Both the position numbers and the translations under genes were made by a program. A stretch of 62,749 bases of DNA, filler included, from Candidatus Woesearchaeota archaeon (GTDB taxonomy: Archaea > Nanobdellota > Nanobdellia > Woesearchaeales > GCA-2687795): NCBI GenBank assembly GCA_030753365.1. It is 5 parts of 5 records of this genome, joined end to end, with 100 filler letters (N's around TTAATTAATTAA, not from the genome) between each part and the next. Parts side by side here need not be neighbours in the genome. Positions count along the whole stretch, not along the records: positions 1 to 26,620 come from JASMCJ010000060.1; 4 more parts are not named here. One strand, given 5' to 3'. Of this stretch, positions 1-62,749 are shown one piece after another. The notes under the pieces were generated by a model, which did not search any database, was not told where the DNA came from, and was given only the letters and a program-made list of their open reading frames with translations. Each line of letters opens with the position of its first letter. Within the stretch, counting starts at the first letter, position 1.

Positions 1-1
1 A

Positions 2-412
2 GGTACTGAAAGTCTATCTAAAGTGTTTGAAGGCTCTGACCTTGAGAAAAGGGCAGGCCCATTAGAGCCACTTACCATTGATGAAAGCTTTAAGTTTAAA
101 AGCGGTGAGAGTGAAATAGTAAAAATAGGTTTCTATTGTGATACTGTGCTTGCATGTGATGGTTTTAAACCGTTCGTAACTAGTTGTGAGGGAAATTTTG
201 AAGACACTGATTTAACTCTAACTACCCCTAAAACAGATATTGGCTCACGTAAGGATGTAGGCTTTAAAGGAATTCTTCAGCATAGCGGGTCAACAGGAAG
301 CGCTATCTGCACATTCGTAGTGGGAGAATCTAATGTAGGTGGTGATGACCTTGCCGGTAATCCAATAAACTCAGAAAGACAGTCAAAGCAGGTTTTAATA
401 GAGGTTTCTTAA
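2..412 (+). CDS. Hypothetical secreted/pilin-like protein, C-terminal part (5' truncated by the window edge)
   Basis: Frame is open from the window start; Cys-containing, beta-rich sequence; T-rich tract after the stop. Confidence 0.45.
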   Translation, partial: GTESLSKVFEGSDLEKRAGPLEPLTIDESFKFKSGESEIVKIGFYCDTVLACDGFKPFVTSCEGNFEDTDLTLTTPKTDIGSRKDVGFKGILQHSGSTGSAICTFVVGESNVGGDDLAGNPINSERQSKQVLIEVS

Positions 413-465
413 AACCTTTTTTATTTTTTCTTTCTTCTTTTTATAGAATTAGCTATACTTTAAAA

Positions 466-3400
466 TTACCTTCTTCTAACTAGCATCTTAAGAACAAAAA
501 ACCCAAGTACTATCACGCATAAGAACATAAGCACTGCTGACAATAATAAGATAGTATCTCCAGATTCTGCAAACGATATTATAGAAGTTCCTTCTGTCAC
601 TGGCTGCGCAACTGCAACTCCAGAACTTGAACTATAAGAAGGCCTGCTGACAAGGTCAATTCCCTTAACAGCAGACCCTTTTTTCACCTGTTTACACCCT
701 TTTACAACAAGATCTTCCCGTTCTGTGTCAGAAAGCTTGTCATCGTAATACACTTTGTAAGTGATAGGATATGTTCCTTCATCCAATTTCTCAGGCAAAG
801 TAGCATAAAACGTTTTCTTAAAGCTGTTTTCATCATCATCAGGATCTTTGTCAAGCTCTATGCCTGTCTCTTTTAGGTCTAATTCAAGCTGAGTATTAGT
901 TATCTCTATGCTCACATCATCCTCATCTTTCCTTCCTATGTTCATTACTTCTATTCCAAAGCCTATATCCTTATCACATGTTATAATACTGGGGCTAAGT
1001 GATATATCTTTGATTATAACATCATGCTTATCCTTTTCAACCTCTAAAGTGAGCTTCCATTCAATCCTATGATAAGTATTGTTCTCATCTTCCCCTTTTA
1101 CTTTAACTCTTACAGCATAATCTCCCTCTTCAACCTCTAAAGGAATATCAAAAGATATTGTTTCTTTCCTGTCTTCCTCAGGGTTAAGGTCAAACTCTTC
1201 AGACTCATCTTCAAGGTCATCACCATCATCAATATCTTCTATTATTATTTCAACCTCTATATTATCAAACTTCATGTCTTCTTCATCAGTGTAAAGGTTT
1301 TCAATCTTTAGTATGAAGTCAACTGATGAGCCTGGCTGAGCAGGCTCGTCTATCTTTTTACCTGCCACAAGATTGCTATCCTTCTTGCCGCCTACTTTGA
1401 CATCAAGGTCTGTTATTGCAAGCTTTGCCCTTTCAGCTTCAGACACTGTTATTGTAAAGGATTGCGTGCTTGTTAGAATAGTGTCTGATACGCTTGCTAC
1501 AACATTGAAACTGCCCAAGCTTGAAGGCGTCCATATGATTAAGCCTGTGTTATTGTTTATGCTCATGCCGGATGGTGAAGTGGTAAGTGAGTATGTTAAT
1601 GTGTCACCATCAACATCAGATGCATCAACACCATAAGAATATGCCTGGTTAAGGATAGCAGATGTTACAGCGCTGGACGTTATGACTGGAGCGCTGTTTA
1701 TTGTGCCAACCCAGTATGTTGAGAATCCATTTACTTTAAATGTTAACCTGCCAAATGTTTGGTTGTATACTATATCAGTGCAGATAGATGAAGGGCAAAC
1801 CGTGCTTCCGGTTACTCCAAGCCCTGAACTATAATATACAATAGGTGTTGTAAGATATTCCAATCCTCCAAGTATTATCTCTGCAGGCTTGTTTAAGGCA
1901 GGGAATTTTGTTGTGTCTATTCCTATAACACCTTTGCTTATATTGATATAATTATCAAAGTCAACAACATCTGAAAGGTTTAATGTTGTGTTTCCAAAGT
2001 CTATTCTTCCTTTTGGTGACTCTATTGTTATGTTTGTTGCATTATCCAGCTGGCTTTTATTCAAAAGCTTGAATGTTCCTGCATATTTGTTTGATATAGG
2101 CAGCTCGCTCACTGTCAAAGTCCATGAACGTGCTATGTATGCAGTACTATCATTTAGAACAACTTTTACAGTATATGTTCCCGGTGAAAGGTTGCCAGCT
2201 GTATAATAATCATTATTGCTTACTTCTATATCACTTATTATCCATTTAACTGTTAAAGGGTCATTGTCAACATCAGATTTTGTTATATTGAAAGTTTGTG
2301 TTCCTGTATAATCAGCTATTGCCGGGTTAAACATAGGATAATAACTGGATATGTTAGGAGCATCATTTGTATTATTTACAGTTATGGTTGCTGTCTGCGA
2401 GCTTGATAAACCGCCACTGTCTGTTACTGTAAAGTTTATTGCAGTGCTTCCAACATCATCATTCACAGGCGTCCAGCTTACTAAAGCGAGAGTGTTGTTT
2501 ATCTTTTGTATGGTTAGCTGTGTTAGGTTGGAGCTATAGCTTAAGCTGTCTCCATAAGCAAGGTCAATGTCAGAGGCTGTTATACTGAATGACAGGGTTG
2601 AATCTTCTAAAACAGAATAACTGCCTATAGCCGCTAAAGAAGGGGCATCATTTGTGTTTGAGATTGTTAAAGCTACAATTTCTGAGTCTGAAGCATTTAA
2701 CGCATCTTTTACTGTTATGTTGATATAATGCGTTCCAATATCATTTTCTGTTGGCATGAAACTTATTATTCCTGTTGAAGGGCTTATATTGAACAAGGTT
2801 GTGTTATCATAGAAGGTTAAGTTATCTCCTATATCAACATACGTTGCATTCACATCATAAACAAAAGCAGTATCTTCATATGCGGTTAAGCTGCCGATTG
2901 GGTTGAGGATAGGGGCATCGTTTGTATTGTTGACTGTTATTATGATTGTTTGAGAATCGCTTAGAGTTCCATCTGTTACTGTAAAATTTATTGTGTTGCT
3001 CCCAATATTATCATTTGTCGGCGTCCAGCTTACTGAAGCGAGAGTGTTGTTTATTTTTTGGATGCTTAGCTGTGTTAAGTTGGAACTGTAGGTTAGGCTG
3101 TCTCCATAGATAAGGTCAGGGTCTGAAGCTGTTATGTTGAAGGTTAAGACTGAATCTTCATTTATTGATTTGTCTGTTATTGAAGCTAAAACAGGAGCCC
3201 TGTTATTGTTTGCTACTGTTGTAACCCATGATTCTGATATGCCTGTGTTATTGTTTACATCTTTTATTTCAAGCTTTATTGTGTAAGGACTGTTCGCTGA
3301 GCTGTTATAGTCAGAGGTAAAAGTGAATGATACTGTTTCATTATAGGAACTGGTTGTCCCATTAGAGCTTGTTATTCCATTAATGCTCCAGTTATAGCGC

Positions 3401-6400
3401 ATGTTATCCTGGTCCATATCATAGAGCGTTGCATTGAAGACTATTGATTCAGTCTCTGTGATGGATGGGTCATATATAGGCTCTAGGCTTTGGATTACAG
3501 GAGCATTGTCAAAGAGAGTATTGAACTGCCATGTTTCTGAGCTTGTTGAGTTTAGGGTCCCATCACCAGCAATGACATGCCAATAGTATGTTGAGTTATC
3601 ATTCAGGGTTGAGGTTGTGTATTGGCTGGCAGATGTTACTGTTAACAGGCTTTGGGTTGTCTGGTTTCCAAAGAAGAGATAATATGTTATTGACTGGTTC
3701 TCAGGGTCTGTTGAATTTTGCCAGTCAAGTTTTACTGTTTTTGTTGCTGATACAACTGTTGAAGCGTTTGAGGGAGATGTTAGCGCAACCTTGGACGGCT
3801 CATCATTCTTGTCTATGACATTGATTGTGAATGAATAGGTATCATAGTTTGTTACATTGTCCATGGCTTTTACTTCTATATTGTTTGACCCAACATACGA
3901 ATCATCAGGTATCCAGGAAATTATGCCTGTGCCAGCATCTATTACCATTGTGCCTGGCTTTTCTGTTAAAGAGAATGTTAAGGTTTGCTCCCCGTTTATT
4001 ACGTCTCCATCTGTTGCGTTAATGTCACAGGTGTAAAACTCGCTTTGGTTTGCCTGAGCAGCGCAGGTTGTGGTGATTACAGGGATGTTTTCTGTTGAGT
4101 TCACAAGGAATGTGAATGCCTGCGCAGAAGATACAAGCTCTGTATCGTTTGCTGTTATGTTGCACTGGGATGTTCCATGCCAGTATTGCCTTGGCTTGTA
4201 TACTAAGCTGGTTCCATTAATAGTGCAGTTAACCTCATTTTCAGATATGATTGTATAGGATAATGGCGTGTTTTCAATGTCTGCAAAGTAGGATATTAAG
4301 CTTAATGATGCATGTGGATCACTTTCTGTAATATTTACTTGGTCAGGGGTGGCGTTTGTGTACGGCGCATCGTTAATAGGCGATACATTTACAGTGAATG
4401 TGTTCGAGTTGCCCCATTGACCTTCCTGGTCTTTGGCTTTGAAGTAAACCTTAGCCTGGCCATTCCAGTTTTGCGTTGCGTTGATGTATGAATAGTTTGT
4501 CGGCAGTATGGTTATCATCAGGCTGCTGTCGTTTGAATAGTACCCGTATTCGGTTATTGCGCTGTCCTTGTCATAGATATAGTCGCTTATAACCAACGTG
4601 TTGTTGTAGCTGTCTTCATTGAACGCAACGTCAGGAACAGAAGACATGCCCTCGTTTGTTGGGGCATCATTCTGGCAGGTTGCGTTTAATATGATTAAGT
4701 TGCTTGGCGTTGTGTTTAAGCTATCACTTGCTGTGAATGTTACATTTTCTGTGCCGCACCAGTCTTCATTAGAGTCAATTGTTGCAATGTTACTGGTTAT
4801 TGTGATGGTGATGTTGCTTGTTATACTGGATGTATAGCTTAATGCCTGAGGATCGTTGCCATCAACATCAATGAAATAGGTTGAAAGGTTGACTGTGAAT
4901 GCAGGAGCATCTTCTATGAATGTCCAGTTTGGCATGGTTGAGTTTAGGGTTGGAGCCCTGTTTTGGACTGTGAATGTCTGGAGTGAACTGTTAGCAATAT
5001 TGTTTAGTGTATCGTTTGCAAACCATTTGTATCCTATAGTTTGCTGGTTTGTGAAGTTGTTTGCCCCTATTGTGAATGGATACTGCGATACTGTATAGTT
5101 TTGCCATGCGCCTGACCAGTTTCCATAGAGCCATACAGTTGAGACAGCAGTGATTGTGTCATTAATGGTTACGTTTAATGTGATGCTGTTATTGTTGTAG
5201 CTTGGTTCTGGTGTTTTGGTTAAGTTGAAGAAGTTAGGCCCATAGTTGTCTATAGTGAATACATTGGATTCACTGCTGTTTAGGTTGCCTGCATAGTCCC
5301 AGGCATAGACTGTTATAGTGTGTTCTCCTTCTGCTAAATTCCTTGTATCAAATGAGGTGTTGAGCCAGTTGTTTGAGAAGGTTGTATTGTAGATTACATT
5401 TGAGACGTTGAACAGAACTGATTGAATATTATTTGTGTCTGTTACTGAAGCGTTTAGTATCGTTGGGAATATAGCAGTTGACCAATTAATGTTGTTAACT
5501 GGTGAGTTTATTGTTACTGAAGGAGAGGTTGTGTCTAAGGTTATTTTCCTTGTTATTGTTGATGTTTCAAAGTTTACATTGTCTTTATGGGTTGCATTAT
5601 AATAATAGATTCCTTCATTAAGGCTTGTGAAGTTAATGTTCCTTGAGCCTGCTGGAAGGATTGTTGAGTTGATTAGATTTATACTTGAATTGTATAAATA
5701 GAAGGTGGTGGTGTTTTCGTTTGTTTCTGTTAAGGTTATGTCAACATAAACCCAGTCCCTGCTGAAGTATGAATTATTTGCCCCTGATGCAAATGCTATT
5801 GAAGGAACTGTGTTATCTATTGTGATATTGTATAATGTTGTTGTATTTGAATTGCCAACACTATCATTATAATAAATAGTTATATTGTATGAATCGTCCA
5901 TGTTCTTAGAAGTATTCCATAAATAATACCATATATCACTATTATTGCTCATTAAGTAATTAGTGCTGTTGAAGCTGATTACCGCAGAGCTTACTTCTGT
6001 TATATTTGCTGTTATATTATATGAACCTGTTATGAATTCAGGTATCGCCCATGAATTAAATGAAGGAGGAAATTCATCATTTAACCTTCCAGGTGTTCCA
6101 TTTGTTGATACACTCTCTGTCCAGTTCCCATTATACCAGATTAAGGTTTTTCCATTACCATCAGCTAAACTAGCAAAATCTGTATAATTTATCAAATGGA
6201 TGTATGAACCATTTGAAAGGTTGATTGTATCTCCTGCATTCATAAGGCTGAAAGTTCCATCACTAGCATTATAGCTTGCATCAGTAGAGTTCCATACTGT
6301 ATCATTATTGCCATAATATGATTCAAAGCTTTCATTATCAGTAACATCAACAAGCTCTCTTGCAATAACAACATATCCACCAGCTGAGATGCTAATGCTA

Positions 6401-6615
6401 TCAAACACAGTATCATCAATTGTCCAGCCAGTTAAGTTCACAATAGCAGTTCCATTATTATAAAGCTCAATCCATTCTAAATCAGTATCACTTCCCTGAG
6501 AAGCAGAAGGGTCATACATAATTTCATTTATAAGCACATCGCTTAGGACTGGTCTTATATTTAACAATATGAATAGAATTCCAAATACCACCAATAACTT
6601 CTTTTTACTAATCAT
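466..6615 (-). CDS. Giant surface protein/adhesin (2049 aa): signal peptide, lamin-tail domain, many Ig/cadherin-like repeats, C-terminal TM anchor
   Basis: VLINEIMYDP..EWIELYN (LTD); repeated VNNTNDAP / ITASDxD cadherin-type motifs; many NxT/S sequons; hydrophobic C-terminus followed by RRR. Confidence 0.85.
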   Translation of the reverse strand: MISKKKLLVVFGILFILLNIRPVLSDVLINEIMYDPSASQGSDTDLEWIELYNNGTAIVNLTGWTIDDTVFDSISISAGGYVVIARELVDVTDNESFESYYGNNDTVWNSTDASYNASDGTFSLMNAGDTINLSNGSYIHLINYTDFASLADGNGKTLIWYNGNWTESVSTNGTPGRLNDEFPPSFNSWAIPEFITGSYNITANITEVSSAVISFNSTNYLMSNNSDIWYYLWNTSKNMDDSYNITIYYNDSVGNSNTTTLYNITIDNTVPSIAFASGANNSYFSRDWVYVDITLTETNENTTTFYLYNSSINLINSTILPAGSRNINFTSLNEGIYYYNATHKDNVNFETSTITRKITLDTTSPSVTINSPVNNINWSTAIFPTILNASVTDTNNIQSVLFNVSNVIYNTTFSNNWLNTSFDTRNLAEGEHTITVYAWDYAGNLNSSESNVFTIDNYGPNFFNLTKTPEPSYNNNSITLNVTINDTITAVSTVWLYGNWSGAWQNYTVSQYPFTIGANNFTNQQTIGYKWFANDTLNNIANSSLQTFTVQNRAPTLNSTMPNWTFIEDAPAFTVNLSTYFIDVDGNDPQALSYTSSITSNITITITSNIATIDSNEDWCGTENVTFTASDSLNTTPSNLIILNATCQNDAPTNEGMSSVPDVAFNEDSYNNTLVISDYIYDKDSAITEYGYYSNDSSLMITILPTNYSYINATQNWNGQAKVYFKAKDQEGQWGNSNTFTVNVSPINDAPYTNATPDQVNITESDPHASLSLISYFADIENTPLSYTIISENEVNCTINGTSLVYKPRQYWHGTSQCNITANDTELVSSAQAFTFLVNSTENIPVITTTCAAQANQSEFYTCDINATDGDVINGEQTLTFSLTEKPGTMVIDAGTGIISWIPDDSYVGSNNIEVKAMDNVTNYDTYSFTINVIDKNDEPSKVALTSPSNASTVVSATKTVKLDWQNSTDPENQSITYYLFFGNQTTQSLLTVTSASQYTTSTLNDNSTYYWHVIAGDGTLNSTSSETWQFNTLFDNAPVIQSLEPIYDPSITETESIVFNATLYDMDQDNMRYNWSINGITSSNGTTSSYNETVSFTFTSDYNSSANSPYTIKLEIKDVNNNTGISESWVTTVANNNRAPVLASITDKSINEDSVLTFNITASDPDLIYGDSLTYSSNLTQLSIQKINNTLASVSWTPTNDNIGSNTINFTVTDGTLSDSQTIIITVNNTNDAPILNPIGSLTAYEDTAFVYDVNATYVDIGDNLTFYDNTTLFNISPSTGIISFMPTENDIGTHYINITVKDALNASDSEIVALTISNTNDAPSLAAIGSYSVLEDSTLSFSITASDIDLAYGDSLSYSSNLTQLTIQKINNTLALVSWTPVNDDVGSTAINFTVTDSGGLSSSQTATITVNNTNDAPNISSYYPMFNPAIADYTGTQTFNITKSDVDNDPLTVKWIISDIEVSNNDYYTAGNLSPGTYTVKVVLNDSTAYIARSWTLTVSELPISNKYAGTFKLLNKSQLDNATNITIESPKGRIDFGNTTLNLSDVVDFDNYINISKGVIGIDTTKFPALNKPAEIILGGLEYLTTPIVYYSSGLGVTGSTVCPSSICTDIVYNQTFGRLTFKVNGFSTYWVGTINSAPVITSSAVTSAILNQAYSYGVDASDVDGDTLTYSLTTSPSGMSINNNTGLIIWTPSSLGSFNVVASVSDTILTSTQSFTITVSEAERAKLAITDLDVKVGGKKDSNLVAGKKIDEPAQPGSSVDFILKIENLYTDEEDMKFDNIEVEIIIEDIDDGDDLEDESEEFDLNPEEDRKETISFDIPLEVEEGDYAVRVKVKGEDENNTYHRIEWKLTLEVEKDKHDVIIKDISLSPSIITCDKDIGFGIEVMNIGRKDEDDVSIEITNTQLELDLKETGIELDKDPDDDENSFKKTFYATLPEKLDEGTYPITYKVYYDDKLSDTEREDLVVKGCKQVKKGSAVKGIDLVSRPSYSSSSGVAVAQPVTEGTSIISFAESGDTILLLSAVLMFLCVIVLGFFVLKMLVRRR

Positions 6616-6842
6616 ACCCCTCAGTCAAGAAGAACATCTAAACTCTTATTTAAAGATTATTGTAGTTTAGGATATAGTAGTGGTGAAGGATGGTTGTTAC
6701 TTGATAGAGGAAGTGTGTTTGAAAGGTGTTAAACGGTTCCGCTTCGCTTCACCCAAATTTTTGATTAGTTTAATAGATGGAGTGGGGCTAAATTGGAAAA
6801 TTATAAATAAAATCAATAAGACTTTGCTTATATGGGGAAAGA

Positions 6843-6944
6843 AATAAAAAATCCCAATCGCAGCAAGCTGCGGGGTATTTTTAGTATTTAGTTTGCGTAT
6901 TAAGCCGATGCAAGCATCGGGGTATAAAACCCAAACTAAATAAT
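6843..6944. mobile_element. 102-bp double-hairpin non-autonomous element, copy 1
   Basis: Identical to 21465-21566; hairpins CGCAGCAAGCTGCG and CCGATGCAAGCATCGG, each followed by GGTAT; AAT at both ends. Confidence 0.8.
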
Positions 6945-7018
6945 TAAAACCTCCCTATAATTCTTTTTTTAATATATCACATAATGCAGTTTTTCGGACG
7001 AAATCAGTGCTAATCTTA

Positions 7019-7348
7019 CTAAAACGAAGATGGAGCATCTGTAATCTGGTCAAGATATTCAAGATCTGGTGTTGTTATAACATCTGTTACTCTATGGGTA
7101 AGAGGATCTATGAAAATACATGATAATACTTTATCATAAGACATTGCAGCTTCTTGTAGGTTCTTTGCTCCGGGAACCACAAAAGGGTAACCGCTGTCAG
7201 TTAATACGATTTTATTATTATCTTGGGAGCCTGCAAATACATGAGGTGAACTATAGACATCATTTGTGGCGATGATTCTTGCATAATGCCCATTATTTGC
7301 ATATAAGGTTGCTGCAACATTAGCAAATTCCCTGCAAACTCCTATCAT
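7019..7348 (-). CDS. Transglutaminase-like domain protein, probably an N-terminally truncated remnant
   Basis: GVCREFA...HVF...TD gives a Cys-His-Asp arrangement; the ORF starts only 4 codons before the Cys. Confidence 0.5.
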   Translation of the reverse strand: MIGVCREFANVAATLYANNGHYARIIATNDVYSSPHVFAGSQDNNKIVLTDSGYPFVVPGAKNLQEAAMSYDKVLSCIFIDPLTHRVTDVITTPDLEYLDQITDAPSSF

Positions 7349-7387
7349 TGAATCCCAATATTTAGTAATAGGAATTATCCTTATAGT

Positions 7388-7428
7388 TATAAACCTTTTG
7401 ACAGATTACTATCTTGAAGTAGATATTG
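7388..7428. repeat. ~41-bp imperfect direct repeat, copy 1 (others at 8481-8522 and 11658-11698)
   Basis: 36/42 identity to copy 2 by manual alignment; contains a minus-strand BRE/TATA-like AAAAGGTTTATA. Confidence 0.7.
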
Positions 7429-7467
7429 GTAACAACCCCTTCTAAATCTAACCAACACCCTTATAGT

Positions 7468-7515
7468 TGTATGGGCACAAATAAACGAAAGATTTATATA
7501 CAATGTGCCCATACA
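7468..7515. promoter_or_regulatory. Inverted repeat TGTATGGGCACA-N24-TGTGCCCATACA enclosing the BRE/TATA box of the fic gene
   Basis: Perfect 12-bp IR; GAAAGATTTATATA lies in the spacer. Confidence 0.75.
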
Positions 7516-7522
7516 TATGTAT

Positions 7523-8452
7523 ATGACCTACATAGAAATCATAAAAAGGAACAAAAAAGAGTATTACTACCTTACAAAAAGTATAAGGCTAAGCCTAAAT
7601 AAGTGGAAGAAAGTCCGTATTTTCCTAGGAGATAAAATGCCTTCAAAAGAAGAACTAAAAAAATATGTTCAACAAATAGAAGAAAAAGCAAAGCCTTACA
7701 TAGAAAAATACAGTTATCTTTCAGAAGATAGTGCTGAGATTCTACAGGACTTAAAAGAAAGTTATAATATATGGCTAAAACAAACTCCAAAAAGTGTTAA
7801 GGAAAAGCTTAATGAGGATTTTGTAATAAGATTTACTTACCATAGCAACGCTATTGAAGGAAATAGGTTAACTTTAAGGCAGACCGCCTTAATTCTAAAA
7901 GATAAAGTAATCCCTTCTGGAGTAAGAGCTGAAGATTATAATGAAGCAATAAATGGAAAAGAATGTTTAGATTATATTAAGCAGTATGAAGGTAACTTAA
8001 ACACAAAATTTTTAGAAAGAACAAATGGTATTCTAACAAAAAATACTGGTATTGTATATGGTGGAAGAATAAGGTTTTTCGATGTCCAAATCCAAGGATC
8101 CACACATGTTCCTCCATCTCATACAGAAGTTAAAAAGCACATGCTCAATTTCTTTAAATGGTATAGTGCAAATAAGAATAAACTGCATCCTTTTGAATTA
8201 GCTGCTTTAGTTCATGCAAAATTAACTTGGATTCATCCTTTTGAAGACGGAAATGGAAGAACAGCCAGAACTCTTATGAACTTCATTTTGATGAAAAAAG
8301 GATTTCCTATGCTTTTTATCCCTTTTGAAAAGAGAGAACAATATTATCAATCATTGGATATTGCTGATAAAGGAGATTATAAAGAATATATTTCCAGAAT
8401 CCTAAGGTTGATTATAGATCAAATAAGAGTGTATGGGCACAATAAAAAATAA
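7523..8452 (+). CDS. fic: Fic-domain protein with an N-terminal basic beta-rich extension
   Basis: HPFEDGNGRTAR catalytic motif; YHSNAIEGN inhibitory-type motif. Confidence 0.93.
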   Translation: MTYIEIIKRNKKEYYYLTKSIRLSLNKWKKVRIFLGDKMPSKEELKKYVQQIEEKAKPYIEKYSYLSEDSAEILQDLKESYNIWLKQTPKSVKEKLNEDFVIRFTYHSNAIEGNRLTLRQTALILKDKVIPSGVRAEDYNEAINGKECLDYIKQYEGNLNTKFLERTNGILTKNTGIVYGGRIRFFDVQIQGSTHVPPSHTEVKKHMLNFFKWYSANKNKLHPFELAALVHAKLTWIHPFEDGNGRTARTLMNFILMKKGFPMLFIPFEKREQYYQSLDIADKGDYKEYISRILRLIIDQIRVYGHNKK

Positions 8453-8476
8453 TATTCCTACTAATGTGCACATACA
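8430..8476. repeat. Second palindrome pair TGTATGGGCACA-N23-TGTGCACATACA at the fic 3' end
   Basis: Same 12-mer arms as 7468-7515, one mismatch. Confidence 0.75.
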
Positions 8477-8480
8477 GAAG

Positions 8481-8522
8481 TATAAACCTTTTTGTCAGAT
8501 TACCACTTTGAAGTTGATATTG
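8481..8522. repeat. ~42-bp imperfect direct repeat, copy 2
   Basis: Aligns with 7388-7428 with 5 mismatches and 1 indel. Confidence 0.7.
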
Positions 8523-8528
8523 AGAATT

Positions 8529-8717
8529 CTAAAACCTATATTCAAACTGATTCTTGCGCTTCATTGCCCTGAAGCCTATTGCTTTGCTTTCTCTTAGTTT
8601 TTTCAGGCAGTTTGTTACTGAGCCTATGGAAACCTTTAATTCTTTAGAAATCTCTTTAGAAGTAAACCACTTCTTTCTGTTCTCTTTCAAAAAGTTATAG
8701 ACTTCTTGTTGTCCCAT
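8529..8717 (-). CDS. Small winged-HTH protein
   Basis: FTSKEISKELKVSIGSVTNCLKKLRES; start assigned to MGQQ. Confidence 0.75.
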   Translation of the reverse strand: MGQQEVYNFLKENRKKWFTSKEISKELKVSIGSVTNCLKKLRESKAIGFRAMKRKNQFEYRF

Positions 8718-8806
8718 AACCAAATTATTATGTTCAGAGTTTAAATAGTTTACTATCAAAAGAATTAAACATAACCTTATATACTAATAACCGTTTTAAC
8801 CTACTT

Positions 8807-9157
8807 ATGGGAAAGTTTGAACGTTCAAGAGGAGGAAGAGGCTCTAGAGGAGGCTATTCAAATAGAAATAGCAGGGGTAGTAATAACTTTGAAGATAGAG
8901 AAAGAAGAGGTTCTGGCAGAGATTTTAACAACAGAGGCAGACGTAACTTTGAGATGACTAAGGTAACTTGTTCTTCTTGCGGCAATGATTGCGAGGTTCC
9001 TTTCAAACCAACCTCAGACAAGCCGGTTTTTTGCAGTGATTGCTTTAAAAGAAAAGATAAAGGCAATTATGATAAACAGTCACAATCTCCTAACCAAGAT
9101 TTAGAAATGATTAATAAAAAGCTTGACAGAATAATGAAAGCCTTAGAGATTGAGTAA
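8807..9157 (+). CDS. CxxC-x17-CxxC zinc-ribbon protein with RGG-rich N-terminus
   Basis: CSSCGNDCEVPFKPTSDKPVFCSDC. Confidence 0.88.
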   Translation: MGKFERSRGGRGSRGGYSNRNSRGSNNFEDRERRGSGRDFNNRGRRNFEMTKVTCSSCGNDCEVPFKPTSDKPVFCSDCFKRKDKGNYDKQSQSPNQDLEMINKKLDRIMKALEIE

Positions 9158-9161
9158 AATT

Positions 9162-9824
9162 CTAAATAGCTTTCTTTCCAACCTTCTCCTCAGCCTGCTT
9201 TTTCACAATCTTAAAAAGCTCATCTAAAACCTTCTGAGGAATCTTCACACCAGTCTTTTTCAGGTTTTCCAGAAACTCTCCTAATTCAAATGCAGCGCTC
9301 TGCCTGCCTAGTTCTATCTGGTTCCTTGCTTCTTCAATAATTACTTTAAAATCAATAGTTATTTCTTTGATTATGTTTCTTGCATCATCTATATCCTTCA
9401 TTCTATCAGTTGCGCATTTCATTAATATTATATCATGAGGGTCAGCAACTTTCAATATCAGGTTATTATTGAATTGATGCGTTTTTTCAGCTCTTTTCAT
9501 CATCTGCTTTGAAAAGATAAAATCTATTACATTAACCAAGAATAAATCAAATCTTTCATCATCCAATCTTAGCATTAAAGGTTGGTTTCTTTTAGCTCCA
9601 TATATTTCAATGGAATCCAGCTCATGATATCCAATATCTTTAACAGCTTCCTTGAAAACAGTCCTATCTTCTTCTTTCTCAAAAACAAGGTCGATATCTA
9701 AAGTAGCCTCTTTAAATCCTAAGAACATCATAGCTGTGCCGCCTATTGCATACATTGTCACAGGCTTTTTAAGCCTTCTTGAGACGTTTAACAATAATTT
9801 CTGCTGTCTTTCTATGGAAATCAT
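9162..9824 (-). CDS. Nucleotidyltransferase (DUF6036/AbiEii-like), putative toxin
   Basis: IGGTAM...TLDID and MK...R.KD..D motifs. Confidence 0.8.
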   Translation of the reverse strand: MISIERQQKLLLNVSRRLKKPVTMYAIGGTAMMFLGFKEATLDIDLVFEKEEDRTVFKEAVKDIGYHELDSIEIYGAKRNQPLMLRLDDERFDLFLVNVIDFIFSKQMMKRAEKTHQFNNNLILKVADPHDIILMKCATDRMKDIDDARNIIKEITIDFKVIIEEARNQIELGRQSAAFELGEFLENLKKTGVKIPQKVLDELFKIVKKQAEEKVGKKAI

Positions 9825-9876
9825 AAAAATACCCCCAGTATTTTTATGGCTTGAAAATTATCCAAGATTTTCATTG

Positions 9877-10497
9877 TCATAAAAATACCTCCATATCCTT
9901 CTTGTTAAAAGGTAGATAAATTTTCCAGCTCTTCTCTATCTCACCAAAATCCTTAGATTTCAACCCTAGTATAACATATTCAAACCTATACTTCTTTTTT
10001 GGAAGCGTATTGTTTCTAAATCTCTTTGTCATCCTTCTAACCCTAAAAAACTCTCTTGCTAAATCATACAACGCGCCAACCTGCCTTTCTATATGGTTTG
10101 CCTTTGCCAAATAGTACAGATTGCTCCAATCATCAATTTCCTTGAATAAGGCAAGAGCTGCAAGAATTGTTCTTAGGCTTTTGGTCTTTAAGGCATAAAT
10201 AAGTGTCTCTTCCAAACCTGGCCTTTTTCCATAGATATTATAAGTTTTTGGAACTACTAGTTTAATCGGTGAATATTTATTGATTATTTCATAATAACTA
10301 ACACCCTTGAGCCTGTTCTCAAACGATATATTGTATGCTCTTTTGTTATTTTCTAATCTTCTTGTCTTAACATAGCCTTTTTCTCTTAATCTATAAATAT
10401 AGTATATAGCTTTCTCTCTGCTTAACTTAAGAGCATCCATAACTGTTTCAATGGTTTGTATTCCTTCAAGTTTATTAAGTAGGTCCCTTGTTTTCAT
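9877..10497 (-). CDS. wHTH-containing partner of the NTase (AbiEi-like antitoxin)
   Basis: N-terminal wHTH-like segment (AIYYIYRLREKGYV); directly upstream of the NTase; 12-bp direct repeats AAGTTAAATGTA (10499, 10553) flank its TATA box. Confidence 0.6.
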   Translation of the reverse strand: MKTRDLLNKLEGIQTIETVMDALKLSREKAIYYIYRLREKGYVKTRRLENNKRAYNISFENRLKGVSYYEIINKYSPIKLVVPKTYNIYGKRPGLEETLIYALKTKSLRTILAALALFKEIDDWSNLYYLAKANHIERQVGALYDLAREFFRVRRMTKRFRNNTLPKKKYRFEYVILGLKSKDFGEIEKSWKIYLPFNKKDMEVFL

Positions 10498-10582
10498 AAA
10501 GTTAAATGTAGGCATAAGTAATATATAAACTTTTCGTTTTATTTAAGATAAGAAGTTAAATGTAAAACTAATCTTATGATAT

Positions 10583-10993
10583 TCACCCACCAACCCATTT
10601 CATCTTCTGCCCAATAACACTTTCATCAAACTTACCTAGATTAGTTTCAAGAACATAACTAGCTTTCTCATCTGGAGCATAAGATTTGCATGGATCTTTC
10701 ACACAAGGAGCTGCATGCAGTATATCCACAACATTTAAATCAGAATCAATAAATATCATATCTAAAGGTATTCTTGTATTTTTCATCCAGAAGCTGTGCT
10801 TGCTTTCTTCATCAAAAACAAACAACATTCCGCAGTTATCACACAATTCATCCCTAAACATCAAACCTTTCTGTTTCTCACTCTTAGTTCTTGCTACTTC
10901 AACAGTTATTTCTTCCCCATCAATCTTAACATAGTTCCCAGTAACACAACCTACTACAATAACCATGATTAACAAACAAAGCATTCTTTTCAT
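10583..10993 (-). CDS. DUF192 family protein (putative lipoprotein)
   Basis: GLMFR..GMLFVF..FWMKNT.IPLDMIF; N-terminal VVGC lipobox-like motif. Confidence 0.92.
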   Translation of the reverse strand: MKRMLCLLIMVIVVGCVTGNYVKIDGEEITVEVARTKSEKQKGLMFRDELCDNCGMLFVFDEESKHSFWMKNTRIPLDMIFIDSDLNVVDILHAAPCVKDPCKSYAPDEKASYVLETNLGKFDESVIGQKMKWVGG

Positions 10994-11041
10994 GCTTAAC
11001 CTCTTAAAATGCTTGTTAATAAATTTATTGATAAGAAAATT

Positions 11042-11632
11042 TTAAGATTCTAATGCTTTGCATAATTTTCTAAAATCAGGCAAATAAACTCCATTGTCTT
11101 CATACCATGATAGGACATCTTTACGAAATTCTTTTTGACTATTGGATGGATTTGCAATCAATTGTCTTGCAGTATGAATAGAATATCCTTTTTTCACTGC
11201 ACTTTTGGCTGTTTCTTTTACACAAGCTGTTGCATTAATACCTATTATTATTAAATCTTGAATTCCCCAAGCTTTTAATCTGTCATCCAATTTCCCTTCT
11301 TCGAAACCATTATTATGATCTTTTGTAATATATTCATATTTAGCCAGTTTATATACTTCTTGGCTGATTTCTGCTTGAGTTACTCCATGTCTATTATATT
11401 CAAGAACAACTATAGGCACATTATGGACAGCTAAAAATTTTATCATCTCTAAATGTGAAGTTATAAGAACGTCTCTTTCAGATCTTCTAATTTTAGAAAG
11501 AAAATCCGGCTGCATATCAATTATTAATGCGCCTACCTTTTTATCTAAATGTAATTTTTGTTCTATTGTTTCTTCTAGTATTGCAGTCTCATTCTTAACA
11601 TTAACATTATTCCACCAATGTCGATGTTTCAT
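11042..11632 (-). CDS. Isochorismatase/cysteine hydrolase family protein
   Basis: LIIDMQ.DF, K, and GINATACV motifs. Confidence 0.85.
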   Translation of the reverse strand: MKHRHWWNNVNVKNETAILEETIEQKLHLDKKVGALIIDMQPDFLSKIRRSERDVLITSHLEMIKFLAVHNVPIVVLEYNRHGVTQAEISQEVYKLAKYEYITKDHNNGFEEGKLDDRLKAWGIQDLIIIGINATACVKETAKSAVKKGYSIHTARQLIANPSNSQKEFRKDVLSWYEDNGVYLPDFRKLCKALES

Positions 11633-11692
11633 AATTAAATAGAATTAACCAGCCATATTTAAAGCTTTCCGCAGATAGTAACTTGAAGGTAG

Positions 11693-12069
11693 TTATTCAA
11701 GATAATGTTGTGCAATAGAAGCAAAATCTTCTTTCAAATCTCTAAAAGTACCCACACGTTTTGGGAAAAATCCTGTAAACAAATCTGGATTAACACCACC
11801 TGGAATTGATGAAGCGCCAATATATACAATATGACTTTATAGCCCATTTTTCTCAATTCTTCTGCAAGGTCCCAGCCTTTCATTTTTCCTGACAGTTGGC
11901 CATCAGCAAGAACTAATTCTAAATCATCAAGTCAGGCTGCAACTTTGCCTATTGAATCTTCACCTGAATAAGCACAGATAACTTTATGTTCCGGAAAACT
12001 TTCAGTTATTCCCTCACAACCTGACTTATTATACATGGGAGAATCTTCACAAAATAAGATATATTTCAT
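11693..12069 (-). pseudogene. Response-regulator receiver domain pseudogene
   Basis: Manual translation MKYILFCED...LVLADGQLSG.MKGWDLAEELR...FPK; in-frame TGA at 11932-11934 and a frameshift near 11838. Confidence 0.7.
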
Positions 12070-12075
12070 TCTCTT

Positions 12076-13158
12076 TCACAGCCTCTGCTCCAAACCCTGA
12101 TATGCCATTACAACATTTAAGGCTTTACCTTCATTCCCAGGCAGTCTTAAACATTCATTTCTAAATTCCAAAGCATTTTCCATTAACTCCTCTACTTTAA
12201 AGTCACTTCTTGTTGGTTCATGATGCCCTAACACAACAGTATCAACATTAGCAGCCAACGCAGTCTTAACAGCTAATTCAAATGTGCTATGACCCCACCT
12301 GACTTTTGATGGTCCTTCTTTTCCGCTGTATTCTTCTGGTGTGTACTGCGCATCATAATAAAGTATATCAGCATCCTTAGCCAGCTCAATAAGAAAAGGA
12401 TCTTCTATAGCTCTATGTTCTGTATCAGTTGCGCACACAAACTTCTTGCCACCTATTCCCATTGAATAGCCTAACACCCTGTCAGGATGGTCCAGCTCTG
12501 CATATTTTACAACAACTTTTCCTACTGGAATCTCAGTAGAAGCTATCCTGCCCAATTCTTTGTATGTTTTTTTACAGGGCATTGCCTTCCATCCTACAGG
12601 AAAGAGTGGATATTCCTGTTGTCCTTTCAAAGCATCAGATAATCTGGTTTTTGCATTTTTCTTGCCATAAAAATGAATGTTTACTTTCTTATCTCCAGGA
12701 ATAAAAGCTGGCCCAAAAAAAGGGAATCCCTGAATATGGTCCCAATGGTAATGGGAAAAAAATAAATGCAAATCATGTTTCCTTTCTTGGTCTGAATCAA
12801 GCGGGTTTAAATTATTTTCAGAGAATAATCTTCCTAACAGCACATTTCCAAGCGCCCTTATACCGCTGCCTGCATCTAATATTATCAAAGGAGAATCTCT
12901 TGCCTGAATTTCTAAGCAAGTTGTGTCCCCTCCATAAGTTCCAGCTAAAGATTTAGGTTGATTATTAAGAAATTGCATGATTTTTTCAGCAAGACCAGGA
13001 GCATCAGCATCATTTCCAAATAATTCAGAAGTTCCTCCTCTTTTAATTACATCCATAAAGTTAGCACATTGTTTCTCCTTCTCCTGTCCATTTGTTAATG
13101 GAGCTGGAATGCTTCCTCTCACTCCCCAATATTTAATAACCATTGAATCATTACCCAT
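12076..13158 (-). CDS. MBL-fold metallo-hydrolase
   Basis: WGVRGSIP, SHYHWDHIQG, WGHS and HHEP motifs. Confidence 0.9.
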   Translation of the reverse strand: MGNDSMVIKYWGVRGSIPAPLTNGQEKEKQCANFMDVIKRGGTSELFGNDADAPGLAEKIMQFLNNQPKSLAGTYGGDTTCLEIQARDSPLIILDAGSGIRALGNVLLGRLFSENNLNPLDSDQERKHDLHLFFSHYHWDHIQGFPFFGPAFIPGDKKVNIHFYGKKNAKTRLSDALKGQQEYPLFPVGWKAMPCKKTYKELGRIASTEIPVGKVVVKYAELDHPDRVLGYSMGIGGKKFVCATDTEHRAIEDPFLIELAKDADILYYDAQYTPEEYSGKEGPSKVRWGHSTFELAVKTALAANVDTVVLGHHEPTRSDFKVEELMENALEFRNECLRLPGNEGKALNVVMAYQGLEQRL

Positions 13159-13230
13159 GTTTATCACCAAAATCAGCAAATTAGCAGAGATATGAAAATA
13201 TTACTATTTAGTAATAGAAAAAGAAAATTT

Positions 13231-13326
13231 TCACCTAACTATCAACACAAACACAATAGATAACACCGCTACAACACCAACAATTATCAATAACTGCATA
13301 TCAGCAGCTAACCCTTTTTTGGTCAT
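13231..13326 (-). CDS. 31-aa single-TM peptide with class III (pilin-like) signal: MTKKGLAADMQLLIIVGVVAVLSIVFVLIVR
   Basis: Manually translated; KKG followed by a hydrophobic helix; ATGA overlap with the upstream ORF. Confidence 0.55.
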   Translation of the reverse strand: MTKKGLAADMQLLIIVGVVAVLSIVFVLIVR

Positions 13327-13436
13327 AATGTTTTCACACCCAGAAAGTTTAAGGCAGCTAATATAATGAGCCCAACCATAAATATCAAGATTCCAAACCC
13401 TACCGCTTTTAACACATCATTTAGATTTTGATTCAT
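13323..13436 (-). CDS. 37-aa single-TM peptide: MNQNLNDVLKAVGFGILIFMVGLIILAALNFLGVKTL
   Basis: Manually translated; overlaps both neighbouring ORFs. Confidence 0.55.
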   Translation of the reverse strand: MNQNLNDVLKAVGFGILIFMVGLIILAALNFLGVKTL

Positions 13437-13632
13437 TTCCAAAAAACAATTTTAGATACACTATTGCAACAAACGTAAACAGCACAAAGATTGAAAAATA
13501 TATCACTTTAAGATGTATCAGCATACTGCTGTCAGTAAACTCAAGAGAAGCTAGTATAAATGCAAGGCTGACCGCTAATCCAACCCACACCAATGCCATG
13601 CTTCCCATTTTCAGTCTTTGTTTAAAGTTCAT
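13417..13632 (-). CDS. Small two-TM membrane protein
   Basis: Two hydrophobic helices; ATGA overlap with the upstream gene. Confidence 0.65.
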   Translation of the reverse strand: MNFKQRLKMGSMALVWVGLAVSLAFILASLEFTDSSMLIHLKVIYFSIFVLFTFVAIVYLKLFFGNESKSK

Positions 13633-14039
13633 AATTTTCCTCCTTTAAGATTCTTCCATAAAAATAATCCAATTATTAAAACTGCCATTCCTACTGGAAT
13701 ATAATAATTAGGCTTTTTAACAGAAATGTCCAGGTTCTCAAGCCCATTGCTCTTATACTTAATCACTGCTCCTGTGCTTATTCCATCAATAGAAAACTTT
13801 ACTTCATCATTATTTTTCAACTCCTGAAGAAAAATATGATATTCACCTTCTGTAACAACACTAAAGCCAACAATCTTTTCACCATTTACTTCAGCTGTTA
13901 CCATTGTTCCAACTTCAGCTGGTTTCTCGTTTATATAAACACTCCCTATCACTATCATCGGCGGCCCAGGTATTGCATTAGCAGCTAATGCTAATAAAAA
14001 TAGAACAAACAAACCAAAAACCAGTTTCTCAAACCCCAT
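13629..14039 (-). CDS. Secreted Ig-like domain protein with a C-terminal TM anchor
   Basis: Signal peptide; PP..V.GSVYIN..PA..GT.V beta motif; C-terminal TM segment. Confidence 0.65.
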   Translation of the reverse strand: MGFEKLVFGLFVLFLLALAANAIPGPPMIVIGSVYINEKPAEVGTMVTAEVNGEKIVGFSVVTEGEYHIFLQELKNNDEVKFSIDGISTGAVIKYKSNGLENLDISVKKPNYYIPVGMAVLIIGLFLWKNLKGGKL

Positions 14040-14093
14040 TTTTATATAATATTCTGAACAAGCTCATATAAAATATTTAAGGTACACTATACC

Positions 14094-14186
14094 TTTGTCA
14101 CTAATTGACAAAAGATAACAAATAAGGATTCTTTATCAACAATTGATAAAAAGGTTTAAATACTAGTTTGCTGTCAATAATTGATA
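14094..14186. promoter_or_regulatory. Three TRTCA-N5-TGAYA palindromes at 38-bp spacing around a BRE/TATA box
   Basis: Centres at 14103, 14141 and 14179; AAAGGTTTAAATA at ~14150-14162. Confidence 0.7.
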
Positions 14187-14554
14187 TGGATGAACAAAAG
14201 AGGATTATTATTGAAGCCTTAACCGAATTTTTAGCTTCTGCAAAAGAAGATGAGAACAAAGACAGGATTAAATCCGCAATAACAATGTACTTTAAGGTAA
14301 TTGTAGAATGCTGTGATTTCTTAATCCACAGCCAAATACTCAAAGTGCCATATAACCACAAGGAAAGATTCGAATTATTGGAAAGATTCTTCCCGGAGAT
14401 CTATCCTAAAGTAAGTTCGCTGTTCAAAGTATATAGAAAAACCTATTCTATGATAGTTAAAAAAGAAGACTTAGAGGTAATAAAAGGTGGCTGTCACCAA
14501 GTCCTTAAAGAAGCCAAAATTGAAGAACATTTGCCAAAGAATATTAAAGAATAA
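14186..14554 (+). CDS. HEPN/DUF86-like protein (putative partner of the MNT)
   Basis: All-helical; NHKERF and YRKTY motifs; overlaps the MNT gene. Confidence 0.5.
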   Translation: MDEQKRIIIEALTEFLASAKEDENKDRIKSAITMYFKVIVECCDFLIHSQILKVPYNHKERFELLERFFPEIYPKVSSLFKVYRKTYSMIVKKEDLEVIKGGCHQVLKEAKIEEHLPKNIKE

Positions 14555-15050
14555 AGAGCTTGAAGATATATTTATTATAGGCTCTTTTGTCAAAGGCAAA
14601 GAAAAGGCTAGAGACATCGATTTATGTTTTATTTTCAATAATTACAATGACAAAATCATCAAAGATGCATACGATGACTTTAACAAAAATAATCTTAATG
14701 TGCATATAACAAAAACAAAGTTCAACAATATGTTAGAGGATGCTTCTTTATGGAAAACTATTCTTCATGAAGGCTATAGTATAAAAAAGAAGAAAAATGT
14801 ATCTGAAGTACTAAACATAACTCCTTATTTCCTATTTGAATACAGCCTAAAAGTCCTAAACAAGATTAAAAAGCAAATCTTTTCTCATGCTCTGTATGGA
14901 ACAGGTGGTAGGGAAAGTTTTTTAAAGCTGAATAACGGATTTAAGACAGGAAAAGGCTCTATTATAGTTCCAATTAAAAATTCAGAAAGAATAAGAGAGT
15001 TTTTTGATACATGGAATGTAGTATATAAGGCAAGAAGAATTTGGTTGTAA
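14487..15050 (+). CDS. Minimal nucleotidyltransferase (MNT) with a C-terminal extension
   Basis: IGSFVKG...DIDL motif. Confidence 0.8.
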   Translation: MAVTKSLKKPKLKNICQRILKNKELEDIFIIGSFVKGKEKARDIDLCFIFNNYNDKIIKDAYDDFNKNNLNVHITKTKFNNMLEDASLWKTILHEGYSIKKKKNVSEVLNITPYFLFEYSLKVLNKIKKQIFSHALYGTGGRESFLKLNNGFKTGKGSIIVPIKNSERIREFFDTWNVVYKARRIWL

Positions 15051-15064
15051 AAAAGAGGATGAAC

Positions 15065-17626
15065 ATGGCTAATGTTAAAGGCTGGATAAAGAATTTTTAT
15101 TCAAGAGGAAAGGGAAGAGCAATATATGCCAAAGACAACATTAAAGAAAAAGTAGTAAATACTAAAGATAACCTTAAGCGTAGACATCATGAAAGAAAGA
15201 ACACAAGAGAACAAAGAAGAGGAGGTATAAGCACAGCAAAAGCTGAAAAAAGGGATCTTAACACTGCTTATACAGAAACTTTGAGTAACGAGAGATTATC
15301 TTTAGAAGAAAAGAGAGCAAGACTACAGGAGATAGCTGAACAAAGGGATCAACAAAAACAGGTACTACATGATTATAGGGCACAAAGAACAGCAGGCCTT
15401 AGAAACGCTAAAGATAAGGTTAAAACAGGAACAAATGCAGTTGGAAGAGCAGTAAGAACAACAGGAAGAGGCATAGCAACAGGAGCAAGTGCAGTTAAAA
15501 GAGGGTCAACAAAAGTAGCAGCTTCAGCAGCCTCAATAAACTTCCTCCTGCTTCTTGCTGTCACAATTCACTTCATAGACGCAAGAGTATTCGGCTTTAG
15601 CAGAGGACCAGCCACATCAGGCATAATGGTCATTAGCTATACAATTTTGTTTATATACGCTTATTTTATAGTATTCGGAAATGACACAAGCAAATTTCTA
15701 ATATTATCTTCCTTATCCATCTTCAGTTTTTTTCTTCCGATTATAAGGGACTATGTTATACTGCCAGCATTTAGATTTATATCTCCATCAGCATCATTAA
15801 TTTCTGTTAATTTTATTATGATAGTTGCGCCTTTATGGGTTATTTATATAATGTTTAAGCATTCTGGAGATTCGAAGCTAATCAAACTACTCTCAACAGC
15901 TTACGTTTTGGGCTGGTTTATCTTTTTCATGATTCATATTTATACAAACCCTGCTTATACTACTATAAGATTAGATAATCAGGAACTAAGCCTTGCCGAG
16001 TTAAGAACAAAAAATATAGTCGATGTAAAAGGAACAATGAAAAGATTTTTATGGGATCCAGGCAAGTCATTATATCATAAATTCATCAAAACCATAGAAA
16101 GTGCACCTGAACAAGTACAAAAAGCCTGGAAAGCCCAGATAGCCCTTGCCACAGGCGATTATTACACTGGCAAGGTTGATCAGAACGCAAACGAACAGTT
16201 AGGAGTTTATTTAGAAGATATACAAATGGCAGACCCTGAAGTATATGAAGATGAGTCTGTCACAGCCTGGGCAAACCTTAAGGCAAGAACACTAGACAAG
16301 GAAAAGCCAGTAAATGTTACTATAAGCTGCTGGAAAGACAAAAAAACAGAAAGCAATAAAGGCAGAATTTCCCCACAAGAAAACTTCACAATTTACACTC
16401 TGGAAGAAGAAGAAGTTGACTGCTTCTTTGACAAATATAAGTTGGGCAAAGGCTCTCATTCAATAACCTTCTCTGCAGGCTTCAACTTTGAGACAATGTC
16501 TTACCTTAAATCATATTTCATGGACAAGCAGAGAAAAAGAGCCATGAGAAGGGAAGAGATTGACATATTTGATCAGTTTGAGATAGAAGACAAGGATCCC
16601 ATTGCAGTTTACACTGTAGGCCCTGTCATGATTGGCATGGAAATCAGGGAAGATCTTCCTGTTGGTATTGACAGAAACGAGGAAGAAGAAACCTTTGTTT
16701 TAGGCATTACACTAAAGAACAATTGGGAAGGAAAGATTGAAGATGTTACAACTCTCACAATAATCACACCAGAATATGTTAAGCTAATCAAAGACGAATC
16801 AACTAAAAACTATTGTCTGAACTATAAGTTTGATGAAGAATGCAATGAAGAAGATGTTTGCGAATATAAATTAAACCAGGACAGTGAAAGGATAGGCTCT
16901 GTTGATACATACGTTTCATTAAGATGCCCTATAGTTATCGAGAAGGGTGAACAAACTGATAAAAATAATTATGACAGTTTCTTGGGCGATACACCATTAA
17001 CAATAAAATACTTTAAGGTAACTGCAGACTACCAATACGCCTTTGAGCAAGCAATAACTGTTAATGTAAAAGAATCAGATTATAAGTCAGAAGAAAGAAA
17101 GGAAGAAATTCTTATTGATACTATTGTATTGCATCATACAGCAACTTCCACTGCAGAAAAAACAGAAGAAGTTCTTAAAGAGCGTGGTGTTTCAGCTCAT
17201 TATATAATAGACAAAGAGGGCAACATAAAAAATATTGTCCCTTTAGAAAGGACTGCTTACCATGCTGGCTGTAAAGTTGATGAAAATAAATGTGTTGATA
17301 TATATAAAGATATAAACCAAAGGTCAATTGGCATAGAGATTGTTAATACTGGTCAGGAAACTGATAAGTTTACAGATAAACAATACGAAAAGGTTAAGGA
17401 ATTAATAGCCCAAATAACAGAAGAATATTCTATACCAAAGGATAAAGACCATATTTTAGGCCATTACCAAATCACAACAGATAAATGGGACCCTTCACCT
17501 AACTTTGACTGGAATAAAATAGATCTAGGAGATCATCAAACAGTTTATGGTGTTAAATGCCCTTATGATAAAACACATGCTTTAGCCAAGGCTGGTTATC
17601 CACCAGCAAACTGTCCGAATGATTAA
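15065..17626 (+). CDS. Multi-TM membrane protein with an extracellular beta module and a C-terminal N-acetylmuramoyl-L-alanine amidase (Amidase_2) domain
   Basis: Basic coiled-coil N-terminus; ~5 TM helices; IVLHHTA, SAHYII, AYHAG, N.RSIGIE, GH and KWDPSP amidase motifs; start assigned after GAGG. Confidence 0.85.
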   Translation: MANVKGWIKNFYSRGKGRAIYAKDNIKEKVVNTKDNLKRRHHERKNTREQRRGGISTAKAEKRDLNTAYTETLSNERLSLEEKRARLQEIAEQRDQQKQVLHDYRAQRTAGLRNAKDKVKTGTNAVGRAVRTTGRGIATGASAVKRGSTKVAASAASINFLLLLAVTIHFIDARVFGFSRGPATSGIMVISYTILFIYAYFIVFGNDTSKFLILSSLSIFSFFLPIIRDYVILPAFRFISPSASLISVNFIMIVAPLWVIYIMFKHSGDSKLIKLLSTAYVLGWFIFFMIHIYTNPAYTTIRLDNQELSLAELRTKNIVDVKGTMKRFLWDPGKSLYHKFIKTIESAPEQVQKAWKAQIALATGDYYTGKVDQNANEQLGVYLEDIQMADPEVYEDESVTAWANLKARTLDKEKPVNVTISCWKDKKTESNKGRISPQENFTIYTLEEEEVDCFFDKYKLGKGSHSITFSAGFNFETMSYLKSYFMDKQRKRAMRREEIDIFDQFEIEDKDPIAVYTVGPVMIGMEIREDLPVGIDRNEEEETFVLGITLKNNWEGKIEDVTTLTIITPEYVKLIKDESTKNYCLNYKFDEECNEEDVCEYKLNQDSERIGSVDTYVSLRCPIVIEKGEQTDKNNYDSFLGDTPLTIKYFKVTADYQYAFEQAITVNVKESDYKSEERKEEILIDTIVLHHTATSTAEKTEEVLKERGVSAHYIIDKEGNIKNIVPLERTAYHAGCKVDENKCVDIYKDINQRSIGIEIVNTGQETDKFTDKQYEKVKELIAQITEEYSIPKDKDHILGHYQITTDKWDPSPNFDWNKIDLGDHQTVYGVKCPYDKTHALAKAGYPPANCPND

Positions 17627-17683
17627 GTAGAAACTGATACTATAACAGACCTAGACGTAATAGAAGAGATATTACCATAAAAA

Positions 17684-18670
17684 ATGAAAAACCTAACCAT
17701 TTTATTCATAACAGCCTTGCTAATCGCAGGCTGCCAACCGCAGCAAAGCAATATCATAACCTATGTTGACATCTATAAAGGCATAGACGGATTAGACATG
17801 GACTTCCTGCCTAATTCTCCTCCTAAAGAGATTTATTCTGGTGAAGAATTCTTTGCAGGCATACAACTAGAAAATAAGGGTGCCTTCGACATAGGAAATA
17901 TCGCAAGAAATGAAGGCGAAAAAGGTTATGAAGCATATTTATCTTTAGTCATAGAAGATGATTACATGGAAGTTGCTGAAGAAGGATTCAAAGATATAAT
18001 ACCATTCAGCCTTGAAGGTAAGAGCACATTCAACCCAAAAGGAACGAAAAACACAACAACCATAAAACTCAAAGCAAAGGATGTTGACACCCAAAGCGAA
18101 TCTCATACATCCCTTATCACAGTCTCAGCCTGCTACAAATACAAAACCACTTTAGGCACAGAAGCCTGTATTGACGCTGACGTTTACAACCTTAACCAAA
18201 AAGCCAAGGCATGCAATGTACAAGACCAAACCTTCTCTGGCCAAGGAGCTCCCGTTGTTATCACAAAAATAGAATCAAGGATGCTGCCTCATGAAGATGA
18301 AAGCAAGGTAAGGCCTTCTTTTATGATTTATATAAAGAATAAAGGCAATGGCCAGGTCATTAAAAGAGATATGATTGAAAATGTATGCACATCTATTACT
18401 CTCGATCATGAAGCATTCAACACAATTTATGCTAATGCAAAACTATCAAACCAACCTTTAGACTGTTCACCTAAAGAGATACAGGAAAGCGAAACTAAAG
18501 AAGGCTACATAAGATTAAAAGACAAAGAAGATTTCATAAGATGCACCTTAACAGAAGGAATAAAAAAGAACAAAGGCACTTATTCAACCCCTTTAACAAT
18601 AGAACTTGATTATGGTTATACGCTGTCAGCCACAAAAGAGGTTAAGATTTTGAAAGAATTAAATTATTAG
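17684..18670 (+). CDS. Putative lipoprotein with a two-part beta-sandwich module
   Basis: LLIAGC lipobox; CYKYKT, GAPVVIT, IKNKGNG and LDYGY motifs that echo the upstream protein. Confidence 0.7.
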   Translation: MKNLTILFITALLIAGCQPQQSNIITYVDIYKGIDGLDMDFLPNSPPKEIYSGEEFFAGIQLENKGAFDIGNIARNEGEKGYEAYLSLVIEDDYMEVAEEGFKDIIPFSLEGKSTFNPKGTKNTTTIKLKAKDVDTQSESHTSLITVSACYKYKTTLGTEACIDADVYNLNQKAKACNVQDQTFSGQGAPVVITKIESRMLPHEDESKVRPSFMIYIKNKGNGQVIKRDMIENVCTSITLDHEAFNTIYANAKLSNQPLDCSPKEIQESETKEGYIRLKDKEDFIRCTLTEGIKKNKGTYSTPLTIELDYGYTLSATKEVKILKELNY

Positions 18671-18738
18671 TGTTAACAAAACTTATTTATATAACCGTCT
18701 CCAGTAATTATTTACTATTTAAAAAAGAGGTGTAATAT

Positions 18739-20736
18739 ATGCAGGAAACATATGTCTTATTAATAGGATTTCTAGCTTTAGCATTTGCAGGTATTAAAGC
18801 ATTCATAATCTCAAAGAAAGATCCTGGAACACCAAAGATGAAAGAGATTTCAGATTCCATCCATGAAGGTGCCATGGCTTTTCTTACTAGAGAATACAAA
18901 TATATCATTTGGTTTGTAATTTTTATTGTTATTATACTAGGATTATTCGTTGATAAGACCTGGTTGACTTCAATATGCTTCATTACAGGCGCATTATTTT
19001 CTGCATTGGCTGGAAACCTTGGAATGAGGACTGCCACAAAAGCTAATGTACGAGCTGCAAACGAAGCTAAGAAATCATTAAATAGCGCCTTAAGCACCGC
19101 ATTCTTTTCAGGAACTGTAATGGGCTTCTCAGTGGTAGGCCTTGGATTAATAGGGATTACTGCTTTATACTTATGGACAGGAAACACAAGCACAATTTTC
19201 GGGTTTGCTTTTGGAGCTTCTTCAATCGCACTGTTTGCAAGGGTTGGCGGAGGGATTTACACAAAAGCTGCAGATGTTGGAGCTGATTTGGTAGGCAAAG
19301 TTGAATCTGGCATTCCAGAAGATGATCCAAGAAATCCTGCTGTAATCGCTGATAATGTAGGCGACAATGTTGGCGACGTTGCAGGCATGGGAGCTGACTT
19401 ATTCGAGAGCTATGTTGGAAGCATTATTGCATCCATGGCGTTAGGGGCTGCATTGTTTACTATAAACACAAGAGGAGCTATCTTATTCCCGTTAATGCTA
19501 TCAGGAGTAGGCATCGTTTCAAGCATCATAGGAACATTCTTTGTCAGGGCAAAGAACGAGAAAGACTTGTCGAACGCATTGCAAAGAGGCTTATGGACTG
19601 CAAGCATATTGGTTATAATTGGCGCATGGTTCTTATCAAAATATTTGCTGCCTAGCAATGCTATAGGAGTTTTCATTGCAACAATATCTGGATTAATTGC
19701 AGGCGTAATCATAGGAAAAGTAACAGAATATTATACATCGCATGATTTCAAGCCTGTAAGAACTATTGCCAAATCTTCCCAAACAGGTGCTGCAACGCTT
19801 ATCATAGAAGGTATGGCAACTGGAATGTTTTCTACAATATTTCCTATATTGACTATTGCAGCTGCCATGTTTTCCGCATTTCATTTTGCAGGCATGTATG
19901 GGATAGCTATTGCAGCTGTTGGATTATTGTCAACATTAGGTATTTCCCTAGCTATTGATGCTTACGGCCCTGTTGCAGACAACGCAGGCGGCATTGCAGA
20001 GATGGCTGGATTAGGTAAAAAGATAAGAAAAAGAACAGACGCTTTAGATTCTGTGGGCAACACAACCGCAGCTATTGGAAAAGGGTTTGCAATAGGCTCC
20101 GCAGCCTTAACCGCATTAGCTCTTTTTGTATCATATGTAACAATTGTAAGCGCTAAACTGCCAGGCTTTAGTATTGAAATTACAAATCCTAAAGTAATGG
20201 TCGGCTTATTAATTGGAGGTGTTCTTCCATTCTTATTCAGTTCAATGACTATGAAAGCTGTAGGAAGAGCCGCCCAGGATATTATCTCAGAAGTAAGAAA
20301 GCAATTCAAAACCATTCCAGGATTGCTTAAAGGCAGGAAAGGCGCAAAGCCTGATTCAGAATCCTGTGTAGATATTGTCACAAAAAGCGCATTAAGAGAA
20401 ATGATTTTACCAGGCTTGATTGCTATAATCATTCCTATTGTAATAGGCATCATGCCAGGATTAGGCCCTGAAGCATTAGGAGGTTTATTAGCAGGATCAT
20501 TAGTTACAGGAGTTGTAATTGCTATTTTCATGGCAAACACTGGCGAAGCCTGGGACAATGCCAAGAAGTACATAGAAATGGGCAACTATGGCGGTAAAGG
20601 CTCTGATAACCATAAGGCTGCTGTTATTGGGGATACAATAGGAGATCCCTTTAAAGATACCTGTTCTCCGTCGCTAAATATTCTTATTAAGCTTATGAGC
20701 ATTGTAGCTTTGGTATTTGTGCCGCTTTTTTTATAA
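18739..20736 (+). CDS. hppA: Membrane-integral pyrophosphatase, K+-dependent type (probably Na+-translocating)
   Basis: [39 protein letters not shown] (Ala at the K+-determinant site), [11 protein letters not shown]. Confidence 0.95.
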
Positions 20737-20910
20737 TTTCCACTTTATTTATAATAAGCCCGATCGTATCTTTATTAGAAAGATTTATAAATTCTTTTTC
20801 TCTAAAATTTCTAATCACAGTCTGGTTTATTCAAGCAATTAAATTGTAATTTTTGTTTAAAACTAAAAATCACTTAATAATCCTAAGGTAAGAGAATTTG
20901 GTGATTAGAA

Positions 20911-22052
20911 ATGAAAAAAGGATTAAAGTTTACAAAAGAACAATTGGAAGATTTATATCATAATAAAAAGTTATCATTAAGTAGTATTGGTAAGAAATTC
21001 AATTGCGAAGAGACTAATATTTTATATTGGATGAAAAAGTTTAATATAAAAAGAAGGTCAGTTTATTATAGAGCTATCAGAATTCCTAAAGAAGTTCTTG
21101 AAGATCTTTATATAAAAAAAAATATTCTTCCCTTAAGATAGCTAAGAAGTTAGATCTTGATGACAGGTTGATTAGAAGAAAGCTAAAAAAACTTGGGATT
21201 AAAACAAGATCTTTATCTGAAGCTAATACAAAAAAGTTTAAAGCTAATTTCATAGGAGATCCAGCAGAAAGGGCATATTTCACTGGCCTAAGAGCAGGCG
21301 ATTTCTATGTTAAATGGTCACATAAATCTATAAGAGTCCAAACAACAACACACACAGCCCAAGTTGAATTGCTCAGAAAAGCCTTTGAGAATTATGGAGA
21401 AACTAAAACATATTTATCAAAGAATAAAGCAAGAGCTGATGAATGGTTCATTTATACTGATTTGAATAAAAAATCCCAATCGCAGCAAGCTGCGGGGTAT
21501 TTTTAGTATTTAGTTTGCGTATTAAGCCGATGCAAGCATCGGGGTATAAAACCCAAACTAAATAATCAATCTTTCCAGTTTCTTTTAAAGAAACCAGACG
21601 AAATTCCATCTTGGATTTTAGAAAATCATGATTATTTTTATCAGTTCTTAGCTGCTTATATGGATTGTGAAGGTAATTGGCATTTTACAAAAAGTCATAA
21701 AATACATTCAAGGTTCACTTTTAGATTAAGAACAGGAGATAAACTGATTCTTGAGAACATAAAGAAAAAGCTATAATTTTTAGGTTGTAAAATAGTTTTT
21801 TCTTTAGATACGAAAAAAGGATCTATGGGCCCTAGTGCTCCTTTTAGGATTGATATATATAACCTCACAATTAATAGAAAACAAGACATAATCAGACTAA
21901 TCAAACATCTCCTCCCTCTAAGCAAACATAGCGAAAAGATAAGAAAGATGAATTTCATCTTAGAGAATAAAGGTAAGAAGTGGCATGAGATATCAGAAGG
22001 CTGGAATAAGATAAGAAAAGAGATTAAAGGAGAACTTCTTAAAAATTCTTAA
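20911..22052 (+). pseudogene. Disrupted LAGLIDADG homing-endonuclease-like gene with N-terminal HTH repeats
   Basis: Motifs AYFTGLRAGDF and FLAAYMDCEG; frameshift in A9 (21114-21122), 99-bp insertion (21468-21566), TAA at 21774. Confidence 0.85.
21465..21566. mobile_element. 102-bp double-hairpin non-autonomous element, copy 2, inserted in the LAGLIDADG gene
   Basis: Identical to 6843-6944; removing 99 bp restores the frame DLN|QSF. Confidence 0.85.
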
Positions 22053-22055
22053 TCT

Positions 22056-22976
22056 TTAATTTTTATAGATTTTTGACAAATATTTCTGCATTGCTTCATA
22101 AATCTCTTTAGGCTGTGTAAGTATCATCTGATGATTCCCTGAAGGAATTATAGTAACTTCTGAATTAGGTATTATTTCAGCCATTGTATATGAGGCTTCA
22201 GGCAATACTAACTTATCTTTCTTTCCAGTTATAAAATAACAAGGGATGTTTATTTTTTCTAGAACACCTTTTAAATTCCATCGTCTTACTTTACGACTTG
22301 CTTTTGTAACCATAGTATGCGTCCGCCTATCTATATTAGAGACACTTGCTAACATTTCTCTTTTAATTCTTGACTTATCCAGTTTAGAGAAATCGGTATA
22401 TGTGCTTAACTTTCTAGTATGATTTGAAATGAATAGAGGCCATAAAGAGTAAATTACCTCGCCTATTATATAATCTGATATTCCTGTTTTTTCTAAGAAC
22501 CTATAGATTGGCTTAGTTGTTTCAAGAAAGTTATAGCTCGAACTTATGAGGATTAATGCATCAAATCTTTTTTGGAACATATCTGCGCATTTAAGAGCAA
22601 TTTTACCTCCTGCGCTTACACCTATCAATGTTGCCTTTTTAATTTTCTCTTTTTCCATTATCAGCTTTACATCAAGCGCAAAATCTTCTAGTTCAAGACT
22701 TGATTCATGTAGTTCAGTTAATTTCTGAGATTTTCCTTCTCCTCTTAAGTCTGGTGCAATTACTGAATAATCTCTCTGAAGAAACGGAATATAATCATTG
22801 AATATTGTATGATTTACTCCGAAGGCGCCCTGTAATAGGATTAAGGTTGGAGCTTCTTTGGGGTCTAAGCCATACTTAAAGTATGTTATTCTTACGTTAT
22901 CATGTGATTTTATTGATTTTTCTTCCATCTTAGTGCAAACAAGGTCTGTGCCCTTAAATCTTGGAATAAATGGCAC
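22056..22976 (-). CDS. Alpha/beta hydrolase
   Basis: DLRGEG.S, GVSAGG nucleophile elbow, G..D.LV, C-terminal His. Confidence 0.88.
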   Translation of the reverse strand: MPFIPRFKGTDLVCTKMEEKSIKSHDNVRITYFKYGLDPKEAPTLILLQGAFGVNHTIFNDYIPFLQRDYSVIAPDLRGEGKSQKLTELHESSLELEDFALDVKLIMEKEKIKKATLIGVSAGGKIALKCADMFQKRFDALILISSSYNFLETTKPIYRFLEKTGISDYIIGEVIYSLWPLFISNHTRKLSTYTDFSKLDKSRIKREMLASVSNIDRRTHTMVTKASRKVRRWNLKGVLEKINIPCYFITGKKDKLVLPEASYTMAEIIPNSEVTIIPSGNHQMILTQPKEIYEAMQKYLSKIYKN

Positions 22977-23128
22977 TTTACAATAATTCCTTTCATTGTT
23001 TCCATATATGAAATCTATTTACCAATAAAAGAATAAACATTCAATAAACAATATCTTAATTCTATTTAACAAATATTGATTCCATAAATAGAAACATTTA
23101 TAAGAGAGAATCTCCAAAATAATCAGTA

Positions 23129-23398
23129 ATGAGCTCGTTTAACCCATTCGAAGGGTTGATAGACCCTAAAATAAACGCTATTTTACTTGCTTTCTTTAGA
23201 AATAAGAACGAATTATTTCATCTTAAGAAGCTTTCCAGGCTCTCAAAGGTTCCCATGAGTTCTACTTTCAGGATTACTAAAAAACTTGTTTCATTAAACA
23301 TAATCAAAGTTCTAAACATCCACAAGTTCAAGCTTTATCAACTTGAAGAAAATGAAAAAACAAAAGCATTAGAGGCATTGCTACATGAAAATAAATAA
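23129..23398 (+). CDS. Small wHTH transcriptional regulator
   Basis: LSRLSKVPMSSTFRITKKLV; overlaps the downstream gene. Confidence 0.7.
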   Translation: MSSFNPFEGLIDPKINAILLAFFRNKNELFHLKKLSRLSKVPMSSTFRITKKLVSLNIIKVLNIHKFKLYQLEENEKTKALEALLHENK

Positions 23399-26300
23399 AG
23401 CAATACTAGGAATTTGTATTTTGCTTTTATTCTCAGCTGTAGCTTTAGCTTCAGTTTCTTCTGAAAATGATATCAGCTTAGAGTATAAGCTGGATTCAGG
23501 CACAAGGAGAAACACTATTAACGAGTCTAACACTCAGTTAACATATAATTTAAGGTCAGGCACACAGCCTCAGGTTTTGACAGAGGATTCTATACGGCTT
23601 GACATAACTCCCACAAACACGCCTCCAAAAATAATAGACACAAATAACTTTCTCAACTTCAAGACTCTCACAACCGAAGTTGTTTGGGCAGCTTTATCGC
23701 TTGTGTTTAACAACAGCTTTGGAACCATTGACTTTGAAGAAACCATTGATATCAGCAGAAGAAGTACTGTTAATCTTGATACGTTTGTTGATATCTCAAG
23801 CAATTATATATCCATTAACGGAACTGCTTTGAGCGAGTTCAACAAAACCACAATCATAAGCATAAGAGACCTTTCCTTCTCTAATGTGAGAGTTATGAAG
23901 AATGGCGAAGATTGCTTAGGATGCACATTATTGTCTTATTCAGGCGGAAACATGCAATTCCAGATTGATGATCTGCCAGGCTTTGCTATATACCAGGCTT
24001 CTGACGGCAGTGTTAACCCAGCTATCAGAATTGCCACTAATGCTATTGTCTCCAGCGCTTCACTGAATATCACTGGAGCTACTTATAATGGTATATATCC
24101 TTCAAATGTTACTATTGACATTGGCAATGATGGCACACCAGAGTTCAGCCCGGCCGGAGAGCTTAACACTTCTACTTCGATTAACGATTTTACAAATGTA
24201 TTAAACAGCATACTGCCAGATTGTACTTGCCCAAGCTGCACTTTATCCAACAGCTACCTTACATGCACTATTTCATTGGATATTACATCTGATACAGCTG
24301 GAGTGATTGAATTATCCAACCTTAACATAAGCCAAAACATCAACAATGTCAGCTGGGATGAAGATAATAATTATACCATTATAGACCTTGATGATTATTT
24401 CTATGACGCTGACATGGATAATCTTACTTATTCGTATACAGAAACCGATAATATCTCCGTCTCTATTACTAATGGTATAGTTAGTCTAGCGCCTGCTTTA
24501 AACTTCTTTGGCACAAGAACTATTGTATTTAATGCCACTGATGGCACTAACACTACTCTTAGCAACAATGTCACTCTTACAATCAATTCTGTCAATGATG
24601 CTCCTATATTGACAACTATACCTAATCAATCATGGCTCAAGAACACCAACAACACAGGTGCTTTTGACCTTGATGATTATTTCTCTGATGTAGAAACTGC
24701 CAGCCTTACGTACAATGTTTATAAGATTAATAACACTGGAAATGTAACAATCAGTATAGCCAGCAATAACACTGTATCTTTCTATCCTGCAGTTAACTGG
24801 GCTGGAACAGAAGTCGCCTATTTCACTGCATCTGACGGAATACTAAATACAAGTTCTAATAATATTACACTTTCTGTATCAGTATACGTTCCACCAAGCG
24901 CTGGCGGTGGTGAAGACGCAGCTGCAGATGGAGAAGGTGCAGAAGGAGGAGCAGGACCTGCTAAAAAGCCAAAAGAAATCATATCAAACTTCACTATAAC
25001 CATTGATTTAATAAAAATCTCATTGGTCCAAGGCAAGACAAAGACCACAGCATTCAAGATAACCAATACGGGAGATACAACGCAAAGAATAAAGATAGAG
25101 CCTCATGAGTTCCCTCTTGCATTATTTTTAGATGAAACTGAATTCAGTCTTGCTCCTGGAGAAAGCAAGACTATTACTCTGGATATAAGCGCAATGAAAG
25201 AGTTGCCTCCTGAGATTTATACTGGAAAAATCTACATTAAGAGCAAATCTATCACAAAAGTAGTAAGGCTAATTATAGAAGTTGAGCCAAGGGTTGCCTT
25301 GTTTGATATAATAGTAAGACTTCCAAGAGCCAGCAAGAGAGGCATATTAAAGGGAGAAGAAGTACAGGCAGATATTTCCATGTTTAACATGGGCGATTTA
25401 AAACCAGTAGATGTTGAACTAGAATATAGTATAAAGGATATAGAAGGCAATGTGATTACTGGCAGGACAGAAACACTTGCTGTTGAAACTGAGAATGGTA
25501 TTACAAGAGGATTATTGGTTCCCGATAATGTTGATTTTGGAGATTATTTGTTCTATGCCAAGATAACCTATGGCAAAGAGAAAGCTGTGGCAAGCGAATT
25601 GTTTGAGATTGTAAAAGAAAGGCCTAGCCTGATAAGATATTACTTCCCATATATTTTAGGGATAGGAATAACATTATTCATATTAGGCATTGTTATGTTT
25701 ATTCTGCCTTTAAGAATCTGGAAGACTCCAAAATCAAGAGAAGGCCAACTTAAACTGCTGTTTAAACAAAAACTGCTGCTTGAGAAAGAAAAACAGAAAG
25801 AGCTGAGATTAGAGCTTCAGAAAAAAGAGCTTGTTGAGAAACTAAAGCGAGAGAGAATAAAGGAACAGGAAAAGTTAGTTAGGGAAAAGATAAGGTTCAA
25901 GAATCTCGAGTTCGGAAGAAAATCAAGAGAGAACAGGGAAAGGAAACTACAAATGCGCGAATTTTTGCGTATATTGGGAATATACAAGACAAAAGCAGAT
26001 AAAAAAGAAGATGAAAGAAAAGAAAGAAAGAATAAGGAATTGGAAGCCATAGAGAAAAAGAATAGAGAATTAACATTTAAGAAAGAAAGGAAAACGCAGA
26101 ATATAATCACTAAAAGAACAAGAACAAGAAGACTGCATGAATTTCTGCATACATTTGGATTGCATAGGACAGAAAAAGAAAGGAAAGCGCAGAATATAAC
26201 CACCAAAAGAACAAGAACAAGAAGACTGCATGAATTCCTGCATACATTTGGATTGTATAAAACTAAAGAAGAAAGGAGAAGGAAAGAAAGAGAAAAAGAA

Positions 26301-26620
26301 GAAGAGGAAAAGAAGGGAAGAGAAAAGAGAAAAGAAAAAGAAAGAATTATACAATTTAGAAGGGAGGAAGAAGAAAGGAAGAGAAAAGAAAAAGAAAGAA
26401 TTATGCAAATTAGAAGGGTGGAAGGAGCAAGGAAGGGAAGAGAAGAGAGAAAAGAAGAAGAAAGAATTATACAGATTAGAAGGGAGGAAGAGGAAAGGAA
26501 GAGAAAAGAAAGAAAGAATAAGGAATTGGAAGCCATAGAGAAAAAGAATAGAGAATTAACATTTAAGAAAGAAAGGAAAACGCAGAATATAATCACTAAA
26601 AGAACAAGAACAAGAAGACT
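23385..26620 (+). CDS. Large surface protein: Ig/cadherin-like ectodomain, TM helix, long charged repetitive cytoplasmic tail (3' truncated at the gap)
   Basis: Signal peptide; IDLDDYF and VNDAP repeats; one TM segment; Lys/Arg/Glu-rich tail with DNA repeats. Confidence 0.8.
26016..26620. repeat. Intragenic repeats: 119-bp exact duplication (26016-26134 = 26502-26620) plus ~90-bp and ~60-bp units
   Basis: Direct comparison of the copies; the contig ends inside the repeat. Confidence 0.85.
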
Positions 26621-26720
26621 NNNNNNNNNNNNNNNNNNNNNNNNNNNNNNNNNNNNNNNNNNNNTTAATTAATTAANNNNNNNNNNNNNNNNNNNNNNNN
26701 NNNNNNNNNNNNNNNNNNNN
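26621..26720. other. Artificial contig linker (N44-TTAATTAATTAA-N44); also at 38878-38977, 51060-51159 and 57999-58098
   Basis: Identical 100-bp layout four times; stop codons in all six frames. Confidence 0.97.
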
Positions 26721-26725
26721 AAATG

Positions 26726-27674
26726 TGCTATCACGTTTTTACTTCGCATAGTATTCTTCACTTTTGGTGAAGAATCATGTATAAACTAACTTACGCTAAG
26801 AGAATTTGGATAGTAAAGCAACATATGAATGGGATTCCTACTTGTAGGATAGCCTTGAGCCAGTCTATAACTGTTAGAACAGTTCAAAGTTTAGTTAAGG
26901 CTTACAATAAACAAGGTTGGGATGCTCTAAAAGACCACAAAACTGGTCGTCCAGAAACTCAGCTAAACAAGAGTGCTGAGATAATCATTCTCGATTTAAG
27001 AAAACGCTTTGCATACGGTGCTTGCCGTATTGAGCAATTGCTCAAGAAAAAAGGTTTCTCTATTTCCCATAGGCAAATAGAGAAGCTTTTCTTAAGGAAC
27101 GGCCTAGTTGAGCCAAACATAAAGAAACAAAGACCTCGAAAGTGGGTAAGATATGAATTACTTATGCCAAACGATATGAGCCATACTGACTGGACATATG
27201 ACCCTTTCACACAAAAACAACTAAGCGTCTATATAGATGACAGAACTAGGTTGATAACTAGCTTTGGTTTGTTTAAGAGAGCTACTGCAAACAACAGTAT
27301 TGCTCTCCTTAAGGAGAGCATAGCAAATTATGGAAAACCTAAGTGTGTAATGACTGATCATGGAAGTCAGTATTATGCTAATCGTAAAGACACAAAGCAA
27401 GAGAATACACAATTTAGAATAGTACTAGATGTTTTAGGCATAAAACATTATTTGGCTAGAGTAAATAGACCTCAAACGAATGGAAAAGTAGAGAGATTCT
27501 TTCTTACTTATAAAACAGAATATGCAACTGGGACATTCAGTTGCATAAAGGACTTTATGAAACACTACAATGAGGCTAGACCTCATATGAGTCTTTTATA
27601 TAAAACGCCTAAAGAAGTGTGGAAAGAGCTTATAACGAAGTAGTTTCGTGATGCGAAGCAGTTTCGGGATAACA
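26726..27674 (+). mobile_element. IS481-family insertion sequence
   Basis: Imperfect terminal IRs TGCTATCACGTTTTTACTTCGCAT / TGTTATCCCGAAACTGCTTCGCAT (17/24); single transposase ORF. Confidence 0.85.
26777..27643 (+). CDS. IS481-family DDE transposase
   Basis: N-terminal HTH; HTDWT, TDHGSQY, PQTNGKVERF, YN..RPH motifs. Confidence 0.93.
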   Translation: MYKLTYAKRIWIVKQHMNGIPTCRIALSQSITVRTVQSLVKAYNKQGWDALKDHKTGRPETQLNKSAEIIILDLRKRFAYGACRIEQLLKKKGFSISHRQIEKLFLRNGLVEPNIKKQRPRKWVRYELLMPNDMSHTDWTYDPFTQKQLSVYIDDRTRLITSFGLFKRATANNSIALLKESIANYGKPKCVMTDHGSQYYANRKDTKQENTQFRIVLDVLGIKHYLARVNRPQTNGKVERFFLTYKTEYATGTFSCIKDFMKHYNEARPHMSLLYKTPKEVWKELITK

Positions 27675-27690
27675 GAAATTCACAATAAAA

Positions 27691-28230
27691 ATGAATTCTT
27701 CACAAGTTAGACAGCCAGAGACTGAATTAGAACAAAGGTTAGTTAGTACAGATGCAATATTGTCTGGTGAAACTATAGAATTATCTGAAGAGGAAAAAGG
27801 AACATTAAGTTGTTATTATGTTATTGAATTTAATTATATAGTTACTAGGCCATTAGTTGCAAAATCAAGAAAACCAAGTGACGTATTTCTGATAATAGGA
27901 AATGACGGTGATAGGTCCAGAATTCCAATTAATCTTAAAGTAAAATATGAAAGATATTTCTCGAGAGCAACACAATCCAATGTAACAGATCGTATTATAG
28001 CAGCATATGGTGATGGCCTAAAAGCAATAGTATTTAAGGAAATAAAACCAGAAATTAACCAATTTGATGTTCCTATTAGGTTAGCAAATAAAAGAAGTTA
28101 TGATACAAAAGGAGAACCACGAACAATTTCAGGAGTATTAAGGTCATTCTCTCCATCTTGGACGAGACTAAATATATGTACTGGAACAGCTACTGCCAAT
28201 GTATCAGGACATGCATTTTATAGAAAGTAA
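27691..28230 (+). CDS. Hypothetical protein
   Basis: 179-aa ORF; no motif recognised. Confidence 0.5.
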   Translation: MNSSQVRQPETELEQRLVSTDAILSGETIELSEEEKGTLSCYYVIEFNYIVTRPLVAKSRKPSDVFLIIGNDGDRSRIPINLKVKYERYFSRATQSNVTDRIIAAYGDGLKAIVFKEIKPEINQFDVPIRLANKRSYDTKGEPRTISGVLRSFSPSWTRLNICTGTATANVSGHAFYRK

Positions 28231-28334
28231 CATTATTTCCTTTTAAGCTTGCAACCTTTTTAGTAATTGAAAGACTTTTCTCTATTGAATATTTAAGATA
28301 ATTTTTATATACTCTACTTATTATCTGTTTAATT

Positions 28335-30137
28335 ATGGCATTAGGCATTAAATCATTATCAAACAACAAAAAGACAGCTTTACTAATCCTCACCCTCCTC
28401 TCCTTACTCTTCCTATTCCCTATCTTCACTACTTTCACCAACTGGGGCGTGCATGACTGGGACCAACACATGTTCTACAACGAAGTTCCAAGAAGAACAA
28501 TACTTGAGTTTAAACAATTCCCTTTATGGAACCCCTACTATTGTGGGGGAAATGTAATGTTGGCAAACCCTCAGTCAGCCTTCCTATCTCCCATATACAT
28601 CTTTGTACTCTTATTTGGGGCATCAATAGGATTAAAGCTGGAAATCATTGCTCATTTCATAATCGGTTTATACGGAATGTATCTTCTCTCTAAACATTTC
28701 AAGTTAGGAAAAATCTCATCCTATCTTCCCTCTATCATATACATCTTCAGCTCATGGTTCACACTCAGAATGTTAGCAGGCCACACAATCTATATGCCCA
28801 TGGCCTTCATTCCATATGTATTCCTATTCTACCTAAAAAGCTTAAAAAATGTAAAGTATAGCTTCATCTCAGCCATATTCCTGGCCATAATGATATTAGG
28901 CGGAGCCACATATCCCATCTACTTCATAATGATAATCCTTGGCATATATTCTGTGTTAATATTATTCAAAAACCTCTCCAAAAACGAAGAATGGAAAAAA
29001 TCATTCAAACCCATAATAAGTCTATTAATCATAATCTTCTTAGTCTTCTTACTAAGTGCCATAAAAGTCTTCCCAATCTACATGTTCATGAAAGGCTCTG
29101 ACACAGGCACTGAAGATATCCAATACTATACAACAAACTTATTCTTCAGCTCTATACTAAGCAGAACACAATCTCCCTGGATAATGGAAAATGAGTTCGG
29201 CCTTCAGCATGATGAATCAGACGAAAACTATCTCATAAACAGATTACTGGGAAAAATCCCCTGGGCCTGGCACGAATACGGCGCTTATATTGGCATAATC
29301 CCTCTACTATTATTTTTGTTAAGCTTCTTATACTACAAAAAGCTCTGGCCATTGCAAGTTACATCTATAATATTATTAATGATTCTCTTTGGCAAAACTC
29401 TGCCTTTCTGGAACCTTTTAAGGAAATTTCCTTACCTTGACAATCTTCACGGCCCTTCAAGATTCATCATGCCCTTTATATTCATACTAGCCATCCTCTC
29501 AGGTTACATCCTCTCAAAGTTTGAAAAAAAGAACATCAAATACAAAAAGTTCAATATTTCAAAACTACTATCTTTACTAATAATTGTTTTCATCTTCATA
29601 GACCTTCTGCTTGTAAGCTATCCAATCCTCCAAAACATGTTCTCCAAAGAATCAATCAACATAGACTCATCTCAATACCCTAACTTCATCCAAATCTTCT
29701 CTTCAGACAAATATGTCTCCCAATACCCTAACTTTCTACAGAATTTAGGAACAGTCAACTGCTATGAAAGAATCCATCCTCAAATCAGAGTAACTCCTCA
29801 GGTAATAGATGATGGCACTTTAATAGAAACATTCAAAGGCGATGCATACTATCCTGAACTCAACAAAACCGCAGAAATAATTTCATTTTCACCAAACAAG
29901 CTAACCATCAAAGTTAATGTTAATAACCCCGCTCTGTTAGTCATCAACCAGAACTACCTTCCAGGCTGGAAAGCAAAAGACAAACAGGTATCATCCTACA
30001 ATGGCTTAATCGCAGCAGAAGTCACAGAAAATGATAAAGAAATCAATTTCTACTATCTTCCGAATAGTTTTATTGTTGGTTTAATAGTCAGCATTCTAAC
30101 CCTTGTATTAAGCATAACATTTTTTAAGAAGCTATGA
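28335..30137 (+). CDS. YfhO-like/GT-C membrane glycosyltransferase
   Basis: PLWNPY..GG...ANPQ; many TM helices; C-terminal QNY.PGW motif. Confidence 0.8.
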   Translation: MALGIKSLSNNKKTALLILTLLSLLFLFPIFTTFTNWGVHDWDQHMFYNEVPRRTILEFKQFPLWNPYYCGGNVMLANPQSAFLSPIYIFVLLFGASIGLKLEIIAHFIIGLYGMYLLSKHFKLGKISSYLPSIIYIFSSWFTLRMLAGHTIYMPMAFIPYVFLFYLKSLKNVKYSFISAIFLAIMILGGATYPIYFIMIILGIYSVLILFKNLSKNEEWKKSFKPIISLLIIIFLVFLLSAIKVFPIYMFMKGSDTGTEDIQYYTTNLFFSSILSRTQSPWIMENEFGLQHDESDENYLINRLLGKIPWAWHEYGAYIGIIPLLLFLLSFLYYKKLWPLQVTSIILLMILFGKTLPFWNLLRKFPYLDNLHGPSRFIMPFIFILAILSGYILSKFEKKNIKYKKFNISKLLSLLIIVFIFIDLLLVSYPILQNMFSKESINIDSSQYPNFIQIFSSDKYVSQYPNFLQNLGTVNCYERIHPQIRVTPQVIDDGTLIETFKGDAYYPELNKTAEIISFSPNKLTIKVNVNNPALLVINQNYLPGWKAKDKQVSSYNGLIAAEVTENDKEINFYYLPNSFIVGLIVSILTLVLSITFFKKL

Positions 30138-30161
30138 TTCCCACTTTATTGAGGTGATAAA

Positions 30162-30569
30162 ATGACTGACTGTATCTTTTGCAAAATAATCAAAGGAGAA
30201 ATCCCTTGTTCCAAAATATACGAAGATGACAAGGCATTTGCATTCTTAGACATAGCCCCAGTCAACAAAGGCCATGCATTGGTAATACCCAAAGAACATC
30301 ATGAAACCTTTGAAGACCTTCCAGATGATTTACTGGAATACCTAACAAAACTCGTAAGAAAAGTATCAAAATCAGTAAAACAGGGTGTTAATGCAGACGG
30401 CTATAACATCGGTATGAACATCGGCAAAGCAGCAGGCCAACTAGTATTCCATGCGCACTGGCACATAATCCCAAGATTTAATGATGATGGCTTAAAAACC
30501 TGGCCCCAAAAGGAATATAAAGAAGGGGAGATGGACAAATTCAAAGAACAAATCGTTAAGTTTTTATAA
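30162..30569 (+). CDS. hit: HIT family hydrolase
   Basis: CIFCKII, GHALVIPK, HAHWHIIPR. Confidence 0.95.
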   Translation: MTDCIFCKIIKGEIPCSKIYEDDKAFAFLDIAPVNKGHALVIPKEHHETFEDLPDDLLEYLTKLVRKVSKSVKQGVNADGYNIGMNIGKAAGQLVFHAHWHIIPRFNDDGLKTWPQKEYKEGEMDKFKEQIVKFL

Positions 30570-30595
30570 CGTTTAAGCATATCATATACTATTTT

Positions 30596-30723
30596 GCCGG
30601 AGTAGCTCAGCCTGGTTAGAGCGCTACGCTCATATGAATTGAGCAATGAGACTTAGGTCGATGATTAACTCACGTATTAACTGGGTCACGTAGAGGTCGG
30701 GAGTTCAAATCACCCCTCCGGCA
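30596..30723 (+). tRNA. tRNA-Met(CAT), elongator type, with a 53-nt intron at 37/38 (30635-30687)
   Basis: Acceptor stem GCCGGAG/CTCCGGC; anticodon stem CTACG/CGTAG; CTCA pairs with intron TGGG (BHB); one A-A mismatch in the T-stem. Confidence 0.9.
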
Positions 30724-30783
30724 CCTTTTTTTAATTTTAGTAAACTTTAAATATTGAACCTCATCCCTTCTTAGTACTGCAAA

Positions 30784-31263
30784 ATGATAAAACCTTATAG
30801 CCCTAATTTAACACAAAGAGTCCAAACTTATTCTGGAATAGCTGCAGAAGCAATTCCTTTAAGAAATATTGATATTGTAATCTATTCAGCATTTTCTACT
30901 CTTGACCACAGCTTAGACAGGGGATTACAAATAGTTGTAGAAGGCTATAAAGGCCTTACTCAATCTATAAAAGATTATATCTGTTATTCAAAAAGGGGCA
31001 GGATGAGAGAAAAACAACAAAGAGCAAAAGAATTAGAACAAAAAAGACAAAAAAGGGAAGAACGCATGAAAAACCTCAGTGGCGGAAGCAAATATGCACA
31101 AAAATCCGAAGATGGCAATCAAGCATTCTGGAAAAATAACCCTAATAATAAAAAACCTAAAAAAGAGAAAACGCCTAATCCACATGACTCAGATAGATAC
31201 GACATAGATGACCTATATGATCTATATAGAAGACTGCGTAGGTTTAAGGAAAGAGGATTATAG
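30784..31263 (+). CDS. Hypothetical protein
   Basis: 159-aa ORF with a basic coiled-coil segment. Confidence 0.5.
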   Translation: MIKPYSPNLTQRVQTYSGIAAEAIPLRNIDIVIYSAFSTLDHSLDRGLQIVVEGYKGLTQSIKDYICYSKRGRMREKQQRAKELEQKRQKREERMKNLSGGSKYAQKSEDGNQAFWKNNPNNKKPKKEKTPNPHDSDRYDIDDLYDLYRRLRRFKERGL

Positions 31264-31297
31264 AAAGTTATTTTAACTCATACACAACCATTCTTCT

Positions 31298-31693
31298 ATG
31301 CAAAAAGTACTCATCTTCGGAACATATGACATAATCCATCCAGGCCATCTCAACTTCTTCAATCAGGCAAGGAAACACGGCAAACTAACAATAATAATCT
31401 CAAGAGACAAGACCGTAAAGCAGGTTAAAGGAAAACTTCCTTTAAACAACGAAACCAAAAGGCTAGCCAATCTAAAAAGCCTTAACATTACAGAAAACAT
31501 CTTTCTAGGCAACCTAAAAGACAAATATGGAATAATAAAACAGCTAAAGCCTGATGTAATCTGTTTAGGCTATGATCAGGAGCATTTCATTGACAAGTTA
31601 AAGCAAAAAATCAAAGAATTCAACCTAACCACCAAACTAATAAGATTAAAGCCTTACAAAGAGAAGAAATATAAAAGCTCGAAGCTAAAATAA
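31298..31693 (+). CDS. ribL: FAD synthase (cytidylyltransferase family)
   Basis: FGTYDIIHPGH, PDVICLGYDQ, YKSS. Confidence 0.85.
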   Translation: MQKVLIFGTYDIIHPGHLNFFNQARKHGKLTIIISRDKTVKQVKGKLPLNNETKRLANLKSLNITENIFLGNLKDKYGIIKQLKPDVICLGYDQEHFIDKLKQKIKEFNLTTKLIRLKPYKEKKYKSSKLK

Positions 31694-31730
31694 TAAGATT
31701 AATAAACATCAAATATTTTTATAACCCAAC

Positions 31731-32696
31731 ATGAAAAAAAGAGGTAGAAAAAAAGTAGGCATTGCGCTAAGCTCTGGTTCTGTGAGAGGTCTATCCCATA
31801 TAGGTGTTCTCAAGGTATTGGAAAAGGAAAAAATTCCTATAGATTACATAGCTGCTACCTCTGTAGGTGCTGTTGTAGGCGCATGTTACGCATCAGGCAT
31901 GAATGTTAACAAGATAGAAGAAACAATTAAAACAACCAAATTAAAGAAGCTTATGGATTTCACAGTCCCTAAAACAGGCTTCCTTGCTGGAAAGGAAATA
32001 GAAAAGTTTCTAGGCTCCATACTTGACTACAAGAATTTTGATGAACTCTCCACCCCATTATCAATAATAGTAACTGAAATCAACAAGGGAGAAAAAATCA
32101 TACTAAACAAAGGCAGCGTTGCTCTGGCTGCCAGAGCTTCTCTCTCCATTCCAGGTGTTTTTTCTCCTGTTATAATAGATGATAATGTGCTTATTGATGG
32201 CAACCTTGTTGACCCTATTCCCATTGATGTTGTTAAAGAGATGGGTGCTGACATTATCATAGCAGTTGACCTAAGCATAGACATTCTGCAGGGAAATCTT
32301 TCTAATCTTGAGCAGGGCTCTAAATTTGTTAAAGTATTTGAAAGGAAGTTTATAAGCACAGAACTAAAATATTTAAAGGGCTTTATCAGAAAAAAGAGAT
32401 TAAAGATTCCTTATTTTATGTGGAGGATGCTGGATACAAAGAAGATTATAGATTATCTTACTGGCAGAAAAATCCCAAAAATAGTGGATTACACCATAAA
32501 ATCTCTAGACATTCTTGAAAACCAGCTTGCAAAAGAAAGGCTGAAAAGCCCATTTGTTGATGTTATAATAAAGCCAAGCTTTCAGGGAGTAAGAATGGTA
32601 GAATTCGACAAGGCGCAGCACTGCATAGTAGCAGGAGAAATAGCTGCTGGAGAAATGGTTCCTAAGATTAAAAGATTGTTGGATGGTTCAAGATAG
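31731..32696 (+). CDS. Patatin-like phospholipase (RssA/NTE type)
   Basis: SSGSVRGLSHIGV, ATSVG, DGN (variant motifs). Confidence 0.85.
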   Translation: MKKRGRKKVGIALSSGSVRGLSHIGVLKVLEKEKIPIDYIAATSVGAVVGACYASGMNVNKIEETIKTTKLKKLMDFTVPKTGFLAGKEIEKFLGSILDYKNFDELSTPLSIIVTEINKGEKIILNKGSVALAARASLSIPGVFSPVIIDDNVLIDGNLVDPIPIDVVKEMGADIIIAVDLSIDILQGNLSNLEQGSKFVKVFERKFISTELKYLKGFIRKKRLKIPYFMWRMLDTKKIIDYLTGRKIPKIVDYTIKSLDILENQLAKERLKSPFVDVIIKPSFQGVRMVEFDKAQHCIVAGEIAAGEMVPKIKRLLDGSR

Positions 32697-32698
32697 TT

Positions 32699-34010
32699 CT
32701 AAGGACCATACCTAAGCATAGTCCTTGGGAAAGCTATAGCATCCTTAATATTATCTAAGTTACAAATCCACTTAACCAATCTTTCTACACCAAGCCCAAA
32801 CCCACCATGAGGCACAGAACCATACTTTCTAGTATCTAAATAGAACTCATAATCCTTAATATCTTCTCCTTGCTCCTCTAATCTCTTAATAATCTTCTTA
32901 ATATCATGCTCTCTCTGCGAGCCTCCAATTATTTCTCCATGTCCTTCAGGCGCAAGGAAATCACAGCCTAGCACAACATCAGGATTCTTCTCATCTTCCC
33001 TCATATAAAATGCTTTTACAATCTTAGGATAATGCGTAACAATAATAGGGACATCATACAGCTTAGTAAGCGCTTCCTCTTCTAAAGTTCTAAGGTCCTT
33101 GCCCCACTCCAGCTCCATCTTGCACTTCTCTTTCAAAATTTTTAAAGCCTCATTATAAGTCATCCTTTTGAAAGGTTTATCTATAATTGGTTTGAGTTTT
33201 TCAACATCCCTCTTCAAAGTCTCCAATTCTGCTTTATTCTCTTCAAGCACAGTCTTAACAACATGCTTAATCAGTCCTTCACCCACATCAATCACATCAC
33301 CAAAATCAGCCCATGTAATCTCCATCTCAGCATGCCAGTACCCAGTCAAATGCTTTGAAGTCTTAGACTTCTCTGCCCTAAACGATGGCGCAATAGTATA
33401 AATATTCTCCAACGCAAAAATCATAGCTTCCGCATGTAACTGCCATGTCTGCGCTAAAAACAATGGATGCCCAAAATAATTCACTTTAAACAAAGTACTT
33501 CCACCTTCGCACTGTGAGCTCATAAAAATAGGGCTTTGGTGTTCATAGAATCCATTTTTTCTAAAATAATCATGAATAGCCCCAAACACAGTACTCCTAA
33601 CCTTCATAATTGCAGTCATCTTTCTGCTTCTCAGCCAAAGATGCCTAACATCCAATAAATATTCCTCAGAAAAATCCTTACCAATAGGAAACTCATTACT
33701 CTCTCCAACCACTTCAAAATCTTTAACATGAATCTCATAACCAACAGGTGACCTTGGCTCTTCTCTAACTTCACCAAATATTCTTAATGAATACTCCACC
33801 TGTATTTTATCAGCAGTCTTAAACTTCTCTTCACCAACAATCTCTTTTTCAATAACACACTGTATAATTGCTGAAAAATCTCTTAATTGGATAAACTTTA
33901 ATGCATTACTCCCTCTCTCTCTCTCTATGAACCCATCCATGTATAGTAACATCTCCTGATTTCTTCTCAATAGCTTCCTTTATCTGAATATCCTGCTTCA
34001 TGCTTTCCAT
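32699..34010 (-). CDS. asnS: Asparagine--tRNA ligase, frameshifted at an (AG)7 tract (33913-33926)
   Basis: N-terminus MESMK..GWVHRER in one frame, the rest (FRAEKS, EIIGGSQRE, YGSVPHGGFGLGVER) in another. Confidence 0.88.
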
Positions 34011-34106
34011 AACCCTAAAGAATGAAGTATTATTTTAAAGTCTTTTTGTTTCTCTTATAGAAAACCTTTTAAACCCTCTATACATAGAACATTTTGGTTT
34101 AAAAAA

Positions 34107-35345
34107 ATGGGGTGGACTCTGGACATTATCTCTCTGATATTCTTATTATTCCTATCTGGCTTCTTTTCAGGCTCTGAAGTAGCCCTAATAAGCCTCACAG
34201 ACATTAAAGTCAAGCATATGCTAAAGAAGAAGAGGTTTGGAGCCTTATTCATCAAAAAGCTCAAAGACAACCCTCAAAGAATGCTTGCAACAATTCTAAT
34301 CGGCAACAACCTTGTAAACATTCTTGCCTCAGCAATAACCACTGCTTTTATGCTAAAGCTCTTCCAGGATTATGCTATTGCCATAGCAACAGGTGTAACA
34401 ACCCTATTCATCCTAATCTTTGGTGAAATAACTCCTAAATCCATTGCCGCCAAGAACAATGAAGTCATATCTCAATTGACTGCTATTCCTGTATGGTACA
34501 TGAGCATAGTATTCACCCCTATTTTGTTTGTTCTTGACAAATCCATCAACAAATTCATGAAAATCACTGGAATCCCTTCCTCAGAAAAGTCAATCACTGA
34601 AGAAGAAATCATGACTATAATAAAAGACGCAGAAAGAGGCGGTTCAATAAGAAAAATAGAGAAAAACCTAATAAACAACGTCTTTGAATTTGACAACACC
34701 AATGTCAGTAAGATAATCACACCTTTAACAGACCTAATTATGGTAAACTCTCAATCAAAAGTGCATGATGCAATAAAACTCATCCAAAAGAAAAACTACT
34801 CCAGACTGCCAGTCTATGGCAATCATAAAGACAATATTATAGGCATAGTTTATCTCAAGGACATGATAAAATACATTGGAAGCAAGAACAGAAACCTTAA
34901 AGTTAGCAAGATAATGAAAACTCCTTACTTTGTGCCTGAAACAAAAAGGATTAGCAGCCTTCTCAGACAGTTCCAGAAAAGGAAAGAGCAGATGGCAATT
35001 GTAATAGACGAACATGGCTCCTTCACAGGCATAATCACCTTAGAAGACATATTGGAAGAAATAGTTGGTGAAATAAGAGACGAAACTGAAAAGCACATCC
35101 CTGGAATCAGAAAAACAAAAAAGAATGTCTGGGTAGTAGAAGGAAAAACAGACATTGACGAAATCAATGAAAAGCTCAAGATGAACATCAAAGGCGGGCA
35201 TTATGACACCATAAGCGGTTTCATCCTTCATCATACTGGAAAAATCCCTAAACAAGGCGAAGAAATCAAATACAGAAAATTTAGGCTCAGAATTGAAGAA
35301 CGAAAAGGCCATAGGATTTCTAAGATTAGAATTGAGAAGGTTTAA
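34107..35345 (+). CDS. Hemolysin/CNNM family protein (DUF21-CBS-CorC)
   Basis: FFSGSEVA, FGEITPK, YSRLPVY, TLEDILEEIVGEI. Confidence 0.93.
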   Translation: MGWTLDIISLIFLLFLSGFFSGSEVALISLTDIKVKHMLKKKRFGALFIKKLKDNPQRMLATILIGNNLVNILASAITTAFMLKLFQDYAIAIATGVTTLFILIFGEITPKSIAAKNNEVISQLTAIPVWYMSIVFTPILFVLDKSINKFMKITGIPSSEKSITEEEIMTIIKDAERGGSIRKIEKNLINNVFEFDNTNVSKIITPLTDLIMVNSQSKVHDAIKLIQKKNYSRLPVYGNHKDNIIGIVYLKDMIKYIGSKNRNLKVSKIMKTPYFVPETKRISSLLRQFQKRKEQMAIVIDEHGSFTGIITLEDILEEIVGEIRDETEKHIPGIRKTKKNVWVVEGKTDIDEINEKLKMNIKGGHYDTISGFILHHTGKIPKQGEEIKYRKFRLRIEERKGHRISKIRIEKV

Positions 35346-35853
35346 AAAAGAAAAATTAATCATCACCTTATTTCATATTGATGTAACAAAACTTAAACTG
35401 GCAGAAGTTGAAAAAATATTGAAATTATCAAAGATTTCCACGAAATCAAGGCTTGTTTTTATCACTCTTGAAAGAGACTTTTCATTCCTTGCAAAAACTT
35501 TGCCAAAAATCCTTAATATCATCAATCCAAGTGTAGGGGAAGTCCTTAGGATTGTAGAAGGCAGAGAGAGATTCAAGATACTAGTTGACCATTCAAAGAA
35601 GGATGAGATCCTATCATTAGTAAATAAAAGCTATGTAACGGACATAGTGGAGAATCTTGCGGAGATTAACATCCACTTTACAGGAGATTATGTTAACGTA
35701 AGAGGTATAAGATCTACAATATTAAATGAAATTTCTATAAACAATATTGATGTTGATGAAACAATCAGCTGTTTACCAGAATTCATGATCATCCTTAAAG
35801 AAAAGGACATTGGGAAAGCACACGATACACTGCTATCATTCTTCTATAAATAA
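35293..35853 (+). CDS. ACT-domain-like protein, probably N-terminally truncated
   Basis: C-terminal ACT-like pattern (LAEINIHF..GI...ILNEISINNIDV.ETIS); no clean ATG start. Confidence 0.45.
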   Translation: MKNEKAIGFLRLELRRFKKEKLIITLFHIDVTKLKLAEVEKILKLSKISTKSRLVFITLERDFSFLAKTLPKILNIINPSVGEVLRIVEGRERFKILVDHSKKDEILSLVNKSYVTDIVENLAEINIHFTGDYVNVRGIRSTILNEISINNIDVDETISCLPEFMIILKEKDIGKAHDTLLSFFYK

Positions 35854-35858
35854 ATTAC

Positions 35859-36725
35859 TCATAAAGTCAAAACCTTAACCTTATCATCTACTTTCAAAGT
35901 ATGCTCTGCTTGGCTTACTAACCCATTTTCTTTTTCCACTAAAGGTGGATATTCTTTTAATATTTTCAACTTTTTAAACTGGTTTAATGCAAGATTAACC
36001 TTTGGCAGTGAAGAACCAAGCCATCTCTTAGTGAATGGTAACCCATTATATTCTTCTATCTTGTTAAGTATCTGCCTTACAAAAGGCACTCTCACAGGCT
36101 TAATCTCATTTATAGAAAACACATTAGGCAACCCTTTCTCATGTATTAATCCTACACCTTTTGTTGCGAACGGTTCTATTGCGATTATTTGACCCTTTTC
36201 TAACTTTGTATCATCTTCTGTATCATAATTAGGCACAGTAGGAAAAGAATGTATATTATATTCATCTAATCCATGCCCTGAAAGATTCTTCACAGGCTTA
36301 AACCCATAGCTTTCTATGGTTTCTTGTATAGTCTTGCCTATTTCACTTAAAGTGGTTCCGATCTGTGTAATTTTAATTGCATTATCTAAAGCCTTCCTTG
36401 AAGCTTCTGTTAATTCTTTATTCTTTCCTGAAAGGTCTATAGTGCATGCATTATCACCTATAAAACCATCAACATGAACACCAACATCTAAAGAAACTAA
36501 TTGATTGCTAAAAACAGTCTCATCATCAGGAGGAGCACAGTAATGCGCAGCAATATCATCCATAGAAATCTGAACTGGGAATGCAGGTTTAGCTCCTAAT
36601 TCAAATATTTTAGCTTCTATTTTATTAGTTGCATCTAATAGAAGTGTATCCTTCTTAATTAATGACTTGCCATACTCTAACACTTCTCTAGCAATCTTGC
36701 CAGCTTTCTCATAGTTATCTTCCAT
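35859..36725 (-). CDS. map: Type II methionine aminopeptidase
   Basis: AAHY, DVGVHVDGFIGD, LSGHG, IEPFAT, QAEHT. Confidence 0.96.
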   Translation of the reverse strand: MEDNYEKAGKIAREVLEYGKSLIKKDTLLLDATNKIEAKIFELGAKPAFPVQISMDDIAAHYCAPPDDETVFSNQLVSLDVGVHVDGFIGDNACTIDLSGKNKELTEASRKALDNAIKITQIGTTLSEIGKTIQETIESYGFKPVKNLSGHGLDEYNIHSFPTVPNYDTEDDTKLEKGQIIAIEPFATKGVGLIHEKGLPNVFSINEIKPVRVPFVRQILNKIEEYNGLPFTKRWLGSSLPKVNLALNQFKKLKILKEYPPLVEKENGLVSQAEHTLKVDDKVKVLTL

Positions 36726-37155
36726 ACAGAATGTATTTCCAAAGATGTTTAAATAGTTTGTTGTTTAAAGGAGTTTTTAGGATTTTCGAATTTTTGAAAA
36801 TGCCATATATTATTAACTAAGTTCAATAAAATAAAAGAATAAAGGGCAAAAACAAAAATAGATTTATTTAAAAGTATATTTTTTAAATTCAAAAGGATTG
36901 TAATTAAGATCATGAGATTTCGCTAATTCAGATAAAGTTTCATTTATACCCTAAATATAACCTTCAATTTGAACATATGCTAATTGTATTATATGTATAT
37001 TTACAAATTCAGCTTGGTTCATTATAATAATTATGTAACTATGCAGTAGCACATATATTTTTCTATTTTTGCCCTATCTAAAATGGCTTTTTTCTCGATT
37101 TCATATAACGGTGTTATATGAGTTTTCTGAAAGAAAAATAAGAAATCACAATAAA

Positions 37156-37767
37156 CTACTCATCATCATCTTCTTCCCCTTCCCTTCTGATAACCTTCAC
37201 AGAATCCAGTTTAACAGTAATAGGAATCGGGACAGCAGCTTCAAGCAGCTCAACCACAACATCTCCTTTAGTCTGGTCAATCCTTGTAACCTTTGCATTC
37301 TCTCTCTTGAAAGGTCCTGCTATAATCTCAACAATATCATTCTTCTTAATATTAACATCCTTCTTAACCTGTTCAAGCATATGCTCAATCTCCTTATAAT
37401 CAATCTCCTTTGTAAGAACTCCTCTTGCATACGGAACATTAAACGCAGCCTGTTCAGCATCATTCAATGAAGCCGCTTCAATAAAAATATAGCCTCTCAT
37501 ACCATGCGGCCTAATAACAGAATAAACCTCTAACTTTTTCTTAACAGCATTAGAACTAACAAAATCCATAACCTGATCTTCCCTATTAGCAGTAGTCCTC
37601 AGCGCAAATATGTGCTGTGGCTTTTCTTCTCCTGCCTTATTATCTTCTGTATCAGGTTTTTTCTCTTCTTCTACCTTCTTTTCCTCTATCTCTTCTGATA
37701 CCTCACTCTCTGGTTTAGTCTCAGAATCATCTAAAGGTCCTTTAGGTTTATTTTCTTCTTCTGCCAT
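37156..37767 (-). CDS. spt5: Transcription elongation factor Spt5
   Basis: NGN domain (RGYIFIEA) plus KOW (VEIIAGPFK); acidic N-terminal extension. Confidence 0.95.
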   Translation of the reverse strand: MAEEENKPKGPLDDSETKPESEVSEEIEEKKVEEEKKPDTEDNKAGEEKPQHIFALRTTANREDQVMDFVSSNAVKKKLEVYSVIRPHGMRGYIFIEAASLNDAEQAAFNVPYARGVLTKEIDYKEIEHMLEQVKKDVNIKKNDIVEIIAGPFKRENAKVTRIDQTKGDVVVELLEAAVPIPITVKLDSVKVIRREGEEDDDE

Positions 37768-37769
37768 TT

Positions 37770-37973
37770 TTATGTAAAAAATAATTGCTTTATAGTTTGT
37801 ATAATAAATCCAATCAATCCAATAACAATCATCCCTAACCCGCTCACCTTAACAATAGTCTTAAACTCTGTATTAGATGGTTTTTTAGTAACCTTTAAAA
37901 CTCTTTTGCATTCTATAATAAATCTTTTGAGCTTAAAAAGCAAATTAGGTTTCTTCTCTTCATCCATTTTCAT
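37770..37973 (-). CDS. secE: Protein translocase SecE/Sec61-gamma
   Basis: RVLKVTKKPS..EF...KVSGLG.IVIGLIGF. Confidence 0.93.
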   Translation of the reverse strand: MKMDEEKKPNLLFKLKRFIIECKRVLKVTKKPSNTEFKTIVKVSGLGMIVIGLIGFIIQTIKQLFFT

Positions 37974-38018
37974 AATTTACGCGTTTATATACCTTATATT
38001 GCTAATTTATTTAAAAAC

Positions 38019-38816
38019 TTAACCTATATAATCAATACCTTCTCCGCCTAATTTGCCTTTCAGTTTCTTAATAGCAGTCTGCTTTGAAACATCACTGATA
38101 TCCTTAGTCCTCTTAAGCAGGTCTGATTCCAACTGGTCAATCTCTTTATCAATCTCATTCATGTTAATCCCTAGTTCAAACCTTTTCTCAAGTATCTTCA
38201 AAATCTCTCTTGCGCCTTTAACTCCCAAGTACATCGGATGCCCATACGTTTCAGCTAAGAACGATATAGCCCCAATCTTCCTCTTATCAGCAAGCCCCAA
38301 TAAAAGTCCTGTCACTCCCACAATAGGGCCAACAACACCATACAGGTTCTCATTAAAGCTACCCAGTTTCTTATACCTCTTAACAATATTTGAGTTATTA
38401 GCAGTAGCATACACCTTAGGTTTCTTAGGAATCTCCCCTAAGCCAATCCCTCCCAGTGTCACGATTTCTTTGCACTTAAACGTTTCAACAATATCCAAGA
38501 TTTTCTCAGAAAAGTCATACGAGCTGACCTCATCAGTAGGCTGCACATCCCCTGTTAACAATAACAAATCGTTCTTAGCCAATTTGACATAATATACCTT
38601 AATAGATGGCAGTTCCACTAAATTTTCCTCATTAACAAACACTGAATGCGGCATAGTATATGAAAAAAACTCATACAGCTCCTTAGCCTCCAGTTTCTCT
38701 ATAATAAAATCCACTGCAACCTTTCCAACATTTCCAATGCCTGGCAACCCTTCTATAAAGATAGGATTCCTCAGAACTGGCTGTTTTTCAAGCTGATTTA
38801 CTTTCCATGAAGTCAT
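38019..38816 (-). CDS. PAC2 family proteasome assembly chaperone
   Basis: IEGLPGIGNVGK, GDVQP, TLGG. Confidence 0.9.
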   Translation of the reverse strand: MTSWKVNQLEKQPVLRNPIFIEGLPGIGNVGKVAVDFIIEKLEAKELYEFFSYTMPHSVFVNEENLVELPSIKVYYVKLAKNDLLLLTGDVQPTDEVSSYDFSEKILDIVETFKCKEIVTLGGIGLGEIPKKPKVYATANNSNIVKRYKKLGSFNENLYGVVGPIVGVTGLLLGLADKRKIGAISFLAETYGHPMYLGVKGAREILKILEKRFELGINMNEIDKEIDQLESDLLKRTKDISDVSKQTAIKKLKGKLGGEGIDYIG

Positions 38817-38977
38817 TTTATAACCCTATATATATCTGTATTTATAAGCTTAACTGATTATAACAACCCTTTTTCTTNNNNNNNNNNNNNNNNNNNNNNN
38901 NNNNNNNNNNNNNNNNNNNNNTTAATTAATTAANNNNNNNNNNNNNNNNNNNNNNNNNNNNNNNNNNNNNNNNNNNN

Positions 38978-39073
38978 AGCCAAAAGGAGCCTAAAACAGC
39001 CTTAATAGATGCTGCTAAGAGGCTTAAAAAAGTTGCAGATGACCTAGAGAAAGAATTTGCAAAAGCAGTATAA
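38978..39073 (+). CDS. rpoL: C-terminal fragment, probably RNA polymerase subunit L
   Basis: ..EPKTALIDAAKRLKKVADDLEKEF resembles the RpoL C-terminal helix; truncated by the gap. Confidence 0.5.
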   Translation, partial: SQKEPKTALIDAAKRLKKVADDLEKEFAKAV

Positions 39074-39088
39074 GAATCTTGTTTCAAG

Positions 39089-39682
39089 ATGAAACTAACT
39101 CTTGATGATGGAAAATCATTGATTAAGCTTGCAAGGAGTTCTATTTCTGAATTTTTTGATAAAAAAGAAATAAATGTTGATGAGTCAGTAAAAGAAAAGT
39201 ATTCAGAAAAGCAGGGAGTTTTTGTTACGCTTTATATGGATGATGAGCTGAGAGGTTGTATAGGCTTTCCTGAGCCGGTGCTGCCTTTATATCAAGCTGT
39301 TGTTGACGCTGCTAAAAGCGCGGCTTTTTCTGATCCAAGGTTCTTACCTCTAACAAAAGAAGAGTTTAAAGATGTTAGGATTGAGCTTTCAGTGCTCACT
39401 TTGCCTGAATTAGTTGAGGTTAAAGAGCCTGAAGAATATCTTAATATTATAGAAATAGGCAAGGATGGATTGATAATAAGAAACAGTTTTAATTCAGGGT
39501 TATTATTACCTATTGTAGCAGTTGAGTATAAGTGGGATGCTAAGACTTTCTTAGAAAATCTTTGTGGAAAGGCAGGCCTGTCAAATGATGCATGGAGAGA
39601 TTTAAACAATAAGGTTTATAGGTTTCAATCAAGAGTTTTCTCTGAAAAAGAGCCTGAAGGCGAAATTGTAGAGAAAATGTAG
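39089..39682 (+). CDS. AMMECR1-domain protein (AmmeMemoRadiSAM protein A type)
   Basis: GVFVTL..LRGCIG, DPRF, ELSVLT, GLLLP. Confidence 0.93.
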   Translation: MKLTLDDGKSLIKLARSSISEFFDKKEINVDESVKEKYSEKQGVFVTLYMDDELRGCIGFPEPVLPLYQAVVDAAKSAAFSDPRFLPLTKEEFKDVRIELSVLTLPELVEVKEPEEYLNIIEIGKDGLIIRNSFNSGLLLPIVAVEYKWDAKTFLENLCGKAGLSNDAWRDLNNKVYRFQSRVFSEKEPEGEIVEKM

Positions 39683-39761
39683 GTTTTTTCTCTCAAAAAA
39701 TCGTAAAATATATAAGTAAGTTAATTCAAAATAAGTATAAAATATATAAGAGGGGGTATAA

Positions 39762-40022
39762 ATGGGAAAAGTTGTAAATAAGTGTGGAGTAAAAAGAGCA
39801 AAAGGATATCTTTACTTCTTGGACAAAAAAGGCAATGTTGCCAGAGTACAGATGAAAAGAGCAGGGAAAAAGACTAGCAAAAAACAGGAAGTTGTTGCTA
39901 AAACAGGAATAAAAAGAAAGAATGGATTCCTATACTACATCGACAAGAAGGGTGACGTCTGCGAAGCAAAGATGAAGAGAGGCGGCACAAGAAAGAAGAA
40001 AGCTGCTAAGAAGAAGAAATGA
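39762..40022 (+). CDS. Small basic Cc1-like chromatin protein with a tandem domain duplication
   Basis: Two copies of GxKRxxG(Y/F)LY(F/Y)xDKKGxV...MKR; Lys-rich tail. Confidence 0.65.
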   Translation: MGKVVNKCGVKRAKGYLYFLDKKGNVARVQMKRAGKKTSKKQEVVAKTGIKRKNGFLYYIDKKGDVCEAKMKRGGTRKKKAAKKKK

Positions 40023-40122
40023 TAAAACCTTTTTAGGTTATTTTTTTGTTTTTATATTTTTATTTTGGTAGAGGGTCTTATTTGGTTTTTGATAGTCGCA
40101 AAAAAACTATAGACATATCAAT

Positions 40123-40824
40123 CTAATTATCTACAAATCTTAACGGAACACAACTAAAGCTATCTCTTAAGTATACATCCAATCCTTTCTGATAGAAATA
40201 ATCAGCAGTCTGAATTAGTAAATATTCTCCTTTCTTTATATGTTCGGGAGTAAGGTTAGGGTAATATGTATGTCTCTCTTCAATTGGCGCTGTTTTTTCT
40301 TTGTCATGCCTTTTTCTCATTAATCTTATTAATTCATTAGGTTCAAAGAGCCTGAATTCAAGTAAAATCTTTTCTTTAATAGATTTGGTTATTGATAGAT
40401 AGGTTAGGTCTAGTTCTAATTCAGAATAGTTTCTTTCATATATTGGATGATGATGAACAAATACTGGTATCTCTGTTCCATTATGTCTATAGCCTATGTA
40501 AAATAAAAGATGTGTTTCTGCAACTTTATGTTTCCCTTCTAGGAGTTCTTTAACCACAGGATTATCATACCATATCTCCTGGTCTTTTGTAAAGTCCCCT
40601 ATTACTGAGAAGCTTTCTTTTGATTCTAAAGCTGAATCATATCCACGAGCCTTAGCTACTAATGTTGACTTGCCTGTGCACATAAAACCTGTAACTAGCA
40701 GGTTCCTATCAAGAAATTCTGAGGGAAAATCTATGCCATATTCCCTTATCGTAGATGATTCTGGAACAAACCTATATCTTTTGCCATTAGGGAATTCTAT
40801 TTCCTTAAATTGGTTGTCTAACAT
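40123..40824 (-). CDS. Hypothetical protein with a P-loop
   Basis: VTGFMCTGKST Walker A motif. Confidence 0.55.
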   Translation of the reverse strand: MLDNQFKEIEFPNGKRYRFVPESSTIREYGIDFPSEFLDRNLLVTGFMCTGKSTLVAKARGYDSALESKESFSVIGDFTKDQEIWYDNPVVKELLEGKHKVAETHLLFYIGYRHNGTEIPVFVHHHPIYERNYSELELDLTYLSITKSIKEKILLEFRLFEPNELIRLMRKRHDKEKTAPIEERHTYYPNLTPEHIKKGEYLLIQTADYFYQKGLDVYLRDSFSCVPLRFVDN

Positions 40825-40968
40825 TTGATTTGTAACTGTTATTATTAGTTCTTGTAGGCCATTTTAGTTTATTATACTCAATGAAAACCAACTTTGTTTA
40901 TAAAGCTTGTTTAGAATTCTTTAAACAGCATATAATAAACTATAAATACTAATCTTCTCTAACTCACT

Positions 40969-43098
40969 TTGATGAGATTTATTGAGACTAAAAGGCAGAA
41001 ATACCTATTTTTATCAGTAACAGCCCTTGGCATATCTTCAATCATCACACAAATCATTGCAATAAGGGAGTTTCTTATAGTGTTTTATGGCAATGAACTC
41101 ATATTTGGCATCATACTAGCAAACTGGCTCTTCATCACAGGCATAGGTGCTTACCTTGGCAAATATTTTGAAAGAAGAAAGATATCCATGTTAATCTTTC
41201 TGCAGATTATAATTGCTTTTCTGCCTTTCTTTTATCTAATGATTATAAGAAACCTTAGAAACATTTTCTTCCTGCCTGGTGAGATGCTTAGCATTACACA
41301 GACATTCCTTAGCACACTATTTATCCTTCTGCCTTACTGCTTAATATCAGGCTTCCTGTTGACCTTTGTCTGCAGTATCTTCTCAAAAGAGGAGAGCCAT
41401 ACTTCAATAGGTAAAGTTTATTTCATAGATAATATAGGAGACATCTTAGGAGGAATCTTGTTCAGTTTTATCTTCATATATCTGCTCACAGCTTTCCAAA
41501 TGGTTTTCTTTCTTATGGTAATCAACCTTTCAGCAGCTTTTCTGCTGTCCAGGCCAACCAAGAAAGCCTTTATCTTATTTCTTATAATATTGTCTTCTAT
41601 TTTATTTTTTAGCTTTGACTTTGAAAGGATAACAAGGCAACAGCAGTATAAAAACCAGAAGCTGTTATTCTATGGAGACACGCTTTATGGAAACCTTGTT
41701 GTAACAGACACAGCAGGCCAGTTAAACTTCTATGAAAATGGCTTAACATTGTTCACTACAGAGAATACAATATCTAATGAAGAAACAGTGCATTATTCGA
41801 TGTCCAACGCAGAAAATCCTAAGAAAATATTATTAATCTCCGGTGGAGTCTCAGGGACTATAAGTGAAATCCAAAAGTACAGTGTAGAAAATATAGACTA
41901 CCTTGAACTTGACCCTAAAATTATTGAGCTTGGTAGAAAATATACCAATAACATTGGCACTGATGTAAATATTATTAACAAAGATGCAAGGTTATTCATA
42001 AAGCAGACAGATGAAAAATATGATGTTATAATAATTGACCTTCCTAGTCCCAGCACTGTACAGTTCAACAGATTTTATACTTCAGAATTCTTCAATGAAG
42101 CCAAGAGAACTCTAAACAAGGATGGAATCCTCTCATTAAGCTTGGTATCATCAGAGAACTATCTTAACACTGAAACAAGAAAGCTGAACTCAGCTTTATA
42201 CAATACATTAAAGCCATACTTCAAAAATATACTAATAATCCCTGGAGACAAAAACTACTTTATTGCTTCTGATAAAGAGCTAACTTATGACATAGTCAGC
42301 TTGATTAAAAATAAGGAAATCGATACAAAATATGTAAATGAATACTATCTAAAGGGAAAGCTAACCCCTGACAGGATTGATTATATACAAAACTCATTAA
42401 TAAAAGACACAAAGCCCAACGAGGACTTCAAGCCAATAACATATTACTATCACTTATTATACTGGCTAAGGAATTTCAGATTAGACATAGGCCTTTTAGT
42501 AATCATTGTTATCTTCATGTTCCTTTACTTGCTTAGAATAAAGCCAATTCCTTTTGCGCTCTTTACAACAGGATTCTCAGCAGCAGCGCTTGAAGTGGTT
42601 GTTCTTATAGGATTCCAGATACTCTATGGCTATGTTTATTCAAAGCTCTCAATAATCATAACAGCTTTTATGATAGGTCTTGTGCTTGGTTCATACTATA
42701 TGAATAAAAAAATAGAAAACATGGGGAAAAAAGAGTTTGTTAGAATAGAATACTCCTTATTCTTTTGTTCTCTTTTAGTTCCGATTATCTTATTCTTATT
42801 AAGCAGAATCAAGAACAGCTTTTTGGTTACAATATCTTCACACACAATACTGCCACTATTCACAATCATTATAGCAATCCTTGTAGGAATGGAATTCCCC
42901 TTAGCTTCAAAACTGTTCTTTAAAGATAAAGTGAGAGAAACAGCAGCTCTGCTTTATAATGCAGACCTTATTGGCGCATGCCTTGGCGCACTGCTTACTT
43001 CAGCGTTGTTGATACCTTTGATTGGTATATTCAAGGTATGCTTGCTTGTTGGAATATTAAATTTGGTTAGCGGGGTTGTTGTTAAGCTTAAAGCATAA
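40969..43098 (+). CDS. Multi-TM membrane protein fused to a spermidine-synthase-like SAM-binding domain
   Basis: TM blocks flank LLISGG..LELDP..DAR.F..YDVIIIDLP. Confidence 0.85.
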   Translation: MMRFIETKRQKYLFLSVTALGISSIITQIIAIREFLIVFYGNELIFGIILANWLFITGIGAYLGKYFERRKISMLIFLQIIIAFLPFFYLMIIRNLRNIFFLPGEMLSITQTFLSTLFILLPYCLISGFLLTFVCSIFSKEESHTSIGKVYFIDNIGDILGGILFSFIFIYLLTAFQMVFFLMVINLSAAFLLSRPTKKAFILFLIILSSILFFSFDFERITRQQQYKNQKLLFYGDTLYGNLVVTDTAGQLNFYENGLTLFTTENTISNEETVHYSMSNAENPKKILLISGGVSGTISEIQKYSVENIDYLELDPKIIELGRKYTNNIGTDVNIINKDARLFIKQTDEKYDVIIIDLPSPSTVQFNRFYTSEFFNEAKRTLNKDGILSLSLVSSENYLNTETRKLNSALYNTLKPYFKNILIIPGDKNYFIASDKELTYDIVSLIKNKEIDTKYVNEYYLKGKLTPDRIDYIQNSLIKDTKPNEDFKPITYYYHLLYWLRNFRLDIGLLVIIVIFMFLYLLRIKPIPFALFTTGFSAAALEVVVLIGFQILYGYVYSKLSIIITAFMIGLVLGSYYMNKKIENMGKKEFVRIEYSLFFCSLLVPIILFLLSRIKNSFLVTISSHTILPLFTIIIAILVGMEFPLASKLFFKDKVRETAALLYNADLIGACLGALLTSALLIPLIGIFKVCLLVGILNLVSGVVVKLKA

Positions 43099-43211
43099 CG
43101 AGAAAATAAAAATTTTCTCTAATTTAGTAAAGTTTTCATTTCATTCAAACTTTATAAATAACCAAAACATTTATATCTTACATTAACTAAACTATTTCTT
43201 GGGGTGATTAT

Positions 43212-43370
43212 ATGATTAGTATGCCTGAATTATTAGTTATTCTTGTAATAGTATTGGTTTTATTTGGACCTAAAAAGCTCCCAGAACTGGCAAGGTCAGT
43301 TGGTGAAAGTGTGAATGCTTACAGGGAAGGCATGGCTGGTAAAAGGAAGCCTAAGAAATTACAGGGTTAA
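43212..43370 (+). CDS. tatA: Twin-arginine translocase subunit TatA (not in the ORF track)
   Basis: MISMPELLVILVIVLVLFGPKKLPELARSVG; GGGGTGA RBS upstream. Confidence 0.92.
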   Translation: MISMPELLVILVIVLVLFGPKKLPELARSVGESVNAYREGMAGKRKPKKLQG

Positions 43371-43414
43371 GTGTTTAGTGGAGCTAATAAAAGAGGTGAT
43401 AGCGAGGTTAATAT

Positions 43415-44101
43415 ATGAAGCTACACCTATATGAACATCTGGATGAACTAAGAAAACGATTCCTTATCATCATCATCTTTCTATTACTCTTCTTTGTCAT
43501 TGGCTTTTCTCTATCCAACTATTTCATTAAAATAATAATAAATGATTTGATACTTATAGAGAATGTTAAGATCATTGGGTTAACACCGGTTGAATACATC
43601 CTTACACAGATAAGAATTGGGTTTATAATATCATTAATTATAACAATACCTATTATAATCTATCAGGCTTTAGTATTCATAATCCCTGGCTTAAGAAGAA
43701 GAGAAAGAGATGCAATAAAGTTTATACTTCCAGCATTCTTTATGTTGTTTGTGTTAGGAATCTCTTTTGCATATTTTATATTCCTTCCTATTGCAATATA
43801 TTTCTTAGGCAACCTTTCTACAGGTGTTGTGGAAAATGTCTGGAGCATCAAAGAGTTTATCAACTTTGTAATATTAAGCTGCCTTGGCTCTGCTTTAGTC
43901 TTTCAGCTGCCCCTCTTGCTTGTTCTTCTAAACAAGCTAAATATTATAAGCTTAAAACAGCTTAAAAAATATAGAAGCCATGTTTATGTGCTTATTTTCC
44001 TAATGTCTGCCTTGATTACTCCGCCTGATATAATTACTATGGTTATCATTGCTCTGCCTTTAATAGTATTATATGAAGTCAGCCTTTTGGCGATAAGATA
44101 A
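43415..44101 (+). CDS. tatC: Twin-arginine translocase subunit TatC
   Basis: HLDELRKR, PGL...E, FQLP, ITPPD, PL..LYE. Confidence 0.95.
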   Translation: MKLHLYEHLDELRKRFLIIIIFLLLFFVIGFSLSNYFIKIIINDLILIENVKIIGLTPVEYILTQIRIGFIISLIITIPIIIYQALVFIIPGLRRRERDAIKFILPAFFMLFVLGISFAYFIFLPIAIYFLGNLSTGVVENVWSIKEFINFVILSCLGSALVFQLPLLLVLLNKLNIISLKQLKKYRSHVYVLIFLMSALITPPDIITMVIIALPLIVLYEVSLLAIR

Positions 44102-44103
44102 TC

Positions 44104-45309
44104 CTAAACATTCCAGACCCCAGCTATCTTATAACCACAGAACTTACAGTTTCCATTACTTAGATTCTTTTCTGTAATTAAATAACCTTTCCTTCCGATT
44201 ACTATCCTGCCGCATCTGGGGCAAAAAGTGTTCTCAGCCTCAGTGCCTGGAACATTCCCAATATAGACGTACTTCAAGCCTTCATCCATTGCAATCTTTC
44301 TTGCATTGTTCAAAACATTGATTGGTGTTGGCTGGATATGCGTAAGCTTATACATTGGACTGAATCTTGATAAATGCAATGGATAATCATCAAGCCCATT
44401 CTTATGAAGCCATTGGCACATCTCCCTTATCATGTCCAGGTTATCAGTCCAGGTTGGCACTATAAGGTTAGTCATCTCAAACCAAAGTTTCTCTTCTTTT
44501 GCTATTTTTAGAGTGTTAAGGATAGGCTCTAAGGTTGCGCCGTTTAGTTTGTTATAGATTTTCTCACTAAAGCCTTTAAGGTCAATGTTAGCAGCATCTA
44601 TCACCTTACACAAATCCCTGAAAGGCTTTTCATTAATATAGCCGGCGGTAACCATTACATTCTTAAGCCCTTGCTGTTTAGCTATCTTTGATGTGTCATA
44701 CATATACTCATAGAAGATTACAGGTTCTGAATAAGTATAAGCAATTGATTTGCAATTCTTCTGTATTGCAGCGTTTACAACTGTTTCTGGCATTAGGTCA
44801 TAGTTGTTAGTTTCTTCTGGCTGGAACTGTGATATCTGCCAGTTCTGGCAGTTAAGGCATCTTAGGTTGCAGCCTGCTGTTGCAATAGAAAAGATTGAAG
44901 ATGAGGGCAGGAAATGAAACAATGGCTTTTTTTCAATAGGGTCAACATGCACAGAACATGGGTTGCCATAGGCTAGAGAATAGAGCTTGCCGTCCTTATT
45001 TACTCTTGTCCTGCATATTCCCCTGTCATCAGGTGCTAAACTACATTTATGAGGGCATAGTTCGCATTGGACGTTTTCATTTATTTGCTTATAGTACAAT
45101 GCTTCCTTAGACCATTTCCATAAAGTATCAGGAGCAGAATTTGGAAAAATATCAGGCAATGAACCTGAGCTTCTGCTGAACAAGTGGTTATAGCCATAAG
45201 CAGAAGTTGCCAACCCGCCTATTCCTATAAAGCTGTACTTAAGGAACTCTCTTCTTGATATCTTCTTCTTTAGAAGCTTATTTACAGGATTATTCTCTTC
45301 TTCCCCCAT
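44104..45309 (-). CDS. AmmeMemoRadiSAM-system radical SAM enzyme with a Tat signal peptide
   Basis: ISRREFLK plus h-region; CELCPHKC, VDPIEKKPLFHFLP, GCNLRCLNCQNW, YVYIGNVPG..TFCPRC. Confidence 0.92.
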   Translation of the reverse strand: MGEEENNPVNKLLKKKISRREFLKYSFIGIGGLATSAYGYNHLFSRSSGSLPDIFPNSAPDTLWKWSKEALYYKQINENVQCELCPHKCSLAPDDRGICRTRVNKDGKLYSLAYGNPCSVHVDPIEKKPLFHFLPSSSIFSIATAGCNLRCLNCQNWQISQFQPEETNNYDLMPETVVNAAIQKNCKSIAYTYSEPVIFYEYMYDTSKIAKQQGLKNVMVTAGYINEKPFRDLCKVIDAANIDLKGFSEKIYNKLNGATLEPILNTLKIAKEEKLWFEMTNLIVPTWTDNLDMIREMCQWLHKNGLDDYPLHLSRFSPMYKLTHIQPTPINVLNNARKIAMDEGLKYVYIGNVPGTEAENTFCPRCGRIVIGRKGYLITEKNLSNGNCKFCGYKIAGVWNV

Positions 45310-45380
45310 ACAGAAAGTTATGATTGTTTATTTATTTAAATTGTTGTAAATTCCTCGTTGCTTTTCGATGGTTGGGATTT

Positions 45381-46091
45381 TTATCTTATCTTTGATTCAG
45401 CCTTCAACGCCAAATCTCCAACACATCCTATTGGACAAAAATAATTGCACCATAACCTTGGGATAAAGAATGCTAAAATAAAAATAACTAGAGAAACTAA
45501 AGCAGTTATTAAATAAAACTCATAAGTTCCTATGAACAATCCAAAATAAAAGTCAGGCTTGAATATTAAGCTCAATACTACAATAGCTGTAAACAACAAA
45601 ACAAGATATCTAAGATTCTTCAACCATCCTGGCAACTTTATCCTCTTCTTTGATACTTTGCTTTGGTAATCCTGCAATGTTCCAAAAGGGCAGAGCTTAA
45701 AGCACCAGAACCTTCTATCCAAATTCAGCACTAAAAATGATGGGACAATAAAAGGAACCAGCTCACCCCAAGGGCACTTCTTTGGGCATGCCCTGCAGAG
45801 GATATAAGGCACTTTGAAATAACATTTGAACAAAGGCAAAACAACGGCAGGAAGGAATATTAATCCATAGATAATCTTTAACACATTGTTCTTCACATTA
45901 AACTTCTTAAACAGCTTCAGAAAGATTATCACAAAAGCAGCAATCAATGAAAAATAAACAATAAAATAATAATCATTGCTCCAGAAAAAGCTTAGATATT
46001 TCCTAATGTTTTCTTGAAGAGCATAATAACCAAGTATAGTGATTAAGATAAGGCTTACAGTAAGGCTGAGCAAGATCTTTGGTTTTTTCAT
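45381..46091 (-). CDS. Membrane 4Fe-4S binding protein (NapH/MauN-like)
   Basis: CRACP..CPWG, WCFKLCPFG and WCNYFCPIG motifs; TM helices. Confidence 0.85.
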   Translation of the reverse strand: MKKPKILLSLTVSLILITILGYYALQENIRKYLSFFWSNDYYFIVYFSLIAAFVIIFLKLFKKFNVKNNVLKIIYGLIFLPAVVLPLFKCYFKVPYILCRACPKKCPWGELVPFIVPSFLVLNLDRRFWCFKLCPFGTLQDYQSKVSKKRIKLPGWLKNLRYLVLLFTAIVVLSLIFKPDFYFGLFIGTYEFYLITALVSLVIFILAFFIPRLWCNYFCPIGCVGDLALKAESKIR

Positions 46092-46173
46092 TAGTTTAAT
46101 GTGGGTAGATGCTTTTTATATATATTTTGTTTCTAATCTTCGAAAACCCAAAGATTTCCAAAAAGTTTATATA

Positions 46174-46205
46174 GTAAAGCTTACTTTACGTATAGTTAGC
46201 TTTAC
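46174..46205. promoter_or_regulatory. Inverted-repeat operator upstream of the XRE regulator
   Basis: GTAAAGCTTAC-N10-GTTAGCTTTAC just downstream of AAAAGTTTATATA. Confidence 0.65.
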
Positions 46206-46212
46206 ATGTGCA

Positions 46213-46410
46213 ATGGCATTAACAAAAAACAACCTGAGAAACTTCAGGAAAAAAGCAGGATTAAGCCAGGAGAAACTGGCTGATAAGGTTAGTGTCACAA
46301 GGCAGACAATAATATCAATAGAGAATGGAAAATATGTTCCTTCATTAGAACTGGCATTGAAGTTTGCTAAACAATTCAAATGTAAAGTTGAAAACCTGTT
46401 TGGAGTTTAA
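46213..46410 (+). CDS. XRE-family HTH regulator
   Basis: LSQEKLADKVSVTRQTIISIENGKYVPSLELA. Confidence 0.92.
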   Translation: MALTKNNLRNFRKKAGLSQEKLADKVSVTRQTIISIENGKYVPSLELALKFAKQFKCKVENLFGV

Positions 46411-46411
46411 C

Positions 46412-46621
46412 ATGGACAAACACATAAAAAAAGCATTGAAATTAATTGGCTTAGCAATAGTCTTATTCATAGTGTTTGTTATACTGCATAATCTTGTTTC
46501 TGCTTTATTTAATGCTGAAGAGCCTGTGTTCTTTATCTTGGCTTTGATAACAGGATTGATAGGAATTCCTGCTTCAATTATTTATTTAGTTGTTGCAATT
46601 GTCAAGAACCGTTCGTCATAG
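46412..46621 (+). CDS. Small two-TM membrane protein
   Basis: ILHNLVSALFNAEEPVFFILA; two hydrophobic helices. Confidence 0.65.
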   Translation: MDKHIKKALKLIGLAIVLFIVFVILHNLVSALFNAEEPVFFILALITGLIGIPASIIYLVVAIVKNRSS

Positions 46622-46765
46622 ATAGGTGGTATGCAAGGCAAAGCCTTGTAAGCTATACCATGTTTATGGCGGTTCTTGAGCATGCTCAGAAATATAACAC
46701 CTTCCAAAAATGGATTGTGGACTTCGTCCACTGGTTATGAAACTAGTGGTATATTTCTGACACAT
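46602..46765 (+). ncRNA. Candidate structured RNA or folded-DNA element (long hairpin plus multi-branched stem)
   Basis: Stems TCAAGAACCG/CGGTTCTTGA, CAAGGC-AAA-GCCTTG, TCAGAAATATA/TATATTTCTGA, GTGGAC-TTC-GTCCAC. Confidence 0.45.
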
Positions 46766-46789
46766 TAAGAAATATAAAGGTGATAAAAA

Positions 46790-47224
46790 ATGATAGGAAA
46801 ACCAGAATGGTTCACGTACAGAATATTTGGCTGGGGATTAAGGCCAAGGACATGGCAAGGCTGGGTTTATGTAGTAGTCTTTGTAGCTTTATTTATGGGG
46901 ACAGCTTCAATGCCAATACCTGAAACCACTAAGATGAGTATAATGTGGGTTTTGATGGGCATATTGATAATTGATGCAGTCCATATAATGACATCTTTGC
47001 ATAAGTTCCATGATGAAAGGCAGAACCTGCATCATTTAATCATTGAAAGGAATGTATCCCTTGCAGCAGTGCTTGCTTTGGTTGGAGTTGCTTTATTGCA
47101 GACATACCAAAACAGAGGAATAACAGTCAGTGGACTGCCATTTGACTGGTCTATTGCTGTGATTCTAGGAGTGATGGTATTAACAAAAGGAATCTCAACA
47201 TTTTATGTGAATAAGAAGATGTGA
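46790..47224 (+). CDS. Membrane protein
   Basis: WF..R.FGWG..P.TWQGW motif; four TM helices; DER motif. Confidence 0.7.
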   Translation: MIGKPEWFTYRIFGWGLRPRTWQGWVYVVVFVALFMGTASMPIPETTKMSIMWVLMGILIIDAVHIMTSLHKFHDERQNLHHLIIERNVSLAAVLALVGVALLQTYQNRGITVSGLPFDWSIAVILGVMVLTKGISTFYVNKKM

Positions 47225-47300
47225 GTTTAACCAGTATACTCCAAAAGAATAAGTTTATTATATCCCTTATATATCTCTACCCTTAATGGGGTGAGATATT

Positions 47301-48656
47301 ATGGAAATCTTCAAAGCTTATGATATAAGAGGAGTATATCCAGATGATTTGGATGAGGATAAAGCCTATAAAATAGGCAGAGCTTTTATTAAGTTATTAA
47401 AAAAAGAAGATTCTAATAAAAGCAAACTTACAGTTGTGGTAAGCAGAGACATGCGTTTATCATCACCTTCATTATCAAAAGAGGTTATCAAAGGCATAAC
47501 AGATGAAGGGGCAGATGTTGTTGACATTGGGCTTTCTTCAACGCCAACATTCTATTATGCAGTTGCAAAGTATGGTTATGATGGCGGCCTTCAGGTGTCT
47601 GCATCGCATAATCCTAAAGAATACAATGGGATAAAAGTAGTAAGAGCGAAAGCTTTTCCTGTTGGTTTAGAGAATGGCTTGGATAAGATAAAAGAAATCT
47701 GTTTAAAAGATAATTTTTCAGAGCCAAAAGAAAAAGGCAATGTATCAAAAAAAGAAGATGTTCTTCCGGAGCTTGTGCAATACTCTTTGAAATTCTATGA
47801 CTTTCCTATAAAGCCATTAAAAGTTGTTGCAGACACAGCAAACTCAATGGGCGCTCTTGACATTGAAGAGCTTTTCAAAAACATTCCCTGTGAGCTTGTT
47901 AAGATGAACTTTGAGCTTGACGGAACTTTCCCAGCGCATCAGGCGGATCCTTTTCAGGAAAAGAATGTAAAAGACCTGAAGAAAAAAGTTGTTGAAGAGG
48001 AAGCAGATCTTGGCATAGCAACTGATGGTGATGGGGACAGAATATTCTTTGTTGATGACAAAGGAACCTTAATTGAACCGGCCATAATAAGAGGCATTAT
48101 ATCTAGAGTTGTGCTAGGACATCATCCTAACTCTAAAATCTGCTATGACATAAGGCCTGGCATGATAACAAAAGATATGATAGTTGAGAATGGAGGAACT
48201 CCTATAGTAACAAAAGTGGGCCATTCCCTAATAAAAAAGAAGGCTATTGAAGAAGGGGCAGAATTTGCAGGCGAATCTTCCGGTCACTTTTTTGTTAAAA
48301 CAGAGTATGGCTTTTTTGAAACTCCTTTGATAATTGCTTTAATTATTATGGATGAGATATCAAAGAATGGAAGCATATCAAAAATAGTAAAGCCGCTTAG
48401 AAAATATTTTCATTCAGGTGAAATCAATTCAAAAGTAGATAATAAAGAAGGAATTATGGAAAAACTTAAAGAAAAATACAGTGATGGAAAAGTTTCTACA
48501 CTTGACGGTGTTTCAGTTGAATATGATGATTGGTGGTTCAATGTAAGGCCATCTAACACAGAATCATTGTTAAGGCTTAATCTTGAAGCAAGAACAAAGA
48601 AAAGGATGGAAGAGAAGAAGAAAGAGGTGCTTGAAATCATTAAAAGCAATGGGTGA
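47301..48656 (+). CDS. Phosphomannomutase/phosphoglucomutase
   Basis: FKAYDIRG, SASHNP, DGDGDR, GESSGH, RPSNTE. Confidence 0.95.
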   Translation: MEIFKAYDIRGVYPDDLDEDKAYKIGRAFIKLLKKEDSNKSKLTVVVSRDMRLSSPSLSKEVIKGITDEGADVVDIGLSSTPTFYYAVAKYGYDGGLQVSASHNPKEYNGIKVVRAKAFPVGLENGLDKIKEICLKDNFSEPKEKGNVSKKEDVLPELVQYSLKFYDFPIKPLKVVADTANSMGALDIEELFKNIPCELVKMNFELDGTFPAHQADPFQEKNVKDLKKKVVEEEADLGIATDGDGDRIFFVDDKGTLIEPAIIRGIISRVVLGHHPNSKICYDIRPGMITKDMIVENGGTPIVTKVGHSLIKKKAIEEGAEFAGESSGHFFVKTEYGFFETPLIIALIIMDEISKNGSISKIVKPLRKYFHSGEINSKVDNKEGIMEKLKEKYSDGKVSTLDGVSVEYDDWWFNVRPSNTESLLRLNLEARTKKRMEEKKKEVLEIIKSNG

Positions 48657-48662
48657 TAACTA

Positions 48663-49487
48663 ATGAAAATATTCATAGACACAGCAAAGTTGGAAGAAAT
48701 TAAGGAAGCATATTCTTTAGGCATTCTAGATGGTGTAACAACCAATCCAAGCCTTATTAAGAAGATTGTTGATGAGCTTAAGGCTAAAGGGGAAAAGGTT
48801 GACATGGAGTCTTATATCAAAGAGATATTAGAGTTGGCAAAAGGAACGCCTGTAAGCCTTGAAGTGATTGGAACAAGCCATGAAGATATGGTAAAAGAAG
48901 GCAAAAGATTGTATGAGAAGTTTAATCCTGTTGCAGGCAATGTTTATATCAAGATACCAGTTAATCCTGCGCTTGATGATAAATCCGGAGCAGCATTTGA
49001 TGGCATCAAGGCAGTAAAAGAACTATCTGATGCTGGCATACCAGTAAACTGCACTTTAATCTTCACACCTGAGCAGGCTTTGTTAGCTGCAAAAGCTGGA
49101 GCAAAATTTGTAAGCCCTTTTGCAGGCAGAGTTGATGATTTCATAAGAACTAATAATAATATTTCTTTTGAGAAAACTGATTATTTCCCTGCTGAAGGCA
49201 CGAAGAAAGAAGATAAGTTTATGGAAGACAATGGTGTTGTCTCAGGTGTTGACTTGATAGCGCAGATATCTGAGCTTTTTAATGTGCAGAACATAACAGA
49301 AACAGAAGTTCTGGCAGCAAGCATAAGGAGTGCAAGGCAGGCAAGAGAAGCTGCTTTAGTGGGAGCAGATATTGCAACATTACCTTTTGGTGTAATCAAA
49401 GAATTGTTAATGCATTCCAAGACAATAGAAGGCATGAACAAGTTTGTGGGAGATGTTGTAGATGAATATTCTGAATTAGTTAAGTAA
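48663..49487 (+). CDS. tal: Transaldolase
   Basis: DTA, GVTTNPS, IKIP, NCTLIF, SPFAGR, AASIR. Confidence 0.93.
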   Translation: MKIFIDTAKLEEIKEAYSLGILDGVTTNPSLIKKIVDELKAKGEKVDMESYIKEILELAKGTPVSLEVIGTSHEDMVKEGKRLYEKFNPVAGNVYIKIPVNPALDDKSGAAFDGIKAVKELSDAGIPVNCTLIFTPEQALLAAKAGAKFVSPFAGRVDDFIRTNNNISFEKTDYFPAEGTKKEDKFMEDNGVVSGVDLIAQISELFNVQNITETEVLAASIRSARQAREAALVGADIATLPFGVIKELLMHSKTIEGMNKFVGDVVDEYSELVK

Positions 49488-49564
49488 TTTAAACCTTTTT
49501 TTTCTTTATTTTCCTTTTTTTCTCCGTTAAATATATAACTAAAAGCTCCATTTCTTAATATATT

Positions 49565-50719
49565 ATGATATATGACTATATAATCATCCATTATGATGAA
49601 ATAGGCCTTAAAGGAAAGAATAGGGGCAGCTTTGAAGAGCTCTTGATTAGTAACATTGAGATAAAATTAAAGAGTTTAATGAAGTCCTGCTTTCGTGAGT
49701 CTGGGCATATTACTATTGAAATTGATGGAAAAGCAAACATATCAAAAATAAAGGAAGCTCTCTCGCAAATACCTGGAATTGCTTATTTTTCATTAGCAAA
49801 AAGGGTTGAACTAAACCTTGATTCATTGAAGAAAGAAGCTATAAATTTCTTAGAAGATAAAGAGTATGATTCGTTCAAAGTAAACGCTGTAAGGCATGAC
49901 AAAGGTTTTGAATTAAATTCAATGGAACTTAACTCTAAGTTAGGAGAAGTGATAATCAAAGCTCTTAACAAAAAAGTAAAGATGAAATCCCCTGATATAA
50001 TGCTAAAGATTGAACTATCAAAAAAGTCTGCTTACATCTCTAATGAAGATATCAAAGGCGTTGGAGGTCTTCCAACAAATCCTCAGCAGAAGGTTGTTGC
50101 ATTGTTATCAGGTGGGTTTGACAGCCCTGTTGCAGCTTATCTAATGATGAAAAGAGGTTGTGAAGTAATCCTTGTTCATTTCCATAACAAGAACCAGGCA
50201 TCCTCATCTGTGGAAAGCAAAATAACAAAGCTGGCAGAGCAGTTATCAAAGTTTCAGGTTAAGACAAAATTGTATATTGTTCCTTTTGAAAGTCTTCAGA
50301 AAGAAATCATTATGAAGGTTAACTCAAAGCTAAGAATGCTGGTTTACAGAAGGTTTATGTTGAAAATAGCTTCTGAAGTAGCAGGAATGAATAAAGCAAA
50401 ATTTTTGATAGTTGGAGACAGCCTTTCACAAGTAGCATCGCAAACCTTTGAAAACCTTGAAGCAACATATACTGGTTTGGATAAGCATGTTCTTTCTCCT
50501 CTAATAGGGCTTGATAAAAGAGAAATCATAGAAATTTCTAAAAGAATTGGCACATATGAAATATCAGCAATGCCTTATGGAGACTGTTGCAGCTATTTTT
50601 TAGCTAAACACCCTACATTGAAAGCTGATGTAAAATTATTAGAGAAGAATGAAGCTTTGTTTGACGTTGATAAGCTGGTTGAAGATGTTTTGAGTAAATC
50701 TAGGGTTATAGGCTTTTAG
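49565..50719 (+). CDS. thiI: tRNA 4-thiouridine synthase ThiI
   Basis: EIGLKGKNR, THUMP domain, LSGGFDS, SLSQVASQT, DCC. Confidence 0.95.
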   Translation: MIYDYIIIHYDEIGLKGKNRGSFEELLISNIEIKLKSLMKSCFRESGHITIEIDGKANISKIKEALSQIPGIAYFSLAKRVELNLDSLKKEAINFLEDKEYDSFKVNAVRHDKGFELNSMELNSKLGEVIIKALNKKVKMKSPDIMLKIELSKKSAYISNEDIKGVGGLPTNPQQKVVALLSGGFDSPVAAYLMMKRGCEVILVHFHNKNQASSSVESKITKLAEQLSKFQVKTKLYIVPFESLQKEIIMKVNSKLRMLVYRRFMLKIASEVAGMNKAKFLIVGDSLSQVASQTFENLEATYTGLDKHVLSPLIGLDKREIIEISKRIGTYEISAMPYGDCCSYFLAKHPTLKADVKLLEKNEALFDVDKLVEDVLSKSRVIGF

Positions 50720-50749
50720 TAAGGATTTATGTTTAAAGAGATTTAATCT

Positions 50750-51028
50750 TCAGCGGTTATGATTCCGCCCAATATATCCTATTAATTCATCAACAGTTTC
50801 AAAACTAAAAATGTTATCATCTGGAATACTTATTCCTGACTCTTCTTCAATATAATATATAATTCCATATATATCAAGACTATCAATACCTAAATCAGTT
50901 ACTAGGTTACTGTCAGGACTTATCTCTTCTTGTTCAATGTCCTTCATTTCAGAAATTACTTTTCGTACTATTTCATAAAGTGGACTTTCCTCAGAACTCA
51001 TTTCTTCTTGTTTATTCTCGTCGTTCAT
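50750..51028 (-). CDS. acpP: Acyl carrier protein
   Basis: DLGIDSLD phosphopantetheine site; IEEE.GI.IPD; TV.ELI.YI; acidic. Confidence 0.85.
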   Translation of the reverse strand: MNDENKQEEMSSEESPLYEIVRKVISEMKDIEQEEISPDSNLVTDLGIDSLDIYGIIYYIEEESGISIPDDNIFSFETVDELIGYIGRNHNR

Positions 51029-51159
51029 TTTTATGAGTATTTTTGAGGTTATATATAAANNNNNNNNNNNNNNNNNNNNNNNNNNNNNNNNNNNNNNNNN
51101 NNNTTAATTAATTAANNNNNNNNNNNNNNNNNNNNNNNNNNNNNNNNNNNNNNNNNNNN

Positions 51160-51886
51160 TCTCAAAAAAGTTCATGCCCACAGCACCTATATCTATTGGC
51201 AGCCCATAATTAAAATAGAAAAAAACATAATAAGAAACATAAACCGGTAGAAGTAATATAAGGGCCATCTTAAAAGATTTAACCTTATTCTTATCATACA
51301 TGCTATAAGAAAGCAAAAGCAATAAAACAACCAAAGTATTAATCGGCTCAAAAAAAACAGCAATCAAAAAAAACATTATAGATAAATAAAGAAACACCTT
51401 CTTTCTTTTAAAGAAAAAATACAATCCCAGTAAGTCAAGCAATATAACCAATGAGAAAGGGCTTGATATAGAAAAAGTATACACATAAACAGGAGACAAA
51501 GCAAGAATCCCCAAAATCATTAATCTATTCAGAAGATTTATCTTCAAATTCTTTAAAATCAAATAAAACACCAAAAAGGAAAGCATTCCCAATATAATCG
51601 GGATAATCTTTGAAGCAGACTCTATCCCCATAAAACCCGCAAAAAACCCTAAAAATGGATGATAAGGATTAAACCTATAATCTTCAGATAATTCATTATC
51701 ATGCTTCAATATATTATCACTTTCTACTATTTCTCTAGCCATCCTGGCATGATAATAAGAGAAACTGCCTGGAAAAGTATCATTGCCATTAACCTTCCTT
51801 AAAATCAAAGGAGTTGAAAGTATTATTAAGCAAACTAATGCTAAAACTATGAACACATTCTTCTCTTTAAGGTATTTGGATAACAT
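51160..51886 (-). CDS. Multi-TM (GT-C-like) membrane protein, 3' truncated at the gap
   Basis: SYYHARMA motif; many TM helices. Confidence 0.55.
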
Positions 51887-51957
51887 ATAGAATGATTTAT
51901 TATAGTTTTTTATAAACATTAGGTTTTTCTCTCTTTTATCGTGTATTTACAATTAAC

Positions 51958-51965
51958 TTTAAATA
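51958..51965 (+). promoter_or_regulatory. TATA box of tRNA-Ser
   Basis: TTTAAATA ~25-30 bp upstream of the mature 5' end. Confidence 0.6.
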
Positions 51966-51989
51966 ACAGAAGAGTTTTTATCTTCTTAT

Positions 51990-52144
51990 GCCACGGTGGC
52001 ACAATCCGGTACTTTACGTAAGCTAAAGGTTTACGCGAAGCGGAAAACTGCGATGGCCTTGAGAGCCGTTTCCCGCAAGGGTATCCTGGTTCGAATCAGC
52101 TTTTTGCTTAAGCAAAGAAACTGGCGAAAGTCCGGGCCGTGGCG
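51990..52144 (+). tRNA. tRNA-Ser(TGA) with introns at 20/21 (52011-52046) and 59/60 (52096-52130)
   Basis: Spliced sequence folds to a full cloverleaf with a long variable arm; BHB helices TCCG/CGGA and TTCG/CGAA. Confidence 0.9.
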
Positions 52145-52228
52145 TTTTTTCTCTTTTTCTCCTCTTTGCTTTAGAAATGTTTTTAAATAGCTTTAAATCT
52201 TATATATTTAAACCAGACAATTTTTAAT

Positions 52229-52399
52229 GCGAGGGTTAAAATCAAGTTAATTCTTGTTTTTCCTCAGAGCGAAGTCTGGTCAAACGCGCAGGGCTGAGAA
52301 TCAGTGCGATACTTAAGGCCAGCTCTATAAGGAGCACTTACGGGAAGTAAGATATCCTGTTCCTTAGTGGATCCGGGGGTCCGAATCCCCTCCCTCGCA
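52229..52399 (+). tRNA. tRNA-Leu(TAA) with three introns at 8/9 (52237-52267), 30/31 (52293-52310) and 37/38 (52318-52353)
   Basis: BHB helices GAGG/CCTC, CGCA/TGCG and CTTA/TAAG with 3-nt bulges; splicing gives the stem CAGGA/TCCTG and loop CTTAAGA. Confidence 0.88.
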
Positions 52400-52446
52400 C
52401 TTTTTATTTAATAATTATAATAAGAAAAAGAATGAATAAAACAAGT

Positions 52447-52827
52447 TTATCCCAAAGCATCAAACATATTTTTTGTGAATTGGTCTCCATCAATCCCTTT
52501 AATATATTTAGATTCTATTGAATAAACTGTACCGTTTCCAATGTCTATCCCAACCATCTTTTTTCTCTTGTTGTCTTCTCCTTCATATGATATCCTTTTT
52601 ACTCTATATGATTGATCTCCTGAAAAATTAAGAGCCTCAACAGATCTTACAAGTTCATTATTCATTGACTCCTGAATTGCCTCCATATTTAAATATATCA
52701 ACGCTTCAATATGAACTGGCTGATCAATAATATCAGGAATTCTAACCTCTTCTGCAGATTCTACTGGTTCTTCTCTTCTTCCAAAATAACCCATTAATCT
52801 ACTCTTATCCATTTTAATTGCCTCCAT
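52447..52827 (-). CDS. Hypothetical protein
   Basis: 126-aa ORF; no motif recognised. Confidence 0.5.
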   Translation of the reverse strand: MEAIKMDKSRLMGYFGRREEPVESAEEVRIPDIIDQPVHIEALIYLNMEAIQESMNNELVRSVEALNFSGDQSYRVKRISYEGEDNKRKKMVGIDIGNGTVYSIESKYIKGIDGDQFTKNMFDALG

Positions 52828-52897
52828 GTAGTCTATTATTCTCTATAGGATAGAAATCTCTTTTTAAATCTTTCTTAATTATCACTAATAAGTAATC

Positions 52898-54646
52898 CTA
52901 CACTCCCCACATCTCATTCTTCTTTCTCATAATAACTGCAATCTCTTTAAGAATCTTAATCTCTTCCTTTTTAAGATGCTTCTTCAATTCTTTCAACTTT
53001 CTGAAGTCTTCTTCAGGAATCGCAGAAAACAAAACATCCCCTTCATTAATCTGCCTTCCAACAGTAACATTCGGCAATGAAATAGCAACCTTCTTTCCTC
53101 TCTCAGCCTTCTCAACATTATCCTGATCCAGCTGCATGCTCTTAATAGTAGTAATCTCTTTGCCATCCTCCTTCATAAGAGGTGTATTATTCTTAACAAC
53201 ACCTTCCATCACATCAACACCCACAACAGCAGGATTATTCTGCCTAAACACATATCCACTCATAATAGTAAGTTTACAAGGTCTAACCAAAGACTCCAAC
53301 TCCTTACCCTCCTGAGACTTAAGTTCCTCCTCTTTCCATTTTTCATACTCTTCAATAAGCTTATACACCACATCATTAGTAATAATCTTAACCTTCTTCT
53401 CATCCTTCCCTTCCAAAGCAACATTAAATCCAATCACCACACTCAGCAAAGGATCTTCTTCCTTCATGCTCTCAGCTTCGGCAACATCCTTCTTTGTAAT
53501 ATTACCAATAGTAGCCTTTCTAATCGGAATCTCTTTCTCTTTCAACAATATAATCAATGCTTCAAGCGAGCCAAGCGAGTCAGCCTTCACAATAATACCA
53601 TTACTTTCAGTATGAATAACAACACTTTCAATCTCAGTGCTAATCTCCTTCTTAACCTTCTCTACATCCTTCTCATCACAGCTCACTATTGGCATCCCAG
53701 CCACAGCATCATCAACATTAGGCGCCAGAATCTTAACTCCTATAGCAGCATTAACATCATTCACCGACTTAAACTTACACTTCTGCCCCCTCTTAAACAC
53801 AGGCTCAAACAATCCTCTCACCTTTGTAACAATTGGCTCACCTAAACTTCCAACAACAATAGTATCACCTTTCTTAAGGCTGCCATCATAAATAATAACG
53901 TCCATAGTCTTCCCAAACCCAGTCTCCTCTTTAACTTCCATAATAGTACCCTTTGCTTCCTTGCTCTCTGACTTAAGATTATCTTCAAGAAACTTCTGCG
54001 CAAGTCCAGTCAACACCATCAAAAGCTCAGGCAATCCTGCTCCAGTCTTAGCTGAAACAGGAACAATCGCAATCCTTTTGCTGAAATCATCAACCCTGTC
54101 AAACCTATCAGAATCAAACTCCTCTTCAGAAAGCTTGCCCACAACCTCATACAGCTTCTTCTCCAGAATACCTTTAACAGAATCAGGTTGATCATTGATA
54201 ACCTGCAACAACGCACCTTCCTTATCCTGCCATCCAGAAATAAGGTCAATCTTGTTAAGTGCAATAATAAACGGAGTCTTATACTCCTTAAGAATCTTAA
54301 TACATTCTAAAGTCTGCGGCTTAACCCCATCATTAATATCAATAACTAAAACAGCAATATCAGCCAAATTGCCTCCTCTCTTTCTAATATTATTAAACGC
54401 TGCATGGCCTGGAGTATCTACAAACAATAATCCTGGAATAGTAAACTCCATCTTAAGCGCCTTAAGCAGCTCTCCGCAAATATCCTTAATAACATCCAAT
54501 GAAACGCATGAACATGAAATAGCCTGTGTAATACCGCCAGCCTCTCCTGCAGTAATAGCCGATCCTCTAACCTTATCCAACAGGCTTGTCTTCCCATGAT
54601 CAATATGCCCTACAAAAACCACAATCGGCTGTCTAAGTTTGTCCAT
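52898..54646 (-). CDS. infB: Translation initiation factor aIF5B (IF-2)
   Basis: GHIDHGKT, EAGGITQ, DTPGH, NKID, KADSLGSLEA. Confidence 0.97.
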   Translation of the reverse strand: MDKLRQPIVVFVGHIDHGKTSLLDKVRGSAITAGEAGGITQAISCSCVSLDVIKDICGELLKALKMEFTIPGLLFVDTPGHAAFNNIRKRGGNLADIAVLVIDINDGVKPQTLECIKILKEYKTPFIIALNKIDLISGWQDKEGALLQVINDQPDSVKGILEKKLYEVVGKLSEEEFDSDRFDRVDDFSKRIAIVPVSAKTGAGLPELLMVLTGLAQKFLEDNLKSESKEAKGTIMEVKEETGFGKTMDVIIYDGSLKKGDTIVVGSLGEPIVTKVRGLFEPVFKRGQKCKFKSVNDVNAAIGVKILAPNVDDAVAGMPIVSCDEKDVEKVKKEISTEIESVVIHTESNGIIVKADSLGSLEALIILLKEKEIPIRKATIGNITKKDVAEAESMKEEDPLLSVVIGFNVALEGKDEKKVKIITNDVVYKLIEEYEKWKEEELKSQEGKELESLVRPCKLTIMSGYVFRQNNPAVVGVDVMEGVVKNNTPLMKEDGKEITTIKSMQLDQDNVEKAERGKKVAISLPNVTVGRQINEGDVLFSAIPEEDFRKLKELKKHLKKEEIKILKEIAVIMRKKNEMWGV

Positions 54647-54709
54647 TTTACTATAAGAAAGGAATGAGGTTTTAAAAAGGTTTTCAAAAAAGAAAGATTT
54701 ATATAGGGG

Positions 54710-54725
54710 GTAAGACTAATCTTAC
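54710..54725. promoter_or_regulatory. Palindromic operator GTAAGA-CTAA-TCTTAC of the TA operon
   Basis: Lies between AAAGATTTATATA and the antitoxin start. Confidence 0.65.
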
Positions 54726-54737
54726 TTGGTGATACAC

Positions 54738-55004
54738 ATGGAAGTAGCAATAACCAAAATGAGTTCAAAAGGGCAGGTAGTAATCCCTGCTGAAATGAGA
54801 GAAGATATTCAAGAAGGTGAGAAACTAATCATCATACAAAACAATGGTCAACTTATAATGAAAAAAGCCAATAAACTGGAAGAGGATTTAAAAGATGACT
54901 TAGAATTCGCCAGAAGAACTGAAGAAGCTTTTAGAAGAATCGAAAAAGGAGAAGGCATAAAGATGGACTTTGACGAATTCATAGACGAAATGAAAAAATG
55001 GTAG
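54738..55004 (+). CDS. AbrB/MazE-type antitoxin
   Basis: KMSSKGQVVIP..MR. Confidence 0.88.
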   Translation: MEVAITKMSSKGQVVIPAEMREDIQEGEKLIIIQNNGQLIMKKANKLEEDLKDDLEFARRTEEAFRRIEKGEGIKMDFDEFIDEMKKW

Positions 55005-55240
55005 AAGTAATCTTTGAATCTTATTTCAAAAGAAACTTTAAGAAAATCAAAAATAAACTTCTAAAGGAAAAAATAATCATTCAAGTATCTAAAATTAAAG
55101 ACAATCCAGAAATTGGAAAACCTATGCAGTATGGCAGAAAAGGAACCAGAGAGTTATATATATCTCCTTTTAGACTATCTTACAGAATAGAAAGTGATAT
55201 AGTCTATATTCTTGATTTATACCACAAAGACGAGCAATAA
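54998..55240 (+). CDS. RelE/ParE-family toxin
   Basis: NPEIGKPM..RELYISPFRLSY..YHKDEQ; overlaps the antitoxin gene. Confidence 0.85.
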   Translation: MVEVIFESYFKRNFKKIKNKLLKEKIIIQVSKIKDNPEIGKPMQYGRKGTRELYISPFRLSYRIESDIVYILDLYHKDEQ

Positions 55241-55241
55241 A

Positions 55242-55694
55242 ATGCAAAACCTAAAAATCCTCAACAGCAAAGAAAAAAAGGAAATCCTAAACATACTAAA
55301 AAAGCAGTTTGGCTTTGAAGGAAAACTAGACTATGTCTTCTTAAAAAACGAGAAAGGCAAGCTATATTGTATAAATAGTGAGTTCTCTTCAATAGATTTA
55401 TCAAAGCTAAGAATCAACACACTAGGCTTATATTTTGCAAGGCAGGTTGACAACACCATAAGGCTAACAATAGAAGGCTCACAGATAATAGGAAAAAATG
55501 CATCTAAAAACATTGTTGAAATAACCAAAGAAGAAATGCTGGACTGGCTCAAAGGCAATGACCTAACCAAAGAAGTAAGCTCAAAAGAATTCATCATCCT
55601 AAAACACAAAACAGATTTTCTAGGCTGCGGCAAATGCAAAGAAGGAAAGATCTTCAACTATGTTCCAAAAGGAAGAAGAATAAACTTAAATTAA
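55242..55694 (+). CDS. NIP7-like PUA-domain ribosome biogenesis protein
   Basis: LGLYF..RLTIEG, WLKG.D, LGCG...NYVPK.RR. Confidence 0.75.
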   Translation: MQNLKILNSKEKKEILNILKKQFGFEGKLDYVFLKNEKGKLYCINSEFSSIDLSKLRINTLGLYFARQVDNTIRLTIEGSQIIGKNASKNIVEITKEEMLDWLKGNDLTKEVSSKEFIILKHKTDFLGCGKCKEGKIFNYVPKGRRINLN

Positions 55695-55741
55695 TAGTAA
55701 ACTTTAAAAAATCCATTAATTTAACTCTTTATGGTGATATT

Positions 55742-55945
55742 ATGGCAAAATTCAAAATAGAATACAACAAAGAAGCCTGCATAGGCTGTGGCGCATGCAC
55801 AAGCCAGAGCTCCAACTGGGAACTGGTAGAAGAAGATGGCGCTAACAAGGCAAAGCCAAAAGTAACAGAACTAGAAGAAGTAGGCGACAACAAAGAAGCA
55901 GAAGAAGTCTGTCCTGTTGATGCAATTAAGGTTGTAGAAGCCTAA
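55742..55945 (+). CDS. Ferredoxin (4Fe-4S)
   Basis: CIGCGAC...CPVDAI; GGTGA RBS upstream. Confidence 0.9.
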   Translation: MAKFKIEYNKEACIGCGACTSQSSNWELVEEDGANKAKPKVTELEEVGDNKEAEEVCPVDAIKVVEA

Positions 55946-56020
55946 ATTCTTTTTTATATTTTTTTCAGTTAGAAATCTTTAAATACCTCTTCTCTCATTA
56001 TCAATTCAAAAGAGGTTAGA

Positions 56021-57334
56021 ATGAGTTCTAGAAACAAAGCATGGGTCATATCAGTGGACATGGGCTATGGACATCAGAGAGCAGCCTATCCTCTAAAAGA
56101 TATAGCCTATGAAAGAATCATAACTGCAAACAGCGATAAAATCATAACAGTCAAAGAGAAAAAGACTTGGCACAGGCTCGCATCTTTTTATGAAGGTGTA
56201 TCTAGAATGAGATCTTTCCCTATAATCGGAGAAATCCTTTGGCGTATCTATGACAAAATCCAGTCAATATCTCCTTACTACCCACTTAGAGACCTGTCTA
56301 AGCCAAGTTTAGGTTCAAAATACATGCATCGGTTGATAAAAAAAGGCATCTTTAAAAGCATAGTAGAATACACAAAAGAAAAAAAGATTCCTTTCATAAG
56401 CACTTATTTTGTTCCAGCACTGGCAGCTGCACATGAAAAGCTAAAGGACGTATATTGTGTTGTCACTGACACAGACATTAACCGGGCATGGGTTCCTGAA
56501 CATCCAAAAAAAGATAAGTTATATTATCTTACTCCTACAGAACACAGCACAAAAAGATTAATAGCTTATGGAGTTCCAAAAAAGAACATCTTCTTCACAG
56601 GCTTTCCACTGCCAAAAGAAAATCTGGGAAGAAACCTTGAACTCCTAAAAAAAGATTTAGGGGAAAGGCTTCCTAACTTAGACCCCCACAAGATTTACAT
56701 CTCAAAATATAAAGCTGTCATCAAAAACCATCTTGGGAAATACTACAGAACTAAAAGTACCCACCCTTTAACCTTAACCTTAGTAATTGGAGGTGCAGGA
56801 GCTCAAAAAGAAACAGTAGCAACCATACTAAAAAGCCTTAAAGCAAAAATAAAAAAGAACGAAATCAGAATAAACCTTATTGCAGGAACCCGCCTTGAAA
56901 TAGAGCAGTATTTTAAGGATGTAATAAACAATCTAAACCTAACAAAAAAACTGGGAGAATCTATAAACATACTATGTACACTAAACAAGAAAAGTCATTT
57001 TGAAGAATTTAATAAGTTACTTCATGAAACAGACATTCTCTGGACAAAGCCAAGCGAACTTTCTTTTTACACAGCTCTTGGTTTGCCTATAATAATAGCT
57101 CCACCATTAGGGGCTCATGAAATCTTAAACCAAAAATGGCTTGTTAGAATGGGAACAGGGTTTAGACAGGAGGATCCTGCTTATGTTAATGAATGGTTTT
57201 CTGAGTGGATTGACAAGGGCTTTCTTGCGGAAGCTGCTTTAGAAGGATTCCTTGAAGCGCCCAAATATGGGATATATAATATAGAAAAAGTGCTCTTTAG
57301 CAAGAATAAAAATAATTTAAAGTTTAAGTATTAG
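56021..57334 (+). CDS. GT-B-fold glycosyltransferase-like protein
   Basis: DMGYGHQRAA, VTDTD, TGFPLP, WTKPSE. Confidence 0.75.
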   Translation: MSSRNKAWVISVDMGYGHQRAAYPLKDIAYERIITANSDKIITVKEKKTWHRLASFYEGVSRMRSFPIIGEILWRIYDKIQSISPYYPLRDLSKPSLGSKYMHRLIKKGIFKSIVEYTKEKKIPFISTYFVPALAAAHEKLKDVYCVVTDTDINRAWVPEHPKKDKLYYLTPTEHSTKRLIAYGVPKKNIFFTGFPLPKENLGRNLELLKKDLGERLPNLDPHKIYISKYKAVIKNHLGKYYRTKSTHPLTLTLVIGGAGAQKETVATILKSLKAKIKKNEIRINLIAGTRLEIEQYFKDVINNLNLTKKLGESINILCTLNKKSHFEEFNKLLHETDILWTKPSELSFYTALGLPIIIAPPLGAHEILNQKWLVRMGTGFRQEDPAYVNEWFSEWIDKGFLAEAALEGFLEAPKYGIYNIEKVLFSKNKNNLKFKY

Positions 57335-57383
57335 ACTTTCTAAAATATAAATCTTTATTAAACTCCTTATTTCTTTAACCTAA

Positions 57384-57815
57384 ATGGGAAGAGAAGTAGT
57401 CATAGGTTCAGACCATGGAGGGTATGAACTAAAAGAATATATCAAGGAATACTTAGTTGACTCAGGCTACTCTGTTAAAGACTTTGGAACATATAATTCT
57501 AATCCAGTAGATTATCCTGATATAGCAAAGGAATTAGGAGAATATGTTGTTGAGAAAAATTTAGAAGGAATTCTAATCTGCGGTGCAGGCATTGGCATGA
57601 GCATAGCAGCAAACAAAATAACAGGTATAAGAGCCGCTCTCTGTTACAACAATTACATAGCAAAGCTAAGTAAATTACATAACCATGCAAACATATTATG
57701 TCTTGGCGGCAGGCTCATCGGAAAAGAGCTTGCAAAAGAAATTGTAGATGTTTGGCTCAACACAGGTTTTAGTAAAGAAGAAAGGCATATGAGAAGAATA
57801 GGTAAGATAGAATAG
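57384..57815 (+). CDS. rpiB: Ribose-5-phosphate isomerase B
   Basis: GSDHGG, DYPD, CGAGIG, HNHANIL. Confidence 0.95.
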   Translation: MGREVVIGSDHGGYELKEYIKEYLVDSGYSVKDFGTYNSNPVDYPDIAKELGEYVVEKNLEGILICGAGIGMSIAANKITGIRAALCYNNYIAKLSKLHNHANILCLGGRLIGKELAKEIVDVWLNTGFSKEERHMRRIGKIE

Positions 57816-57819
57816 TATC

Positions 57820-57912
57820 TTACTCACTCTTCACACTATTGCACTTCTTGCAAATCTCTCTCTTCAATATCCTATGAGCACCGCATTCAGTGCATTTTCC
57901 TACTTTTGCCAT
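57820..57912 (-). CDS. 30-aa zinc-finger microprotein MAKVGKCTECGAHRILKREICKKCNSVKSE
   Basis: Manually translated; two CxxC motifs; AGGTGA RBS and a TATA-like box upstream. Confidence 0.6.
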   Translation of the reverse strand: MAKVGKCTECGAHRILKREICKKCNSVKSE

Positions 57913-58100
57913 GTTAATTCACCTATCTAGTTGTTTAAATACTCTCTAAGAATCAGCTCTTAGAGGCTTCTCTACCCCTTTTATAAGAAGGAATGTTTNN
58001 NNNNNNNNNNNNNNNNNNNNNNNNNNNNNNNNNNNNNNNNNNTTAATTAATTAANNNNNNNNNNNNNNNNNNNNNNNNNNNNNNNNNNNNNNNNNNNNCA

Positions 58101-58364
58101 AAGAAAACATTGGGAGTAAACAGCGAAGACTACCTTCTAGGCCTATGCGACCTAACAGGGGAACTTGGAAGAAGAGCAGTCTCCCTTGCAACAAAAAGAG
58201 AATTCAAAGAAGTAGAGCTCATCAAAGACACAGTAGAGGAAATCTATGGTGAATTCCTCAAATTCAACCTAAGAAACAGCCAGCTAAGAAGAAAAAGTGA
58301 TTCAATTAAATGGAATCTAAAGAAACTAGAAGAAATCATGTACGATATACAGAATGTAAAATAA
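58101..58364 (+). CDS. Translin-family protein, C-terminal fragment
   Basis: DYLLGLCDLTGEL.R and LRRK.D; truncated by the gap. Confidence 0.85.
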   Translation, partial: KKTLGVNSEDYLLGLCDLTGELGRRAVSLATKREFKEVELIKDTVEEIYGEFLKFNLRNSQLRRKSDSIKWNLKKLEEIMYDIQNVK

Positions 58365-58379
58365 GACAGAAATAATATA

Positions 58380-59345
58380 ATGCAACTCTCACAAGCATCA
58401 TCAATTGCAATAAGAACCTGCATGAACACACAAGAAAACGAGCGAGTTCTAATCATATATGACAAAAACAAGCGAACCATAGCAAACTCCCTTCTAAAAG
58501 AAGCGGAAAAAATCACAAAATATGCAAACCTCACAGAAATTCCCAATCCAAAATTCAATGGCCAGGAACCACCAAAAGAAGTAGCAAAAGAGATGCAGAA
58601 TTCTGATGTGATTCTTATGCCAACCTCAAAATCCTTATCCCACACAGAAGCAAGAAGAAAAGCTTCTGAAAAAGGCGCAAGAATCGCTTCTATGCCAGGC
58701 ATAACAGAAGAAATCATGAAAAGAACTCTAACAGCAGACTACCATCAAATCACAGAAATCTCCAACAAAATCATGAGCATCTTAAACAAAGCCTATGAAA
58801 ACCAAGAAAAAATAAAAATCACCACAGAGCTAGGCACAGACCTAGAAATGCAAGTTAATAGAGAACTCCCTCAAGTAAGTGAAGGAATATTCCACAAAAA
58901 AGGAGACTGGGGCAACCTTCCTGATGGAGAAGCATACTTTGCACCCTTAGAAAACCACACAAACGGTACAATAATCATAGACGCATCCATGGCAGGCATA
59001 GGAAAGCTAACCAGCCCAATAAAAATAGAAATCAAAGATGGCTACGCAATAAACATAGAAGGAAAACAACAAGCAGAACAACTAAAAAAGCTCCTAACAG
59101 ACTTCAACAACAAAACAGCCTATAATATTGCAGAGCTAGGCATAGGAACAAACGACAAAGCAATAATAACAGGCATAATCTTAGAAGATGAAAAAGTCTT
59201 AGGCACAGCTCACATAGCATTAGGGAATAATCTCTCCTATGGCGGCACAGTCAATGCCCCTTGCCACTTAGACGGCATTTTCCTAAAACCAACAATAGAA
59301 GCAGGCAATAAAACAATACTGAAAAAAGGAAAGCTACTATTATAA
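58380..59345 (+). CDS. Aminopeptidase (M29/leucyl type)
   Basis: NLPDGE, AELGIGTN, EDEK..GTAHIALG, HLD. Confidence 0.9.
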   Translation: MQLSQASSIAIRTCMNTQENERVLIIYDKNKRTIANSLLKEAEKITKYANLTEIPNPKFNGQEPPKEVAKEMQNSDVILMPTSKSLSHTEARRKASEKGARIASMPGITEEIMKRTLTADYHQITEISNKIMSILNKAYENQEKIKITTELGTDLEMQVNRELPQVSEGIFHKKGDWGNLPDGEAYFAPLENHTNGTIIIDASMAGIGKLTSPIKIEIKDGYAINIEGKQQAEQLKKLLTDFNNKTAYNIAELGIGTNDKAIITGIILEDEKVLGTAHIALGNNLSYGGTVNAPCHLDGIFLKPTIEAGNKTILKKGKLLL

Positions 59346-59390
59346 TCAAACACTATATTTAAATACCATTTATTTTATCACAACTTCTCC

Positions 59391-60551
59391 ATGAGACGAA
59401 ACAGAATACTCTTAACCATATTATTATTCCTTGTATCCTTAGGTTCAGGACTATACAGCCTATTCATACCTCTCTTCCTATTAAAACAAGGAGTTGAATT
59501 CAGCTACATAATAGTTTACATCATGAGCTTCTGTTTAGGCGGCATAATCTCTGGCATGCTCTTCAACTATATAATCCACAAGTCAGGAATAAAAATCCCT
59601 ATAATAGCAAGATGCATTCTCGAACCCTTCATAATATTCATCTTAAGTTTATACCCTAATTTCAAACTCCCTATATGGGTATATGGTATAACTCTTGCAA
59701 TAGTCCAATTCATGTTCTGGAACTGCACATCATTAATCCTTCTAAAATCAACTGAAAGGCACAAACGGGGAAAACAACAGGCATGGATTCTGGCCTTATT
59801 ATGGATAGCTAACATAATCTCTCCTTTCATTGGCGGACTAATAATAAACTACTTAGGCTACAATTACCTTTATGCCATAGGATTAATCATAGTACTAAGC
59901 TCATGCATCCCAACACTTCTCTTAAGACAGGAAGTAGTAGTAACCGGAAAAAGAGTATTCTTCCCATCATTTAAAGGTGAAATAGGAATTCATATGATAA
60001 TCACCTTCTTCAGAGGCTTCAGTTTTGTTACAATCATATTTTTTTGGGTAATATACTTATACAACATTCTTGGCTCAGAACTCAAAGTAGGCACTTTCTC
60101 CTCCTTGGGCTCACTCCTCGCGCTAACAGCCGTGCTCATAGGCGGCTATGTCATCGACCATATAAAAAAAATCATAGCAATAACAACAACTTTCTCTCTC
60201 TCAGCACTCTCAATGTTCCTCTCAATATTCAGCACCACCATCCCTTTGCTATTTATATTCAACCTCACAAACAGGTTTACTCATCAATCAACCCAGTTGA
60301 TATCTGATATACTATTCCACCATGAAATAGAAGACAAGGACGTCCCATCATATCTCTCAGAAAGTGTCATCTCCTTCTGCTTAGGAGGAATAGTTCTCAG
60401 CTTATTCGCATTCTTCTTCAGCTACAAGCTCATATTTATAATCGCATCTTTAGGCCTTCTCACAGCACTTGGCTTCAGCACAAAGCTTAAGAACTTAGAA
60501 ACTCAATCTCAATCTCAGTCTGATCATGAGTCGGGTACTCCTCAACAATAG
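59391..60551 (+). CDS. MFS transporter
   Basis: ~12 TM helices; RGK..A...ISPFIGG. Confidence 0.8.
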   Translation: MRRNRILLTILLFLVSLGSGLYSLFIPLFLLKQGVEFSYIIVYIMSFCLGGIISGMLFNYIIHKSGIKIPIIARCILEPFIIFILSLYPNFKLPIWVYGITLAIVQFMFWNCTSLILLKSTERHKRGKQQAWILALLWIANIISPFIGGLIINYLGYNYLYAIGLIIVLSSCIPTLLLRQEVVVTGKRVFFPSFKGEIGIHMIITFFRGFSFVTIIFFWVIYLYNILGSELKVGTFSSLGSLLALTAVLIGGYVIDHIKKIIAITTTFSLSALSMFLSIFSTTIPLLFIFNLTNRFTHQSTQLISDILFHHEIEDKDVPSYLSESVISFCLGGIVLSLFAFFFSYKLIFIIASLGLLTALGFSTKLKNLETQSQSQSDHESGTPQQ

Positions 60552-61650
60552 CCCCAATAAGATTATTTCTCCCAAGAAAACTCTTAATCCTTTTCAACAC
60601 TTTAACATCAATCAAAATCCTCAACTTCTCCTTATCCACATCCATCAACCCCTTCCCAACATCAAACCTCTCTTCAATCTTCCTCTTCACTCCCTCTAAT
60701 TCTTTAACGGTCTTCTCCTTATCAGCGTTCTCAAGCTTTCTTCTATAACCAGTTGACGGCACCAACCTCTTAAGATAAACAGCTCCTCTAACCAGCATCC
60801 CTTCGTCAGTAACCTTATCAAACTTTCTCTTAACACCTCTTGCCCTCTTTTTAATCCTCTCAGCCAATTGTATCTTATCCTTCAATTTAGAAGAACAGTA
60901 ATGCGCATCTAGATTAGTATGCCTAGAACAATACTCCAACAACTCCTTTGCAAGCTTCTCACTCCCTTTAACCGCATAAGAAACACAATCCTTTGTAGAA
61001 AATCCAAGCTTCACAAGCTTATTCACCTTATTATCAGCAACCTCAAGCTCATTAAGATTAATAAAATCAACATTATTCTTAATAAAATCAACCAACTTAA
61101 AAATCTCCTTCTCCTTTCCAGGAACAACCGGAATCTCCACACCCACATCCCAGTCAAATCTCTTGGCAAACTTCATATTCTCCCACAGTTTAGAATCATC
61201 AAAGTTAGGATGAAACCTAATCTCATCCAATCCAGCCTTAAACAACTTCTCCAGCCTTTCATCATTCACAAGCACAAGCGGAGTATAAAGATGCACATGA
61301 AACCTCTTCCCAAACTCTTTCTTAACAAATTTGATATACTTCACACACCTCTCAACATTCATAAGAGGATCCCCTCCAGTAATCCCCATCCCTTTAGAAG
61401 AGCACAACTTAACCTCAGTAACCAAATCCTTAAAAGACCTAGTCTGCCATTCATTAACATAAACAACATCTCTTCCTAGCTTTCTGTCAGAAACCGGGCA
61501 GAAATAACAATAAGGTTTCCTTGAGCACAACCCTGTAACAAACAGCACAGTCTTCTCTCCTTTAACACAAAGCTGACATCCTTTAGGCAGTTTGCCAATC
61601 CTATAAGAATAGTAAGGCGTTTTATTTATTTTTCTCAAAATCTTCACCAC
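60487..61650 (-). CDS. Uncharacterised archaeal radical SAM protein
   Basis: GCQLC..G.K.VLFVTGLC..CYFCP, ITGGDP, LDEIRFH. Confidence 0.85.
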   Translation of the reverse strand: MVKILRKINKTPYYSYRIGKLPKGCQLCVKGEKTVLFVTGLCSRKPYCYFCPVSDRKLGRDVVYVNEWQTRSFKDLVTEVKLCSSKGMGITGGDPLMNVERCVKYIKFVKKEFGKRFHVHLYTPLVLVNDERLEKLFKAGLDEIRFHPNFDDSKLWENMKFAKRFDWDVGVEIPVVPGKEKEIFKLVDFIKNNVDFINLNELEVADNKVNKLVKLGFSTKDCVSYAVKGSEKLAKELLEYCSRHTNLDAHYCSSKLKDKIQLAERIKKRARGVKRKFDKVTDEGMLVRGAVYLKRLVPSTGYRRKLENADKEKTVKELEGVKRKIEERFDVGKGLMDVDKEKLRILIDVKVLKRIKSFLGRNNLIGAIVEEYPTHDQTEIEIEFLSS

Positions 61651-62732
61651 TTTTTCAAAAACTCTCTCTTAAACTCATTAAACTTTCCTTCTTTTATAGC
61701 TATCCTAATCTTCTCCATCAACCTCTGCAGAAAATACAGGTTATGATACGTAGTATACCTCATATAAACATGCTCATTAATCCTCATCAAATAATTAATA
61801 TACGCCCTTGAAAACCTCTTGCAAACATAACAATCACAATCCTCATCCAAAGGCTTCTTATCAAACTTATAACCACTATTCCTAATCCTCAACCTGCCTT
61901 TCCATGTAAAAATAGTGCCATGCCTTGCATTCTGTGTAGGATAAATACTATCAAAGATGTCAACACCTCTACTCACACTCTCAACAATATCTTCAGGTTT
62001 CCCAACACCCATCAAATACCTTGGTTTACTCTCATCAATATTCTTAATAGAACACTCCAGCATTTTATGCATAACATCCGTTGGTTCTCCTATCCTCAAC
62101 CCACCAATAGCAATCCCATCAAGCTCTAACCCATTAATAAACTTAGCAGACTCCTCCCTCAACTTCTCAGAAAACCCTCCCTGACTAATCCCAAACAACA
62201 ACTGCTTCTTATTCTTATGAGCCTTAATACTCTCTTCAGCCCATTTATGTGTCCTTTCCATACACGCTTTAGTATCATCAAAACTGCTTCCATACTCAGC
62301 AACATCATCAAGCACCATAGCAACATCAGAACCCACTCTGCTTTCAATATCCATAATCATCTCAGGCGTCAACAAAATCTTCCTCCCATCAAAAGGGGAC
62401 TTAAAAAGAATCCCATCATCACTAGTCTTAATAATAAAAGACTCCCTCAAAATCTGAAACCCTCCACAATCAGTAAAAATAGTACCTTTAAACTTCATAA
62501 ACTTATGAATTCCCTTAAACTTCTCAATAACATCCAATCCCTTAGAAAGATAAAGCACAAACGCATTAGAAATAATAGCCTTAGCTTTCATCCTCTCCAA
62601 ATCTTCAGAGCTGGCATGCTTAACCGTAGCCTTAGTAGCCACAGGCATAAAAAAAGGAGTCTCAACACTCCTATGAGCAGTCTTTAATATTCCAACCCTT
62701 GCATTCTTATCTTTGTGTGATATTTTGAACAT
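61644..62732 (-). CDS. tgt: tRNA-guanine transglycosylase, bacterial/queuine-type length
   Basis: TPFFMPVAT, DCGGFQ, QGG, PRYLMGVG, CDCYVC..HN; no archaeal C-terminal PUA extension. Confidence 0.92.
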   Translation of the reverse strand: MFKISHKDKNARVGILKTAHRSVETPFFMPVATKATVKHASSEDLERMKAKAIISNAFVLYLSKGLDVIEKFKGIHKFMKFKGTIFTDCGGFQILRESFIIKTSDDGILFKSPFDGRKILLTPEMIMDIESRVGSDVAMVLDDVAEYGSSFDDTKACMERTHKWAEESIKAHKNKKQLLFGISQGGFSEKLREESAKFINGLELDGIAIGGLRIGEPTDVMHKMLECSIKNIDESKPRYLMGVGKPEDIVESVSRGVDIFDSIYPTQNARHGTIFTWKGRLRIRNSGYKFDKKPLDEDCDCYVCKRFSRAYINYLMRINEHVYMRYTTYHNLYFLQRLMEKIRIAIKEGKFNEFKREFLKKW

Positions 62733-62749
62733 AATTGATAGAAATAATG

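Follow-up and report, generated by a model that had tools for sequence, protein, structure and literature searches.

Woesearchaeota are among the most abundant uncultured archaeal groups. Their hosts have yet to be found, and PMC8204110 treats it as an open question whether bacteria serve as hosts to any DPANN archaeon. The locus studied here, in which an archaeal membrane protein ends in a peptidoglycan amidase domain, raises the question of whose wall such an enzyme would cut and on what machine it is carried. We analysed the locus in a stretch of 62,749 nucleotides (the window), which consists of five contigs joined and comes from a metagenome bin of 78 contigs with 94.5% completeness.

Gene A encodes a membrane-anchored protein with an amidase domain

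Gene A (15065..17626, + strand) encodes 853 aa, in agreement with the preliminary description of a protein of about 850 aa with a basic N-terminus, about five transmembrane helices and an extracellular beta module. The first 154 residues (15065..15526, +), poorly conserved among relatives and likely cytoplasmic, contained 38 K/R versus 16 D/E and zero Cys. Hydropathy gave five hydrophobic segments in aa ~153-294, and the AF2 model (pLDDT 86.6) placed helices at 155-174, 182-203, 208-236, 241-265, and 271-294, so that five transmembrane helices were assigned to aa 155-294 (15527..15946, +). In the model, a helical stalk (aa ~321-373; 16025..16183, +; pLDDT ~50-70) led from the membrane to a conserved core (aa ~380-669; 16202..17071, +), in which an Ig-like domain was connected to an inserted beta domain by two 25-residue strands. 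A Cys pair was invariant in the core, and the region beyond the last helix contained 10 Cys and 2 N-glycosylation sequons. The predicted topology would place both the core and the C-terminal domain outside the cell. The C-terminal strand came back to the Ig domain in the same model, so that a position at the distal tip is no more than a possibility.

The C-terminal domain, which had been proposed to be an Amidase_2 (N-acetylmuramoyl-L-alanine amidase) domain, matched Pfam PF01510 at aa 684-812 (17114..17500, +) with an E value of 1.7e-31 and 109.7 bits versus a cut-off of 26, over profile positions 5-131 of 131. It was the only domain passing the Pfam cut-off in A, and no known cell-wall-binding Pfam domain was found. 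The motifs HHTA, IGIE, LGHY, and KWDP were located at 690, 755, 798, and 807, respectively. E758, H800, K807, and D809 aligned with E116, H154, K162, and D164 of AmpD (1j3g), and H690 aligned with LH of AmpDh2 (4bj4). We take these five residues to be the catalytic and zinc residues, by the known roles of their counterparts in AmpD and AmpDh2. The claim of intact zinc ligands and a catalytic Glu was borne out by this register, and the amidase domain is confirmed as real and intact at the level of sequence; on the same basis, it is predicted to be an active enzyme.

The domain of A resembles AmpD, AmpDh2, and AmpDh3 in fold family and in the register of these residues, with the best match to AmpDh2 (E 2.8e-11). 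Its score against the AmpD equivalog NF008758 was 76.2 bits, below the cut-off of 143, which indicates that it is not an AmpD orthologue. Unlike AmpD, it is joined to a polytopic membrane scaffold of an archaeon and occurs in a cell without detected murein synthesis. The closest matches of the amidase were other A fusions and Woesearchaeales-type membrane proteins, which do not support a recent bacterial origin, although the tree itself was poorly resolved. The nearest relative outside A (54%) was a protein with a class III-like start. Such starts were found on the proteins at 12 of 29 other Amidase_2 loci in the order, versus 31 of 957 ORFs in this genome.

An assembly from a bin of 78 contigs could be chimeric, or a bacterial contig could have been misbinned. 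However, in all 4 runs examined, which came from four studies, single contigs spanned the junction between core and amidase, and the taxon-named matches of the core (9/9) and of the neighbouring gene B (13/13) were all Woesearchaeota or Nanoarchaeota. In addition, three more divergent A-amidase fusions (P0004-P0006) were found, and a genome of the same genus (G001) had the same gene order. These results support the contig as archaeal and non-chimeric, and an artefact has almost negligible probability.

Gene B encodes a predicted lipoprotein and putative partner of the core of A

The next gene, B (17684..18670, +), encodes a protein of 328 aa. With C and D it forms a set of three paralogous lipoproteins, of which it is the first. 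As the preliminary description had stated, it is a predicted lipoprotein: a basic N-terminus and a hydrophobic stretch precede the lipobox LIAGC at aa 13-17, with the lipobox cysteine at Cys17 (17732-17734, +). The lipobox pattern was present in 43 B, 40 C, and 38 D proteins, each of 51. B had no Pfam or NCBIfam match.

Parallel motifs had been noted between B and the middle module of A. BLASTP of A versus B gave nothing significant (best E 0.23), but comparison of profiles built on a first set of alignments reached E 0.0018 across 163 columns, with four of the five motif pairs in register. With larger alignments, E was 2.3e-4, with a probability of 44% and a score of 36.95, whereas controls reached at most 20.68 (20 block-shuffled) and 18.0 (3 reversed). 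The parallels therefore stand for four of the five pairs at the profile level and are invisible to BLASTP. The core and B also shared one predicted topology. These results support B as a distant paralogue of the core, the signal being weak at the sequence level.

When the core and B were co-folded, the complex score was 0.82, versus 0.01 for the best control; of 157 solved complexes, 116 attained the mark for this score, as did 2 of 215 mismatched pairs. Contact agreement between model runs was at least 96%, with partner pLDDT of at least 83, and the predicted B-binding surface on the core lay at aa ~476-507 and 637-653. The modelling, proposed beforehand as a check of both proteins and their heterodimer, thus supports B as a predicted partner of the core.

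Structure searches matched only the Ig part (~100 residues) of either protein (B: best match Z 11.4, rmsd 1.8, 104 aligned; A: Z 8.1, rmsd 3.6, 113 aligned). Kinship of the core or B to integrins, complement, HAP2/fusexin domain III, or chaperones was considered and rejected, because the likeness was that of a generic Ig fold with TM-scores of at most 0.25 (Foldseek, VIA). Searches of PDB sequences with profiles of the core, B, and the pilin-like protein U described below gave no meaningful match and no solved homologue. The ESM Atlas contained no named look-alike of the core and returned only hypothetical clusters for U.

A and B belong to a conserved five-gene cluster

The core was present in 243 of 301 genomes of the order, mostly in single copy. 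The usual cluster comprised five genes, encoding the pilin-like protein U, A, and the lipoproteins B, C, and D, and was flanked by pelota and RFC genes. B came after A at 122 of 131 loci, and each of the 9 exceptions offered less than 200 nt of sequence past A. In this genome U (G000:C38:7504-8706), D (G000:C38:2489-3412), and C (partial; G000:C29:2-664) were on other contigs, outside the window. The proposal of a two-gene machine therefore did not hold, as the conserved cluster contains five genes, two further lipoproteins and a class III signal-peptide protein being encoded besides A and B; C, D, and U would join the A-B complex. Pattern-based scans of named genomes with single proteins returned zero or one record.

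The N-terminus of U showed a K/R-G/A-Q-type motif followed by a hydrophobic helix in 57 of 63 proteins scored by regular expression, a predicted class III signal peptide. Weak matches to BcsB (5 of 18 proteins) and to CBM-like models (3 of 18) were obtained, and U is probably glycan-binding. A prepilin peptidase was encoded in this genome, together with a secretion-type ATPase which was cut by a contig end and scored below the cut-off; the platform gene PF00482 was not found in this genome. One other genome (G346) had the peptidase gene ~400 nt from U. No conserved ATPase or platform gene was found in the cluster among 100 loci of up to ~10 kb. These features, together with the class III-like starts of the other Amidase_2 proteins noted above, suggest a link of the cluster to a type IV pilus.

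The C-terminal end of A is a swappable slot

A survey of the domains fused to this module, suggested earlier as a check, was made across the order with the best ~130 of the 243 core matches, one locus per genome; its proportions are biased and kin are not independent. A peptidoglycan-cleaving Pfam domain followed the core in 32 of 130 genomes, from eight Pfam families: SLT (22), Amidase_2 (2, one also with Muramidase PF11860), NlpC/P60 (2), M23 (2), GH73 (2), M15_4 (1), and 3D (1). In the same-genus genome G001, with its shared gene order, the slot is occupied by NlpC/P60. A separate set of cluster representatives included Amidase_3+SLT and SLT+M23 tails, Amidase_3 being the ninth family. Among 82 A tails scanned, no other catalytic family was found, and the remaining matches were Fn3, PKD, Ig-type, or weak. 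These results support peptidoglycan as the target indicated by the tip domains of the order.

A was tail-less in 48 of 130 proteins and had a tail without a Pfam hydrolase match in 50 of 130. On the core tree, the hydrolase/no-hydrolase label switched at least 18 times; this tree and that of the amidase were made with FastTree and carried long-branch warnings. In other orders of the class, the A proteins at the 12 loci visible had 395-507 aa and ended at the core. The tail-less proteins imply a role of the scaffold more basic than wall cutting, and those of other orders imply that wall cutting is not its core job. The earlier reading needs correcting in this respect: the hydrolase is an optional, swappable add-on, and the scaffold is older and works without an enzyme. 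This basic role probably lies in attachment, with a link to a type IV pilus.

The enzyme folds might serve only for binding: like peptidoglycan recognition proteins, they would act as adhesins that recognise murein, and Fn3, PKD, or Cys-rich adhesive tips could take their place. The non-catalytic Ig, Fn3, and PKD tails in the same slot agree with this, and several tips looked degenerate by eye (M23 of L004, NlpC/P60 of L042, SLT of L060 and L062), which fits binding over cutting. However, all five key residues are retained in A, the His, Glu, His, and Asp motifs are retained in the amidases of P0005 and P0006, and the catalytic Glu was kept in 20 of 22 SLT tips, as read by eye. We regard binding alone as improbable.

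Another explanation is that the complex is an S-layer-like or pilus-base structure, with the hydrolase remodelling some unknown glycopeptide that belongs to the archaeon or to an archaeal host. The near-universal, mostly single-copy scaffold between pelota and RFC genes has a housekeeping-like appearance. On the other hand, the nine families cut glycan, amide, and peptide bonds and have murein as their sole common substrate, searches of this genome (94.5% complete) turned up no Mur ligase or transpeptidase, and a needed housekeeping enzyme would not be missing from most genomes. This explanation is very improbable.

Comparison with known systems

Peptidoglycan hydrolases in Woesearchaeota, and the idea of a bacterial host, are already published (PMC8204110, PMC9723730, PMC12352652). 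PMC12352652 describes murein hydrolases of archaea, with Nanoarchaeota prominent among them, that are directed against bacteria and undergo domain shuffling; as described there, its survey required a known cell-wall-binding domain and concerned secreted enzymes. A falls outside that definition, as it has no cell-wall-binding Pfam domain; it is also membrane-bound and part of a conserved cluster. The family fam00969 of PMC8204110, put forward with the same bacterial-host idea, consists of large GH23 lytic transglycosylases of Woesearchaeota and Pacearchaeota with one TM helix and a median of 1947 aa; 79% carry a signal peptide. By that description A is set apart, with 853 aa, five TM helices, and an amidase, and so is its family, with 450-1400 aa, multi-pass membrane regions, and nine swapped enzyme families. 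The cluster, the scaffold, and the enzyme swapping were not described in the open-access literature searched.

For the pilus, the closest likeness is to the archaeal type IV filament system 1, or Epd pilus, for which PMC13705601 describes a class III signal-peptide protein carrying a domain of the sugar-binding type, and Nanobdellati with system 1 pilins whose genes are typically scattered. The cluster resembles the Epd accessory genes in including a class III signal-peptide protein, but it has no ATPase or platform gene, and the likeness to Epd proteins is one of description. The main text of PMC13705601 makes no mention of lipoproteins or peptidoglycan. In Nanobdellota YN1, which has an archaeal host, PMC11420986 describes an envelope-embedded attachment organelle with unidentified proteins. 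The attachment complex proposed here would resemble it as an envelope attachment structure in the same phylum, and A, B, C, and D are candidate proteins for such unidentified DPANN structures.

A wall hydrolase coupled to a surface machine is familiar from bacterial secretion and pilus systems, whose specialised lytic transglycosylases, such as VirB1, open local space in the producer's own murein. The producer of A, in contrast, has no detected murein, so the target wall must be that of another cell.

Proposed contact with bacteria, alive or dead

Our preferred reading, to which we give a probability of about 60%, is that an attachment complex repeatedly recruits murein hydrolases against the bacteria it touches, alive or dead. 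A would be the membrane anchor of a heteromeric surface complex with B, C, D, and U, which is nearly universal in the order and probably serves a type IV pilus as an accessory or attachment component. The C-terminus of A would be a free slot into which lineages repeatedly insert peptidoglycan-cleaving domains. In this genome, the zinc amidase in the slot would detach stem peptides from the murein glycan of a bacterial wall at the contact, and the loosened murein would allow attachment, entry, or feeding. Against this reading, a cell-tethered enzyme cannot reach intact Gram-negative murein without crossing the outer membrane.

Alternatively, the scaffold may be a general envelope scaffold or adhesin whose amidase breaks down the sacculi of dead cells and murein debris on particles, gaining amino acids and sugars without a living bacterial host. 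The DNA occurred in marine, seawater, and vent metagenomes (20 runs, 15 studies); no RNA runs were listed among those containing it, which is uninformative on expression. Marine bacteria are mostly diderm and their murein is shielded while alive, which favours scavenging. The swap pattern, moreover, establishes murein as the substrate and nothing further, and PMC9723730 discusses necromass recycling by Woesearchaeota. However, an enzyme tethered to one conserved, single-copy complex with pilin-like proteins suits local contact rather than bulk digestion. The amidase has also diverged faster than the core (identities of 67%, 48%, and 49% versus 87%, 77%, and 73% in P0004-P0006), as expected under host-driven change, and of SLT, M23, NlpC/P60, GH73, and Amidase_2, only the last was present in this 94.5% complete genome, a thin kit for wall eating. 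We consider scavenging unlikely, although more plausible than binding alone. The earlier claim of a bacterial host or prey survives in part: the peptidoglycan-directed tips suggest it, but feeding on dead walls fits them equally well.

A stronger version of the preferred reading is that the five genes form a conserved, type IV pilus-based machine for host attachment and entry in Woesearchaeota and related orders, with the slot enzyme as a host-specific key marking parasites of living bacteria. We hold this version only tentatively. If true, a molecular apparatus by which archaea live on bacteria would be described for the first time, and its sequence would offer a marker from which to predict the host domain.

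A near-universal complex with one slot refilled by nine unrelated murein-cleaving families is far stronger evidence of sustained contact with bacterial walls than single scattered genes. The question of bacterial hosts can now be tested without culture, as the domains can be expressed and assayed, and the bond and chemotype preference of the slot enzymes points to the kind of host.

Some GH23 calls in PMC8204110 and in PMC9723730, which reports GH23 in predatory-type Woesearchaeota, may be SLT-tipped A proteins, and the anonymous families in module 98 of PMC8204110 may include the cluster genes. At one locus (L115), A was tail-less and an SLT domain was found on B instead.

An amidase on a predicted outward-facing membrane scaffold

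Gene A (15065-17626, + strand) is an ORF of 853 aa, and its only Pfam match above cut-off was Amidase_2 (PF01510; aa 684-812, E 1.7e-31). H690, E758, H800, K807 and D809 aligned with the LH, IGIE, GH and K-D motifs of the solved structures AmpDh2 and AmpD. We take these five residues to be the zinc ligands and catalytic residues of the amidase; judged by sequence they are intact, as the preliminary description had read four of them. Its topology was likewise recovered: hydropathy and an AlphaFold2 model (aa 145-682, 121 sequences, pLDDT 86.6) agreed on five membrane helices, followed by a helical stalk and the conserved beta core. Basic residues strongly prevail in the N-terminus, which lacks Cys, and the portion that follows the helices contains 10 Cys as well as two sequons. 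As the helix number is odd, the core and the amidase would be placed outside the cell.

The amidase domain is diverging faster than the core, and strain variants and indels were concentrated in its second half and in the next gene, B. Several runs showed contig breaks, indels and a divergent segment close together at 17285-17453, in this second half, and co-existing amidase alleles are suggested there. The stop codon of A (17624-17626) is polymorphic, with T17624C in two of four runs, and P0003, a database relative of A, runs 18 residues past A's stop position.

Origin of the locus

The window joins contigs C60, C64, C65, C67 and C70 by N spacers (26621-26720, 38878-38977, 51060-51159 and 57999-58098), so gene order across the joins is not real. 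Gene A lies on C60, a 26.6-kb contig of a genome of 897 kb in 78 contigs (94.5% complete, 1.5% contamination). A bacterial or chimeric contig, considered earlier as an alternative, was contradicted by three results. Relatives with a taxon name were all Woesearchaeota, Nanoarchaeia, Nanoarchaeota or Nanobdellota, both for the core (9/9, among 44 matches) and for B (13/13, among 120 matches listed); single contigs spanned the core-amidase junction in four of four runs, from four studies; and the same fusion was found in three more divergent proteins, P0004-P0006. The locus is archaeal and non-chimeric. The stretch was carried by 20 metagenome runs from 15 studies, which were marine, seawater, vent or unlabelled.

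Predicted complex of A and B

Gene B (17684-18670, + strand) encodes a 328-aa lipoprotein without a family match in domain scans. Its proposed paralogy to the middle module of A was supported, as a distant one. BLASTP showed no similarity between the two, but profile comparison gave E 0.0018; enlarging the alignments brought this to E 2.3e-4, with a score of 36.95 where the highest of 20 block-shuffled controls scored 20.68. This profile signal is weak; independent models predicted the same plan in both, which supports a relation between B and the core of A. The plan consists of an Ig-like domain, completed by a last strand that the C-terminus supplies, plus a beta domain inserted on two 25-residue strands (E319-343 and E501-525 in A, numbering of the A model; E123-147 and E282-306 in B, model pLDDT 88.9). 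Matches to solved structures were limited to the Ig part of A and B, and were generic.

Modelled together, A and B scored 0.82, against 0.01 for the best of three controls; 116 of 157 solved complexes attained the mark for this score, compared with 2 of 215 mismatched pairs. Between runs, 96% or more of the contacts agreed, partner pLDDT was at least 83, and the predicted interface took in the most conserved stretch of A, aa ~476-507. The models thus support binding of A and B, the heterodimer envisaged earlier.

A five-gene cluster in Woesearchaeales and beyond

A and B, previously described as a two-gene machine, turned out to be part of a cluster usually ordered U-A-B-C-D (100 loci, up to ~10 kb), in which C and D are further lipoproteins and U is a pilin-like protein of about 400 aa. 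Within the order the core profile matched 243 of 301 genomes, almost invariably in single copy (6 of the 243 are unpublished, and no other claim rests on them), and 155 of 201 in a phylum sample, with 1588 clusters at 50% identity. The gene after A belonged to the B family in 122 of 131 loci, and in the other nine there was less than 200 nt of sequence beyond A. U was upstream in 90 of the 100 loci, 262 lipoprotein genes were counted over 94 loci, and the flanking genes included pelota in 34 loci and the RFC small subunit in 66. Paralogy among B, C and D is clear, with E values from 2e-70 to 4e-34. Of the 63 U N-termini that were scored, 57 showed a class III-like motif plus a hydrophobic helix at the start. 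U matched carbohydrate-binding folds weakly (BcsB in 5 of 18 members), and 206 of the 301 genomes in a class sample have it. Among the loci listed from other orders of the class (12/17), the cluster had two lipoproteins, not three, and A was 395-507 aa long, tail-less, and had a single hydrophobic segment.

In the source genome the cluster is split, with C on C29 and D and U on C38. On C38 an unbroken row runs from D through RFC, PRC-barrel and pelota to U, indicating that both ends of the ancestral cluster were rearranged. The RFC small subunit there (G000:C38, L143:3431-5992) has an intein holding a LAGLIDADG domain. A membrane H+-pyrophosphatase (18739-20736, + strand) follows B, as it does in the same-genus genome G001; it was rejected as a cluster member, not being a conserved neighbour at other loci.

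Exchange of enzymes at the C-terminal slot

Tails C-terminal to the core were surveyed in 131 of the best-scoring core loci, one per genome, from which L030 was dropped as incomplete. Tails of at least 45 aa were present in 82 of the 130 A proteins and absent in 48, and 32 carried a murein-cleaving Pfam family: SLT in 22, Amidase_2 in two (one also with Muramidase), NlpC/P60, M23 and GH73 in two each, and M15_4 and 3D in one each. Non-murein catalytic families were not found among the Pfam matches of A tails, the remainder being Fn3, PKD, Ig-type or weak. Scanning 56 of 150 cluster representatives, picked for length, added Amidase_3+SLT and SLT+M23 tips. G001 has NlpC/P60 in the slot instead of the amidase, with the same genes downstream.

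On a FastTree core tree the hydrolase label switched at least 18 times, gains and losses being inseparable, and the amidase fusions in G087 and G027 did not group with that of C60, which suggests at least two separate amidase gains. The catalytic Glu was retained in 20 of 22 SLT tips; a few tips appeared inactive by eye, which would speak against a purely lytic role of the slot. In one tail-less genome, B instead carried a C-terminal SLT (L115:4768-6531, -), the single case in a scan of 48 proteins that included 43 long lipoproteins. At L130:3375-6794 (+), likewise with a tail-less A, B has C-terminal leucine-rich repeats.

Pilin-like amidases and the proposed role

Amidase_2 was found in 41 of the 301 genomes from this order. 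A class III-like start was seen on 12 of 29 other Amidase_2 loci examined (L165, L168, L169, L170, L171, L173, L180-L184 and L187), compared with 31 of 957 ORFs in the source genome, and three of these proteins carried a second hydrolase family: SLT (L169), 3D (L184) or M23 (L187). They make up another, distinct family of pilin-like wall-cutters. The closest non-A relative of A's amidase was one of these proteins (54%), and together these results indicate that the order repeatedly loads wall hydrolases onto pilin-like proteins and onto cluster-associated ones. The source genome encodes a prepilin peptidase and also a secretion ATPase, the latter truncated; a pilus platform gene was not detected in it. 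Neither Mur ligase nor transpeptidase was detected in this genome (94.5% complete), so the substrate of the amidase would be the wall of another cell.

We give a probability of roughly 60% to an attachment complex near a type IV pilus with an added murein hydrolase, here an amidase loosening the contacted wall. A, B, C and D would form an outward-facing complex held by the helices of A and lipid tails, probably at or near the pilus, with U as a glycan-binding minor pilin. Attachment would be its job in all carriers, and the hydrolase an addition in about a quarter of sampled genomes. By removing stem peptides, the amidase would loosen the wall where cells touch, whether that of a living host, prey or debris. 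A diderm outer membrane is a real obstacle to it, unless breached by a pilus.

Archaeal murein hydrolases, prominent in Nanoarchaeota, and bacterial hosts or predation of Woesearchaeota have been described in earlier reports (PMC12352652, PMC8204110, PMC9723730, PMC10936187). The large GH23 family fam00969 (PMC8204110) is unlike A in size and topology. Our literature search found no description of the U-A-B-C-D cluster, the A-B complex or the nine-family swap. The finding is real, and it places a known theme on an undescribed, widespread scaffold.

Other features of the window

Genes at 466-6615 (-) and 23385-26620 (+) encode two large, secreted, typical surface adhesins that contain Ig or cadherin-like repeats. 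The first has 2049 aa and an LTD domain; the second has >1078 aa and is interrupted by the contig end. At 6843-6944 and 21465-21566 lies a dispersed repeat of 102 nt that forms two hairpins (-32.6 kcal/mol), and the genome has 21 copies of at least 95 nt over 18 contigs. The end of an ORF pair (20911-21506) lies within the copy at 21465; the same-position counterpart of this pair in G001 is a single 351-aa ORF. The Rfam model Phe_leader was rejected (31.9 bits, under the cut-off of 55), and the repeat is probably a MITE or REP-like element. Nucleotidyltransferase gene pairs lie at 9162-10515 (-) and, directly upstream of A, at 14168-15050 (+), and a Fic protein is encoded at 7505-8452 (+); these are probably toxin-antitoxin or defence-type modules.

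What the first reader, a model, noticed from the sequence alone, without database searches (positions are those of the whole stretch)
39089..46091. Tat-exported AmmeMemoRadiSAM enzyme with adjacent tatA/tatC, membrane Fe-S partner and membrane SAM-domain protein
Seen in sequence, on one contig: AMMECR1, a membrane/spermidine-synthase-like fusion, tatA (missed by the ORF track) and tatC. Converging on them are a radical SAM with the twin-arginine signal ISRREFLK and a NapH-like membrane Fe-S protein. The SAM-binding domain has variant motifs (SGGVSG, DLPSP) compared with true aminopropyltransferases. Established: AmmeMemoRadiSAM chemistry is unknown and usually assumed to be cytoplasmic; Tat exports folded, cofactor-loaded proteins. 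Inference: an extracytoplasmic radical-SAM pathway with a dedicated translocase, an electron donor and possibly SAM handling. No MEMO1 partner is visible in this window.
Basis: partly seen in the sequence, partly recalled or inferred. Interest (0 to 1): 0.75.

Follow-up and report, generated by a model that had tools for sequence, protein, structure and literature searches.

The report
Exported radical-SAM module with private translocase
A small marine archaeon carries a gene cassette for a radical-SAM enzyme with an export signal, a protein-export machine, a transporter and a membrane iron-sulfur protein, which together likely run, outside the membrane, a kind of chemistry normally thought to stay inside the cell.

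Summary
The genes are as described, on one contig. Five of them (40969-46091) form a conserved module: Tat-signal radical SAM (TIGR04337), tatA, tatC, a membrane Fe-S protein, and a 14-helix protein modelled as a complete MFS transporter with a predicted outward-facing SAM-type cap. The adjacent AMMECR1 does not belong; it is the signal-less cytoplasmic paralog. The usual partner is a signal-bearing Memo-AMMECR1 fusion (48 of 80 related loci). Here it is missing from the locus, and the genome's only such fusion lacks the conserved cysteine. Best evidence for real export: in 251 genomes of this order, 21 of 23 with TatC carry the transporter and 20 of 23 the Tat-type enzyme, 225 have neither TatC nor transporter, and the enzyme is the only canonical Tat substrate I found in this genome. 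The cap has lost aminopropyltransferase residues, and all 24 carriers encode SAM synthetase, so SAM export is likely. Export, transport and substrate are untested. No paper found describes it, but one key paper (Burroughs 2019) could not be read.

The parts
40969..43098 (+). 14-helix membrane protein: complete 12-helix MFS fold (two 6-helix repeats) with a SpeE-like cap (about residues 218-502) inserted between helices 7 and 8, predicted outside; predicted SAM carrier
   Evidence: AlphaFold pLDDT 90; VIA Z 29.2, 345 aligned, rmsd 3.6 to SotB and Z 28.3 to T. thermophilus aminopropyltransferase; halves are repeats, hhalign 98%; positive-inside counts; motif counts
43212..43370 (+). tatA, 52 aa
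   Evidence: PF02416 E 7.6e-17, TIGR01411 over cut-off
43415..44101 (+). tatC, 228 aa, bacterial-type minimal TatAC
   Evidence: PF00902, TIGR00945 over cut-off, TatC-Arch below; EHLDELR and F..PGL...E motifs present
44101..44104 (.). Junction where the congener has a 1.45 kb signal-bearing Memo-AMMECR1 fusion gene; here tatC and the radical SAM gene abut
   Evidence: L008:6880-8328; junction bridged in 4 of 4 runs
44104..45309 (-). AmmeMemoRadiSam radical SAM enzyme, 401 aa, with N-terminal twin-arginine signal, CxxxCxxC (C147, C151, C154) and two further cysteine groups at its ends
   Evidence: TIGR04337 377.5 bits; invariant columns in 56 homologs; closest solved relative by sequence is PFL-activating enzyme, E 1.2e-15
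45238..45258 (-). Twin-arginine motif S-R-R-E-F-L-K (residues 18-24), followed by 21 uncharged residues of low hydrophobicity
   Evidence: RR in 20 of 22 archaeal homologs
45381..46091 (-). Membrane Fe-S protein (Fer4_5), 236 aa: four cysteines (C90, C99, C102, C106) in a predicted outer loop and two CxxxCP motifs predicted inside; predicted electron wire
   Evidence: PF12801; six cysteines in 15 of 15 and two in 14 of 15 sequences, the 15th truncated; sidedness inferred by eye from hydropathy and basic loops
39089..39682 (+). Stand-alone signal-less AMMECR1 (TIGR00296 type); cytoplasmic paralog, not part of the module
   Evidence: preceded by the last gene of contig C45 through a 141-nt overlap, which I recognise from memory as rpoL

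Best explanation
The locus encodes a radical SAM enzyme with a twin-arginine signal, a TatA/TatC pair, a membrane Fe-S protein and a predicted MFS transporter with a SAM-type cap, and together they likely run radical-SAM chemistry on the outer face of the membrane. Shown: the genes, their motifs, their conservation as a unit, and the TatC co-occurrence. Inferred steps with my odds: (1) the enzyme is loaded with its [4Fe-4S] cluster inside and exported folded by the module's own TatAC, probably staying anchored by its signal (0.85); (2) the MFS protein exports SAM made by MetK, its outer cap holds SAM for the enzyme, and 5'-deoxyadenosine or methionine may return by the same route (0.5); (3) the Fe-S protein carries electrons from its inner CxxxCP pair to an outer four-cysteine site and on to the enzyme (0.6); (4) the enzyme acts as an activase on a Sec-exported Memo-AMMECR1 partner, whose conserved cysteine then modifies an envelope component such as a lipid head group or surface protein (0.25). 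In this genome step 4 is atypical, because the only exported fusion found lacks that cysteine.
For: Conservation: among the 80 best GTDB loci, 67 have the MFS-cap gene, 61 a Memo and/or AMMECR1 gene, 48 a full fusion. Signals: 78 of 81 enzyme ORFs carry RR (30), KR (37) or RK (11) before x-F/A/L-hydrophobic; one has KK and two are truncated. Fusions carry N-terminal hydrophobic segments by inspection, and 8 stand-alone AMMECR1 halves carry their own. Translocase: tatA or tatC is in 11 of 22 archaeal loci, 3 of 3 Clostridia loci and 0 of 55 other bacterial loci. In 251 genomes of the order TatC is in 23; 21 of these have the MFS-cap protein and 20 the Tat-type enzyme; 225 have neither TatC nor the MFS-cap protein. 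Two module genomes without TatC have tatA at a contig end. The two TatCs without the module form their own branch (SH-aLRT 99). The enzyme is the only canonical S/T-RR-x-FL substrate among 2231 ORFs of 60 aa or more in G000. Transporter: full MFS fold, cap predicted outside. Cap: ribose-binding E/D and adenine-binding D are kept in 56 of 56; the GGGDG Asp position is mostly I/V/L (46 of 56); the catalytic Asp is kept in 16 of 56 (residue roles from passages of PMC6514230 and PMC3725402). G000 has MetK and no SpeD was found; MetK is in 24 of 24 carriers against 165 of 227 others. Electron slot: Fer4_5 (6 of 80) or a small two-histidine membrane protein (10 of 80), never both; 7 Bacteroidales transporters carry a similar two-histidine domain fused at the N-terminus. 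All five genes are under purifying selection against the congener (dN 0.08-0.17, dS 0.9-1.7).
Against: No export, transport, binding or activity was measured. The signal's hydrophobic stretch is weak (mean 0.5), and 48 of 81 homologs have KR or RK, not RR. The cognate Memo-AMMECR1 gene is missing from this locus; the fusion on C8 is only 41% identical to the congener's (enzyme 86%, transporter 77%), is not its sister in the tree, and has Ser for the AMMECR1 Cys and Gln for a Memo His. Most of the 80 loci show no electron-donor gene by my searches. G003 and G187 carry module genes with neither tatA nor tatC found (83% and 86% complete), G095 has tatA beside a fusion with no TatC found, and 8 genomes have the fusion without the Tat-type enzyme. 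The window's own cap keeps the catalytic Asp (D357). The cytochrome-b hits for the two-histidine domain are all below cut-off. Genomes are related, so the p-values overstate. The 80 loci were chosen by likeness to the query.
Confidence: 0.58

Rival explanations
1. Same exported module, but the cap is an active SAM-dependent transferase (methyl or aminocarboxypropyl) working outside on the product of the radical step, and the MFS part moves the substrate rather than only SAM.
For: The window's motif SGGVSGT has a hydrophobic residue and a Thr at the two positions where D103I and V106T turn spermidine synthase into putrescine N-methyltransferase (PMC3725402 passages; counts). D357 is kept here. 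H275, E271, N367 and R368 are nearly invariant.
Against: The catalytic Asp position is N, A or another residue in 40 of 56 homologs, and the Tyr-His/Gln pair before the conserved Glu is lost. SAM would still have to be delivered outside.
Confidence: 0.2
2. A scavenging system: the outer enzymes convert an environmental or host-derived compound, the cap captures an adenosine-containing product, and the MFS part imports it.
For: The cap keeps the adenosine-binding residues but not the aminopropyl ones. Nucleoside transporters are among the MFS matches (ENT1, Z 25.6). Carriers in this order have small genomes (0.8-2.3 Mb).
Against: All 24 carriers encode MetK. The module is also in Bacteroidales and Desulfobacteraceae MAGs. 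The MFS matches are tied across unrelated substrates, so they say nothing about direction. The radical enzyme would still need an outside SAM source.
Confidence: 0.1
3. The enzyme is not translocated: the twin-arginine segment only tethers it to the inner face, and TatAC serves other substrates or is a hitch-hiker.
For: Weakly hydrophobic h-region; KR/RK variants in most bacterial homologs; SAM and reductant are cytoplasmic (established knowledge).
Against: No other canonical Tat substrate was found in G000; TatC tracks the module in the order; the partner fusion has export signals and the cap is predicted outside; a signal-less paralog already exists on C50.
Confidence: 0.07
4. In this genome the module is a decaying remnant: the partner gene was deleted and the rest no longer works.
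For: Fusion gene absent from the locus; the only exported fusion found lacks the AMMECR1 Cys and a Memo His and has a long branch.
Against: All five genes are intact with low dN/dS, like neighbouring tal and thiI; 13 of 16 variant positions in the enzyme gene among four runs are synonymous. The assembly is 94.5% complete in 78 contigs, so a cognate fusion may be unassembled.
Confidence: 0.05

Closest known systems
AmmeMemoRadiSam system (TIGR04335 AMMECR1-like A, TIGR04336 Memo-like B, TIGR04337 radical SAM)
   Same: The enzyme passes TIGR04337; relatives sit beside Memo-AMMECR1 fusions. The AMMECR1-radical SAM-dioxygenase neighbourhood, the fusions and the conserved RGChG cysteine are described in PMC2034487 (passages read), which proposed an RNA base modification.
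   Different: All parts carry export signals or face outward by prediction; an MFS-cap protein, an electron-carrier slot and, in archaea and Clostridia, tatAC are added. The genome keeps a separate signal-less set. An RNA substrate is hard to reconcile with an outside location.
Fused MFS/spermidine synthase (NF037959) and membrane SpeE PRK03612
   Same: N-terminal membrane domain followed by a SpeE-like domain; passes the NF037959 cut-off.
   Different: Has a second 6-helix repeat that completes an MFS fold, lacks the dcSAM-selecting Asp, and no SpeD was found in the genome; far below SpeE equivalog cut-offs.
Substrate-dedicated minimal TatAC translocases of Bacillota (for example the B. subtilis phoD-tatAdCd operon; recalled, not read)
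   Same: Two-gene translocase encoded beside its substrate; the best named TatC hits outside DPANN archaea are Bacillota.
   Different: Occurs in a DPANN order where 228 of 251 genomes showed no TatC over the cut-off, and the substrate is a radical SAM enzyme.
Glycyl-radical enzyme activases (PFL-AE)
   Same: Only solved relatives found by sequence (E 1.2e-15); basis for the activase step.
   Different: Extra cysteine groups at both ends, an export signal, and no glycyl-radical enzyme partner in the loci.
NapH/MauN membrane ferredoxin-type proteins
   Same: Two CxxxCP motifs in a polytopic membrane protein.
   Different: 21.8 bits against a cut-off of 213; ends without the C-terminal ferredoxin domain (NapH feature recalled); has four invariant cysteines in a predicted outer loop.

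Membership tests
AmmeMemoRadiSam system | Radical SAM enzyme over the TIGR04337 cut-off with CxxxCxxC | tested here: met
   377.5 bits against 220; C147, C151, C154 invariant in 56 of 56
AmmeMemoRadiSam system | Memo and AMMECR1 partner genes in the same cluster | tested here: not met
   No Memo in the locus; adjacent AMMECR1 is a signal-less paralog. Met in 61 of 80 related loci
AmmeMemoRadiSam system | Partner with intact RGC[IV]G cysteine in the matching compartment | tested here: not met
   The C8 fusion reads RGSIG; assembly 94.5% complete, so another copy is not excluded
Tat substrate | S/T-R-R-x-F-L-K near the N-terminus followed by an uncharged stretch | tested here: met
   SRREFLK at 18-24, 21 uncharged residues, mean hydropathy 0.5; own pattern scan, not SignalP or TatFind
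Tat substrate | Tat-dependent translocation | not testable with these tools
   Only genomic co-occurrence
Minimal TatAC translocase | TatA and TatC over family cut-offs with signal-binding motifs | tested here: met
   (motif roles recalled)
Aminopropyltransferase (SpeE) | Acidic residue of GGG[D/E]G that selects dcSAM | tested here: not met
   V294 here; I 22, V 14, L 10 of 56
Aminopropyltransferase (SpeE) | Catalytic Asp that deprotonates the amine | tested here: inconclusive
   D357 here, but D in only 16 of 56 homologs
Aminopropyltransferase (SpeE) | Source of dcSAM (SpeD) in the genome | tested here: not met
   PF02675 not found in G000, 94.5% complete
Major facilitator superfamily | Two 6-helix repeats forming the 12-helix fold | tested here: met
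   VIA Z 29.2, 345 aligned, rmsd 3.6; repeat, hhalign 98%; on a predicted model. No MFS Pfam hit
Major facilitator superfamily | Solute transport | not testable with these tools
   none
NapH/MauN | TIGR02163 cut-off and C-terminal ferredoxin domain | tested here: not met
   21.8 against 213; no cysteine group after the second CxxxCP is conserved

The most novel reading that the evidence does not exclude
A self-contained machine for radical-SAM catalysis outside the cytoplasm: a private Tat translocase that is the main reason these DPANN archaea have Tat at all, a bacterial/archaeal SAM exporter built from an MFS core and a dead spermidine-synthase cap, and interchangeable trans-membrane electron wires, feeding an activase that puts a radical on an exported Memo-AMMECR1 protein.
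Probability: 0.35. Interest if true: 0.88.

Novelty: new variant of a known kind. Interest (0 to 1): 0.68.

Why it matters
Radical SAM enzymes need SAM and a low-potential electron and are treated as cytoplasmic (own knowledge). A tiny archaeal genome that keeps a whole translocase for one such enzyme is strong genetic evidence that the enzyme really leaves the cytoplasm. The module also names testable candidates for how SAM and electrons would cross the membrane. It constrains the open question of what Memo and AMMECR1 proteins, both with disease-linked human relatives, do: an outside location argues against an RNA substrate for this branch, and the five-part set can be reconstituted.

Tried and rejected
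Rejected: adjacent AMMECR1 as module member; the C8 fusion as the relocated ortholog (41% identity, separate branch); spermidine synthase activity; assembly artefact at the junction; the 86-aa and 233-aa ORFs as parts (the first matched 1 of 80 loci, the second none). Foldseek on the whole model returned only SpeE-type rows in the list shown, and on the N-half only weak rows, mostly MFS, none at E 0.001; VIA resolved the fold. Complex prediction of enzyme with cap was not available, so no binding claim is made. Whether the C8 Cys-to-Ser change holds in independent samples stayed unchecked. No RNA holder was listed, which says nothing on expression. The sigma-70 promoter and terminator scan was at chance level and does not cover archaeal promoters. 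No full-length homolog of the transporter on plasmids (0 of 159 matching records cover 80%). No cultured carrier was named among the best 120 hits of two protein searches or the 80 loci. The fusion tree is the quick tree, the careful one did not finish; the TatC backbone is weakly supported (41), so no donor is claimed. Literature: ten searches listed no paper on an exported form; one search was swamped by the word 'amrs'. Burroughs et al. 2019 JBC (PMC6664185) is not held and may discuss it; its supplements were not seen.
Full report
Observation. The window is five contigs joined by N linkers; the finding lies on one, 38978-51059 = G000:C65. All six genes are present with the stated motifs. 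The genome is 0.9 Mb and 94.5% complete. Its closest named relative is a Woesearchaeota MAG at 86% enzyme identity, and the DNA is held by 20 runs from 15 studies, nearly all labelled seawater, marine or vent (six may be its source).

Limits of the module. DNA similarity to the congener's locus L008 covers about 40934-46045 and not AMMECR1. AMMECR1 has no signal, scores best as the TIGR00296/PRK00801 type, and follows, through a 141-nt contig overlap, a gene I recognise from memory as rpoL. The genome holds a full signal-less set: this AMMECR1, a second radical SAM on C50 and a Memo at the end of C50. In a tree of 105 enzyme cores with the signals cut off, the 10 true signal-less enzymes form one side of a branch (support 92), apart from the window's enzyme; three other 'no signal' rows are truncated ORFs. 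So the module is 40969-46091.

Conservation. Of 561 related stretches the tool kept the best 80: DPANN and other archaea, Bacteroidota, Desulfobacterota, Clostridia and others. By BLASTP at E 1e-4, 67 of 80 carry the membrane protein, 61 a Memo and/or AMMECR1 gene, 48 a full fusion, 12 tatC; many loci are cut by contig ends. Of 81 enzyme ORFs, 30 have RR, 37 KR, 11 RK, 1 KK and 2 are truncated; 20 of 22 archaeal ones have RR. The fusions have N-terminal hydrophobic segments by inspection, and 8 stand-alone AMMECR1 halves have their own.

The translocase is dedicated. tatA or tatC lies in 11 of 22 archaeal loci, 3 of 3 Clostridia loci and 0 of 55 other bacterial loci. In 251 genomes of the order, 23 have TatC over the cut-off. 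24 have the membrane protein at E below 1e-35; I dropped 15 genomes with weaker, partial matches. 23 have the Tat-type enzyme: 21 aligning from residue 14 or earlier and two fragments assigned by identity and context; 38 weaker matches were not listed. Overlaps: TatC with membrane protein 21 of 23, with enzyme 20 of 23, and 225 genomes have neither TatC nor the membrane protein. Two of these genomes (G130, G206) are unpublished; without them the first overlap is 19 of 21. G023 and G207 lack TatC but have tatA at a contig end; G003 and G187 showed neither. The two TatCs without the module sit in other contexts and form their own branch. The Clostridia TatCs group with named Bacillota ones, which suggests a separate recruitment (moderate support). 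In G000 the enzyme was the only canonical substrate among 2231 ORFs; two looser matches are K-R or R-K motifs before strongly hydrophobic stretches. Kin are not independent, so I rely on the counts and not the p-values.

The membrane protein. The model (pLDDT 90, 54 sequences) has 7 helices, a soluble domain, then 7 helices. Helices 1-6 and 9-14 are repeats and match whole MFS transporters (SotB and VMAT2 Z 29.2, NorA 26.5); the soluble domain matches aminopropyltransferases (Z 28.3). Basic residues alternate as expected for N-terminus inside, which puts the soluble cap outside. In 56 sequences the ribose-binding E/D and adenine-binding D are invariant, the dcSAM-selecting Asp position is I, V or L in 46, and the catalytic Asp survives in 16. 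Residue roles come from passages of PMC6514230 and PMC3725402; the latter shows that D103I plus V106T shift the pocket to SAM, and the window has V and T at these positions. No SpeD was found in G000 and MetK is present; MetK is in 24 of 24 carriers and 165 of 227 others. I read this as a SAM carrier with a SAM-binding cap; an active transferase is the main rival.

The electron slot. The Fe-S protein has eight conserved cysteines: four in a loop after helix 3 and two CxxxCP motifs next to basic loops, which I place outside and inside by inspection. Other loci have instead a two-histidine membrane protein of about 80 residues (10 of 80, against 6 of 80 for Fer4_5, never both), seven Bacteroidales fuse a similar domain to the transporter, and Clostridia loci have a DUF362 gene with a twin-arginine signal. 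The cytochrome-b hits are below cut-off. Most loci show no such gene.

What is odd here. The congener has the fusion gene between enzyme and tatC; here they abut, and contigs in 4 of 4 runs bridge the junction. The genome's one signal-bearing fusion (C8, lipoprotein-like signal) is 41% identical to the congener's, lies on a long branch elsewhere in the quick tree, and has Ser for the AMMECR1 Cys and Gln for a Memo His; none of the other 29 proteins checked showed RGSIG (25 have Cys, one is divergent, three gave no motif). Yet all five module genes are under purifying selection. Either the enzyme works here without the cysteine, or the true partner is unassembled.

Mechanism. Tat export of the cluster-loaded enzyme (0.85), SAM supply by the MFS-cap protein (0.5), electron supply by the Fe-S protein (0.6), and activase-type action on Memo-AMMECR1 to modify an envelope component (0.25). 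The last step rests on PFL-activating enzyme being the only solved relative and on the radical-to-cysteine idea in PMC2034487 (passages). None is tested.

Literature and novelty. Read as passages: PMC2034487, PMC7159879, PMC7694686, PMC10936187, PMC3725402, PMC6514230. Other papers were seen only as search listings. Ten searches listed no description of an exported form or of Tat in Woesearchaeota tied to it. Burroughs et al. 2019 was not available and could contain it. The scan's own notes report the exported module in at least nine other genomes and the cysteine-free fusion in this one; a word search found no note holding all the words on the Woesearchaeota TatC link. Verdict: a real, widespread, apparently undescribed variant of a known but function-less system; this locus adds the translocase co-occurrence as evidence of export. 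Interest 0.68.

Noticed in passing
L001:925-2397 (G000:C8:35406-36878, minus): Lipoprotein-signal Memo-AMMECR1 fusion with Ser for the AMMECR1 cysteine and Gln for a Memo histidine, among redox and metal-handling genes.
   Followed up: partly
window 40123-40824 (minus): 233-aa ORF with a GFMCTGKST P-loop; no Pfam or NCBIfam hit; Atlas neighbours are kinase-like P-loop clusters. Not in any of the 80 loci.
   Followed up: partly
window 39762-40022: 86-aa very lysine-rich protein with an internal repeat (GYLYFLDKKG / GFLYYIDKKG), no family hit; a homolog lies near the module in L011.
   Followed up: no
L128, L129, L137, L142, L143, L144, L154: Seven genomes of the order have a Memo-AMMECR1 fusion with an N-terminal hydrophobic segment but no Tat-type enzyme, transporter or TatC found; G095 keeps a tatA beside it. 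Possible decay or a separate role.
   Followed up: partly
L061, L072, L079: Clostridia loci place tatC, the enzyme, the transporter and (seen in L061, L079) a Tat-signal DUF362 gene inside a sulfur cluster (ThiF-like, cysteine desulfurase, cysteine synthase, IscR, NifU, CysE; names recognised from memory except DUF362), with no Memo-AMMECR1 in the locus.
   Followed up: no
L157:12263-13429 (G195): metK lies about 2.2 kb from the transporter gene in this one genome.
   Followed up: no
L119:3155-3379 (G219): A module-free tatC sits directly after a 74-aa protein with a TRKDFIK Tat-like signal and large surface-type genes.
   Followed up: no
window 46201-47224: HTH_3 regulator followed by two small membrane proteins, divergent from the Fe-S gene; not shared with the congener's locus.
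   Followed up: no
window 38019-38816: PAC2 proteasome-chaperone gene on the previous contig; its closeness to AMMECR1 comes only from the contig join.
   Followed up: yes
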